This document shows, in pieces, positions 1 through 64,000 of a DNA stretch of 64,000 bases (position 1 is its first letter; the number at the start of each line of letters is the position of its first letter). The translations under genes were made by a program, and so were the position numbers. Source of the stretch: Octopus sinensis (Eukaryota); the NCBI RefSeq assembly GCF_006345805.1, contig NC_043014.1:29698001-29762000 (forward strand), in the 5' to 3' direction. The notes under the pieces were generated by a model that did no database searches, was not told the origin of the DNA, and saw nothing but the letters and a program-made list of their open reading frames with translations.

Positions 1-279
1 ATCCTAATGAGATATATCTTACAAGTTTTAGTTTAGATAAAATTCATGTAAGGAAATAGTTTTCAAATAACATTTAGCAACTTTTTACTTTGTTTTACCT
101 TGATCAAGTTAGTTTATTCCAGCATTTTTTTCTTTTACCAATAACTTTAGTGATATTTTGAAAAGTCTCTAATTTTGCTGTAATGCATTTCCAGTAAAAT
201 GTAAAACAACTTTTAATCTTTCTTTAAACCAGATATCTTGTAAATTCATCGTAACGTTAGTATAACTTCTCACAGAGGT

Positions 280-659
280 TGAACGTGCATGCGTTCATTT
301 TTACACTTATCGTGCTCGGTGTGTGTGTAATAAACTTAGAAAATTAAGTGAACAACCAAGCTGCTGTCGTCGCAATTTAGATAAATAGTATACCAAAATA
401 AGTAGTTACACATAGTCACAGATTTCTTGCAACAAATGCTGTGCCTGCTTCAATGCATCTTATCTTAGCTTTATCATTCTGCCTTCGTCAACGTGGTAGG
501 AGTGGCCTGGTCGTAGTACATGCGCAATGCATGCAACTGCAGTTTTAAGCAGCCCCAGTGGTAACACCTATTTAGTGCATAATTTCTCTGAAAGGAAAAA
601 TACTCGCCATCTTGGACAGACTTGTATATTATGTATTCTTTTAAAATGTTCAATGTAAG
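280..659 (+). promoter_or_regulatory. Putative promoter/first exon of the miRNA host transcript
   Basis: Repeat-free and locally CpG-richer; NRF1-like TGCATGCG/TGCGCA motifs; YY1-like CGCCATCTTGG at 605-615; strong donor AAG|GTAAGA at 659/660. Linking it to the miRNA cluster is inference. Confidence 0.4.
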
Positions 660-2094
660 GTAAGATACTCTGTTACATACACGTAGAATTAATTTTCTGT
701 TAAAATACATTCAACAATTTATTGTCGCCTTTGTCGTGATCGTCTAAGGAATCTGTTTAAATGTTAACATTTATTTCAAACAAACCATTAAAAGAGTTGT
801 TATACTGTATAGTACTTTATCTGTCTATTTGATTGCATATTTTTCTTCATAAAATTTAATCTTTTCTCAAATTGAACTTCAATTCTGTAGAGGTATAACT
901 ATTTCTTTCATGCCTGTTGTCATTTTAATCACTTCAAAAAGTTTTCCATTTTAAACACTACTTTTTCTCTGTAATATATTCAATTCACATTAGTTATAAG
1001 TAGCTAATTGGCTACTGGCATTTTGATAGGAGTAGATTACAATTCTAGAATTAAATTTTTCTACATTTTCAGCAAATTTTTCAGTTAAAGAGTGGAAGGG
1101 ATAATACTACTACTCTAAGTAGTGGTGTGATAAAAGCACATGCGCAGTTATTGTGATCACATTCTTTTAGTAGCTTTTGCAGTCATAGTTATATTTCAGA
1201 ACTTACATTTAATTATTTAGAGCGTTAACATTTCTTTTTAATGTATTGTCACAAATATACTTTAGCGTGATAAATTATCGAGAGACCTCTTGGTAACCCC
1301 TTCTTTGCCATGTCATATGATTGCGATTTAAATCGCATCAATATATCACTTTAAAGGATGTTGTAATACAAAGTAAAGACTTTCATTAAAGTATATCCAA
1401 ATTATTCTGTGCAATAACTTAATTATACTCCTAACCAGCCCAATAGATTAAAATAAAATGAAATCTTTTTCGAAAAGTGTTACATAGCGTTGTCTGATTT
1501 TAGAGTTAATTTTGAACAGCCACTAAACAGGATCTAAACATTTATATATATTTTACTAATTGGAAACCACAAGTATTTTGGTTCATACTAGAACTTCTAT
1601 ATTTGTTCAAACATTTTCGATTATTCAATGTAATTCTACACTATGACACAGGTAGCAAGATATGTATAATCCATAGGCCATTAAGTTGTCTAGAGTGAGA
1701 GGCACATGACTTAAAGAAGCTTTATACCCTTCTATTATTACATACTCCAGTAACGAGGATATTTGGAAAGAATTATATAAAATCTTTTGATGCTGACTGG
1801 GTCCTTTTTATAGTACATTTTATCCTCCCTTGTTTCATAGCGTCGCTCTCTCTTTCTCTGTTTGTGTGTGTGTGTGTATATATATGTATATATCAATCTA
1901 ATGCATAACCAAAAGCACTACTAATAGTTTCACGTTATGTATATATGTGCGTGCATATGTAGTTAGTGTTGTTAACGCCATCTAGTATATAGGTTCCGTC
2001 TTCAAATTTTATTCTGAATTTGATGTTAAAAGTTTAATCAAAATCAAATTATTATTATTATATATGTGTATATGATGTATTGTATGTTTATTAT

Positions 2095-2198
2095 ACATGC
2101 GCGCACACAAAAGTCCACATACACGCGCGCACACAAAAGTCCACATACATGCGCGCACACAAAAGTCCACATACATGCGCGCACACAAAAGCCCACAT
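2095..2198. repeat. 26-bp minisatellite, 4 copies
   Basis: Unit ACATGCGCGCACACAAAAGTCCACAT repeated four times with single substitutions. Confidence 0.95.
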
Positions 2199-2721
2199 GC
2201 GTACACTGTACTTAGACAACATTTTTACACATGTGTATGCCTCCCACACATGTAGACATCTACCTTTACATACATACACTTATATATATATACTTGTATG
2301 TAGTCACACATTTATCTCTACGCAAGTGAATACGCATTAGTACACATCTGTTTGCATACACGCAAACATTTCTGAAACTAATTGCATTCAAAGATACATA
2401 TGCAAAATCATTTATATATATGCAAATTCTCATAACCATTCGCATGTACATACGCATGCATGCATACTTGCAGACATTTGCCTGTGCACATATTTTAAAT
2501 ATCTATTTCCAGTTATATATTTATTAAAGCTATGCATTTTTAATAAACTTGTGTAGGAATCACTAGTAAACTCTAATAGTAGCAAAACCAGTTGATTCAG
2601 TCTCGAAGTTAGTGACAATGGGTTTAGCTTAACTCTTAAATAAAACATGATCCTCATAGAAAAGGAAATAATAAGGAAATAAGTTGTTGGGCGAAACTAA
2701 ATTCTTTCATTATTATTTTTA

Positions 2722-4516
2722 AAGTGTCGAACTGGCAGAACCATTAGCACACCAGACAAAATGCTTAGTGTCATTTTGTCTAATTTTACATGCTGTGTTC
2801 AAATTTCATCCATTTGCGGGTCGAAAAAATGAGTACCAATTGAACATTACGGTCAATGTAATTGACTAGCCCATCCCACAAAATTTCAGGCTTTGTACAT
2901 ATAGTAGAAAGAATTATTATTGTTATTATTATTATTATTATTATTATTAGAGTGGTGAGCTGGCAGACAAAATGCCTGGCAGCATTTCATCCATCTCTAG
3001 GAACTGGGTTCAAATTCTGTTGAGGTTGACTTTGTTTTTCATCCTTTCAGGGTTGATAAAATGAATACCAGTCAAGCACTGGGATTGATGTAATTGACTG
3101 GCATCCTCCTCCAAAAATTCAGGCCTTGAAAGGATTATTATTGTCCATCCTGAGTTCAGCTGCCGCTGGGGTTGACTTAGCTTTCATCCTTTTGGGGTCG
3201 ATGAAATAAGTTCCAGTTACACATTGCAATCAATGTAATCGACTAGTTCCCTCCTCCAAAATTTCAGGATTTGTGCCTTTAGTAGAAAGGATTATTATTA
3301 TTTAAGACGTCACATAGTATTGAATATCGTGATGTTGATTGAAGATATTGTGTTTACCAGGGGTTTGTTCCGTCTCTCAAGTCAAAACAAGGACCTTAGA
3401 CAGTACTATTATCATCATCATCATCATCATCATCATCATTATTATTATTATTATTATTAATTATTAAGGTGAGCTGGCAGAATTGTTACCACATGGACAA
3501 AATGCTTGGTAGTGTTTTTTTCTGCCTCTTTATGTCTTAAGTTCAATTACTACCAGGGTTGATTTTGTCTTTCATTCTTCAGGCTTGATGAATTAAGTGC
3601 CATTCAAATACTGGGCTTGATGTAATCAATTAGCTGTCTTGCCCAAAATTTCAGGCCTCGTTACCATGCCAGACTAAATGCTCTCTCTTTGTGTTCCAAG
3701 TTCAAATGTTGCTGTGGTTGATTTTGCCTTTTATTCTTCTAGGGTCCATAAAATAAGTATCCATTCAGCACTGGAGTCAATGTAATCAACTTCCGCTCCT
3801 CTCAAAATTGCTGGCTTTGTGATAAAATCGTTGTTAAGATGGCGGACTGGCAGAATTGTTACCATACCGGACAAAATGCTTAGCGCCATATTGTCCGTTT
3901 TTACATTCTGAGTTCAAATGCTATCAAGTTTGACGTTTCTTTTTATTCTTTCAGGGTGGGTGAAATAAATAGCAGTTAGGTGCTTGGGTTGATGTAATCA
4001 ACTAGCTCCCTCCTCTAAAATTTCAGATTTTGTGCCTATAGTAAAGAGGATTATTATTATTATTAAGGTGGTGAGCTGGCAAAATCGTTAGCCTGACAGT
4101 CAAAATGCTTAGTGGCATTTTGTCCATCTTTATGTTCTGAGTTCAAATTCTGCGAAGGTCTCCACTTTGCCTTTCATCCTTTTGGGGTCAAAAAATAAGT
4201 ACCAGTTGAATACTGAGGTTGATATAATTGACTAGCGCCCTTCCCCAAATTTCAGGCCTGTGCCTATTGTAGAAAGAATTTTTATTATTTTTAAAGCGAT
4301 GAGTTGGCAGAATTGTTAGCACACCAAGGAAAATGCTCAGTGGTATTTCATCCGTTTTTACATCCTGAGTTCAAATTCTGCCAGAGTTGTCTTTGCCTTT
4401 CATCCTTTCGGGGTTGATAAAATAAATACCAGATGAGTACTGGGGTCAGTGTAATTGACTAGTCTTCTCCTACCAAATCTTAGGCTTTGTGTCTTTAGTA
4501 GAAAGGATTATTATTA
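2722..4516 (+). mobile_element. Head-to-tail array of about 8 tRNA-derived SINE copies (family A)
   Basis: Recurrent GAGCTGGCAGAA..GTTAGC..AAATGCTTAG..GAGTTCAAATTC..TTTGCCTTTCATCCTTT..GGTCGATAAA..AGTACCAG units separated by (ATT)n/(CAT)n tails; Pol III A/B-box-like head. Confidence 0.9.
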
Positions 4517-4904
4517 TTTAAAAGTATATTTTCTAAATTTAAATGTCTTTAAATACTTGAAAACTAAACTGGATAATTATGATTATTTTAAATAGTAAAG
4601 CAAATTTAGCAGTCAATAGTAATAAATCATACTGTATTTCTTTTGTTTTGTATGAATATAGATCGTCGTTATGATTAATAAGGATAGTGGAGGACATTAA
4701 ATGGTTGAAATGGTAGGGCATTTGTGGTAGTTAGTTGTGTAATGCGTTCAAACTTACAGAGATCATCTTTGCCTTTCACCTTTTCAGAATCAGTAAAATG
4801 GATATTGTTCAAATAATGTTGTTCATATAATCATCTATACCCTTCCCCAAAATATATTGCTTTGTGTCTGTTAGAAATCATTTATACTATTGTTTAGACA
4901 GTAG

Positions 4905-5588
4905 ATGGCAGAATTAAGAGAGCGCCAGACTAGATGTCTTGCTGGGTTTAGTTATGTCCCTTTACATTGTGACTTCAAAACCTGCTTTCCATTATTTCAG
5001 GGTTGTTAATATAAATACCAAACATATACTGGAGTTGATTTGATCAATTGTCCCCATTCCTCAAAATTTTTGGCTTCGTGCCAAGACATCGTTATTATTA
5101 TTATAAAAGGCAATCAAATAGCAGAAACATAGAGCATTTCTCTGCATTCATAGTTTGATTTTTGCTTTTCTTTTGTTTGTGGTTGGTAAAAAATATGTAT
5201 CGGTACTATATTGGTGTTGATTCAATTACTATTGACTTTCTGAAAATTTGTGTTCATCGTCGTCGTTGTTGTTGTCATTTTAATGTCCACTTTTCCATCC
5301 TCGCATGGGTCAGACAAGATTCATTGGGGCAGATTTTCTATGACTAGATGCTCTTTGTGTTACCAATCCTCACTTGTTTCTAAGCAAGGTAATATTTTCT
5401 TTTAAAAAGGCGGCAAAGTGGCAGAAACGTTAGCACGCTGGGTGAAATGCGTAGCCGTATTTCGTCTGCCGTTACGTTCTGAGTTCAAATTCCGCCGAGG
5501 TCAACTTTGCCTTTCATCCTTTCGAGGTCGATAAATTAAGTACCAGTTGCGCACTGGGGTCGATGTAATCAACTTAATCCGTTTGTCT
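4905..5588 (+). mobile_element. Family A SINEs (degenerate 4905-5100; young CpG-intact copy 5409-5588)
   Basis: GGCGGCAAAGTGGCAGAAACGTTAGCACG...GAGTTCAAATTCCGCCGAGGTC; same consensus as the array. Confidence 0.9.
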
Positions 5589-6469
5589 GGACATGTTTTT
5601 AAGAGCAATTGCAAAACACTGTCACTCGTATGACCATATCTGTTCACGTTTAGCACACAATATTACAATAAAGACAAACACACATAATGGGTTTCTTTTT
5701 AGATTCTGTCTATGAAATTTATTCTCAAATTTTTTGGTTAGACCAGGGCTGTAGTAGAAGACATTTAACCAAGGTTTGATGCCATAGACTGACCCAAAAA
5801 CCATATAAATAGGGTAGCAAATTTCTTAACCACGCAGCCATGCCTGTGCCTGTATAACAGACTACTGTAAAAGTGAAGTGGTAAAAATTATATTGTTGGA
5901 CCGAGTGTTTGATAGTATTTAATTTTGTTTTTGAATCTCATCAAAGTTGATAAAATAAATATCAGTCATGCATGTACAAGGACCATTTAAACAATGATCA
6001 AAGAATTTCCAGTCATAGCCATCCACCTTTAACTTGAGCATTGTGTATATCTAGGATTACATCAGCCAGTGTGGCCCATCCTTTTTGAAACGACTGTGTG
6101 ATGTGACGAAGATTTGACTGCTATTTCTAGGAGTTTGAACCACTGTGTAGAGGCTACCTTATTGGCTCAAGGGTTTAGATGTTAACAAATTGAACTGCAC
6201 ATTTTTACATATAAGTCTAATTTAATTTTGATCATATTGCTGTTATAAATTGATTTTAAAAAATATTCTAGTTTCAGTGGCAATTTATATACGCAAAGCA
6301 GTCCCCAGGTTTTATTTGTAATCATCCAAGAACAGTTAATTAGGTTTAAGTTCATATCTAATGTAAGTTAGTTAAATATTTGTCTTAGTTACTTTATACA
6401 TTTTTATCTAAATCATCTCAATTATAATTAATAATACTTTATAATAAAGTATAATAAAGATAATATTAA

Positions 6470-8215
6470 TGTCTTTAGGAGGTACAAGGTCACAAATTTG
6501 GGATAAGGGATAAATCAAATTGACCCCAGTACTTGACTGAAACTTTATTTTATCTATCAACCCAGAAATGATGAAGGGCCAAGTTGACCACTGCGGAATT
6601 TGAACTCATTTTGCCTGGCATGTGAATGATTCTGCCAGCTTGCTGCCTTGATGATGGTAATTATAATAATAATACTCAGAGAGCGCAAACCTCCACCAAG
6701 GCAACACCAACGTCCTCTCAACAATTAGCCAGAGATGATTTTTAAAATGAGAATATCTGAAATTAACTCGACTGCTCTCACAAACAAGAATACTAAAAAT
6801 GAACCCGACCGCTCTCAAAGATTAAGTAAAAAAACAGGAAAAATAATCCAGAATCCTTGTCCATTACCGGATCAATCCCCAAATCTAATCAGTTTGTGCC
6901 AGTTATGAGGTCAAACATCCCTGAAAGTTTCATCCTAATCCATCCAGCAGTTCTTAAGATATCTTGTCCATAGACAAACAAACATACAAACATGACTGCA
7001 AACAATATCTCTGCCTCCGCTAAGGTGGAGGTAATTACTCAACTGGTGCTTATTTTATCAACCCTGAAGGGATGAAAGGCAAAGTCGATCTCAGTGGAAT
7101 TTCAACTTAGAATGTGAAGACGAACAAAATACTGCCAGTCATTTTGCTTGGCATGCTAACATTTCTGCCAGTTCACCACCTTAATAATAATAATAATGAA
7201 AACAACAACAATAATAATCCTTTTTATTTTAGGCACAAGGCCTGAAATTTTGGTGGGAGACAATTACACTAACCCCAGTGCTCAACTGGTTTTATTGAAA
7301 GGCAAAGTGACCTCAGCACAATTTAATAATAAAATAATAATAATCCTTTCTACTGGAGACACAAGGCATGAAATTTTGGGACAAGAGGGCTAGTTGATTA
7401 TATCAACCCCAGTGCATAACTGGTACTTATTTCATCAACCCGAAAAAGATGAAAGGCAAAATCTACCTTGGTGGAATTTGAACTCAGGTCATAATGACAG
7501 ATGAAATGCCACTAAGCATTTTGCCTGGTGTGCTAACGATTCTGTTAGCTCACCGCCTTAATAATAATAATAATTTTCCTGGAAGCACAAGGCAATCAAG
7601 TTTGGAGGAAGGGATTAAGTCAATTACATCAACCCCAGTGCATAACTGGTACTTATTTCATCAACCCCAAAAGAATGAAAGGCAAAGTCAACCTTAGCAG
7701 AATTTGAACTCAGAACATAGCAGCTGATGAAATACCTATTTCTTTACTACCCATAAGGGGCTAAACACAGAGAGGACAAACAAGGACAGACAAACGGATT
7801 AAGTCAATTATATCGATCCCCCAGTGCGTAACTGGTACTTAATTAATCAACTCCGAAAGGATGAAAGGCAAAGTCGACCTCGACGGAATTTGAAATCAGA
7901 ACATAGCGGCAGACGAAATACCTCTAAGCATTTCACCCGGCGTGCTAACGATTCTGCCAGCTCGCCACTTTAACAACAATAATAATAATAAAAATCCTTT
8001 CTACTAAAGGCACAAGGACTGAAATTTGTAGAGGGGGGATAAGTCAATTACATTGACCCTAGTGCGTAATTGGTGCTTATTTTATCAATTCCAAAAGGAT
8101 GAAAGGCAAAGTCAACCTCAGCGGAATTTGAACTTAGAACATAAAGACGGGTGAAATACCGCTAAGCATTTTTCCCAACGTGCTGCCAATTCTGCCACTT
8201 TGCTGGCTTTTTTAA
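6470..8215 (-). mobile_element. Array of about 7 family A SINE copies in reverse orientation
   Basis: Reverse-complement units (CTGGTACTTATTT..CAACCCC..AAAGGATGAAAGGCAAAGT..GAATTTGAACTC..TTCTGCCAGCTC) with (AAT)n spacers; young copy at about 7730-7968. Confidence 0.9.
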
Positions 8216-8569
8216 TGATAATAATAATAAATCTAACATTATAATCTGTAGAGAAATAGACAGTGCATGTTTGTGTGTAAAAATATTGATGAAATATTCC
8301 TTAATTTAGATAGAAATAAAAAAAGATGGCATGGAAGGCGGACGTTAAATGATGATTAAAAGGTTATCAGTCTCATTCTTTTTGATGTTTTGCATACTGG
8401 AAGGATATGCTAGATTAATAATTAAGATGACATTAAGTGAATGATGCAGAAGAAAAACATGGTTTATTTCTACTGATAGAGAATAAGGTGTTTACTTCTG
8501 GAAGTAAACATCAAAAAAGGTTTGGATAGAGATTTTGGGGGGTTTTCCTTATAAATAGCCTTCTACTAT

Positions 8570-8985
8570 TTGAGGCAGTTAGTCACTCCATTAAACTTAG
8601 AGTCTCTCTTCATAAGAAACTTGCTTCTCAAACTTTGCCATCCCTGTTTCAATAAGACGAAAGGCCTTAGTTAATTACTTGATCAAAAGCTTCATAGTTT
8701 TGGGAATTTCTTAGTCTTCATCTTCTTCATCAAATGCTATCATTCAGCTGTAGGTCTCCACAGGTTACTTCTTCGGCATGTGATTTGAGTAATCATGTGA
8801 TGTCATTTTTACAGATGTCAATTTGCTTTTTACCAGTGACGAAGCATAGTTTGCCTAGCGTCAGTTATTTTGTCACCTGTAAACCTTTGAAAAGCATGTG
8901 CTCTCTTTGAAATGACTGAATCAACTTCTATTTGCAATAAATTCTGCCTTTCAATCACTTTCATTTGTTGCACATGCAGTTTTTA
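8570..8985 (-). mobile_element. Tigger/pogo-like DNA transposon relic
   Basis: Minus-strand translation includes acidic DEEDED, then LTKAFRLIETGMAKFEKQVSYEER, resembling the Tigger transposase C-terminus; broken by stops. Confidence 0.45.
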
Positions 8986-9730
8986 TTGATGAATTAATTT
9001 TAACGTAATTTTATTTTAAAAATTTACAAATATTTTTTTAAAGCCCCTTTGAGTTTATGTTAGGTAAATCTTTAGTATATTTAAATTTGTTGATAAATGC
9101 TAACAGTCTTATTTTTTTATAATGGAATGAACACGAATGTAATCATGATAAATATGTTTCTTAATTTAACAATTGCATTTGATTAAAACTGATTAATTCA
9201 ATAAACTTGAATAATCGAGGCAGCAAATATAGAATGTTCAATAAATCATGTTACATACTGCTTGTATAATGTGGAACAACAAATTCAGAACACAATATGT
9301 AAATTTCTGAAGTTATGCTAATTTGTTTCTAGTATTTACTTTATTGACTCTGCAAATATTAAAAAGAGAAAAAAAAAAATGTGTGGAAGGAATAAGAACT
9401 CTGATCTTATGTTGCTAGAAAATAAGCTGCTGTTTGAAGAAGATTACACTTTTCATTTTAATTCAATATATATATATATAGTCTCCTTAATTTTAAAATT
9501 TAACTCAATGTTATTTAGTGTACTGAATTATATTTTAAGCTATACGAAATTATGAAGTTTTACTGTTAGGATATTTTCCTGATCACTAACACAAATTAGC
9601 TGTTCTGGTGACTAAGATTCCAACTAGTAACTAAAGATTGCACCTATATTACTTATCTTTAACATTTCGTTTTTGTTTCAAATGGATAAAGAAAATTAGT
9701 ATCCACATTTTTTTAAAACTATTCTCTTAG

Positions 9731-9801
9731 AAATGAGCTTGATAAAGTCTGGTGTTTTCATCTCTGATCAGTCATCAATTTACTTATTATTAAAAATGAA
9801 G
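9731..9801 (+). other. Candidate non-coding exon (71 nt)
   Basis: Acceptor ATTCTCTTAG| at 9730 and strong donor AAG|GTAAGA at 9801/9802. Confidence 0.35.
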
Positions 9802-11040
9802 GTAAGAAAATAATCACATTATTATATGTGATGGATTTCTAGATTTGTAAGTTATTTCTTTCCATTATTTAAACATTCAAGCTGTATGCCTTCACAAAAT
9901 TACAGTAACAAAATGTACATTTTGATAAATTGAGATCTACGTTGTTTCTAAATTATACATCCGTTTTTGTATGTAGTAGTTCTCACTTCTATTGATTGGC
10001 TATCTGAGTAGACAAGTTTCTCTCCAACACTCCTATATTTTTTTAAGATCAACATTTTAAATTCTATTTTTCATGTTCGACTACTTATATTGCCATTCTC
10101 GTAATCTCTAATATAACACAGTTGTCTTCCTTGCATACTTAGACTATGACCTCTAAAACCGCATATGTATTCTCAGCTTATCAATGCCTAATCTGTATCA
10201 TTAGTTCATATTACATAGCCAATGAATTGTATTTAATTAAATTGCATGCTATGTTCTTGTAGATATCCCAAATCTTATTGCCATTTATTATTGCCATAGA
10301 GTATCACAGCTGCCCTCGTTCCTCAGTTTGCTAATTTTGGTCCTATTCTTTTAAAAAATCATGCGTCTCATTTAAATTTCACAGTAAAAAGATGTGCGTA
10401 TGCAATAATTACATTTCAACAAATTAAAATTAACTACCTCTAATATTATTCAACCACTCTTTCTTTTCAGAAGTGCATATAACTTTGAGATTTATTAAAT
10501 AGAAATAGAGTTTGAAACCAGTCCCTCCTCTAAGAAATATTGATATAGAAATTATGAAATTTGGAGTAGCAATGATGTAAAATCTCTAACAACTTTTAAT
10601 TGTTTTATATGTATGTGTGTATACATATACGCACACATCATTTGGCGAATCTGGGTTGGTTCTTATCTCCCCTAGATAGGATGCCAGTCTATTGCACGTT
10701 ACTATTCCTACAAGCTACCAACTTTCTAATTTTAGTATTGGCACTATAACTAGTCGCAAGGTGTTCTTACCCTGTGCCACCTACACACAAAATAGGTGGA
10801 CTGGACTATTTTACAATTATGTATTTTAACCATAGACAAAGCAATTCTGACAGGAACTGGTTGTCTAATATTCTAATGTGTCAGTCATCTACGCATGTTT
10901 TCTTCTTTTTCTATCTATTGAGCATTTGAATAAGGTAGGAATAGGCTAACCAAAGGATCAGCATTATCCACTAAGAGTATTGTTTTTATTTGCGGCTAAT
11001 GTGGCAATTCCCTAAATGTTTTCCTCTCTCTCTCTATATG

Positions 11041-11080
<40 letters not shown>

Positions 11081-11879
11081 TCTTTCATTGACACATCTTT
11101 ATCAGTTTCCACTGTCAAATAGCATAACAATATCATACTATTTATAAACTTTGAGAATGCTTTTTCTTTCTTTTTTGCAATTCTGAAATGCACATAGAGA
11201 CTAATTTTGTTTTAGTGAAATTTTTATGGAAGTATTTTAGCTTACATTATGTTGCTTAAACTGATTTTATTGGTACAGTGACTCTTTAGAACCGCATTAA
11301 TCTTAGTAGTTTAATTTGTATGGCCTCTTGATGAAAGTTCAAGTCATCTCCATATAAGGTTATTACCGAAAAGAAAATACAGAAATGATAGGGAAAAAAA
11401 AACTAAAATAGTTTTGATTTCTTGATCTTTATATTAAATTTATTATGGTCATATAATTTTAGTTGAAACAGCAGTGACTGCATTTTTCTTCAAATATATT
11501 GTGAATACTTGAAAGTTTATACATAATGTTGTTTTTAGCGATAATTGTCTAGCTTTTAAAATATTTTACAAAGATATCTCACTAAGATGCTCTTCTGCCT
11601 TTATTGTTTTTATGTTGGTTGGGGAATTTAATGTTTAATAATTTGCATAAATTCTTTTGGTTGATCTAATATTCTATATGTTTCATTAAAATAATAGAGT
11701 AAAAACTTAAATGAAAATCAAACCATAAAACTAGAGGCTCATGTCTTATACCTTGGGTCTTTGAATTCCAGTGTTCTTAATCCTTGATAAAGTGAAAGAC
11801 AAAATTCAAGGGAAATAACTGATGTCTAACATGTAAACTGCTATTCTCAGGAGGCAAGTAACTCATGTACAGTAAATAA

Positions 11880-12240
11880 TAATAATTTCTAATTTTGGCA
11901 CAAGGCCAGCAATTTGCGTGGAAGGGGATTAGTTAATTACGTCAACCTCAGTATTTGACTGACACTTTAATTTTGTCTATCCCAAAATAATGACAGGTAA
12001 AGTTGGCCTCGGCAGAATTTCAACTTCGAATGTGAAAACCTAGAAGAAATGCTGCTAACCATTTTGTCTGAAGTGTTAATGATTCAGCTAGTTCAGTTAA
12101 TAATAATGATGATAATCCTCTCTACTATAGACACAAAGCCTGAAATTTTGATGAGAAGAGACTTGTTGATTACAGCAACCCTAGTACTCAACTGGTACTT
12201 ATTTCATCAACTCCAAAAGAATGAAAGGCAAAGTCAGCTT
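11880..12240 (-). mobile_element. Two family A SINE copies
   Basis: Same reverse-complement consensus with AAT tails. Confidence 0.8.
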
Positions 12241-12792
12241 GTGCAGTACTGGTTTCATTTTCTTCTCTGTATTGTGTATAATTAGTGTCTTATCCATTAG
12301 ACGATGGGCGGCTTTAGAAATGTACTATAGCCACCACAGGTAGTATCAGAAAAATATAGCATGCATACAATATTTGTAATTTAATTCTTATCAAATTTCT
12401 TTGTGCTTAATGATGAAATCAATACTAATTTTCAAAACAAAAATATTTATCTTAAAAAACAATTAAATACAACATCTAGAAAGTAAACAAAAATAAATCA
12501 AAATTACTCCTCGTGTTGATTTTATATTATGGAAGTTCACACACAGATTCACCCCAGCCCACTCTCTCTACATGTGTATCAAAATGTGATCGCGTGTGTA
12601 CCATTGGCAATTTTTTTCCCTCTGTCTTCCCTTCTCTGGATCTTTCCTTCTCCTATGTTTCCGACGAAGAGCTCCGCTCAAAACATTAAACCCTCCTTCT
12701 TTCCTGAGCATTCAATAATACTATAATTGTTCCACGTCCTCGCGTTGTTGTGTTTTTTTGTGCTTTCTTGTTTGGATTAACTATATATATAT

Positions 12793-13065
12793 GGAGGCGC
12801 AATGACCCAGTGGTTAGGGCAGCAGACTCGCGGTCGTAGGATCGCGGTTTCAATTCCCAGACCGGGCATTGTGAGTGTTTATTGAGCGAAAACACCTTAA
12901 AGCTCCACGAGGCTCCGGCAGGGGGTGGTGATCCCTGCTGTACTCTTTCTTCTGTTGCCCTGCTCGCTTAGCCAGCGGGGTGGCGTCATTCGAAGGCTAA
13001 AACAATGCGAACGCATTGTGACCAGCGATGTGTAACAACATCTGATGGTCTGGTCGGTCACGTGA
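12793..13065 (+). mobile_element. Young tRNA-derived SINE (family C)
   Basis: tRNA-like head GGAGGCGCAATGACCCAGTGGTTAGGGCAGCAGACTCGCGGTCGTAGGATCGCGGTTTCAATTCCC with A/B boxes, then a non-tRNA body; CpG-rich; flanked by TA repeats. Confidence 0.8.
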
Positions 13066-13264
13066 TATATATATATATACACACACACACACTTCCTCTC
13101 CTTCCACTATAATTCTTTCTTTCTCTCACTTTGTATGTGTATAGCTTTCATTTATTCGCTGCCTGCCACAAAGTCTAGTATGTGTACTCATGTTGCACCT
13201 CTATATTGATCTTTTACTTTCTTCCCCCTCACTACCTCTCTCTTTATATATATATATATTTATA

Positions 13265-13830
13265 TACTGAGTGTGGTGAATAAACTGTCGTCTATTTTAC
13301 GCAAAAATGAAAATAACACAGACATCTCATTTTAACAGATATATTTACCAAAATTAGATCAAAATATTTTGAACCATTAAAGAGTAAATTTATTCAATAA
13401 AATCGCCATTGGCTTCAACAACGGTCTCCGGACAACTTTGGAATCTCCTGCAACTCTTCTGGACGGTCTTCTTGTTTAAGTTGGTGAATGCTGCCATAAT
13501 CCTTGTCTTTAGTGCATCTTTGGTGTTACAAGGAGTTTTGTTGGTCTCTTGCTCAACTGTGCCCCACACATAATAATCAAGTGGGTTGCAGTGTGGGGAG
13601 TTAGGTGGCTAGATGTTAGGGGTGATCTGGTCGCAGAAATTGTCTGACAGCCATGACTGGGTTCTCTTGCTTGTGTGGCATGGTGCAGAGTCCTGTTGCC
13701 AGACTTAGGGTCTTCCAGCAGCCACCCTCTTGACCCAGGGCTGCACTACCTCCTTCAGGTACTTGATGTAGGCCTCCATGTTGAGTCTGAGGCTGTGTGG
13801 GAAGATGAATGGAGGCATAATGTCACCATC
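13265..13830 (-). mobile_element. Tc1/mariner DD37D (maT-type) transposon, 3' half, pseudogenised
   Basis: Minus translation DGDIMPPFIFPHSLRLNMEAYIKYLKEVVQPWVKRVAAGRP*VWQQDSAPCHTSKRTQSWLSDNFCDQITPNI*PPNSPHCNPLDYYVWG...GDFIE*. There are 37 residues between the QQD and NPLD aspartates; TIR-like end after TA at about 13265. Confidence 0.88.
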
Positions 13831-14284
13831 ATGTTTTAAAGCATGACTGGAGAATTCAACCAACCAACATTTATTTCAGTTACAATTATATAGAGATTAC
13901 ATTTAGTTGTATCTCAGAGTTTTTAAATTGTTACTCATATGCAAAGAAATTATCAGATGAAATTCCTTGTGTACATATAATTTATCATTATCCCCAAAAT
14001 TTGATAAAATATCAATGGCTCATGAGACAAATATTTAATTATGTTGGTAATTGTAGCTTTTCTTTTATATCCCATTGTAATTTTTAGTCTCTCAAAAAGT
14101 TTTTCCTTTCTCTCTCTCTCTCTATGGGCAACTTTCAATAGGAAAATTATTTTCTGAAAAAGGATTTTCATATTGTTTCATCTAGAGTAATTTTCTTTCT
14201 TACATTTGTTTTATTCAGGAAAGAATAAATATGAATTTTTAAAATTCTGCTTAGGAATATTTAACACTTTTAGTTAAATGAAGA

Positions 14285-14288
<4 letters not shown>

Positions 14289-14349
<61 letters not shown>
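14289..14349. repeat. (TA)n microsatellite, about 30 units
   Basis: Direct reading. Other dinucleotide tracts at about 11038-11073, 23286-23363, 23801-23826, 31556-31593 and 37138-37236. Confidence 0.97.
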
Positions 14350-14351
<2 letters not shown>

Positions 14352-14361
14352 TTTATTTATT

Positions 14362-14735
14362 ATCTTTTACTTGTTCCAGTCATTAAACTACAGCCATTCT
14401 GGGGCATCACCATGAAGAGTTTTAGTTGAAAAAAACCAGCCCTAGTACTTATCTTCTTTTAAGCTTTCTTCTTATTCTATCAATCTCTTTTACCAAACCA
14501 TTACGTTACAGGAATGTGAACAAATCAACACCAGTTGTCAAGTGGTGGTAAGGGACAAACACAAAGACACAAATATATACACACACTCACAAACACACAT
14601 GATGGGCGGCTTCTTTCAGTTTCCTTGTTTCAAATCTATTCCTAGAAGACACTTGCTCAAGGTGCCATGCAGTGGGACTGAACCTAGAATCATGTGGTTG
14701 GGAAGCAAACTTCTTATCACACAGCCATATGCACA
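14362..14735 (-). mobile_element. tRNA-derived SINE family B (about 390 bp), older copy
   Basis: Reverse complement of the GGCTGTGTGGTAAG...CCACATG..GGTTCAGTCCCACTG...CAGCATGGCC..ACTGAAACAAGTAAAAGA consensus. Confidence 0.85.
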
Positions 14736-17700
14736 CTCATTATTTAGAATGCCATAGCTGAAAGTTGTCTTGTTCCTTCTACATGGCATACTTTTTACCA
14801 GGGGAAGACTGAGCTGTCAGTCTATCAGGCACTGCCTGAGGGCCAGGAGTGCTAGGGGCCCACACTCTACTAAAACACACATTCAAAAGAGCCTGGTAAA
14901 CAGTTATGCCCAAGGGCCCTTAATACTCTCAGTCTGCCCCTGCTTTTTACATTTCGGAGACATGTAGAAAGATTTTGTTTATAATTATTGTTAGCAAAGA
15001 TTTTTTTCTTCTTTTTCTTAAAGTAGTGCAGTAGTCTAGATACTAAACACATCTTTAAAGTTTATTCTGGTCTTCTCGACCTATTTCTAATTATGTAATA
15101 TGTACACATTTATGCAACTAACACTAAATAATTTCATTGTCATCTACTTATTCTTTTTCTCCTTACAGTTTATCCTATTAATTGCATTCAACACCAAAAT
15201 ATTTCATTTACTTACGCACTGCCATAGTAATAGTTACCAAACAATTGCACTGTAGGTATTATGTCACAAAATAGACTATCTTGCTCATCTGCATAAAACA
15301 GAGATAGGTTTGAAATAACAGCTGTTATTAAAATAATGTTGTTTTAATCTTGTCAGTCATATTTCAAATTTGTTGTTTAGTTTGGACATCTACATTGTTA
15401 GATAGTTACTTTTAATATTAGAATGTAGTTCATTATTATATATTTTTGAACTGATTAAACATAACATATAAATCCAGAATTGAGATATCTTATTCAGTCA
15501 GCTACTCTCAGAATATTTTTAAAATATATTTCTATGCTAGCAGTTGTTTTCTTAGTGAGTTTGAGTTTCACTGTCCCAAAAAGTATTTTAAATGGGAATG
15601 AAATTGTTATGTATGTATAATGTTACGTAATGTTGGATTCTGACTCAAAGACTCTACCCTTTTTTAAGAAATTACTCTTAGTCTTTATGAAAGTTATATA
15701 GATACATGTCCCCATGCCAGCCTGGAAGGTGGACGTTAAACGGTGGTGATGATGAATATCCATTTCTCCATGCTAGCATGGGTTGTACATGAACATAGAT
15801 AGATGAAGCAGGATCTTACAGCTGGATGCTTTTCATGTCACCACCATTAAGGAATTTCTATTTCACAGATACTCAAAAATGTGAAGCGGCTGACCATAAT
15901 GTCAATCAAGAATGTAAATATCAAATTACAATTTCGCTCATGTGAAGCAGTGGGATGTCAACATGCATGTGTGCACAAACACACACATAAAATCTATATG
16001 TATAAAAAATATATCAAAGTATTGGTGACAGATGTATACTGTAATTAATTGGATTTGGCAGAAGAACAGAAATGGATAAACTCGTTTCATCAACCAACTT
16101 TTTATCGAGACTTACATTTTATGATGCTAGAAAAAGTTGGTATCACTCATCTGGCTATTGAAGTCAAGTCTTAAAACTAAAAACATACAAGATAGAGACA
16201 TAAGACTGGTATGGAAAACACAGACGGATACAGGGCATTAAAAAAAATTTTCTTTTGACCTGAGACAAACACACAGTGGACCTCATTTTTATCTACCAAA
16301 TTCACTTCAAATTTTCATCAACCAAATTACAGCCTATGATAAAGTAGGAGACACTTACCAAAGGTCCCATGCTGTAAGGAGTGAGTCTGAAATTATGTAA
16401 TTGTGAAGCAAACTTCTTAACAAAATAAATAATGATTCTATAGTTAGGCAGTAGGAAAAGAATCTTAATTATTATTCTAGCAACACAAATATGCAAATGG
16501 GTATATGTCAACATGGGGGAAAGTTATGAAATATGAACATTTACTCTTTTATTTCGTTTGTTTAGAAATGTTTTTAATTCTTTTTCTTATTTGCTATTGA
16601 AAATTATAACTAATAGTGCTTTGAGAAAGAGAGAGTTTAAAGATAAAATCTATCTTGGCTCTACATGCAAGATTAAATCACTTTCATTAGTTGTTATTCT
16701 TAAACTTGCTTGAAAATAATACCCTTAATTTTAATATTTATGAAAGACATTTATATACGTTTATGTATGTATGTTTTGGGCTAATTATAACAACAGCAGG
16801 ATCTCCAAGACTAGTGGGAAGAACTTATCCACATACCAGAGACTTGGCTTCCATGTTTTAACAACTGAGTGAACTCTGCTACCGGCACCAAAAGCCAGGA
16901 AGTGGTAGTAAGTTGGTCATTGATTAAGTCTACCATTTAACAGAAATGGTCCCTATGATAGCATGCCATACACAGTTTCCATCTGCCAGATTTCATTCAA
17001 AGATTTGGTTGAGGTAAATTCTATGCACAGTAGAATTGAAACCTGAAACCATGTAGTTGTGAAACATATTTCTTAACCATTCAACCCTGTCTTCACCCAA
17101 GACTTTATATAAAAGACACATCCTTGAAAGTTAAACAAAATTTAGAATAACTTCTTGTTAGCTGTATATAAGATCAAATATCCTGTATAAAATTTAAACT
17201 GGAATTGAAAATGTTAAATCAAATATTGAAAGTTTAGGCTATATAGTGTGTGACTTTGTTGTTTTATTCTTATTCGAGGCTGACACGTTACCCGAGTACT
17301 TGGGTAAAATGCTGGGCAAGACGCTTTCAATTCAGAAGTTAATTTGGTTGTCTCTATGTGTGCATGATAGACATTCCGTCTGTTTCAAATTTCAAGCCAT
17401 TGTATACAAGACCAGTTTTGAATTGACAAAAAAGCTTCCCTTTCTGAACAGTATTTCTGCATTTAAATCTGGTGATTTTGCTATGCACAGCTGTTACATT
17501 GTGATTTTCTGCAAATATTTTCTAAAATATTCCTTCGAATTTTGAAGTTTTTAATTATTTATTTAAATTGAGCATTTATCTGAATTTTTTTTTATTTTGT
17601 CTTTGGAAATTATTGTATAACTGTTTTGTATTGTTTGTTAAAAAAATTTTTCAAAGCAAATAACTTATTTTTCTTGATTATTTCTAAATATACAACTTAC

Positions 17701-20700
17701 CAACGTAAATATTGTAAATTGAATGAAATAACCGCATAGAAAAGCTGTTTGTAAGCTCTATAGCAACTATTTTATCAGCTAAATAGTATGATTTCCTAAT
17801 GATAATGATTATCACTTGAGAGTGAATGCGTGGGTCAGAGGTGATATCATTACAAGGACAGATAGCCTAACACATACAAATAAACAAAACCACTCACATA
17901 GTAACACCATTTATATTGATTCCCTTCAATCTAGGTTGTTGCCTCCCCTGTCTTGCTTATCGTTCATCCTCTCTCCGTCTTTCTCTTTCTGTCTCTCTCT
18001 CTTTCACTCACCTATTTTGTTCCTTACCACTATTCCCTGTTGTCAGCATATGTGTTTCTCTCCCTCCCCATTTACACCCTGTCTAGTGCAAGCAGCCTGT
18101 TACTGCTGCTGACTGTGCCGACTGCTGCTACTGCTGCTGTAGTCCTTGTCTAGACAGCCTTCTAGGTCAACTAGTCATTTTGCTAAAATAAATATAAATA
18201 AAACAGATGAGAAAGGAAATAAAAAGTAGGCCTGCTACTACTGCTATTGACACTGAGCATCACAGCTGATGACAAGGAAAGTATGAGGGCTTAACCTGGC
18301 AGCAACAAACAGATTGCGTAGTTCTTCAGTCTTTCTTTTTATTTTTCTTTCCTTCTATTTGTTTATTTAAATAACTAAGGTAACATTTTATATTCTTTAT
18401 GGTTCTAATAGTCTTCCAAATTTTTACAGTGTTAATACTTTCTCTATTTAGCCAGAAAATTTTAACGAAGTAAAAAAGAATATATATAAAAAAGATGCCT
18501 TTTTTTTGCTTCCTCTGCATTATTTTCAATATTTTCAGCTGTTTGTCGTTTAACCATTACAAACTAAACTGTCAAAGAATACTTGTAAATTTGTTTTATT
18601 TTAAAACCAGTTTAACATAGAGTACTTTAGTTTTTGTTGCAATAAACTTATTTACTAATATAAGTTTACAACATCTATTCATTTAAATTATTTAAATATT
18701 TGGTTATTAAAGTCTTGTATTTATCTAAAATAATGTTTATGGGCTCTTATATTGCTTCTGATAAGTATGTGGTCACTTCTTAAAATTATATCCTCTGTAC
18801 ATATGTAGACTGTTAGTTTAATCTCTGGCTTCAGTACCTGTTAACAGAGGTTCAATTTCGCATTATTGATTGTTAAATGTTTAATTGAGTTAATCTCCTA
18901 TTTTCATGCAGTAAGTCCTCACTAATCATTGACACTGAATGCGTAATCTATTGGAATAATGAGACTTAACAAGTGAAAGTTGTGAACTAATAGATTTTCT
19001 GTCTTATGGGGGAGGGTGTCAATTTGCAGAAATCATATGATGATCATGTATCAGCTGACAGCTTTTTTTTCTTTCTTATGAACATTCCATGTATATGCAA
19101 TGAAGTATTTAGTTTTCAAAACTTAGCTCATTATTTAAAATACAATTATGGCTTATGCTATTAATATTTGCATCTTATAAAAATGAAAAACAATTTCTGT
19201 TCTACATACAAAAAGGTTAATTTTAATGTTTAAGTTACTCTTTTGATATAATGAAGTAAAAGAAAAGAAAAAGTCCTTAACCCCAAGTATCTTTTCTTCA
19301 TGAATTCTATGCATTTTGAACATTTAATCTGATCTGATTAGTCTTATTTGTTATAATAAACTTGAATTCCATGATTCCTAGGCACTTATTACTGTTACAG
19401 TAATTTATATCCAGAACTATTATATTGGAAAAATTCAGGATTGTACTGCCTAGAATAATTTCAAAGTAGACATTTTTTCCATGTCCCATGATGCATAACT
19501 CTTTGGAAGTTTCACTTTCAGTCACAGACTGACATACCAAACTTTTTGTGTTCTATGAGCTTGATTTTTTTTTTTTGAGGAATAGTCATACATACATAAA
19601 ATTAATTAAACTCGAAATATTTAATTTGAATGCATATCCACCAAGAAATGTATTTTGAATACTTTATCTTTTTACACTGGAAGTATGTGATAAAAATTAT
19701 TTGAATTTGTCGTTTAAAAGAACTTAACCAAACAGTTTCAAAGTTTAAATTCTAGAAACTTGTTCTCTATTATTCTATTTAGCTATTATATAAATGTTTA
19801 TTTTTAATGAAATTGCTAAAATAAATTGTTTTAGCAAACTGATGCAATTCAGTATTTGTGAACAATTAAATGCTGATGAACTTGCTTCTAACACCTGCTG
19901 ATCTTCTTACCTGTGCAGCTTTTTAATTATTTCACATCAACTTTCATTATTCAGTTCAAATATAAACTTTATTTGGTCATTAGTTAAATGTAATTTTCAA
20001 AAGGTTACATGTTTCTATTAAAAAAAAATTCCTTTCAAATTACGTTTTCTCTTTATTAATGAACAATTTAAATACTAAATAGGAAAGATATGTTTTTTTT
20101 TGTATTTCGTTTACTTTAATGGGCAATTTAGTTAACTATAACACTTAAGAGTCATATGATAAAACATTTCTCATGTGATTTTTGTGTGTGTATATATGTG
20201 TGCAAATGTATAGGTGTTATTTCTTGATCTCACTCTATAATTGTGTTCATATATATCATTCTGTCTGCATTATATCTATATACATATTTTATGTGTGTGT
20301 GTGTATGTGTGAGAACATTGTTGTTTCTTTGTGAAAACATATATAACTGTGGAACCTTTTGTGAAGCAGACTCTTATGACTAGACAGACTGGCTGTTAGC
20401 AACAACAAATTATGTATATTTTTGTCCACTTACTCAGAGATTGTTAGCTCATTGATTGGGGTTTGTCTGACTGTTAGCAGTAATATAATATGCATATACT
20501 TGTCTGTCTGCTGTGTGACAGTAACCAGTTTCAGACAACCTTTTAGTTGGTAACAACTTCCCACCCAGTCTATCTTCATGGCCCCCACGCAGTACAAAGT
20601 AACTGATCCCAGACTGGTCATTTCCTGTAGCTCCTAATTTGTTTTTTTTGGTTATTGATGAACTTGTATGGAATAGTATATCAAGATTTCAATACATTTT

Positions 20701-20872
20701 TATAGTATTTTATTCCGGCCTTATGTATGTTAATTTTTCTTCTACAGATTCCTTTTCTTCCTTATATGTGTAATGTTATTGCAAGGGGGAGGAGATTATG
20801 TTCCAGTCTGTTGCCTGCTGCTAACTAGTCTTTCCACTACACTGTCTGCCTCAAATATATACTTTCTGCTAG

Positions 20873-20927
20873 GTTACATTATGATGACATCGTTGACTGT
20901 AAATGTATGCCTGAACCTAACTGTCTG
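20873..20927 (+). other. Candidate exon (alternative acceptor at 20748)
   Basis: Acceptors TTTTTCTTCTACAG| (20747) and TACTTTCTGCTAG| (20872); donor CTG|GTGAGA at 20927/20928; lies in a repeat-free island. Confidence 0.35.
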
Positions 20928-22360
20928 GTGAGACTTTGGCTGGGCATCTTCATAACTGTCATGGCAGCAACAGTCTGGCTGACTAATTTTTTTCTTTTAC
21001 TTTCTTTCATTTCATTCTTTTCACCATTACTGAAAAGAGAAATAAAAGAAAAACGATGCTGCTAGAATATTTCTTCACATAGACAAATTAGTATTCCAAT
21101 AAATTTTTTGTTCTTTTTGTTACTGTTCATTCATTTTGTTACTGATTTGTTTCTCTCCTTTTCCACAAAGTTAATATTTCCCATATCAGTTTTAATAAAT
21201 ACTATCTTTAAAGTGTTTATTTTGGTATATGTACTCATATTTCTTGAGAATTTAATAATGCTTAAATGGGAAAATCATTAAGAATCTTGATGATTTTTTG
21301 ATAGCTTTTTAAAATGCTTTTAGATGCAGTTTTTTGTTTATGTTATTGTTACTATTTCGTTTTGGTCATTGAGTTGAAATAACTTTATGAATTGCATCGA
21401 TCAGAGTAGTATTTCTTTTCATCTAACTTCTAGAGTTCTTTTAGATTACAGAAAATGGTTTCATCATTAAATTTGTATCATTTTCCTATTGCATGTCACT
21501 TATTCATAAGTTATATTGTTCTTACAGTCATAGTTTTTAACTTGTAAATGTTTTCAAAATCTCATCTTGCTCATTTATGAAGTTCAGAATTATTCTTTGA
21601 GTACAATTAAGCTTAATTTTAATACAATTCAGTCGCTTTTATCATTTATGAAGTATTTAAAAGCTTTGAATTTAGTGTTGAGAAAAACTTTTTTCTTTTT
21701 TTTAAAACAGAAAGTTTGCAAATTTCACTTTTTTCACTTAAGTCTAATAGAATTATTTCCTTTGTGGGGTTGTTGACGTATGTTCTATATGTCTTTTCAA
21801 TGATGATCTCTCCTTGGATCATTTGGGTTTGTAAGAAATAAGAAATAAAAAGTAGAAAATAAGTTAGTTTTAGAGATAGGTAATCAGGAGCTCTACTGTT
21901 TAAATAACCAAATAGGATTTCAAATGCCAACTTAGAATGCTACTTCTATATCATTTGTTGTAAAAAGGCTACCCTGATGTAAATATTTGTATTTGAATAT
22001 GCTGCCTTATCTATGCTAAAAAGATGTTTAGTCGCAGAAACAAAGTTATACTTTCTTTAAAGGTTGAATTTTAATAGAATGCAAGCTCATATTTTTAAGT
22101 CAGCAGCTATGTAAAACTATCCTGTAGAGTTGCTTTAGTGAATTATACTTACAAGGTGTCAATATTAAAAAAACAAACAAACTAAAGTAACTAGGTAGTC
22201 TGTATGTGGATACATTGTGAATAAATTTACAATTAGTATTTTCTACATATAAGTAAAACTTCTTTCAATTGTTTACATTTTGTATTTACATATATTATAG
22301 ACAGAAGGTAGTTTCAATAACTTTCCAAAGTATGATTTTACCAAAAATGTCTACAATATA

Positions 22361-22749
22361 GGCGTAGGAGTGGCTGTGTGGTAAGTAGCTTGCTTACGAA
22401 CCACATGGTTCCGGGTTCAGTCCCACTGCGTGGCACCTTGGGTAACTGTCTTCTACTATAGCCTCGGGCCAACCAAAGCCTTGTGAGTGGATTTAGTAGA
22501 CGGAAACTGAAAGAAGCCCATCGTATATATGTATGTGCGTCTTTGTGTGTCTGTATTTGTCCTCCCAACATCGCTTGACAACCGATGCTGGTGTGTTTAC
22601 GTCCCTGTAACTTAGCGGTACGGCAAAAAAGAGACCGATAGAATAAGTACTAGGCTTACAAAGAATAAGTCCTGGGGTCGATTTGATCGACTAAAGGCGG
22701 TGCTCCAGCATGGCCACAGTCACATGACTGAAACAAGTAAAAGAGTAAA
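22361..22749 (+). mobile_element. SINE family B, young full-length copy
   Basis: GGCGTAGGAGTGGCTGTGTGGTAAGTAGCTTGC...GGTTCAGTCCCACTGCGTGGCACCTTGG...GAAACAAGTAAAAGAG. Confidence 0.93.
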
Positions 22750-22879
22750 TTATAATTGGTAGTTGTCATGCTTTCTTCATCTGATAAATTTGGTTTAAAT
22801 TTCTATCGAAATTACTTTATAACTGCTATATTGCAATGTCATCATACTGTTGCCATTTTGACATTCATGTTTCCCTATT

Positions 22880-23100
22880 AACATCGAATGAATAGATCTG
22901 TAGCACAACATCTCATCAATGAAGCCCAGTATCCTAATTTACCACTTTTTCTCATTTCCTTTCTGTATCAGTATTAGGCACATTTTCACCCACAACTTAT
23001 CAATTCACATCACTTGTCCATGCCATTATAGTTATCTCTCCTGCATACATTAGCTGATGCCTTTAATTTTCTCAGTTTATTTACACTGCAACTTCTTTGA
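22880..23100 (-). mobile_element. RTE-clade LINE 3' relic
   Basis: Minus translation IKGIS*CMQER*L*WHGQVM resembles the RTE motif GIRCxVQERRLRWxGHVxRM. Confidence 0.5.
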
Positions 23101-23118
23101 AAGTTAATATTTTTATCT

Positions 23119-23291
23119 CTTACTCTTACTTGTTTCAGTCATTTGACTGTGGCCATGCTGGAGCACCGCCTTTAGTCGAGCAAATCGACCCCGGGACTTA
23201 TTCTTTGTAAGCCCAGTACTTATTCTATCGGTCTCTTTTGCCGAACCGCTAAGTAACGGGGACGTAAACACACAAACATATACACACACAT

Positions 23292-23345
<54 letters not shown>

Positions 23346-23527
23346 CATATATATACATATATATGACAGGCTTCTTTCAGTTTCTGTCTACCAAATCCAT
23401 TCACAAGGCATTGGTTGGCCCGGGACTATAGCAGAAGACACTTGCCCAAGATGCCACGCAGTGGAACTGAACCCGGAACCATGTGGTTGGTTAGCAAGCT
23501 ACTTACCACACAGCCACTCCTGCGCCT
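23119..23527 (-). mobile_element. SINE family B, young full-length copy (inverted to 22361-22749)
   Basis: Near-exact reverse complement of the upstream copy with an expanded internal (TA)n. Confidence 0.93.
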
Positions 23528-23795
23528 ATATCATATCTGGTATATCATATCCATCTCATGCTTCAGCTAATTTTCCCCATCCAAAGCCTACGCAGCATCA
23601 CAAATATGGAGAAAAAAAGCTTGTTTATTGCCAACAACTGAAACTTGTACTGCTCCTTCATTCTAGTTACTCTGTTTTATTATAACCATTCCTTCCATGA
23701 ATTTGGTTGACTGTCTATTACTCCTGTTGAGCCTTTTCAATAGCTTATGGTGAGTTCCTTTGCAATTAATTACTGCGACAAATACATCACATATA

Positions 23796-23826
<31 letters not shown>

Positions 23827-23827
<1 letters not shown>

Positions 23828-24050
23828 ACATCATCATTTAATGTTCATTTTCCATGCTGGCATGGGTTAGATGGTTTGACTGAAACTGATAAGCTGGAGG
23901 GCTGCACCAGGTTCCCGTCTGATTTGGCATGATTTCTACAACTGGATGCCCTTTCTAATGTTAACCACTCCAAGAGTGTAATGGGTGCTTTTTATGTGCC
24001 GCTGGCATGGATGTCACTTACATGACACTGGCAACAGCCACAACTGTGAT
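23827..24050 (-). mobile_element. SINE family E (RTE-type 3' tail with (GAT)n)
   Basis: CATCAT..TTTCCATGCTGGCATGGGTT..GGAGGGCTGCACCAGG..CTGGATGCCCTT..AACCACTC consensus shared with 33968, 36950, 41030 and 59433. Confidence 0.75.
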
Positions 24051-24254
24051 TTCAGCTGGCTTATACACACACATACCATCCTTTATGCTAGGACATCCAG
24101 TTAACTGGCATAAATATATCTGGAAATTTATATTGCAACAACAGTCAGTATTCATTTGCCATCTTCATAATGAGGGGTCATTTTGTAACAGAAATTTAAT
24201 TATCTTTATAAAGCTTGCACATTAGTTTATGTAGAACCTAATATACATATTAGG

Positions 24255-24645
24255 TGCAGACATGGCTGTGTGGTTCAGGAGCTCACTTTGCATCCATGTA
24301 TTTTGGGTTCAGTCCTATTGCACCTTGGACAAAGTCTTCCACTTTTATAGCCCCAGGCCAACCATTGCCCTTGTGAGTGAATTTAGTTAAAGAAAACTGT
24401 GGTAGGTCATCGTGTGTGTGTGTGTGTGCATGCGTGCCTTTGTCTTTGCTACCTCTTCCAACATTCTTTGGATCAACAAGTGATGATAGTTTCTTTACAT
24501 CCCTGTTATTTAGCACTTTGACAAAAGAGATCAATAAAATAAGTACCAAACTTAACAATGAGTACTGGTGTAGAATTTGACTAAATCCTTTAAGGTGGTG
24601 CCCCATCATAGCTGCAGGCCAATGACTGAAACAAGTAAAAGATAG
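24255..24645 (+). mobile_element. SINE family B, older copy
   Basis: CATGGCTGTGTGGTT...GGTTCAGTCCTATTGCACCTTGG...ACTGAAACAAGTAAAAGA. Confidence 0.85.
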
Positions 24646-26139
24646 AAGAAAATAAATATATTGCTTGATACAAACTAAAATGTAATTTATTCAATTATTT
24701 CTTCAATTTTCAACTGAATGGGGCATTAAAATAAGTAATTTCAATTAGATTTTCAAAATATTCCTTACATTTTTTTCTCTCCACATCCTTTGCTTTTGTT
24801 TTACATACATTTGATATTTATGAAGATTTTGAAAGTTGCATTCAAAAATGTATAATGAACCTTTTTTTTAGGTCATTAATTAACCATTATTTTCACCTGG
24901 GATGTCATTATCATCAGCTTAGTATCCATTTTTACATTTAGGTTATATTTGAAGAGTCAACAATTTATTATCTCTCTGCATCTCAATGTCTTGTACTGTT
25001 TGTGAAATCCAGTATTCTCAACTCTCTCTAACTTCTTTACCCTTTTCCTTCACCATGCATCATCCATTTGTTTTTATATGTCCTTATCCATGCAATTATT
25101 TTTACATTATCTAAGTTTTTCCCTTAATTCATTCCCAAACACCACAATTGAAACACTTGAAACTTTACATCACTGCATAGAATATTTGCAAACTTCATGC
25201 TTTTTTCTCTTTTATTAATTAGCTAAGTAAACTTATTATATAGCTTTTTTGTTTGTCCTCTGTATATAATGATCTTATTTTCCTTCCTTCTTTCCATCTC
25301 ATATACTTTATAACATTTGTGACTGCACTATTTCAACATTCTGTTGCCAGCTGTTAGGTGAGATTCCTGTTCCAGTCACAGCACTATTAGTAAGTCACCT
25401 AGAAACACCACTGTGTTCTAAACCATTGGAATTTTCTTTATACAAATAATTATTTTATTGAGTGGAAACTGGCTCTTACAGAGGCAGCCTTTTTGCATGC
25501 CCTTCTTTCTAATATATAATCTATAACAGAAACATGGGCTTCTCTTTTGTAATTAGAAATCAATTTTATCCTTAGTTCTCACGAAAATGGCTGGCAACTA
25601 GTTGGCTGTTTGGTTTCTAGATCCATGATATAAGTAAATTTTCTAGTTGCTGTGATGAATTAATGGAACAGATGAGAAAATTGGCAAGTTCAGAAAAGGA
25701 AATTTCATTGTAGCTACAGTGCAAGTGGTTACCGAAGACCTTGGTTCTACAATGGTCCAGTTTCTGAGTGGGTTTGCTCACCGAGTGAAGTTTTGTCCTG
25801 TAGAACTGTTATTCTTGAGTAGCTCCAATCAACTCTGCCTTATGACAGCAAATGCTTGGCAGTAACCTATAGGTACACCTTCCTGATTTTATTTTTAATC
25901 TGGTTTAAGGTCTTGTATACTCCTCTGTGTAGTCTTTGTTGTGGTATATGGTTTGCTATCCAGTCAAGGATACTGTGCTACATGTGATTTATTGAAGTGT
26001 TATATATGCTAAATTGGACTTTTAGTTTCCCCCCCCTCTCTTCTTATTTTTAATAAGTTTGATACACAAATATAAGTTTGTGTTTTCCAGTGTTATGTTA
26101 GGAGGAGTGATATTGGTAAGAAAAGAACTGGTAGCTTCT

Positions 26140-27002
26140 AATATATACCTAAAAGTATCCGGAAACATTCTCTGTGGGACAAGCCCGTTTTTAGTTCTGG
26201 CTTCTTCCACTAGAAGCAACCCTCAGACATCAGTCTGCCAACCAGTGCCATCGGGTAGGGTCATACTGCCACATGGTGTGTCTTTGTTTTGCAGTACTTC
26301 TCCCTTGTTCATCAATTTTTGTGATGGCTGAAACAAAGAAGCAGTGTGCCTCCATCGAATTCTGTTTTCTGCTGGGGAAAACAGCAGCTGAAACAGTTGT
26401 CATGCTTCAAACAGCTTACAAGGATGCTGCCATGAGCAAGACACAAGTTTACAAGTGGTTTCCACGCTTTAGGAATCGTCACTTATTTGAAGACCAACCT
26501 CGATCAGGACAACCATCAACCGAACAAATGAAAACATCACAAAAATTCATGAACTGATCTTGAATAACTGTCATGGAATAACTGATGAACTTGTTGATAT
26601 GACTGGTGTGCCCTGGAGCTCCAGCTAAGGAATTTTGAGCAAGGAGTTGCGAATGAAAAGAGTTGCAGTAAAATTTGTGCCTCTCTTGCACATGGAAGAT
26701 CAAAAACAGTCATGACTGAATGCATGTTGTGAACTGAAACAACATTTGAAAATTGATCCAGACCTTTTTTAAGGTTATCACTGGTGACAAAAGCTGGTGC
26801 TATGGAATTTACAGATGTGGTAGAGACAAAGAAAAAAAGGACAGAGGTATTGAAAGGCATCACATTGCAAGAGTTCCAGCACAGCTTCGAATGAGCCTGC
26901 TTCAAATGAGGAATATTTTGAAGATGATAAAAATGTAAACATGTAAAACTAAGTGAATGAAATAATATTGCAAAATTCCAGTTTCTTTTGGGTACCCCTT
27001 CG
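26140..27002 (+). mobile_element. Mariner (DD34D-type) relic with internal deletion
   Basis: From ATG 26324: MAETKKQCASIEFCFLLGKTAAETVVMLQTAYKDAAMSKTQVYKWFPRF..EDQPRSGQPST (mariner HTH), then KRVAVKFVP and KVITGDKSWCYG; 3' TIR TTTCTTTTGGGTACCCCTTCG followed by TA; frameshifted. Confidence 0.9.
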
Positions 27003-27877
27003 TATTTGGTTTGGCTATATTAAGGAATCTCAAAAAATGTGATAGTACTATCATAGCTATTGAATTTTGTGTTAACATACTATGGAAATCGTATGTACAT
27101 TGTTTGAAAAAGCTGAGAAATTTGACAAAATCTTGTAGATTTGTATTCGCAAAGCCTTGGAAATTTTGTTATAGTCTGTGGCATTGTCTTGACTTCTTAA
27201 CCAATATTTGGCGTAGGTAGCTGAGTGGATTGTTGAGTATATTTATATATTTGATCAGTAGAGGGTTGAATTAAGAATTGATCCCTATGATTGGTAGCAT
27301 GGTGTGTAATGGAAGATATCTAATTAATGTGAGAAGTTAATAAGTAGCATGTGTTGAATGCTGGTAAAATGCAGTCAAACAGACTAGAAGTTTCTTTCTT
27401 TGAAGAGCAATATTTGATGTTTGAGTCTGTGGATAAGTGATGTGATGCAGTTTGGTTTAGTAGGATTTTGGATTTGATTTGATAATCTAAGATAGGTATG
27501 AGACTTGATGCATTTTACATATGTTTATCACTTCATTATGGAACATTGTTTTCCTTTTTACTCCTACTTTAGTCTTTGTGAGAAAAAGCATGAAAGCCTA
27601 AAAGTGATAAGTGTTTTGTTTAAACAGTTACTGGCTATTAAAGTAGTTGGGCAATTTAATCCAAGTGGCAATTATTCAAGAAGTGGAATACTTTAATGAC
27701 TATTACTTCAATTCCTGTTGCAATATGTTACTCTTGCAAAGCATTTTTTTTTTGTATGTGTAGAAAATAACATTCTTTTAGTGTTAAGTATCAGCAAAGA
27801 CTAACATTGTCTAAACCTTTTTATTCACTATAAACATCACACCCTACTAATCAGGATCTTCCTTATTGTACTAATTC

Positions 27878-28135
27878 AAAAAGATCAACAGGCCTTCTTA
27901 AGCCATAGGCTCATAAAGCTGGTTTCTCAGATTCTGTGGTGTATATATCCACCCCTCTCTTGAACAGGACACCAGTCTGTTGCAGTATTACTCATTTTTA
28001 CCAGCTGAGTGGACTGGAGCAATGTGAAATGAAGTGTCTTGCTCATGAACACAACACATCACCTGATCTAGAAATCAAAACCATAATTTTACAATCATGA
28101 GTGCAACAACCTAACTACTAAGCTACACACTTCTA
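27878..28135 (-). mobile_element. tRNA-derived SINE family D
   Basis: Reverse complement reads GCTTAGTAGTTAGG..GCACTCATGAT..GCAAGACACTTCATTTCACATTGCTCCAGTCCACTCAGCTGG; similar copies at about 10640-10830(-), 38518-38730(+) and 58278-58500(+). Confidence 0.8.
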
Positions 28136-29169
28136 AATAGTACTGATTACATTACCCAAATGTATTATTGTTTCAGATGTGTGTTAAATTTGACTAAGTC
28201 AGTGTTACACTTGAAATGTAGGAGCTCTGATAACCATATTGCTGTCAGCACTACCCTCATGGTGTATATATTCTAGAAAATAGGTTATTATAGGCTATAC
28301 TTTTGTAAACATTTTGTAAATATTTAGTTAGATTGAAACAACAAAAAGTCCTCATGATTAAAGTTTTCAGCTTTAAACAGAATATCGTTTAATTATAAAT
28401 TAATGTTACTTTGCTTTATCTTATATATAATGAATCTTTTTTTTTTTCTGTTATAACTTTGACAAGCTGAATAATTTATGTCCTTGGAGGATTAAGTGTT
28501 GCAATGATAAAGGGTAGATACATGTATAAAATATTACCAAAGTTATATACTAGTTAAATTAGTGTTAACATACTAAATGCAAGGTGCATTTTAAAGCTAA
28601 TTCAAAGTAGCTTTAAAATGAATGATTTTTTTCTTCCTAATATATCTGCAAGTATGGGAGAAAAGTATGGGCATATTTTGGTCTTATTTTGACCTCATCA
28701 TAGAGAGCACAACCTTCACACTACTGTATGGGGGTAGTGAGGAAAAAGAACATGTAAATGTGCAAGGTTGTGCATAGATTAGTGTTAGGAAATAGAATTG
28801 TAATGAAAAGTTACATCAAAGTAAAATTCTTAGATATTTATCACTTGTTTAATGATTTAGCACTATTCTTTCAGTTAAGAATTTGTTCATAATTTACTGT
28901 ACCAAACCCCTCAAATTATTATTTCTATTATTACTATCAATAGACTTACTTCTCCTTTCTTAAACCTTACTATTAAATACAACTTACCCAAACTTCATAA
29001 TTTTTATAATCCACTTGTTAACGTATGTAGCTGAAGAATTGTATGATGTAGAGGCTAACATTTCTAAGATAGGAATTCAAATGTTAGTCTCTGTTCCAAG
29101 ATGTATCTCACAGATGCTCTTGGATGCATCATCGGTGATGTTTATGGGTCTTTCAACACCAGACTCCAA

Positions 29170-29720
29170 CTGGAGAAAGACATTAGATAGCTTGCATGCT
29201 ATCTAATGGCTTTCTTGGCTAATTCAGTAATGGAATGTATGGGCCTTCTTTTTGCTGCAGCTGTAACTCCAAGCCTAGTTTGAGTTTTGCAGAGTGAATG
29301 CAACATAAAATTCCAGCAGCCTATTTCAATTAGCTTGCAATGAGCCCACTATCCTTGGTTTCTGTGCTGCTCTACTAGCTCAGAGTATTTGGCAAGATTT
29401 CTTTCATCAGTTCTTCCCAGGGCACAGTCAATTCCTACATGAACACCTGTTTGGTGGATTTTGAGATGATAGCTATGTTTGGGAAGATGTCATTGGTATG
29501 ATGTGCACTTGGAAACACTCAGATCCTCTCAGCTACCAATCTGGGGCTGCGGAAAGTAAGCACAGTTGTTGATGTTTCAGAAAACCAGGCTTCTCTCCAG
29601 CTTTGAGAAAAGTGATATCTCTTTCCTGGGATGATGTTAACTGGACTGAATAACAGTTGTTACCATCCGTGCAATCATCTTGATCTCCTGGCCATGTCAC
29701 CATTAACAGGTTTGTTAAGG
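29170..29720 (-). mobile_element. Non-LTR retrotransposon relic with restriction-like endonuclease C-terminus (R2/HERO/NeSL-like)
   Basis: Minus translation PNIAIISKSTKQVFM*ELTVPWEE...AKYSELVEQHRNQGxWAHCKLIEIGCWNF matches the REL pattern PD..ELTVPWE..KY..L..GW...IEVG. Confidence 0.75.
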
Positions 29721-30176
29721 CTTTGGGGCAGCTATTGAAGAGATGGTGAAGGGTCACTCTTTTAGTACATAAGGGACAGCTGGTGTTTTACTGCTATAAG
29801 TGATGAACAAATAAATAGACATCTATATTTCTTTTCTATTTCTTTTGAATTTCTTATAAATTTGTTTTTAGATTTTATAAAAAGTGAACAATTTTCACTT
29901 GCGATGTGATGTTTTTGATAAGAAATCGTGTTAGATAATGAAGAATGGGGATAGTATTGTTTGTCTTTCTGTTGGATGAACTTTTTAACTCACAATTTTT
30001 TATTTCCATTAAAGAATTTTATTTTAGGTATTGTTTTCAGATAGAAGCATTTACTAGTACGAGCTTAAGACAGTCTGTTTAGAAATTTACGCATGAATAA
30101 CAATTTGTCCACTCTCTCCATCATATGAAATTGTTTTAGATGAAATATTTTATCTTCATTTTTTTTTCCTTTTCAG

Positions 30177-30224
30177 CTTGTACCATTTCATGCTTACAAA
30201 AAGCAGAAAACCCAAGGGTAAATG
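30177..30224 (+). other. Candidate 48-nt exon of host transcript
   Basis: Very strong acceptor TTTTTTTTTCCTTTTCAG| and donor ATG|GTAAGT. Confidence 0.6.
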
Positions 30225-31562
30225 GTAAGTTCAATATTTTTCACATTAAACTTTTTTGCCACAGTAACTTAATGATGTATTTGATTTCATGTTAAAAGGA
30301 TAGCTTTTTTTTTTTTTTTCCTGCTCCCATTGTTACAACCTTTTCTACTTTAGGCTCTACTTTAACAATCCTCCACCCCAGTTATAAGTGATATAAAATT
30401 ACATTTCAAGATATTCTTTTTAAATTCACTCCACTTTCTTTTTAATAGTTTCTTAATTTCACAACAAATGCATTTTCAATCAGTCAACATTTGCTTTCAG
30501 AATTTCTTTTGGCTTTTTATATTTAAGTTTTTGCTTTTTATTTTCTTTCTTTTTTTTATCACTGGTAATATTGTTTCAACAGATTAGAATAATTCTATGA
30601 TGTACTCTTATTTCTCCTAAAACTATTTCTCTTTTATATTACTAAAAATTTATTGTGGGCTGCAATTAGGAAAAGTAGAATCTCACTGTTTTTATATTGG
30701 AATTTAATAGATCTGAACTTACATCATATTTCTTGAGAAATTATGTTAATATTAAGAAAACGTAAAAAGCACTTGAGAGCATAAGATATGTTAAATCCAT
30801 TTGAAATTGACAGGAAATATTTGTTCCCAATGAAATAAATAATTCATCATTCCATATATCGTTGAGTCAGGATTAATGACAGAGTGAAGTAGTAGTAGTT
30901 ATTGTTGAATAACCTTGAGCTTATCAGGTGGGAGACGAAGATTAATTGCAAAGAGTGGATGGCCATGGTTTGAGAGCAAAATCAGACTGTGTTGTAATAA
31001 AAAAAAATTTTTTAAAAACCCTAATGGTTTTGTTTTTATTCAAATTTTGGACATTTCTCAACTGTATAATTTAAGACTTATTACCTTTGGGGGTTTCTAT
31101 ATGCAGTTAATTTATTCCTTATTACTTCTCATGGTTTAAATACGACTGAAATACATGTAAGTTCAAATTTTGATCTTATAGAGACTGAAGTGATTATTAA
31201 CTGAGGGTTCTTAAATAAATAGATATTTACAGTAACTTAATAAATATCGGTGGTGAAATCAGTTGTAACAGTAGTTAGCATAGAATGGTTGACATTAGTT
31301 TCTCTTTTCAATTTAAATTACATTATTTGTCATACTATAATAGTGAAAGTTTGCGCTTCAATCAGTTTGCATATACTTTTTTTCTTTTGAACTGTAGCCA
31401 AGCTGGATCCTTATCTTCTAGGATTTTACCGGGTCACATCAATTTCTGATACCACTTATTTTATTGATCTCTGTTTGTCAAATGAATAAGTTCCTTTTTG
31501 ATGTAAAAGGATTCAACTCGATATGTTGTTTTAAACTAGTGCTTGTGGACACAGACACACAT

Positions 31563-31595
<33 letters not shown>

Positions 31596-33967
31596 ATAAT
31601 TTCCATCTACTAAATTATTTTCATAATGTATTGGTCAAGCTAAGACTACAATGTAAACTACCCATAGCCACAGACATCTTAACCACATAGCTATGCCGGC
31701 TCTCTATGTGATTCATGCAATCATTGTAACTTTACAAATATTCACAGTAAATGTTAATCTGGAATAATGTATATGCAATGTATATAATCACATTTAATCA
31801 GCCCACATCTCCATCTTTAGTCATTCTAAAATATTTTTATTATAATGGAACTTACGTAAATATAGTTATATGTAACTGAAATAATGCTAGCAATTTCTAT
31901 ACCACCTATTGCACCTTCTCTAAGTAACTTATACCTCACGCCATCTCATACACCAACCTTCATTCTGAAAGAATGAAAGAGAAAGTGTAAAAGAAGAGAG
32001 AAGAGTTGTTTATTGGCAAACAAGACTTTTTACTGGTCTCAATAAGGGAGCCATTGCATGGTTGCTTGATCTGCTGGAAATTGCAACCAGAATTTTAAAT
32101 TACATCCTTCTATCTTCAATAATGTATTGGAAATGTAGTCTTGATGAGCAAAAAGACAGAATAGTCATGATGAGAATGTCTTTTATTTTAGGTCTGTTTG
32201 ATATAAACAATAACAGCAAGTATCTTTGCATTGAATCAAGTTTACTTCTAGTATTTAGAAATAGTAGCAAAATTTCCCTCAACACACACACTACCAGCTT
32301 AAATTAGGAAAGGCAACGTTAGATTATGTAGACTTGTATATGAAAAAAAGATGAAGTAATAATGACATAAACTAGGAATAAAAGTATATGCATTTATCTG
32401 TTTAAGAATTTACTTTCATTTAGTCTAGATATATTTATCTCCCTTGTTAAATAAACATAACTAAACTTATTTCTTCAATATACTGATGGAATGTAAAATT
32501 CTAGATTTTCTTTTAAACCCTGCAAGTCCCTCTCTCAGCTTATTTCTTTTCGTGCAATGTGTGTGTGTGTGAGACAGAGAGAAGTGGGATTTTAAAAATA
32601 TTTTTCTGATAGTTCACAAAATGTTTTGGCTACATTTTCAAATATGGTGCATGGTAAGAATAATAATTTATCACCCTAACTATGTACACACTCCTGTATT
32701 TTGTGTATGTGAACAATACAGCTGTAACGAACCTCTAGTGCTTGTTCAGGAAATGTTAGCAGTAACTGCCGCACTAAGTTTGTGTGTAATGTCAGACGGA
32801 GGAAATAGAAATAATACTTATTTATCAGCTATGTTTCTTAACTATCAGACTCTATGAAAACTTCTATGTAAACACTTGATCTGCTAAAAATAGTGGCCAA
32901 ATTTCTCTGAAGTTACATCCTACCATCTTTAAAAAGACTTAGTGGGTAATGGAATCTTAGAATACTATGTCTGATTTAAAGATTGGATGGTCATAGCTGG
33001 AATGTCTTTGTTATAAGTCTGTTGGATTAGTGTTAAACCTAAGGCTAAAGAACAACACTTAACAATCAATTCATACTTTTGACCCATGTCATATTCTTGT
33101 CTCTCTTATAAAGAAATTAATGGGTGTAATGTAGTCACTATTCTTATAATCTTTTAAATTATTATTATATTATTTATCCAGTAGACGACAACTAGTAAAT
33201 CTTCTAATTTGCTGCCAATACATTATTATTGATTTGACAAAGAATATCATTTTTTGCTTGAATCCTTTTGCCCATTTCAAATTTTTCATTTTGTTATGAC
33301 ATCACGGCAAATAAATAAATTTCAGGATTTGAGCATTGTTTAAAAAATGTCAAGGGTTACAAAAGAATTGTCAATAGATATGTGACTGGAGTTCTTACTG
33401 ATTTAGTATTTATCTAATTCAAATTAACTGTTTTTAACTCTTTTGATTTCAAGGGCTGAATTTATGAAGTGTTCTCTTAGAAAGAAGCTCTCATACTTTG
33501 CATGTATTTTGTTGAAATCTAGTACCAGCTGGTTACACTTAGCACATGACTATTTATATCTTTTATAACTGACCTCCATCTGGGAGCCAATCAACTGCTC
33601 TATTGATTTGTGTGTGTATATGCGCATGCATAAACATGCACACACACACACATACTCACATACATGCGCTTTCTATTATTTTCAAAATTCAAGCTGTGGC
33701 ATGTTAATTTAACTGCATAAAGTAATATAATGTGGTCTTTGCGATTAACTGTCAGTTTTACATTATTGCACTTACTTTCTTCTAGTATTTGTTTATTTAT
33801 TTTATTTATATTTTGAAACATTTTATTATTTTAGGTTTGGTTTTTATTTTGTTAAATATTCCCATTTTTGGCTCATAATTATGCTGATGTTTGACCATGA
33901 TGTCTAACTTTTTAAATTCCAATCTACCTCCAACAAGCCAGATTTTGGTCTAATTATACCTTTACAT

Positions 33968-34228
33968 TAGAAGGCTGCATCGGCCCAGTCTGATCTGGCA
34001 GTGTTTCTACTGCTGGATGCCCTTCTTAACGCCAACCACTCCGTGAGTGTAGTGGGTGCTTTTTACGTGCCACCGGCACAGGTGCCAGACGGAGCTGGCA
34101 AACAGCCACGGACGGATGGTGCTTTTTACGTGCCACCGGCACGGGGGCCAGGCGAGGCTGGCAAACGGCCACGGACGGATGATGGTGCTTTTTACGTGCC
34201 ACCGGCACGGGGGCCAGGCGAGGTGGCA
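33968..34228 (-). mobile_element. SINE family E with internal triplication of a 63-66 bp unit
   Basis: GGTGCTTTTTACGTGCCACCGGCAC..GCCAG..GCTGGCAAAC..CCACGGACGGAT repeated three times (about 34056-34228). Confidence 0.85.
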
Positions 34229-35294
34229 GTACAAGTTAGTCACTGATCTGTCAGGTTTTCTTCCATTCAAACTTATTCCCTTCATATATCCTTAAAAGGA
34301 AAGAAAGTTACATGATAGGAATTTTTGTTTTTTTAAAAGGAAATGTTCTTAAACCTTTTTTAAAAACTATTGTAAGATATAATGTACAAATGAGTGGAAT
34401 AATCACCAAATATATATATACTAATTGAGATTAGGAGAGTTATTTAGATTCACCCTGATCAAAAGGGGTGGTTGTGACTATAAGATGGTGGTGTTATCAA
34501 GTAAGTATAAAGTGAAAGTAGTGAAAAGATCTAGGATAGGTGCAGTCATAGCTGTGTGGTAAGAAGTTTGCTTCCCAACCACATAGCACTTTGGGTATGT
34601 CAGTCAAGGTCCTGTGGGAAACTGAAAGAACGTGTATCTTAATGTTTATGCTTATGTTCCCCACTCCCTGTTTGACAACTGGTGTTAGTTTGTTTATGTC
34701 CCTGTAACTTAGCAATTCAGCATAAGAAACTGATAGAATTAGTATCAGGCTTTTAAAAAAAGTATTGAAGTCGATTCACTTGACTAAACCCTTCAAGGTG
34801 GTACCCCAGCATGGCCATAGGCCAGTGTCTGAAACAAGTAAAAAAAAAGGTTTAGAGAAAAGAATGCAATTGTAATTAGAGCATATTCTTTATGTTTAAA
34901 TTTAGAAGTAGTAGGGATTTACTTAGATGTTTAATACTAGTCCAATAGGTTTTTAAGTATTTCTTGCTTGGTACAAACAAAATATCAAACTACAAAATGG
35001 AAAAGCTTTATTCTTGGTTAAATACTGAGAAACTAAGCACACACAATAAAGGGAGAGAATTAGGCAATTTAACAACATTGTCTCTTGGTTGCTGTTTTGT
35101 GTACAAGTTAATCACTGATCTGTCAGGTTTTCTTCCATTCAAACTTATTATTCCCTTCATATATCCTTAAAAGAAAAAGGAAAGAAAAAAGTTACATGAT
35201 AGGAATTTTCGTTTTTTTAAAAGGAAATGCTCTTAAACCTTTTTTTTAAACTATTGTAAGATGTAATGTACTAATGAGTGGAATAATCACCAAA
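34229..35294. repeat. Local direct duplication of about 185 bp (34229-34410 and 35101-35294)
   Basis: Both begin GTACAAGTTA(G/A)TCACTGATCTGTCAGGTTTTCTTCCATTCAAAC and end GAGTGGAATAATCACCAAA; a family B SINE (34538-34845) lies between them. Confidence 0.92.
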
Positions 35295-37158
35295 CTTGTT
35301 AAAAATATATATTCTGTAATTACTTTGGCTTTTGATTTTCTTTTAAAATGATTAAAAGTAGCTTAAATATGAAATTTTATAAATCAGTTACTCTATTTTA
35401 ATGGTATAAGATCTTAAGCTATGCACTTTATTACAATCTGTTGTAATAATAATGACTGGACCTGTCAATCTGTCATGCACACATATGCTGGTGCATGTGC
35501 ACACATGTATAAGCTGGTGCATATGCACACAAACACACTATTTCATTGATCTCTGTTCTGTCCATGGTATTGTATCTGCCAGCACAATTCTCTCTCTCTC
35601 TTTGTCAGTGTGTGTACATTGTTAATCATCTTTTAGCAAGGTGGAAAGGTAGTGCTCATGACCCTTTACAAGGTCTTTGATAAGAGAGAAGAAAGGCGTC
35701 ATCAAACAAGAGATGTGACCAGAATGCTTGCAATGGAGTTAACTTCTAGAGGCACTCAAAGCTCAAGTGGTATTGAGTCTACCACCCAAATGTAGGATTT
35801 CAACTCAAATTGTAGTTCTGGAACAAATACAAGCAATCCATCCTGATGTTCTTACAGTTCTACTAATCCATTACTCTGGATTGCTATATTTTTTTTTTAT
35901 TTCATTTTTATTTTTTATTGACTCAAAAGAAGATGAAGGGTGAAGTTAAACTTGATGGCATTTACGCTCAGTGCAAAGAAACAGAACAAATACTGCAAGA
36001 CATTCTATCCAATTCTCTAACAGCTGTACTAATTCAACTAATTCAAAACACAAACACACAGGTACCTTGTAGCATTCATTCTGACCCTTTGCGATCAATA
36101 TTATCTCTCTCTCTCTCTCTAAGAAATTGACTGTGGTTTAGTCTGAAGGTATGTGGAGAAGGAGGCGTTTTTTCAGATTTAGATCCCCAAGAAACATTAT
36201 ATATTATGACTAGTGCTATCTTAAGGTAGGTGCTCTGGCTGTTGCAGCACCACACCCCAGGAGGTATATGGGCCCATTAATATAATTTGATTAAATATCA
36301 GTTGTAGTGAGATGGAGCCTACTTTTTGGGGTACACAGCACCTTGGCTTAGAAGTATGTTTATAATGTTTTGTGTGTGTGTGCACATGCACAATATTATT
36401 CATTTAGTTCATTAAACAATATTTTTGTTACATAAATTTATTTATAACTGTTTGCAGCTGTTGGTAGTAAAATAAAATTGAATGTGGTTCTGCCATTAGT
36501 GCACCTGAGCACCGTATACAATAAGTTCATTATTATATTACACAGCAGTCTGTTTTCTATTCTAATGATTCATCTTGAGATTTATATGATAGTTGTTAAC
36601 TAACTGATTACTCACAAAACTGGGACTGTTCCCACTGACAGTAAATCACATATATACAGTTTTATCAAGTTAAACAGGCATCCAAACTTTAAATTACAGA
36701 ATTGACTAAACAAGTATTCTTTAACCATTGATTTAGGAGAAAAATTTTATAGCTGGTTTAGCCTTTCCATTACTAACTACTGTCTCATGTAGCAACATTT
36801 ACAATTACTTTTCTAGTTGAACTGAGAATAATATTTCTCAGCCAAAGACAACAGCTGTAGAACAGTACACACATAGATAATTTTATATTTTTGAATAAGT
36901 CCAAGACAGTTTTGTGTCATATATGTATGTGTGCTGACGTTTCGAATGACTCCAGCTATAAAAACCTTGCCAAAACTGATCTCACCTGTGCTTGTGCTAC
37001 ATAAAAAACACTTGGTCCACTCTGCTGGGTGGTTGGTATTAGGAAGGGCATCCAGCTATAAAAGCCCCACCAAGACAGACACAAAAGTCTGGTGCAGGTT
37101 CCTCTCAAAGCATCCAATCCATGTCAGCATGGAAAGCAGACATTAAGTGATGATGATG

Positions 37159-37202
<44 letters not shown>

Positions 37203-37262
37203 GTTTGTGTGTGGTGTGTATATATATATATATATACTTACTTTATTTAAAAGCAGCAGAAA

Positions 37263-37321
37263 TTTAACAAAAGCTGTTACTCAGAGTTTCACGTTCCCGT
37301 TCGTCGGACAGTTTTGTTAAA
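37263..37321 (-). ncRNA. Minimal type-I hammerhead ribozyme-like fold (variant core) at a Penelope-like element 3' end
   Basis: Minus-strand RNA UUUAACAAAA-CUGU-CCGACGA-ACG(GGAA)CGU-GAAA-CUC(U)GAG-UA-ACAG-C-UUUUGUUAAA: long stem I, CUGANGA-like core, stem II with GNRA loop, GAAA, palindromic stem III and a GUA triplet, followed by AATAAA and (TA)n. Confidence 0.7.
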
Positions 37322-39329
37322 ATAGAACCGAGATGACAATTCTATCAAGACTAGTATAAACGTTACACCTTTAAAAATGGATTTGTTTGATTTGTCCTTT
37401 CAGATAACAGTCATATAATAAATGAGTTCAATATAAAATTATAAAAATCGAGGAAAAACCTTAAATCAAAGATTTGATTCAAATACATATTGTCATTAAT
37501 TATGTTGAAATTAAAATCATCATCATCATCGTTTAGCGTCCGTTTTCCATGCTAGCATGGGTTGGACAAAATATATTTAAATATTTCACAACAGTACATA
37601 CTCATACTAAACCTTCAATATACATGTATACATCAAAATACACAGATAGATGTGCGCAGACCACATACATATACAGACATATAAATACAAGACAAAAATA
37701 TACACACAAATACATGTACACATATGTATAGGCAATCTTGCTCGCATGCAAAAAATCACTTGGTGTTTACATATAAACTATAAGCATGATCTAATTATCT
37801 CAGTATATATTAAATCTTTGTTTCATTCTGCAAGTTGCCTCTTTCCTATTACTGAGCAACATTCATGATATCATTTTATGTCATTGAGTTCAGGCTATCA
37901 TTTTAAATTCTACTATCTCACTACTTAGCTGGGATGAAAACATAAAGTAAAAGCTAATAAGAACTTCAATTTTATCCGTACAATATTGTGATGACTAAGT
38001 TACTGAACATTGAACTAAATTTCATTCAGCAGTGACTCAACGGTTACATGTCAACTTAACCCATCCAATGCACAGTTTGACAACCACTGATATAGAGTAT
38101 ATAGCTTTGTTTAATATTACTCTAGGTTTAAATTCTCTGCAGACAGATTTTCTTTGAAGAATATCAGTTTTATTTGTGAACGTTGTAACCTTTACCCAGG
38201 ATTAAAAAAAAAAGAAGCAATTACTTTCATGATAATAAGAATTTAAGCAGTATATTTTTTTAAAATATCAATATTTCAATAGCTTTCAGAAAAAAAGCTG
38301 TTTAACATAACAACTAGAGTTTCATAATTGATTAAAAGTATTTGTTGGAATGCGAAATATGTAAATTTAGTGAATATAATATTTACAAAAATGGAATTGC
38401 TATATCTCACATGCATACATGCACACACTCATGAAGAATCAATGTTGTGCAAGAGGTAATCCAATGGTATAACATAATTCAAGAATTAAAGTACTCCAAA
38501 GTATTGGTCAGATTAACGATATGGCTTAGTGGTTAAGGTTTTGGATTCATGATCATAAGATTGTGGTTTCAGTCCTTTAACTGGGTACTGAATTGTATCC
38601 TTGGCCAAGGCACATCATTTCATGTTGCTCCCGTCTACTTAGTTGAAACTGAGTACCATCCATCCAACTAACCAACCAAGTGTTGGCGCAACCCTTTCTC
38701 CCATTAGCTGTCACACCTTCAGTGTTCCACTGTGACAAGGGAAGAATGGCAAGAGGGAGTTCTGTGTCTGCTTGTAACTACATAAGCACCAAAAGAAATT
38801 ACCAGAAGTCTGATACAATCAATCAAGTCATACTAGCTTGCAGATGACAGTTAAGCAAAACATGTGTGATCATGTGTGTGTAATCATCATCACCTTTATG
38901 ACCCATGCTAACATAGGTTACAGAAATTATTGAAACAGATTTTTTCTACAACCAGATGCCCTTCCTGTCATCAACCCTCACCTGTTTGCAATCAAGTTAA
39001 TAATTTCCCATGGATGACTAGAAACAAATAACATCACTTGTATGACAGTGGTACTTATGTATAGTTGTCATGTGATGTCGAGACAACACACATGCACGGT
39101 GAGCTTCTTTCAGTTTCCATCTACTATATCCACTCACAAGACTTTAGTCAGCTCAGGTCTCAGATAGAAAACATTTGCAAAACCACATAGTTGGGAAGTA
39201 GTCTTCTCAACGACACAGCTTCACCTGCATTTACGGCCATAACTCTGTGTGTGAAGGACACTTCTTGCTTAGATGTCGCAGTTTTGCCATGGTTTCTATA
39301 GTTGTATATCCTTCCTAACATTAACCGTT

Positions 39330-40050
39330 TTACAGTGTGCTGGCTGCATTTTTTTTTATGGCACTAGCACTAGAGAGGTTGTTATACTTTTGGCAAGACT
39401 AAAGAGTTTTTCTCAATTGTGCATTGTCTCTTCTAGATTTGCCAACCATTTTACAGTACCTGACTGTACCAATACTAATGAGGTCACCTTGTAACTCACA
39501 AGACTTTAGACTTGTGAACCCTTACAACTGAGAAGGAGAATGGGAGAGAGAGCATGACTTTTGTCGATATGGAATGAGGTTAAAGTATGATGAGAGGAAA
39601 CGATTTATTGTTGTGAGAAGGTAGTAGTGGAGTGTGACAAAGGTAACAATGTTGAGTGTCAGGTTTTAGAGAATTAGAGTTACAAGGATGATGGACTCAG
39701 TTGAATAGGAGATCATTGCTGTCCCTCATAAAGATAACATGTCCAAGAAATTAAATAGAAGAGAGTGTAGTAACAGAAGTATTTAGAAGAGTGGGTGAAA
39801 GTTGCAAGAATGTGGGTGATGGTTAGAAATATGAGTAGAGGGGGTCTTAGCTAAATAGGAGTGGAGATGGTCTAAAGTAAATGGGAGTGAAGGTAGTTGA
39901 TGGTAAAAAGAGATAAAGGTGGCTGATAGTAAATAGGCTTGGAAGTGGTCAATGGTAAATATGGTTTGGGTTGGTTGATGGCAAGAGTGAGAGATAACCA
40001 ACAATAAGAATGACTCAGAGGAGAGGAAGTGATGACTGATAGTAATGAAA
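39330..40050 (-). mobile_element. Very degraded Penelope-like or LINE relic
   Basis: Strongly purine-skewed plus strand, giving H/P/S/L-rich minus frames typical of PLE RT/linker regions; no clean motif. Confidence 0.3.
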
Positions 40051-41029
40051 GGGTAATGTTATGTAGAAGCAGGTTCTGTTTTCGTTAATTAGTTTCATAT
40101 TATGCAGATACAGGAGTGAATGAAGAGGGATGAACAACAGGAAAATGAGACGGGGAAGCAAATGTAGAATTACAGGAACATATTAAATGAGGGTCCCAAA
40201 TATTAGCATGCCTATACACAAGTACTTTATCTTCATTATCATCATCATCTCTATTTTCATGTTTGTATGGATCAGATGACAATACGTTTTCTATGGCCAG
40301 ATGTCTTTCCTGTTGCCAATCCCCACTTGTTTCCAAGTGAGATAATAATCTCCCAGTCTATCAGGCAACAAACATCTCAGACATGTTTACATAACATTGT
40401 ATGAACAAGCCTTTTTGTTTACAAAGATTGTGCTGCATGTAAAGACCTGTCATGAAGCTTGGGTGTGCTTTCATGGTGAACTACAAGCAAACCACAATAT
40501 TAGCAAAGCCATTATTTACAATCAACAAATGATCACATATGTAAGCAAGAGAAATATAATCTTATGCAAAAACAAACACACACAGACATATAATTTTTTG
40601 TACACATGCATGTGTGCACAATAGGTTTCTTTTACTTTCCATCTACCAAATAATTTACTCTCAAGGTTGATCACTACCATCATTTCCAACATTGCTTTCA
40701 CCATGCATGCGCAGGTTCCATCTACTTCAAACACCTTGCATGTCTTTATATAGCTGTCATTTTCTATATGCTTCACTTGCTCATGGCAACAGTCTTATCT
40801 CTTGAACACTATATCTGATTTTTTTAGGCCTAGGTTTTCTCTGTACTTCATTCATGCATGGTGGCATAACATGTCCGACAGATCATTCTTGTTTAATTTC
40901 TTCCTAGTCTTTGCAAGTCTTCTACATTCAAGGCCAATATCTTACTGTTATGCAGTATTGCAGTTCATACCCAATCATTATAAAATCTGCATTTAACTTT
41001 GAAGGAGAAACATTTTGTTGACAACTGAG

Positions 41030-41303
41030 TTAATAGCTGCTTGGTCTTGTGCTAGTGGCACATAAAAAGCACCAACTGATCGTGGCCATTGCCAGCATCT
41101 TTTGGCCCCTGTGCCGGTGGCACGTAAAAAGCACCCACTACATTCACAGAGTGGTTGGCGTTAGGAAGGGCATCCAGCTGTAGAAACACTACCAGATCAG
41201 ACTGGAGCCTGGTGCAGCCTCCAGGCTTCCCAGACCCCGGTCAAACCGTCCAACCCATGCTAGCATGGAAAACGGACGTTAAACGATGATGATGATGATG
41301 ATG
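41030..41303 (+). mobile_element. SINE family E, young copy
   Basis: TGGTTGGCGTTAGGAAGGGCATCCAGCTGTAGAAAC...GGAAAACGGACGTTAAACGATGATGATGATG. Confidence 0.88.
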
Positions 41304-42379
41304 ACTGGGTATGCTGTATAGAGGTCCTACCTACATTTTTCTGTATACCTGCCTAGGTCATACCCTTGAAATCAAAATACTGCCCATTTTTCTACTTACT
41401 AATACTTTAGTCTTTGCTCAGACAATTTTGAAGTCTTACACACCTAAATACACACACACCATCATCATCATCATTATCATCATCATCACTGTTTAATTTC
41501 CACATTTAATGCTTTCATGATCTGATGGAATTTGTTGTGGCAAAGTTTCTACAGCCACATGTTCTTCCTGTTGCAGCCCTCGCCTGTTTCCAAGCAAGGT
41601 AATATTTCCCCATTGCCAGATACAGCTTTTATGGAAGACTGGAAACAAACAACATCACCTATATGACAGTGATGCTTGTTTACATTTGTCACTTACTATC
41701 AAGACAAGGGTACAAGCAAATGCGCAGGTGCAAGCATGTACGCACAAACACACACTATATACAAATATACACACACACACATATCTGGACACAAGTGGTT
41801 GAACAAACAAAAGAAAATAACATTCAGCACATTTGGTTTGCTGCAGTTATATGTATTTAATAACAGTTTTTACTCAGCTCCACATTACTTATGGTTTTGT
41901 GAGCATAAGACACATTGATTACATCAGATGTTCAGAGAAGAGTGGGGAGAGTTTGATAAATTTAAAATTACTTTTAATTATACTTTTAATTATTTAGGTC
42001 TCCATTGTTCAGGTCACATGATTGTTTATGGTCTCAAGTGGTGTCAGTTATTGTTAAGTTCACATGGTGCAGACAAGATGTTTGTGTCAATTTGTCAACA
42101 TTCTGCAGGAATATAAGTATTCAATGGCATCAATCCTTTACATTGGACACTGTACATAGTAGAGTAGGCAAAATGTTGGTGTCATTCGGTCATCATTCTA
42201 TAAAGTGTGGTATCTTAGTGGCAGAAGCTATCATGTGGAAGGTGACCAATTTGATGATATTGTGTTACAAATGAACTTGCATGACCAACATGGTGCAGCT
42301 ATATTCTCTACAAGCACCAGAAATTGTATAGTGTCACATGTGGGTCACGTGATACATCCAGATTATCAGTTCTTAAAGG

Positions 42380-42900
42380 CTTGAAGGTTATTAACAAAGC
42401 ATATCTCTGGTGACAACAATTCTATAGGTAATTTTTTTTCCATTTAGGGATGTTGTGGGCTGGTGGAGTATGTACAGTTTTTCATGGAGGCAGAGTTGAC
42501 AATTATGAGCTTTTAGGTATGTAAGGAGAGTGTCTATCAAGGATGTTCCACGTTGGGGAAGTAATTTTGATGGTCTGGAAGTCTCCAGATGAAACAAGAC
42601 AGAGAGATGGAGTTTTCCCTGTCCCTTTACCTGAAGGAGTGCATGTATCTTCCTTTAGAGTCATTGGTTGTCATGCCCATGTAGTGTCTTGTAATGCTGT
42701 CAGATGGTGGATGGCTTGCTATAGATCATAGCTTTTCAGAGACAGGATTCTTACAATGGACAGTCAGTAAAATTTTGACACTTACCAGTTGAAATTTTGG
42801 GTGAAGACTGTGTGAGTATGTGTTTCCAATCTGGTGTAGTGTACAATGTTAGAAGCAATATTACTTGAGCATGAGTAGGTAACCATGACATTATGGGAAT
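42380..42900 (-). mobile_element. Penelope-like element GIY-YIG endonuclease relic
   Basis: Minus frames: CQNFTDCPL..CL, YMGMTTNDSKGRY, HSFR, SLSCFIW, and KAHNCQLCLHEKLYILHQPTTSLN, matching the PLE GIY-YIG region CxLCLxEKLxI. Confidence 0.72.
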
Positions 42901-42949
42901 TAAAGATTTTATGATATCTATTTCTTCTTGGGAAATACTTTTTAATTAC

Positions 42950-44430
42950 TGTTGAAAAACTCCTAGCTATCTTGGTCGAAACTTTTAGATTGATTGATAA
43001 GTTGAACTAAATTTCTTTTTCTAGCCTTCTTGGTTTGAGGATGAGACTTAGGCATCCTCCGTATTCACTAACTTCTCAATAGTTACTCCTTGTTATAGTG
43101 GAATGAAGTCTTGTTGGAGATCTCTCTGTCCACAAGTAGATAGAAGATTCTTCTATATAGGTTCATTGCTGGTGTTTGATTCTATCTTGACATCATATAC
43201 TATCAATATTGCCTGATAATTACTACCTAGAAGGCAGTTCTCACAAATTCTGAAGTTGCATGATCTTTGGTGGCCAGCTGTTTGCATATTTCTTCCATTT
43301 AGTTTTGTGTGTGTTTATATATAAATATATGTGTGTGTGAGTATTATGTATGTATGTATATATGTATGGTGACCATATGGTGACTGAGAACAAAATGTTC
43401 TCCACAGGACTAACAGTGATTCCCATTTTTCTTTTTCTGAGTGATTTCAGAATCCTACTTGCCTGTTGCTTACTAACTCTTACCCTCTTAGTAATATGGA
43501 CATGGAATGGTGCATCATTAGTCATATTGATTCCTAAGATCATGCATTAATTGTGACTCAGGGATTGCAGTGCCCCTCTTTCTGTGTATTTCGATTGCAG
43601 TCTGTCTGTGGGCTGATTGCAGAGTGCTTCAAAATTTTTTTAAGAATTAAACTTACTGATTTTTTTCTTCAGCTCACATTTGGGTCTTTCTATACTTTTG
43701 CATTACCTTCAGAATTTTTGGCTGTTTACAATACGTTTTTTGATTCAGCATAGTTCGTGTGAGTGGTTGACTGGATAACTAAGGACATGTCTCAGTCACC
43801 ACAAATAGTAGTGGTCCCAGTATTCTTTGCTGGGGGACTTTGTTTAGAATTTATGTGTCTTCTCAGAGCATTGTTGGCTGCACCTGCCTAACTCATATCT
43901 TTTTAAAATGCAGTTACTCTCCTAGTTTTCCAACTATGAGGTCATGCAAATTGTGACATAACATTCCATGATCAACTTGTCAGAAGCCTTTGCAAAGTCA
44001 AGATACATCACAACCGCAATTAAATGTCTCGATGGCTGTTTCATTACTCAATCATAATGCTGTAGTAGTTATGTAAAGCTGCTCCCTCATGGATGGAATC
44101 TGTACTGTATGTTAGGGAGCAAGCCATTTTCTTCTCAGAACATGATCACTTTCCTTCTAATAACAAAGCATTCCATGGCTTAGTTGTGTGAGATCAGAGA
44201 GATGAGCTTGTAATATTTTGCTTCTGCTCTCCTTCCTCCTGTGTGGTTAGGGCATATTATACCTTCATTTAATTGTCTTAGAAGTTTGTCATATGCAAGG
44301 AATCTATAGTAAAGCATCTGCCATAGTTTTGTGAGAGCCTTATGTAAATAAGAATTGCTTCTTTCCTGTGCAATGTTGAAGAATTTATCAGGTTTATTTA
44401 TTTGCATATCTCTCAGTGGGGCAGTGAAAA
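42950..44430 (-). mobile_element. CR1/Jockey-group LINE relic (RT and 3' domain)
   Basis: ILGINMTNDAPFHVHITK..RILKSLRKR..IWSPY resembles CR1 DLGI.MS.D.SF..HI..WILR.F..R..LWSP; upstream DVSLVIQSTTHTNYAE and YLDFAKAFDK-like segments. Confidence 0.65.
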
Positions 44431-46299
44431 CACTTTGAGATTATTTATTTTGTATGTCCTTTGATATGCTTTGGGGTCTGTATTCAATAAGCTATAGTGG
44501 CCAGATTTTGTATTGCTCCTTGGCAGATTCTCTTGCAAATTTGTTGATGGCCTTAGGGTTCATTTTCATATTTTCAACAGCCCTGGTTTTTCATCCACCC
44601 CCACTCCTTTTCAAAAGTGCCGCTTAGCCCACCCCTCACCCCCACAACCCACTCACATCGGTTTTTTTTCTGAAGAAAGACTTCTCAGTTGTTTAAATGA
44701 TTTGAAACCTTTAAAGTTTGAATTGTGTGTGAGAGAGAGAGAGAGGAGAGGGTACACATGCATACATATACATGCACTCAAATTCATACACATGTATAAA
44801 ATGATTAATTGAGGTATTTTCTTATCTGGTGTTACAGTTTAGGTAATAAGTGTTTTACCAAGCATGGTAAGAGTACATTATCTAGGTCAATGTACTCAGT
44901 GTCCATGTGTCATGCACATAGAGGTGATATTTCAGGTGAAAATCAATAGTCTACCTGGCTGGCTGTCCAGTCTAATGCAGAATGATAATCAGACATAAGG
45001 CAGGCAGCCAAGCAAGGCTGACTACTAAGTGGAAAAAAACGACCTTGTCATTGTAAAGACTGTCTGTTTCAGAGAAAAGAAAATAGCAAAGGAGTGGAGA
45101 GTGTTATTGATGTTAACTAGCTAGCCTGGCTTCTCTTGAATATTTACAAGGATCAGGCTAAATAAAGATTGAGTGTATTAGTTAATTAGTATCTGGAGGG
45201 TTATTTTTCTACACATTTGATGGAGTCTATGCCTTGGAGTTGCATGACTTTTTTATTTAAATATCACCATTACAGTTTCTTTCACATTTTTCTTACAACT
45301 TAATGATATCTGATGAAAAATGAGACAATACTTAGAAAATATCATATTTGTAACTTTTAATTATACTGGTTATGAAGTAGTTTTCCTAACATGTGAACTA
45401 GAATTATTTTAAAAATTACTGATATGTCTACATGTACATTCTTAATTTTAATTACAATAACTTTTAGTTTAGAAGGGTTGGATCGATCTTAAATTGATCA
45501 AACAACTATTTCTATTACTTTCAATTAGTGAAGAGATATTCAAAAGCTTTTAGGAACAAAATAAAATAGCAACAACAAAAAATTACAAGAAGGTAGAGAA
45601 GAAAAATTAGGAAGCAAGTTCATGAAAGGCATTGTGACTTATCTCATTTCATGGAACTAAAATCACTTTCTCCATGTAGGTAACATCACTTCAAATAACA
45701 CATTACTTTAACAGGACTATCTAGTCAGTTTGTTTTTTCATGCCTGCTTTTTCTCAGTGTACCACAATTCAAAGCATTGAAATTTTTTTATATTTCTTCC
45801 TTATCGTGTAAAATTAACTTGTAGTAGCTTCTTTTTTTTCTTCTCCTAAAACCTTTCGGACATTATTAACATATATTGATGCAGACCTATCTCCAAATTA
45901 ACATTGAACTGAATTTATAATTATAGATAATCTAGATGTACCTATTGTATGTACCATATGTTAATTAAGGTATGATGCTCACTGCCACTATTATCTATAA
46001 TTTACAACTCCTTAATATCAGCAATTGATCATGCAAGTTTGCTCCTGAAGTTTGATACAAAGAAATAAGATTATATAAACTCTCAGTTTTTGATGCCACC
46101 AGTAGTTGTGTGAATAGCCAGAGTTTTAAATTGATTTTGCCTAGCAAGATTGGAACCTCATACTTGTATGTTCATATCATATCTATTACCCTTCTACAAT
46201 TGGTGAAATGAGTAATGTGTGCCTGTATGTATACTAGTGTACACAAGTTATCAAAAATGATGACTGTTTTATTAATTATACAGGAAAGTACTTCTACTG

Positions 46300-46790
46300 A
46301 AAAGAAATTCAAGTATGGCAAGGGTAAAACCAGAATTTCCAATAACATTCTACATGGCAGGATGCTGCAAATCAAGGCCAGGAACAGCTATGCTATATGG
46401 GATATGGGAATGGAGTTTTCTGGATGGTGTAGATGACTGGGAGTGTGCAGCAGACCTTACAGGATCAGCAAAACAACCAGAAATCATCAGGCTTGAAGCT
46501 GGATATCATAGACCATTCCAATTCAACAGAGTAAATGATTGTTATTGAACTCACTGGGCTGTTTGAAGGCAGAATAGAAGAAGCACACATGTTCAAGACC
46601 AAAAAACATGTCCCAATCTGGCCAACAACCTGAGGAAGACACTTCCAGGTCAAGGTTCTTACTATAGGGGTTGGAGTCAGAGATTTTGTGGGTAAATCCG
46701 CTAATCTAATGAAACAAATCTCAGTCTCTAGGAAGAGCAGGACCAAAGCCCTAAATGCAATATCAGAGAGAGATGTTTCAGCTGGATCTG
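46300..46790 (+). mobile_element. REL-type non-LTR retrotransposon C-terminal relic
   Basis: LDGVDDWECAADLTG, DIIDHSNSTE*MIVIELTGLFEGRIEEAHMFKTKK, VKVLTIGVGVRDFVGKSANLMKQISVSRKSRTKALNAISE. Confidence 0.7.
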
Positions 46791-49700
46791 ATCAAGAAAC
46801 GATCTCCATACCTTTTGAAAGCAATATTTTTGTTTTAATGCTAAGGGAAGTAAATCTGAGTGAGTCATTGTAATAGCATTGACATTTCACTGCTACTATG
46901 ACAACCAGCATTATTTCTTCATTAAATAAGTTTGAAAGCTGAGTTAACAAAAAGGAGTTACAACTATATGAAATCACCAGGTGGTTTAAATGCACAAGTC
47001 TCCAAAATCCAAGTGGCTAAAATGTGTCATCAGAAGTCATGACCTGGATGCTGCCCAGCCCCCTTAAAGTGTACGAAGATAAAGGCCAAAACACTTGCCT
47101 GAACAGGGTTTCTTCTCTGAAGACCTTCTGCAGTTCAGCTCCCTTGTGAGTTTCCTACCACTGTGTGTGTGTGTGTATTGATATTCATGAACAGTTATGC
47201 GAAGCTCTGAGTAACAATTTGTGAAGTTTTATCAGATTCAATAAAATAATGTGTGTGGTATGTAAGGAAACTGGGTGCGTATTCTCTGAGGAGTGGTCAG
47301 TACACTGAAATGGTTTGTGAAGAGACTTTCCTTTTTGTTTTCTACACGCTAAAAGCATAAAAGCTGCATACAATTAATGGTTTGTAATTTAGGCACAAAG
47401 CTGACAGTTCTGATGGGTAGGGATATTATTTGATACCATCAACTCCAGTACACTTGACTATGACTTTTTTTTTTTTATAAACCAGGGATGAGGCTGGGGA
47501 AGAAAAGCAAAGTTGATCTTGGTAGGATTTGAACTCAGAATGTAAAAACCAGAATAAATACAACTGAGCTTTTTTTCTGGTGCTCTGACAGTTCTGCCAG
47601 GCAAATAATAAAATTTATTAAATATAATAATTACATTTAATCCTGAAATATGTAGGTATAAGTTGAGCTTTTAATTTAGAACGTTGATCTAAGCTGATAC
47701 AGCCCACAGTAAAATGAAGGAATGATGAAACAATACATTATCAATATCTTTTAAGTCCCATTTTTCTGAGTGCTAATTTCCTTCTTTTTTTGTCTTGTTA
47801 CTAATCTCTTAGTTCATCCGCTGTTTGCTTCTGAATGAATATTCTAATTCCATAATTGATTTGTAAACTAATTTTGTTTTTTACAATCATTGATTTTTAT
47901 TAACTTCAAAAATTCACTCTGAAAATGAAATACTACTCTTATAATTTTTAAATTGTTAATAACATCTTAGAATCCTTTTAATTTATACTTACGTTATTTG
48001 AAACTTCTTTCTGTTTTAATAAATAAAATTTAAGGAAACATTTTGTAAATTACATTAGAACAGAGCATTTTATTTATTTTACTATAATCTTACAGCAGAT
48101 GGTATTTTAATAAAGTATTGTTTTCATAAATAACCCCACCCCCACATTTCCCATCTTGTTTTAAAGACAACACTCTTATTACTGTTTGTAACAGATCAGT
48201 GATATTTATAGCAAATCTTTCTATTCAATTAGCTTATTAGTGGCTTGATTTGGGGGGTTTTTTTGAGGGCCAATGTATGTAATCAAATACTCATTTTGAT
48301 ATTTGTATTATTGAACTATGCATGTGCAATTAGTCTAATGAGTTGCTAATCTTCTACTTTAAATTTTGTTTTACTTTAATGGCTTAGTGATAGCTAATTT
48401 CTTAATTGTATTACTGCTACTTTGCTGAAAAATTTGCTTTTTATAGATTTGAGAGAAATAATTTGAAAAGCCAACTTCTTAGCATTGATATGTCTGAACT
48501 CCTTTATGATTATTTAATAAGCTAGTGCTTTTGTCATGTTCGTGAATATATAGTTTAAACAAACTGCATGTTACAAGTATTATTCATATGTAGAAAAACA
48601 GACACAAAACAATGATTGTGCATTTAGAATAAAGTAAAGTTTGCTAAGTTGGATCTCTGACCTCAAAATTTTCAACATTAACTCCTTTATCAATTTTAAA
48701 TTATCAGTAGTATTTCATTTCCATGCTTATATGGGTTTAATGGAAACTTGGACCATACTGCCTTTCCTGCGCGTATTGGTTGAATCCTTGTAATGCCAAG
48801 CACACTTCACTTTGCAGTTTGTCTTTAATGCAAGTTAACATTACACATCCAGTGAATCATGCTTGCTTATTTCTCACCACCCACTACAGATCTTCCATAG
48901 TGAATACCATCTATCTCTCATTATGTGCAGATGGTATTTTGATCTATCTGTACTTTGATCTTGCCACTGGAAAATGTTTTGCATGAGTAACACTTATCTA
49001 ATACACTGTATGTTTTATTTTACATTGCCATCATTTCTTTCTTAGCTTTAATATATATAATTCCTTTGTTCAGTGGTTTTGGGATAACTCACATTACTTT
49101 GAATCAGTTGCTATTGCCTTTCATGGGAAAATTTGTATGTCGTACAAGTATTTTTTATAAAAAGAAGAAAACTTATCATAGATGGTATTAGAAAGCTGCT
49201 CTTTGTGATAACTCTGTTATAATTACCCTAAAACCTCTGCACTAATACAATTTACAGTTATTATTTACTATAAAGTTTCAACTGTTGAGCAAATTTTTTT
49301 CTTTTCTTCATCTTTTAAGAAAATGTAAACATATTGTACTCTGCATATTTTATTTCATTAACTGTTAAGGCTTGGGAAGATGGTCATTTTATTCAATTTC
49401 CCCCCATTCTCAGATATACTCCATTAGCATATTGTACGTAGCATTGCTGTGTTAATTTTTCCAGACAGATTTTCAGTATTGATATTTATCATAATGTTTT
49501 GTCATGTCCAGTAACCTGGTATTTGATGTCACGTCTTTTGTCTTCCTCTTGTGTGAATATCATCTAATCCTAGTGTGTAGCTCTTTTTCACCCAGCACTC
49601 ATTACTATATGTATCATATGCCTATACCAGTGCACTGTATCCATTAACTAATGTCTTTCGTACCAATTCTCTCTCTCTCACACTCACACACACAATATTT

Positions 49701-52599
49701 ATTTGTGCTTTACTTATTCTGATGTTTTCCTGGACTTCTTTTAAAGAACACATAAAACACTGACCAATGGGTTTCTGGACACAGTTGAGTCTATTTCTAT
49801 TTATCCATAGTAAGTTGCTGTAAATGACCAATGGAATGTCAGTTCATGTACTTTAAAAATAAATAAAATATGTGATATCGTAAAAGGAAAAACAAAAATT
49901 CTCACCACTGTTTTTACTGTATTTACAACATTGATAACTACCTATACCTATGGATAGGTATCTTCATTCATTCATTTTAATGTTCACTTTCCCATGTAAG
50001 CATGGGTTAGATGAATATGTTATTGAGGTATTGTTTTATAGGCAGATACCTTTCCTTTTGCTAGCCTTTACTTTTTTCTCTCAAGTAAGGGATCTCTTAT
50101 TCCACATTGCTTCAAATGCACAAAGTGAGTGGACAAGAAGTGCCATCATAACTTTTGAATAAGTGATCACAGAAATAAACAAACACAAGCGCATATGCAC
50201 ACAAACAGTTATACGATGGCTCTTTTCAGTTTCTGTTTACCAAATCCACTCACAAAGCTTTGATCAGCCAGAAGTATTAGCAAAAGTCACTTGCTCAAAG
50301 TGCCTATTACCACATGGTCAGAAAGCAAAATGCTTAGCGGAATTTCATCTCTCCTTATGTTCTAAGTTCAAATTCTGCTGAGGCCAGCTTTCCCTTCCAT
50401 CCTTTTGGGGTTGATAAAATAAGTACTAGTTGAGCAAGGAGTCAATGTAATCAACGTAACTCCTCCAAAATTTCTGGATTTGTGCCAGAATTTGAAACCA
50501 ATATGAAATTTCTTTACCATCAACATTTTAATGTATCTTACTGAATGTCAAACTGATGAAGAACTCTCTACATAACATTCAATAGAATCAACAAATGGTG
50601 CAGTGATTATGCATGCATCGGGTATTTCCTGATTATCTTAGTGTTTGTGGTTCTAGTTGACATTGTCACAAGGAAACTAAAATAGATTCCAGAGAACTAT
50701 AACTACATCAGTCAGTAAAGAACCGAGAAATTATTCAGTTTTGACCTAGGCAAAAACCTGATTTAGGAGCAAGTATAGCTAGACAGCCTATTTGTATGAC
50801 TCCTGCCTGCTCAAAATAAAAATCACTGTGTAAGATGCAACAGGACTTTAATAATCTGTTCTGTTAGCTTTTGATAAAAAATTAAAAACAGAATGTGTGC
50901 CAATAATTTTTGCATCATCATTTAGAAAATTTATTGTGAGAGCTTTATTTATTTGCAACCATATATTTTTTATCTATAAGTAATACACCAAAAATCCAGT
51001 AACAGTTTTGCTTGCATGTCAGTACATTGCCTATTGTGTGCATTTTCCTTAATATGAAATCTTGCCTATTCTTGATAATAATTTAAGATATGCCATTCAA
51101 TAAAGTTTAAGCAAATTTGTTTATTATATTTCATACAGAGTTTATCTATGGGCTTCATTTGTGAGAGATATTTAGGTGGTATGCTGTTTTTCTTCCACTT
51201 ACTCTGTTTATCTAGACCTACTGACCCAATCACAGTTATATCGTTAGTGTGCTTGTGCAGATACAAGAGTATATGTGGAGGTAGTGATGCGAGCAACTAT
51301 AAATGTGAATAAATGAATAGATTAGAGAAGCTAAACTAAACAGATTTATTAGGCTAGACTCTTAAGAAAGCACATAGCACTTAACTGCTTCTTAGCATCG
51401 CAGTAGATTATGTTTAAATGACCTGGTCAAAAGCCACACAAATTACGTGTGGGAGGAGATTTTGATTATAAAATATTGCACATATCAAGAATAAGCAATA
51501 AAAAGTTGAAACTACTTCACAAGCAATGAAGTGTTTATCAATAATAAAGACAATTGAAATAGGTATAATTTATGGAATACGTAGAGATCTAAAAGTTCTC
51601 ATTGTTTGTAGGTACATCAAATGTTAGTGATAGGTGATAGTTTGGTTACAGAAGTTGTATGTTTAAAAAAACACAAAGCAACTGTAGTTTTCCTGTTTTA
51701 AAATAAAACCTTTAGCCTTGATTAGTTAAATCTTTTATACATTATGAATCACTTTTGTAAATTTTAATGGTATTTCCATATGCTTATATCAAATTATTTT
51801 GAATCTGTTTCACCACAACTAAAATTGAGCTGTATGGAAAATTAATCAGTTGAAACCTAAGCTTTCATTCAGTATAAGTCTATTTATTTTTCAATAATCT
51901 GGTTTAGCAAAACAATCTATTATGTTGCATTTTTATCATATAGTTATCTATGACAAAACACTACAAATGTCTAGGTGTGTCTGTGTGGTAAAAAAGCTTG
52001 CTTCCCAACCACATGGTTCTGGGTTCAGCCCCACTGTGTGGCACTTTGAGCATGCATCTTCTACTATAACCTCAGGCCAACCAAAGCCGTATGATTGGAT
52101 GTGCTAGACAGAAACTGAAAGAAGATTGTCATATACACACACACACCCCTGTGTGTTTCTTATGTATGTTTTATTAACAAAGAAAATAACTATCTATATA
52201 ATGTAACATGGACATAAAATGTTGATGATAATGACAATGTATTGTCAAATCTTCAGCTACATGTAACCTTTGTATGTAATACTACTGGATAACTGTGTCT
52301 GTATATATTTGTTTCCCAGTCACCAACCTTCACTTGTTTTCCCATGGCTGGACATATTTGCAAAGAAGACTAGAAATGAATTACACTGTTTGTGCATATA
52401 TCAAGAGAAGGTTGCTGAAGTACACATGTATGCATACATTCAACATCTTTCTTTAAGTCTCTGTCTACCAAATCTCCTCACAAGGCTTTGGTTGGACCTG
52501 TAGAAAACATGCTGAATGTGCCAAGCACTGAGACTGAATCTGGAGCCATGTGGCTGGGAAACATTTTATCCACATAGCCTGTCAGCCATGCTTGAATCA

Positions 52600-53200
52600 T
52601 TAGCCTACCAGACAAAATGCTTAGTGGTATTTCCTCCAGCTTTAGGTATTTCCTCCAGGCGGCGAGCTGGCAGAAACGTTAGCACACCGGGCGAAATGCG
52701 TAGCCGTATTTCATCTGCCATTATATGCTCTGAGTTCAAATTCCGCCGAGGTCAACTTTGTCGTTCATCCTTTCGGGGTCGATAAATTAAGTACCAGTTA
52801 CGCACTGGGGTCGATGTAATTGACTTAATCCGTTTGTCTGTCCTTATTTGTCCCCTCTGTGTTTAGCCCCTTGTGGGTAGTAAAGAAATAGGTATTTCCT
52901 CCAGCTTTATATTCTGAATTCAAGTGTTGCCAAGGTCAACTTTGCTTTCCATCCTTCTAGGATTGATTAAATAAATACCAGTTGAGCAATGTGATTGATG
53001 TAATCGACTAACCTCTCCCCACAAAATCTCAGGCTTAGTGCCTATAGTAGAAAGGGTTGTTATAATAATAATAATAATAAAAGCTATAAACAGAACTGTT
53101 AGTGTGTTGGACAAAATGCTTAGTAGCATTTTGTCTTTGCCTTCCATACTTTCGGGTTCAATGAAATAGTGTACTGGTATCTATGTAATTGATTAACACC
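52600..53200 (+). mobile_element. Nested/tandem family A SINEs (young copy 52658-52890 inside an older copy)
   Basis: Young CpG-intact copy flanked by repeated GGTATTTCCTCCAG(CTTTA). Further family A copies at about 47385-47605(-), 50325-50500(+), 54180-54380(+) and 60105-60290. Confidence 0.88.
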
Positions 53201-54775
53201 CCCAACCCCATCCAAGTTGCTGTCATGATTTTAAACAAATTTTATTATTATTCATTTTAATGTCCACTTTTCTGTGCTTTCATGAATCGGACAGAATTCT
53301 TACAGGGATGGATTGCATTTAGAAGCTATTCATATATATGTGTATTTCAATTGACATAATAACAAATATGTTTCTGTGTTTCTGGAATGAATTAGACCCA
53401 TTACCAAAGGGTCCATTGTGTGTGCGTGCACGCACTACACATGGGGTGAGCTGCTTTCAGTTTCTGTCTACCAAATCCATTCACAAGGTTGGAGCTTTGT
53501 AGAAGACACCTATCCAGGGCTCCATGCAATCAGACTGAATCCAAAACCTTGTGGTTTGGAAGCAAACTTTTTAACCACATGCTTGAGCCTGTGTATGTAT
53601 TTATAATGTTGATAGTGATGGAGTTTATTTTTTTGTATTTAGTTGCTATTCCTTTAACATCATCTTTGCCCAAGAACATAAGAAAAAATAGCCTGCATGT
53701 TATATGACTCCAGCACTGCAAACCATAACCTACTATTACTCTTTATAGTACTTATCACTCAGCAACCAATTTTACAGAATCCATTTTAATTTTCATTTGA
53801 CATCACAATCTCCACCCTGTTTTAAAACTTTTTGCATTGAAGATACCTAAAAAAAGAAAAGTGAATTTAGATTATGCGTAATTCATTACTTAAGTGGTAT
53901 ATTTCTTTAAAAAGTTATCAAAATTAGTGATTTTAAATGAAAAATTAAATGCTTAATTCTTTTAAAAGTTACGATTAAATCTGATTAATAAATTTTTCTT
54001 AAATATAAATTGCAATATTATAATTATTTAACACAAATGATCATGCAAACACCTCTATATACATACAGCTGAAAATGTAGTGAATATTTGGATAGTTTTT
54101 ACAGCTGGCAAATCTGTTTTTGTCGTTAGCAAACTTTATACTTTGTTATCATTTATGGTTATATAAAGTAACTAGTAGGCTGAATTGTCAAAGCCTGAGA
54201 CAAAATGCTTAGTGACATTTTTCCCCCAGCTCTTTATGTTCAGAGTTCAAATCCTCCCAAGGTCAACTTAGCTTTTTATTCATCTGGGTTTGATAAAATA
54301 AAGTACTAGTACTGGGACTGGTAGTATCAACTACTCTCCATCTCCTCAAAATTACTGACCTTCTACCTAAATCAGAAACCATCATTTATGGCCATCCCAG
54401 AAATGTTCAATTACCATATTTTGGAGACAGAAGAGGCATTTAATGATGATCTTTTTTTATCTAATAAATTATATCTGTCTTCCTTTTTCCTTGTCAATTA
54501 CTTTTTTATATGAGCTTTTATATCCAAATTAATAATAAATTAAAAAGAAAATTCCTTAGATTTTTTTTTTCTTTTCTTAATACTTTAAAAGGAAAGGTTC
54601 CCTGATTGAATTAATATCATGTTTTATTTGTTTTATGTAAATAAAAAATATTATCAATGTGATTTGTTGCTTATAAATAAATTAATTATTTTCTACTGCT
54701 TTAAGACTATTCCCAAATGATAGAAACAGAATATTATGCAACTTTATTTTCTATTGTTTCTTTTTCTTTATTTAG

Positions 54776-54839
54776 AAACTACAAAATATTTTATTGGTTT
54801 ATGGCTTACTATGAAATGATTACTATTCATAGCCTACAG
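54776..54839 (+). other. Candidate 64-nt exon just upstream of mir-100
   Basis: Acceptor TTTCTTTTTCTTTATTTAG| and consensus donor CAG|GTAAGT. Confidence 0.6.
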
Positions 54840-55032
54840 GTAAGTATACCTACTTGCTAATATACACCTTGTATTATGTATTTGAAAATCTCAAAAGCAG
54901 CCTTTTAATCTGTATGCAATTAAAATACAATCACCAGAAAGATGAGATGAATGAATACTGGATTCTTGTTTTAACACATTATGTTTGCTATTTCCCAAGG
55001 CTCTACCTCCTTAACTTTTTCCTTTTGTGCGT

Positions 55033-55116
55033 GGCCTGGTTACACAAACCCGTAGCTCTGGACTTGTGTTGAGGTTGGGTCACAAGCTCACGCTTATGGG
55101 TCAGTGTCGCTATGGT
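55033..55116 (+). ncRNA. mir-100: mir-100 family (mir-10/99/100) precursor hairpin; mature 5p 55047-55068, star about 55083-55104
   Basis: 5p arm AACCCGTAGCTCTGGACTTGTG matches canonical miR-100 AACCCGUAGAUCCGAACUUGUG at 19/22 positions with an identical seed. Hand-folding pairs 55042-55068 with 55081-55107 (12-nt loop) and gives a basal stem. The 3p arm CAAGCTCACGCTTATGGGTCAG resembles miR-99/100 star sequences. It lies 1.3 kb upstream of let-7, the conserved cluster order. Confidence 0.93.
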
Positions 55117-56407
55117 AAGTGAAATTAGTAGTCTTGTATTATATTTTATGCGCTGTCAATGACCACACAGCTGCTACTGTCTAATCGGCAGTAAATGTAC
55201 TACTGGATGAGCACTAGAAGGAAAAGAGAAAAAAATAGAGGAAAAGAAACAAGAAAGACATTTCCTGTCCCCAACCACTTACAGTATTGCCTTTACATCA
55301 TACTTAAGGACTTGAGATACACGTAACATTTAGATGGATGACTTTGGAAATGATGATAGAAACTGAGGGAGGGATCTAAAGTGCAACATGAAACAACATG
55401 ATTGAATAATGTATGAGTTATTTAATTTCATCTTAATTCATTTTCACAAATCTAAATTAGATGTTTATTTTCTTTCATGTAATTTTTTATTTATTTTCCC
55501 ATTTGTATCTTGAAAATCATGTTCATTGTTCAAATTTCTAGCCTGTATGTCTTATTTTATTCAATTCCCACTTATTCAATCACAACTTTTAGTAGTTTTT
55601 TATTTCTTTTAATTGTAGCTTTACCAAAACATTATTGCTTTAGATATTTAGTTCCTTATTATTTAAATCTACCAATACTCTAGATATATTTTATTCATTC
55701 TCAGTTATTTTTTTTTTAACTATATTATTGATAATTACATTTAAGATATCAAATAAGTGTTTTGTTGTTGTTGCTGTCATTATCATCATCATTTATCATC
55801 ATCATCATCATCATCATAATCATCATCATTAAAAGAACCAATATTGGGAATATAAGGTGTAAGTAATATTTTAAATAATTTAGAACTTTGGATTAAAAAA
55901 AACAAACTATTAATTGATTTTTGTCATTATTATATGGATTAAAAAATTCATTGAAATATTTCAAAGTTTCAATACTCAGAATACACAATGTTAAAGAAAT
56001 TCATTTTAAATAAATAACATTAAATAATAACCATTATTTATTGATCAATAAACTTTATAAGTGAAATTATTATCGTGTATTTGTTGTATTTTCTTTGTTA
56101 AATATATTTCTATTGTATCTTTCTAATCTCCCTATAAGTAATTGGCAAAAATTAGAGATTCTGTTAAAATACAAGTTTTGAGAATTGTTTCCAAAAATGT
56201 ATTTTGGTAAAATGTGTTGGTTCATGTCAATTATAATTGGCATCATTGTATGATTATACCATTAATTGTCTATGTGCAAATAGATAGCTCATATTTTTCT
56301 TCATCTCCCCTTTCTCTCCTAAATTTTATATAAAGTCAAAAAAATCTCTTTCCCTATTCTTGCATATATGTGAAATACTAAGCTGACAACGAGGAGAAAA
56401 GTTTATG

Positions 56408-56491
56408 ACCCCAGACTGAGGTAGTAGGTTGTATAGTTAAGAAATACACCATTTCAAGGAGAACTGTACAACCTTCTAGCTTTCCCTGGGG
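56408..56491 (+). ncRNA. let-7: let-7 precursor hairpin; mature 5p 56417-56438, star about 56464-56485
   Basis: Exact canonical mature TGAGGTAGTAGGTTGTATAGTT. Star CTGTACAACCTTCTAGCTTTCC; basal CCCCAG/CTGGGG stem; GGAG in the loop (56458-56461); CNNC motif CAAC at 56502-56505, 17 nt after the 3p end. Confidence 0.99.
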
Positions 56492-59400
56492 CATGAATGA
56501 GCAACACTTAAACACATCTATTCTGGCGTTTCAGCAACGCTGAATGCATCATTGTTTATCCGTCTACCAGTTACAATAATTGCAGGCAAATCTCATGCAG
56601 TCCTGTCCTGAATTTAAAATATATAAATAAAATGAGTAGAGGCTGCTTTTGGTTGTGTCAGATTTGTTAGCTGGCATTTAATGAAAAATTTTTTTATATT
56701 TGTCATTTTTTTTATATATTTGCAAAGATGATCATGAATATTATGAAATTGTTTTCAATGTTTGCTTATTTATTTTTTCACATTATTTTTATTTATATTA
56801 TGACACTTAATATCTTTCTGTACATTATAATAGCTATAATTGAAACATTGACTATTTTTCACTGTTTGCTAAGTTACTGCTTTATTAGCTTCTTATTTTA
56901 TTAAATTCAGCTACATTAAAGTTTTAAATTTCTAACTATTACTTCAAAATAGTTTTCGTTTAACAAGAATAAATGTGCTTGGATTATAATTTTAATTTTT
57001 AAGCAATAATCTAATTTAAATTATTTTTTTAATTACAGAATTAAAAATCCCTTTTTATGGAAATTTTACCAACCTCTCCTCCCTAATTTTTCCATGTTAT
57101 TGAAAAAAATTGTATAAATTAAAATTTTTATTTGTAATAATTGCAAAAATTTTTTAATATAAAGAAAACTTTATTCTGTTATCAGTACTATTAATATTTT
57201 TTATTCGAATTTGTTGATAGAAAAAGCATAATTTAAGTTATTGTAAATTTTTCATTTTAGAACATAATTCCTTTGCAAAATTAAGGCAAAAATCCTGGAT
57301 ATTCCATACTAAAATATGTTAAACAAATAAATTACTTTTATCAAAGTAATCTTCAAGTTCATTTTATATTATTTTGGTTCTGCTAAATAATAGATTTGGT
57401 AAATGATGAGATTTATATTTAAAAAAAAAAGCCTATTTATTTGATACCTAGTTTATTTAATAATTGGCTAATTTTCATAGCTGTTTTACTGAAACTAATT
57501 TTAGTTGATTTATTTATTACTGTTTAATTTGTCCAGTTAAGAATTTAAGGAGTAAAAGGTTTATTTTTCATTTTACGTCATAAGTCTCTCATTGATTTTC
57601 AATTCAAAGCAACTATTAGTCTTTTCCAGAGAAAAAAAAAAGATTATATATATATAAACATATATATAGTTCTTTCCAGCAAACCAGGATGTTTCCAGCA
57701 TTGTCTTTTTTTACCTCTTTTGAAGCAAGTGCTACTATTATTCACCAGCTGTTAACCTGGAATGATATGATTTATTGTACTGTTGGTGTCTGCAATTCAA
57801 TTAAAAGTAAGTACAGTTTCTTCATATCCATATTTTTTCTCCTCTCTGATTTAATGTTGTTTTCTATGCTTAAGGGGGTTTCACACATGTACTTTAGCAG
57901 AATTCATTAAATAATTACTCAAAATCAGTATAATCCTCCATTTGATGTCTTTAGTTCTTTTGCCTTTGTGTGAAGATGCTTCATTTACAGTTTATGGTTC
58001 CTATATTCTCATAGATTCTTTTATAACTATTGCCACATGTTTTGTGAAAAAAATAGACCATTTAGTTTGGGAATTAGATATTGAATTACTATCCTTTCAA
58101 TATTAAAAATTTCTTTGGAACTTTGTTTATTTCATAATGAACATTGAAAGAATGTGGTAGAACTTTGTATATTGCAACATATTGTATGATTTGCATATCC
58201 TTTAACTTTCCTGCAATTGATAAATTATATATTCATGTATGTTAGAATGATGGTGTGTGTGTGCATGCATGCATGCAGATGTATGGCTTAGTAGTTAGGG
58301 TGTTGCACTCATGATTATAAGATTGTGCTGTTTTGATTTGTGGACAAAGCAACACATGTTCTTGAGCAAAGTACTTCATTTCACATTGCTCCAGTCCACT
58401 CAGCTGGTGAAAATGGGTAATCCTGCAACAGACCAGCATCATGTCTGGCAGGTGGAGAGTATACACAGAATCTGGAAAACCAGCCTTATAAGCCCATGGC
58501 TTTTTGATATATATATGAGAGAAAGAGAAGGAGAAAGAAAAAGAAATAAATAGTTTAAATATAAAGTTTTTTGGTGATTGTTGTTACACATTGCGTACTT
58601 TTTTAATGCCTCAGAAGTTGACTCTAGAAAACACTAAACTATTCTGTTTCCTAAAGCATACTTTGTTAAGTATATTTGATACATTTTGTATGGAAAAATT
58701 CTAAGTGTACGTGTATTTATTTTAAATATGTGAGAAAGAGAAAAGTTATATAATAAATGCAATAAAAAGATATAAAGGCAACCTTTAGTTATTGTTTAGT
58801 AATTCCTCATCAGTGTCCATATAGTGGTAGGTGATCAGATAAAGCATTCAGTTGCTGTTTCTTGTTATCATTTTTATCCTAAAATTCCATGTGGAACCAT
58901 TTCAAAGATGATAGGATTTTTTCTTCTTTGTGGTCATGGTGGGGGAGTATTACTGCCGCAATAACTTCTGTCGCAAGACTTCTCGACAACAATTTGCTTT
59001 GTTGAATGGTTAGCTCCTTCCATTTTCACTTTTAATAATTATGTGCCATAGAGAAACTTCAACAAACTGGAATGGGGATTATATGTTTGAAATATTACAT
59101 AAAACAAATTTTGATAATACTAATAAAGCCTGTCACTATAAACCACAAAATAGACAAAAATTTAAGTAAGGGATCTTTTCAGGTACAATAATAAATGTCA
59201 ACATAACTAGGAAATGTTCAGTGTGAAATAATTATCTTAAAATTGCAAATGTGATGAGAATTTGAATTGTAATGGTTTTTCAGAAGTTTAAAAAGCATAC
59301 TGAATGTAAATTAATAGTTTTTATTTAGAAGTGACTAATTTTTAGAAGAAATCTTTATTGGCAATATAAAAGTAAGCATTAGAAACATCTATTTCAGACA

Positions 59401-59869
59401 GAAAACTCACTTCTTTATTCCATAATTTTATGCATCATCATCATCATCATTCAACACCTGCCTTCCATACTCTGGCATGGGTTGGATAGTTTGACATGGA
59501 GCTGGCTAGCTGGGGCTGTCCAGGCTCCTATTGTCTACACAGCACCAACATGGGTGCTTTTCCCTGTATGAGTGGAAGACAATGATTTTACTTAGCTAGA
59601 AGAGAGACGGTAATGAAATTAATAAATTTGTATTCAAATATAGCTGTAGGCGTAATGCAATACATTCGATATGACAGTTTGCCAGGCATTATAGAACAGG
59701 AGGAATTACTCGCATACGTTACGGATGAACGCCCCGGATAGTACAATTGTAATTGTAAATGAATCTGCAAGCTTTGGGGGGCTCGTAAGCCATTTCATTT
59801 AATTCATTATAAATATTTCATTTCATACCATCCTTTCTGTATTTTTGTTATATGTACCCCATGTCCTGT

Positions 59870-60090
59870 ATTGTATTGTTATGTCCCCTCTTCATTCGGG
59901 CCATCGTGCCTATAATAAAGATTTCTGTCATTTCCTCAGTGCAGCCCAGTGTCTGAAAATCCTTTTTCACCACTTCATCCCATGTCTTCCTAGGTACCCC
60001 TTCCATAGGTACCCCCCACAATTTGGGTTCAGCACATCTTTATGCATTTGTCCTCGTTCATATGCATCATATGACCAAACTAGTGCAGTT
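59870..60090 (-). mobile_element. RTE-clade LINE 3' end relic
   Basis: Minus translation FGHMMHMNEDKCIKMC..GVPRKTWDEVVKKDFQTLGCTEEMT, the typical RTE RGRPRKTW end. Confidence 0.75.
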
Positions 60091-62103
60091 TTATACATAT
60101 ATAATAATCCTTTCTACTATGGGCACAAGGCCTGAAATTTTAGGGGAGGGGACTAGTTAATTACATTGAGCCCAGTGTTTCACTGGTACTTAATTTATCT
60201 ACCCTGAAAGGCAAAATCAACCTCGGCGGAATTTAACTTGGCATTTCATTCTTTTGGCTTCAATAAATGAAACACTAGGGTCAATGTAATTGACAATAAC
60301 AATAATAATAATCATTGTTTTCACATCCACTTTTCTATGCTTGCATGGGTCAGACAGAATTTGTTGAAGCAGATTTTCTACTGCCTGTTTCCAAGTATGG
60401 CAATATTTTCCTGACAAAATTTTGATTGGCCCAGGGCTATAGTAGTAAATACTTTCCCAAGGTGAATATAGAAAAGGTAAATAAAAAGTAACTTGCAATT
60501 ACAAAACTGATATGAAGGCCAGCTTCAGAAATCCAGTATAACAGAATCTTGTTATATGAGCCACAACAGCTGTGAGATTCATGTGATTGTCTCTTGAACC
60601 CATTGTTGATTGTTTAGCTTGAGTTGTGTCCTTGGGATCCAGATGTCTCAGTATGTTTAGCTGGCAAACTGCTGCTACCATTCCTATGTCACAGCTAAGT
60701 AGTTAGTGAAAGGGAGGGTAGCTGTATGAACATCTGCTCTGATAATGTGCAAGTGGTTCGATTGAGAGGGTATTTCTATATGGTCACTCAATCTAATAGA
60801 TTTAACTGAAATCATATTCTGTATTTTTAAAATTAAAAGATCCATAAGATGATGAGACTAGAAAATGAATGGAATAGTCAATTCTGGAATACTTTGATCA
60901 TAAGTCTGCTCATTTAGAGCTGACAAAGAGTTAGCAAAACAAAATAGAAATATGTAAATATCCCAATTTAAAACTCAAACACATGAACATTTTGTGTGTG
61001 TTTGTATTTATGTGCTTGAAAGAATGTTGCTCCTGTAACTGATGAGGGCAAAATTCACCCATACATTCACAGACATGTATAAAATAATTCCAGTCAAATA
61101 TTAAAATCTATCAGTACTCAGTATCTATCATGATTGCTATATGTTATCATACATCCAACATGTGTATTTTGGTACAAAAAAATAAATAAATCACTGTGTC
61201 ATCAACAAAGGCAGTTATACTCTAAACTTAATGCTATAAGTGACTGACTACATCCTCAGCACAAACAAGACTTGTAAGTAATAGCAGACCATAGTTTTTC
61301 ATGCCTTGCTTGTTACTAAGTTGATCATACAATGCAGATAATAGGCTTAGTGTGTAGAATCTCTGTAATATTTCACTAAACTTTTTCTGCTCCCGTCGTT
61401 AACATTATTAATATATTATGGACACCCTTCTAACGTTTCTTTTGTATCCTTATTAGGCTTTGGAGCTGCTTGACTAAATATTTTAGTCTTCATCGAATTC
61501 ACATAGGCTCCTTTACTCATCTTACATTTACCATATTTTTTTACTTTCAATTGCATCTTATTAGTTTGATTTTGCTGGTCAGTTGTCTACACGAATGCCC
61601 AAAGCCATCTAAGATTTTTAATTCTTCTGTAACTCTACTTGAACATTTACCTCTTTATCATGCATTCCACTAATCCTAAACTTACATTTAAATCCTTATA
61701 CATCTATCTTATAAGACATTCAACCACATTTAACTTTCTCAGTTCTCCAAGTTGTCAAAAATATGATTTAATTTTTCTCCTTTATTTTTTCCATAATCAA
61801 AATAAATTATATATTTATGCTGGCTTCATGATTTTCAAACATCTGATATTTCATTGTTTGCATTTGATCAAGTAAAATAAATATTATTTCCAAAATTATT
61901 GCCAAAATATTTATCTCTGATATCATTCTAATAATTTCTCATGTCAAGCATTATAGTGTTGAAAGCAAGCTTGCCAATGAAGACCAAGTTTTAATGTCTA
62001 GTTGAAGCCAATATACTTGCACAAAATGTGCTGTAATTCTTAAGGAAAGGCGTAATCTTTAAAACCCATGTTTAATTGTAGAAGTTGATAAGGAATTATT
62101 TAT

Positions 62104-62473
62104 AGGCACAGGAGTGGCTGTGTGGTAAGTAGCTTGTTTACCAACCACATGGTTCCGGGTTCAGTCCCACTGCGTCGCACCTTGGGCAAGTGTCTTCTAC
62201 CATAGCCTCGGGCCGACCAAAGCCTTGTAAGGGGATTTGGTAGACGGAAACTGAAAGAAGCCCGTCATATATATGTATATATATATATGTGTGTTTGTCC
62301 ACTAGCATTGCTTGACAACCGATGCTGGTGTGTTTATGTCCCCGTCACTTAGCGGTTCAGCAAAAGAGACCGATAGAATAAGTACTGGGCTTACAAAGAA
62401 TAAGTCCCGGGGTCGAGTTGCTCGATTAAAAGCGGTGCTCCAGCATGGCCACTGAAACAAGTAAAAGAGAAAG
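62104..62473 (+). mobile_element. SINE family B, young copy
   Basis: GGCACAGGAGTGGCTGTGTGGTAAGTAGCTTG...CAGCATGGCCACTGAAACAAGTAAAAGAG. Confidence 0.92.
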
Positions 62474-64000
62474 AGAAATGCCTCTGTGTTACATTTGTCC
62501 TTTCGGGATACATTTTCATATATTTTTAATATAATTTAAATACAAAGGTCTAGGGTAATATTCTTAATAAATTTATGCATTTATGTAAGATATTTCTTTC
62601 AAGATATTCATTGTGCATTATTGATTGTTTTTCATCTGTTATATGTAACACACTCTGGAAAGGCATTAAGACCATAAAAATTTGAAATGTGACATAATAA
62701 TTAGATTTAATTAATATTTTCCTTGTAAATATGATGATTTAGGCAATGAAACTAATCAAATGAAGATTTTATACAATTTGGATCCTACGGAATACTTGCT
62801 TAAATGGAGGTTGAATATTTATATATTTGTTTGGAGAGAGTGGGGTGCAGTGAACCCATGCATACATAGTATACAAGTAAACACACACACACACACACAT
62901 ATATATATTATGGGTGAAGTAAGGAAGTGAAAATCAATACATTGTTTAAAAGTTTGTACATGTCTCAGTTGTTAGTTTAGTTTCTTAGAGATTTTAACCT
63001 CCCACACACCTTCCAATCTCTTATCCTACTGCTGGGTGATACTACTCAACTGTATTGTAAGAAACATCTGCTTTAAGTTGGGTAGCGTTTCTTCTTTAAT
63101 CAAGGATAAAATTGAATCTAAAAACAATAATCCTAAATGCAGTGCCATAATTGTTAGAAGTTTTATCCTGGTAGCTATTGTTATTTCTTCACAATCAAAG
63201 CTTTTATATTATATTGAAAAGAGAACACTGCTGTGATTTGTACAATGACAAAGTGATTTTTATGGAAATTGAGCTTGATGGCTTGATTAACACCACTGAA
63301 AAATGATGTTTGTCATAGAATTTTGAGGTATGTTCTAGTTACTTACAGTGTTTTAACAACCAATAATTGCTTAATATAGAAATTTAATTAATTCCAGCTG
63401 AAGATTTTTTATCACTAGACAGCTTCAAAAATAAATATTATGTTTTGATATCTCGGTTACATTGTAAGATTTGTTATATTTAGATATTCATTGACACATA
63501 AAATTGCAAATAATTGTGATACTACAAAATCGTTTCATCTAGTCTTAAATATTCCTTATTGGCTAATGTATTAGCCTTGCGCATTGAAACAGTTAAAGTA
63601 CAGTTTCATATTCATAAATTTTCTTAATTTTTTAGCCTCTAAGAAATGTCATTGAAGCTTCAAAATGTAGTGCTTTTTATTTTAATAATTTACCTTCATG
63701 TTTTTTATTTATGTATATTGGATGATTGTGCAGATCTTCCACATCCCATTTTGTGGGCTGACTAGACATATATTGCTGGAAACATTACAGGACTTGTCCT
63801 TTATTTAGTGACCAGAAGAGGTCTTATTTCAGATCATGGATCACAATACCCTTCTCCCTACATTGAAGTTCTGATGTGTTTCATATGTGAAACTACTAAC
63901 ACAGTTTTAAAAACAGAGTTCACAGAAACATTCATCTTTACTTCAAATACTGGTGTCTGTAATGTCTAATGTCCATTAAAATATTTACTGAGAAAGAAAA

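Follow-up and report, generated by a model that had tools for sequence, protein, structure and literature searches.

The window, the whole stretch of 64,000 nucleotides of DNA that was analysed, carries two microRNA hairpins on its plus strand, mir-100 and let-7, located as follows.

55034 to 55116, plus strand: mir-100 (MIR-10 family) primary hairpin, including a lower stem of about 13 positions; placed by Rfam, fold and loop geometry.
55047 to 55068, plus strand: mature miR-100-5p, AACCCGUAGCUCUGGACUUGUG, with the canonical seed and three mismatches to the canonical sequence.
55083 to 55104, plus strand: approximate miR-100-3p arm, placed by the fold and the 2-nt overhang rule.
56411 to 56489, plus strand: let-7 hairpin (61 bits with Rfam RF00027, whose gathering score is 53.5).

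The hairpin at 55034-55116 is a genuine and credible mir-100, because it combines the seed ACCCGUA at positions 2-8 of the 5p arm (AACCCGTAG... at 55047), the loop geometry of the family, compensated changes between its arms and a canonical let-7 that follows on the same strand, 1.3 kb downstream. The Rfam model RF00104 (mir-10) matches it over its full length (1-74) with 43.7 bits and an E value of 2.5e-8. The gathering score of that model is 47.5, and genuine mir-100 hairpins linked to let-7 in other animals range from 34 to 74.5 bits, several of them below it. The hairpin folds at -30.6 kcal/mol (z -2.26), and among about 25 hairpins compared it shares both its internal-loop pattern and its energy range with mir-100 of termites and other animals. 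The mature 5p sequence departs from the canonical one at positions 10, 13 and 15 (a C/U/G variant), and the substitutions in the 5p arm are compensated by matching changes on the 3p arm. A decayed pseudo-miRNA was considered, given the three mature substitutions and the sub-threshold Rfam score, and was rejected, since compensation accompanies these changes and genuine invertebrate mir-100 hairpins span a range of scores that includes this one. Octopus Mir-10-P2_5p reads have been reported (PMC9699675); for Octopus vulgaris the same paper describes Iso-Seq, FLAM-seq and shotgun RNA data covering 18 tissues. The exact mature string of the window found no match in the literature searched, and the supplements of the octopus miRNA paper contain neither precursor sequences nor a tissue profile for miR-100.

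The let-7 hairpin folds at -39 kcal/mol (z -5.86), with a mature sequence (56417-56438) that has no mismatches to the canonical one, and the same arrangement of mir-100 followed by let-7 is seen in at least nine other animal loci. For mir-125, the window has no CCCTGAG on the plus strand, no match with up to five mismatches and no Rfam match; this gene may lie beyond the window, more than 7.5 kb downstream of let-7. A metagenome scan with AACCCGTAGNTCNGNACTTGTG returned 41 loci, which come from distant animals (apparently termites, ants, corals and vertebrates, among others) or are bacterial chance matches. All of the genuine mir-100 loci among them carry the canonical mature sequence, and the C/U/G variant is absent from all 41. 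Pattern scans of genome contigs and viral contigs for related loci gave no match. Ten open reading frames of the window had no exact match in the protein collection searched, and a 79-aa frame spanning 54833-55069 had no homologue at E <= 10.

A first-pass annotation of this DNA had proposed that mir-100 is bracketed by splice signals that form a splicing switch, uncoupling miR-100 from let-7. The motifs on which that proposal was built are all present where it placed them, and are listed below together with a purine-rich tract (a slash marks the splice junction).

54969 to 54999, plus strand: moderate candidate acceptor (7.11 bits, rank 230 of 7335) ending in CCCAAG/, with a T-rich tract and a branch-like TTTTAAC.
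55008 to 55015, plus strand: branch-like TCCTTAAC, which fits YNYURAY with the branch A at 55014; read from the sequence.
55016 to 55027, plus strand: pyrimidine tract TTTTTCCTTTTG, 12 nt (computed pure pyrimidine run 55015-55026).
55053 to 55055, plus strand: TAG inside mature miR-100-5p, the first AG after the branch-like motif and pyrimidine tract, and the proposed internal acceptor.
55112 to 55120, plus strand: ATG/GTAAGT, a strong 5' splice-site motif (9.68 bits) over the last three base pairs of the basal stem.
55216 to 55249, plus strand: tract rich in purines (AGAAGGAAAAGAGAAAAAAA..AGAGGAAAAGAAA), recognised by its purine runs and lying some 100 nt downstream of the donor at 55115.

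Splice sites were scored with a generic metazoan matrix of textbook frequencies, which is not species-trained. Chance expectations were derived from first-order Markov simulations, and all probabilities are post hoc. By this scoring the donor at 55114/55115 ranks 27th among 6881 GT sites, and seven contiguous nucleotides of it are complementary to U1. Only this site and a donor at 54840 exceed 7.4 bits between 54000 and 58200. The minimum-free-energy fold pairs G55034 with U55116, C55035 with G55115 and C55036 with G55114, so that the donor GT (55115-55116) is indeed paired in the basal stem, as had been suggested, with an opening cost of about 4.4 kcal/mol. By the 2-nt overhang rule the 3' cut by Drosha would fall near 55104, which would put the GT at the basal junction, 11-12 nt below the cut. 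The post hoc chance that a donor this strong falls within a 12-nt zone at the base of any given hairpin is ~0.25%; judged from its letters, the motif at the basal junction is strong and unlikely to have arisen by chance. The purine tract downstream could be a splicing enhancer or the arm of an inverted repeat, as it is complementary at 18 of 20 positions to 54754-54773.

These observations suggest, at somewhat less than even confidence, that mir-100 and let-7 belong to the ancient bilaterian cluster, are carried by a long, spliced, non-coding plus-strand host, and that mir-100 is a candidate 5' splice-site-overlapping miRNA (SO-miRNA), because its 3' basal junction coincides with the strong 5' splice site 55114/55115. 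As in that class, the pri-miRNA hairpin has a splice-site sequence within it, the GT being paired in the basal stem. Competition between the spliceosome and Microprocessor at SO-miRNAs, which the first-pass annotation took as established, is indeed documented (PMC3794580, PMC7566567).

The acceptor at 54999, which had been described as a weaker site that would make the hairpin exonic, would do so: together with the donor it would define a 115-nt exon B (55000-55114) in which the whole hairpin is contained intact. This is the most likely exon to hold the hairpin, although 54999 is of the AAG type and moderate in strength, which weighs against the SO-miRNA reading. The first-pass annotation instead favoured a model in which branch A 55014 and the adjacent pyrimidine tract direct splicing to the AG at 55055, so that a 59-nt exon (55056-55114, an arithmetic that is correct) destroys pre-mir-100 while let-7 stays intronic, with regulation by tissue or stage. 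The composite of a YNYTRAY motif and a pyrimidine run of at least 10 nt is rare, with six occurrences on the plus strand and one on the minus strand in 64 kb; the first AG follows 41 nt downstream of it, and the post hoc chance of meeting it no more than 40-60 nt away from any given hairpin is ~0.4-0.6%. The internal AG itself is a poor acceptor (1.38 bits, rank 1729 of 7335). It is paired in the stem of the minimum-free-energy structure, with an opening cost of ~3-3.6 kcal/mol, and the 20 nt before it are purine-containing basal stem rather than an adjacent pyrimidine tract, while a better acceptor, 54999, is available 56 nt upstream. Nor does the 59-nt exon contain a purine-rich enhancer, the purine tract being downstream of the donor. 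Low acceptor scores are not decisive, because the known 3' SO-miRNAs miR-34b, miR-205 as well as miR-133a-2 use acceptors inside their hairpins to which predictors assign zero. Since 54999 would leave the hairpin intact and splicing at 55114 alone would not abolish the fold, the claim that splicing destroys pre-mir-100 rests on the weakest site, 55055. We consider this model quite improbable, and the 59-nt hairpin-destroying exon, less likely than exon B, is its least supported part. Of the proposed switch, the mir-100 and let-7 identities, the strong base donor and a plausible spliced host are supported; the internal acceptor is not supported.

Two further signals were set aside. From 55000 there is indeed no AG until the TAG at 55053-55055, but an AG-free gap of 55 nt is ordinary in the local composition (such gaps make up 4.5% of all gaps and cover 20% of positions), and an AG-exclusion zone was rejected as a splice signal. 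Predicted accessibility was likewise rejected for ranking sites, as small opening energies do not discriminate between them and the strongest donor, 54840, is predicted to be the least accessible; that accessibility does not separate the sites also counts against the SO-miRNA reading.

A stronger exon candidate lies 195 nt upstream of the hairpin.

54744 to 54775, plus strand: pyrimidine-rich tract ending TTTAG/, a strong candidate 3' splice site (9.62 bits) of exon A.
54776 to 54839, plus strand: exon A, a 64-nt candidate in the host or primary transcript, an acceptor-donor pair with both scores >= 9.5.
54837 to 54847, plus strand: CAG/GTAAGTAT, donor junction 54839/54840, a perfect 11-nt complement of the 5' end of U1 snRNA.

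The acceptor at 54775 ranks 70th among 7335 AGs on both strands, and the donor at 54840, which reads CAG/GTAAGT at 54839/54840, ranks second of 6881. The U1 5' end sequence is universal, and CAG/GTAAGTAT is the only contiguous 11-nt match to it in 128 kb (both strands), the next best being 8 nt. Pairs with both scores at or above 9.5 number seven on the plus strand and one on the minus strand, where Markov simulations expect 1.67. Exon A is a better exon candidate than those embedding the hairpin, and from these motifs 54839 is probably the end of a real exon. Because the stronger donor and the good acceptor at 54775 define a plausible exon, a spliced plus-strand host transcript is plausible.

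The same donor lends itself to two other readings. First, 54837-54847 also fits the recursive-site motif YAG/GTAAGT, so that a very long intron might be spliced recursively at 54839/54840, with the donor at 55115 defining a transient exon 54840-55114 that contains mir-100; the recursive-exon mechanism is established. Scored as an acceptor, 54839 reaches 7.63 bits, the pair 54840-55114 passes thresholds of 7 and 9.5, and the gene-poor window with its sense-strand composition skew fits a long intron. We nonetheless regard this as a long shot: 54839 is preceded by a mediocre pyrimidine tract, and the strong acceptor 64 nt upstream offers a simpler account of the donor, as an ordinary exon end. 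Second, 54840 and 55115 (perhaps also 55859 and 57807) might bind U1 snRNP without being spliced, acting by telescripting, an established mechanism that would here keep the AT-rich pri-miRNA from being cleaved and polyadenylated prematurely, or by stimulating Microprocessor or transcription, and thereby protecting let-7 production. GTAAGT motifs occur four times on the plus strand and once on the minus strand between 54000 and 58000, and five AATAAA motifs lie on the plus strand between 54700 and 57900, two between mir-100 and let-7 (56009, 56047) and three downstream of let-7 (56626, 56968, 57326). The 11 bp at 54837 are moreover stronger than the splicing optimum; one report states that U1:5'ss pairing beyond 8 bp usually suppresses splicing (PMC10492213). 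The AATAAA strand asymmetry is confounded by the T-over-A skew of the plus strand, and the good acceptor of exon A argues for real splicing. Unspliced U1 binding is unlikely to account for the locus.

Composition bears on all of these readings. In nearly all bins the plus strand is rich in T, and it has twice the pyrimidine runs and fewer AATAAA motifs than the minus strand, which fits a long transcript with many introns whose sense strand is the plus strand. Over the 64 kb this AT- and T-rich strand carries 387 YNYTRAY motifs and 122 runs of 10 or more pyrimidines, and donors as strong as 55115 number 17 against ~13 expected, that is, they are not enriched overall. The signals at 54999, 55055 and 55115 could accordingly be coincidental and unused, with mir-100 and let-7 being ordinary intronic miRNAs (for example after exon A) or part of an unspliced pri-miRNA. 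The abundance of such motifs, with ~13-17 equally strong donors per 64 kb of plus strand, the ordinary AG-free zone and the post hoc nature of the probabilities all favour this explanation, as does comparison with other hairpins: a donor at the hairpin base is absent in all ~25 other animals' mir-100 loci compared, and the flanks of let-7 have no motifs comparable to those around mir-100. The same lack of overall enrichment, the generic matrix with its textbook frequencies and the other mir-100 loci count against the preferred SO-miRNA reading, as does the fact that donor-like motifs arise inside hairpins by chance, for example TAG/GTATGT within vertebrate miR-100-3p. What speaks against coincidence is that the ~0.25% donor and the ~0.5% branch and pyrimidine-tract events occur together, beside the best U1 site of the window. 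We judge coincidence somewhat unlikely, yet a serious rival. Since no other retrieved mir-100 locus has the base donor, the feature is at best lineage-specific.

Acceptors between the donor at 55115 and let-7 are only moderate (55284, 7.4 bits; 55618, 7.3 bits), and none above 3 bits occurs in the 270 nt before let-7; the absence of a strong acceptor just upstream of let-7 also weighs against the SO-miRNA reading. Beyond let-7 lies a weak candidate exon.

57726 to 57806, plus strand: weak candidate downstream exon, with acceptor TTTTGAAG/ at 57725 and donor AAA/GTAAGT at 57807 (matrix 9.38 and 7.35 bits).

Exon-like pairs as good as this one are common by chance in the Markov simulations. As a candidate, it would leave let-7 intronic, which is also what the 59-nt exon model predicts.

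If mir-100 is a 5' SO-miRNA, U1 snRNP would require 55112-55120 to be single-stranded, whereas Microprocessor would require 55034-36 to be paired with 55114-16 as the basal junction. The first machine to engage each nascent RNA would then set the outcome. Cropping would yield miR-100 and cut the transcript, splicing would keep the hairpin in an exon of the spliced lncRNA, where later cropping would be possible, and let-7, 1.3 kb downstream, would be cropped independently. The analysis establishes what the hairpin is, where the motifs lie, how strong and how rare they are, and which of their bases pair; we infer that the sites may be used, that the two machineries may compete, and that miR-100:let-7 ratios could be affected. 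The further claim that mir-100 was captured, in this probably cephalopod lineage, in a facultative mini-exon of the cluster's host transcript, such that a regulated choice of cropping versus splicing (donor 55114, acceptor 55055 or 54999) tunes miR-100 apart from let-7 between tissues or stages, is very improbable.

Several known systems resemble the arrangement proposed here. SO-miRNAs include the 5' SO miR-1204/PVT1 and miR-638 and the 3' SO miR-34b (Mattioli et al. 2013, PMC3794580). As here, they have a splice site at the base or in the stem of the pri-miRNA, possible competition and, in some cases, non-coding hosts, but the class was defined by spliced ESTs and transcripts, whereas for mir-100 here it is the motif that is shown, and human mir-100 is not among the SO-miRNAs of that study. 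For SO-miRNA exons in coding genes, inclusion was unchanged on depletion of Drosha or SF3B1, and premature termination was proposed (Pianigiani 2018, PMC6097652), a result that also argues against the 59-nt exon model. The closest precedent for that model is MIR222HG, where a 44-nt mini-exon overlaps pri-miR-222 of the miR-222/221 cluster (Sun et al. 2020, PMC7566567). Both arrangements have a two-miRNA cluster in an lncRNA host, splicing that antagonises Drosha cropping (as proposed here) and a very short exon (44 nt versus 59 or 115 nt) partly over one hairpin. The MIR222HG case was demonstrated by RNA-seq, minigenes and depletion of SRSF1 and Drosha in human cells, in contrast to the sequence-based proposal here, and unlike that mini-exon the exon proposed here has no obvious internal purine-rich enhancer.

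In the same ancient cluster, Hofstenia miamia has a spliced intron next to let-7, introns are predicted in 63 of 116 LET-7/MIR-100/MIR-125 clusters from 43 species, and splicing-based uncoupling has been proposed (bioRxiv 10.1101/2024.12.01.626237); the supplements of this preprint hold no per-species intron predictions for octopus. Splice sites, candidate ones here, lie between or beside hairpins in both cases. The verified Hofstenia intron is constitutive, 834 nt long, lies between let-7 and mir-125-a and leaves both hairpins intact, whereas the donor here overlaps the mir-100 stem and lacks a strong acceptor just upstream of let-7. A Hofstenia-like intron that starts at the mir-100 donor and ends right beside let-7 was also considered, but the 270 nt upstream of let-7 contain no good acceptor. 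In C. elegans, a nearby acceptor remodels pri-let-7 by trans-splicing and alters Drosha processing (Mondol et al. 2015, PMC4509930; bioRxiv 10.1101/400077); there, SL1 trans-splicing upstream of let-7 promotes processing, whereas cis-splicing at mir-100 would possibly be antagonistic.

The interest of the locus lies in the fact that mir-100 and let-7 are among the oldest co-transcribed animal miRNA pairs, and that their mature levels often differ sharply for reasons that are only partly understood. Known routes to such differences are LIN-28, editing by ADAR in flies and, in worms, trans-splicing. A basal junction that doubles as a 5' splice site, if real, would be a simple physical control of miR-100, transcript by transcript, and would provide an invertebrate example, in the ancestral let-7 cluster, of an SO-miRNA class so far defined in mammals. 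Mini-exon capture, if true, would mean that splicing uncouples the oldest animal miRNA from let-7 in a lineage-specific way. The value of the finding is limited because the SO-miRNA class, the near-identical MIR222HG mini-exon and, in a preprint, the splicing-based uncoupling of LET-7/MIR-100/MIR-125 are already known, and because the splice sites here are candidates. In Drosophila, editing of pri-let-7-C by ADAR acts at the basal stem of pri-miR-100 (position -6) and shifts the output of miR-100 relative to let-7 and miR-125 from one polycistron (Chawla and Sokol 2014, PMC4005697), by editing and not by splicing as proposed here. This route is an alternative means of uncoupling that is especially relevant for a cephalopod with heavy A-to-I editing.

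The identity of both miRNA hairpins was assessed against Rfam models. The let-7 precursor (56411-56489, + strand) scores 61 bits, which exceeds the gathering score, and the mature let-7 within it agrees with the canonical sequence at every position. The full-length mir-10 family model aligns to the hairpin at 55040-55110 with 43.7 bits (E 2.5e-8), just missing the gathering score of 47.5. We calibrated this score on mir-100 loci recovered from metagenomes, where genuine mir-100 hairpins score 34-74.5 bits, many of them under the gathering threshold, and where let-7 lies downstream on the same strand in at least nine loci. With a folding energy of -30.6 kcal/mol (z -2.26), the window hairpin lies inside the range of other animals' mir-100 hairpins (-29 to -45 kcal/mol), with which it shares its internal-loop pattern. 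Mature miR-100-5p, AACCCGUAGCUCUGGACUUGUG (55047-55068), keeps the seed but carries substitutions relative to canonical AACCCGUAGAUCCGAACUUGUG: A>C at position 10, C>U at 13 and A>G at 15. All genuine mir-100 loci retrieved from other animals have the canonical form unchanged. Such divergence is unusual in a miRNA that ranks among the most conserved in animals. The 3p arm (~55083-55104) carries compensating changes (C-G to U-A, A-U to C-G, A-U to G-U), which make the case for a maintained, functional hairpin. A decayed mir-100 copy is disfavoured by these matching changes.

No mir-125 (seed CCCUGAG) was found on the + strand across the whole window, including 56490-64000 downstream of let-7; this third member of the ancestral cluster either lies more than 7.5 kb from let-7 or is unlinked. 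Antisense to the let-7 hairpin (56408-56491, - strand), an Rfam mir-3596 match of 69.6 bits falls under its gathering score of 96, and since it recurs at other animals' let-7 loci, it is a mirror-image match and no separate gene. Between mir-100 and let-7, an (ATC)n-type microsatellite (55775-55830) is overlain by weak snoRNA-like Rfam matches (SNORD74 and sR5, - strand, E ~1) that are probably artefacts.

Direct reading of 54700-55400 confirmed the splice-like motifs that the first-pass annotation had described around mir-100: a branch-like TCCTTAAC (55008-55015) followed by the pyrimidine tract TTTTTCCTTTTG (55016-55027), an AG-free stretch from 55000 up to TAG at 55053-55055, the donor motif ATG|GTAAGT with its junction at 55114/55115, CCCAAG| ending at 54999, and CAG|GTAAGT at 54839/54840. 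The pairing described there holds as well: G55034-U55116, C55035-G55115 and C55036-G55114 are present in minimum-free-energy folds of both 55020-55130 and 55034-55116, the first two placing the donor GT at the bottom of the lower stem, among its final base pairs.

Every GT and AG dinucleotide on either strand was scored with a generic metazoan 5'ss/3'ss matrix, built from textbook frequencies and not species-trained. This matrix ranks the donor at 55115 27th of 6,881 GT sites on both strands, with 9.68 bits, and that at 54840 2nd, with 12.85 bits. First-order Markov simulation yields ~13 donors at least as strong as 55115, and 0.55 at least as strong as 54840, per 64 kb per strand, so that a donor of 55115 strength would fall by chance in a 12-nt zone at any one hairpin's base in ~0.25% of cases, a post hoc figure. 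Equally post hoc is the count of branch-like YNYTRAY motifs followed within 6 nt by a stretch of 10 or more pyrimidines: six on the + strand of the window and one on the - strand. The 55-nt AG-free gap is ordinary (4.5% of gaps, 20% of positions covered), and motifs like those flanking mir-100 were not found around the window let-7. The motif rarity, together with the fact that no donor in 54000-58200 other than 54840 and 55115 exceeds 7.4 bits, suggests more than coincidence, with the figures read as post hoc. The main rival explanation, that the splice-like motifs near mir-100 are unused, has the simulated background of comparable donors on its side and this rarity against it, and we rank it next after the reading favoured below. 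At donor 54840, CAGGTAAGTAT is the sole perfect 11-nt complement of the U1 snRNA 5' end in 128 kb (both strands of the window), the second-best contiguous match being 8 nt. U1 might bind at such sites without splicing; with a strong acceptor also present upstream, we regard this as improbable. That acceptor opens a candidate exon, one of several high-scoring acceptor-donor pairs:

54776-54839, + strand: candidate exon A, 64 nt, with a strong acceptor and ending in CAG|GTAAGTAT (donor 54839/54840)
3268-3468, 3743-3955, 3955-4070, 14380-14547, 30177-30224, 36124-36225 and 54776-54839, + strand: high-scoring acceptor-donor pairs, both scores at least 9.5

The exon A acceptor TTTCTATTGTTTCTTTTTCTTTATTTAG|A, 64 nt upstream of donor 54839|54840, scores 9.62 bits (rank 70 of 7,335), and from its sequence exon A is likely a real exon upstream of mir-100. 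CAG|GTAAGTAT at 54839/54840 also matches the recursive-splice motif YAG|GTAAGT; a recursive splice site here, set beside this acceptor, is the least probable of the readings. Seven pairs on the + strand and one on the - strand have an acceptor and a donor that each reach 9.5 bits at a spacing of 30-300 nt (1.67 expected). Across the whole window, T exceeds A on the + strand in nearly all 2-kb bins, pyrimidine runs of at least 10 nt are about twice as frequent on + as on - (122 vs 63), and AATAAA occurs 91 times on + vs 127 on -. The pair counts and strand skew are consistent with, though no proof of, a + strand transcript that is long, rich in introns and carries both miRNAs. Exon A and the mir-100 hairpin are flanked by a 20-nt inverted repeat (54754-54773 with 55233-55252, 18/20 complementary) that joins the exon A acceptor pyrimidine tract to a purine-rich tract ~120 nt past the mir-100 donor; its arms are of low complexity, so chance pairing is possible.

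The acceptor side is the weak part of the model first proposed, in which a 59-nt exon (55056-55114) destroys pre-mir-100 while let-7 stays intronic. When G55115-U55116 is swapped for other dinucleotides, the predicted hairpin fold stays intact, so splicing at 55114 alone would leave pre-mir-100 undestroyed. The donor is therefore insufficient, and destruction requires the internal AG at 55055, the weakest site (1.38 bits, rank 1729 of 7,335), which is base-paired in the fold and scores low because the preceding 20 nt are purine-containing lower stem. The acceptors of the best-studied 3' SO-miRNAs (miRNAs overlapping a splice site), miR-34b as well as miR-205 and miR-133a-2, are in use yet score zero with a predictor (PMC3794580), so a low score is compatible with use. 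We nevertheless judge the hairpin-destroying switch very unlikely. Predicted opening energies (~3-4.5 kcal/mol) are small and do not discriminate between the splice sites. The CCCAAG| acceptor ending at 54999 is of intermediate strength (7.11 bits, rank 230 of 7,335). A separate branch-like TTTTAAC lies 24 nt upstream of it, and use of this acceptor would enclose the whole mir-100 hairpin in a 115-nt exon. We tentatively favour the reading that this is a genuine mir-100 of divergent sequence, carried by a spliced non-coding host transcript, and that the basal junction of the hairpin coincides with a 5' splice site that functions. The hairpin would then be a candidate 5' SO-miRNA, with a facultative exon 55000-55114 as the most plausible arrangement.

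[quoted passage not shown] In coding genes, inclusion of SO-miRNA exons was unchanged on Drosha or SF3B1 depletion, and Microprocessor-induced termination was proposed instead (PMC6097652). A 44-nt mini-exon of MIR222HG partly overlaps pri-miR-222, setting splicing against cropping in a two-miRNA cluster (PMC7566567), nearly the same arrangement as the 59-nt exon. In Hofstenia miamia, an intron between let-7 and mir-125-a was verified, introns were predicted for 63 of the 116 LET-7/MIR-100/MIR-125 clusters covered in 43 species, and splicing was explicitly suggested as a possible means of uncoupling cluster members (preprint, bioRxiv 10.1101/2024.12.01.626237). Other routes of uncoupling documented for this cluster are ADAR editing at the pri-miR-100 base in flies (PMC4005697) and pri-let-7 trans-splicing in worms (PMC4509930). 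If confirmed, the mir-100 case would join a known class; its mechanism and the idea of uncoupling at cluster level are already described.

The comparison set came from one metagenome scan, whose 41 loci are distant animals or bacterial chance matches. The window's miR-100 variant was seen in 0 of the 41, and pattern scans of genome and viral collections returned no matching locus. Public assemblies approached through ORFs of the window gave no counterpart either: 10 ORFs looked up exactly had no match, and a homology search with the 79-aa frame over 54833-55069 had no hit at E <= 10. [quoted passage not shown] In two vertebrate-like metagenome loci (L004 and L005), the donor-like TAG|GTATGT is part of miR-100-3p itself. 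In a further locus (L039), CAG|GTAAGA lies upstream of mir-100 at a distance of 83 nt, suggesting that an exon ends near mir-100 in that species as well.

The window also holds transposon remnants and repeats:

26195-26554, + strand: Mariner/Mos1-type transposase remnant (HTH_48, Pfam E 2.3e-10)
13393-13608, - strand: putative Mariner/Mos1-type transposase remnant (resembles a transposase C-terminus by eye; no Pfam match)
~14446-14754, 22341-22649, 23116-23682, 24286-24690, 50163-50378, 52267-52782 and 53391-53704, both strands: SINE-like repeat copies with recurring translated motifs

The SINE-like repeats appear to resemble the abundant octopus SINE, which would fit the cephalopod source assumed in the first-pass annotation; ARAGORN found no tRNA gene.
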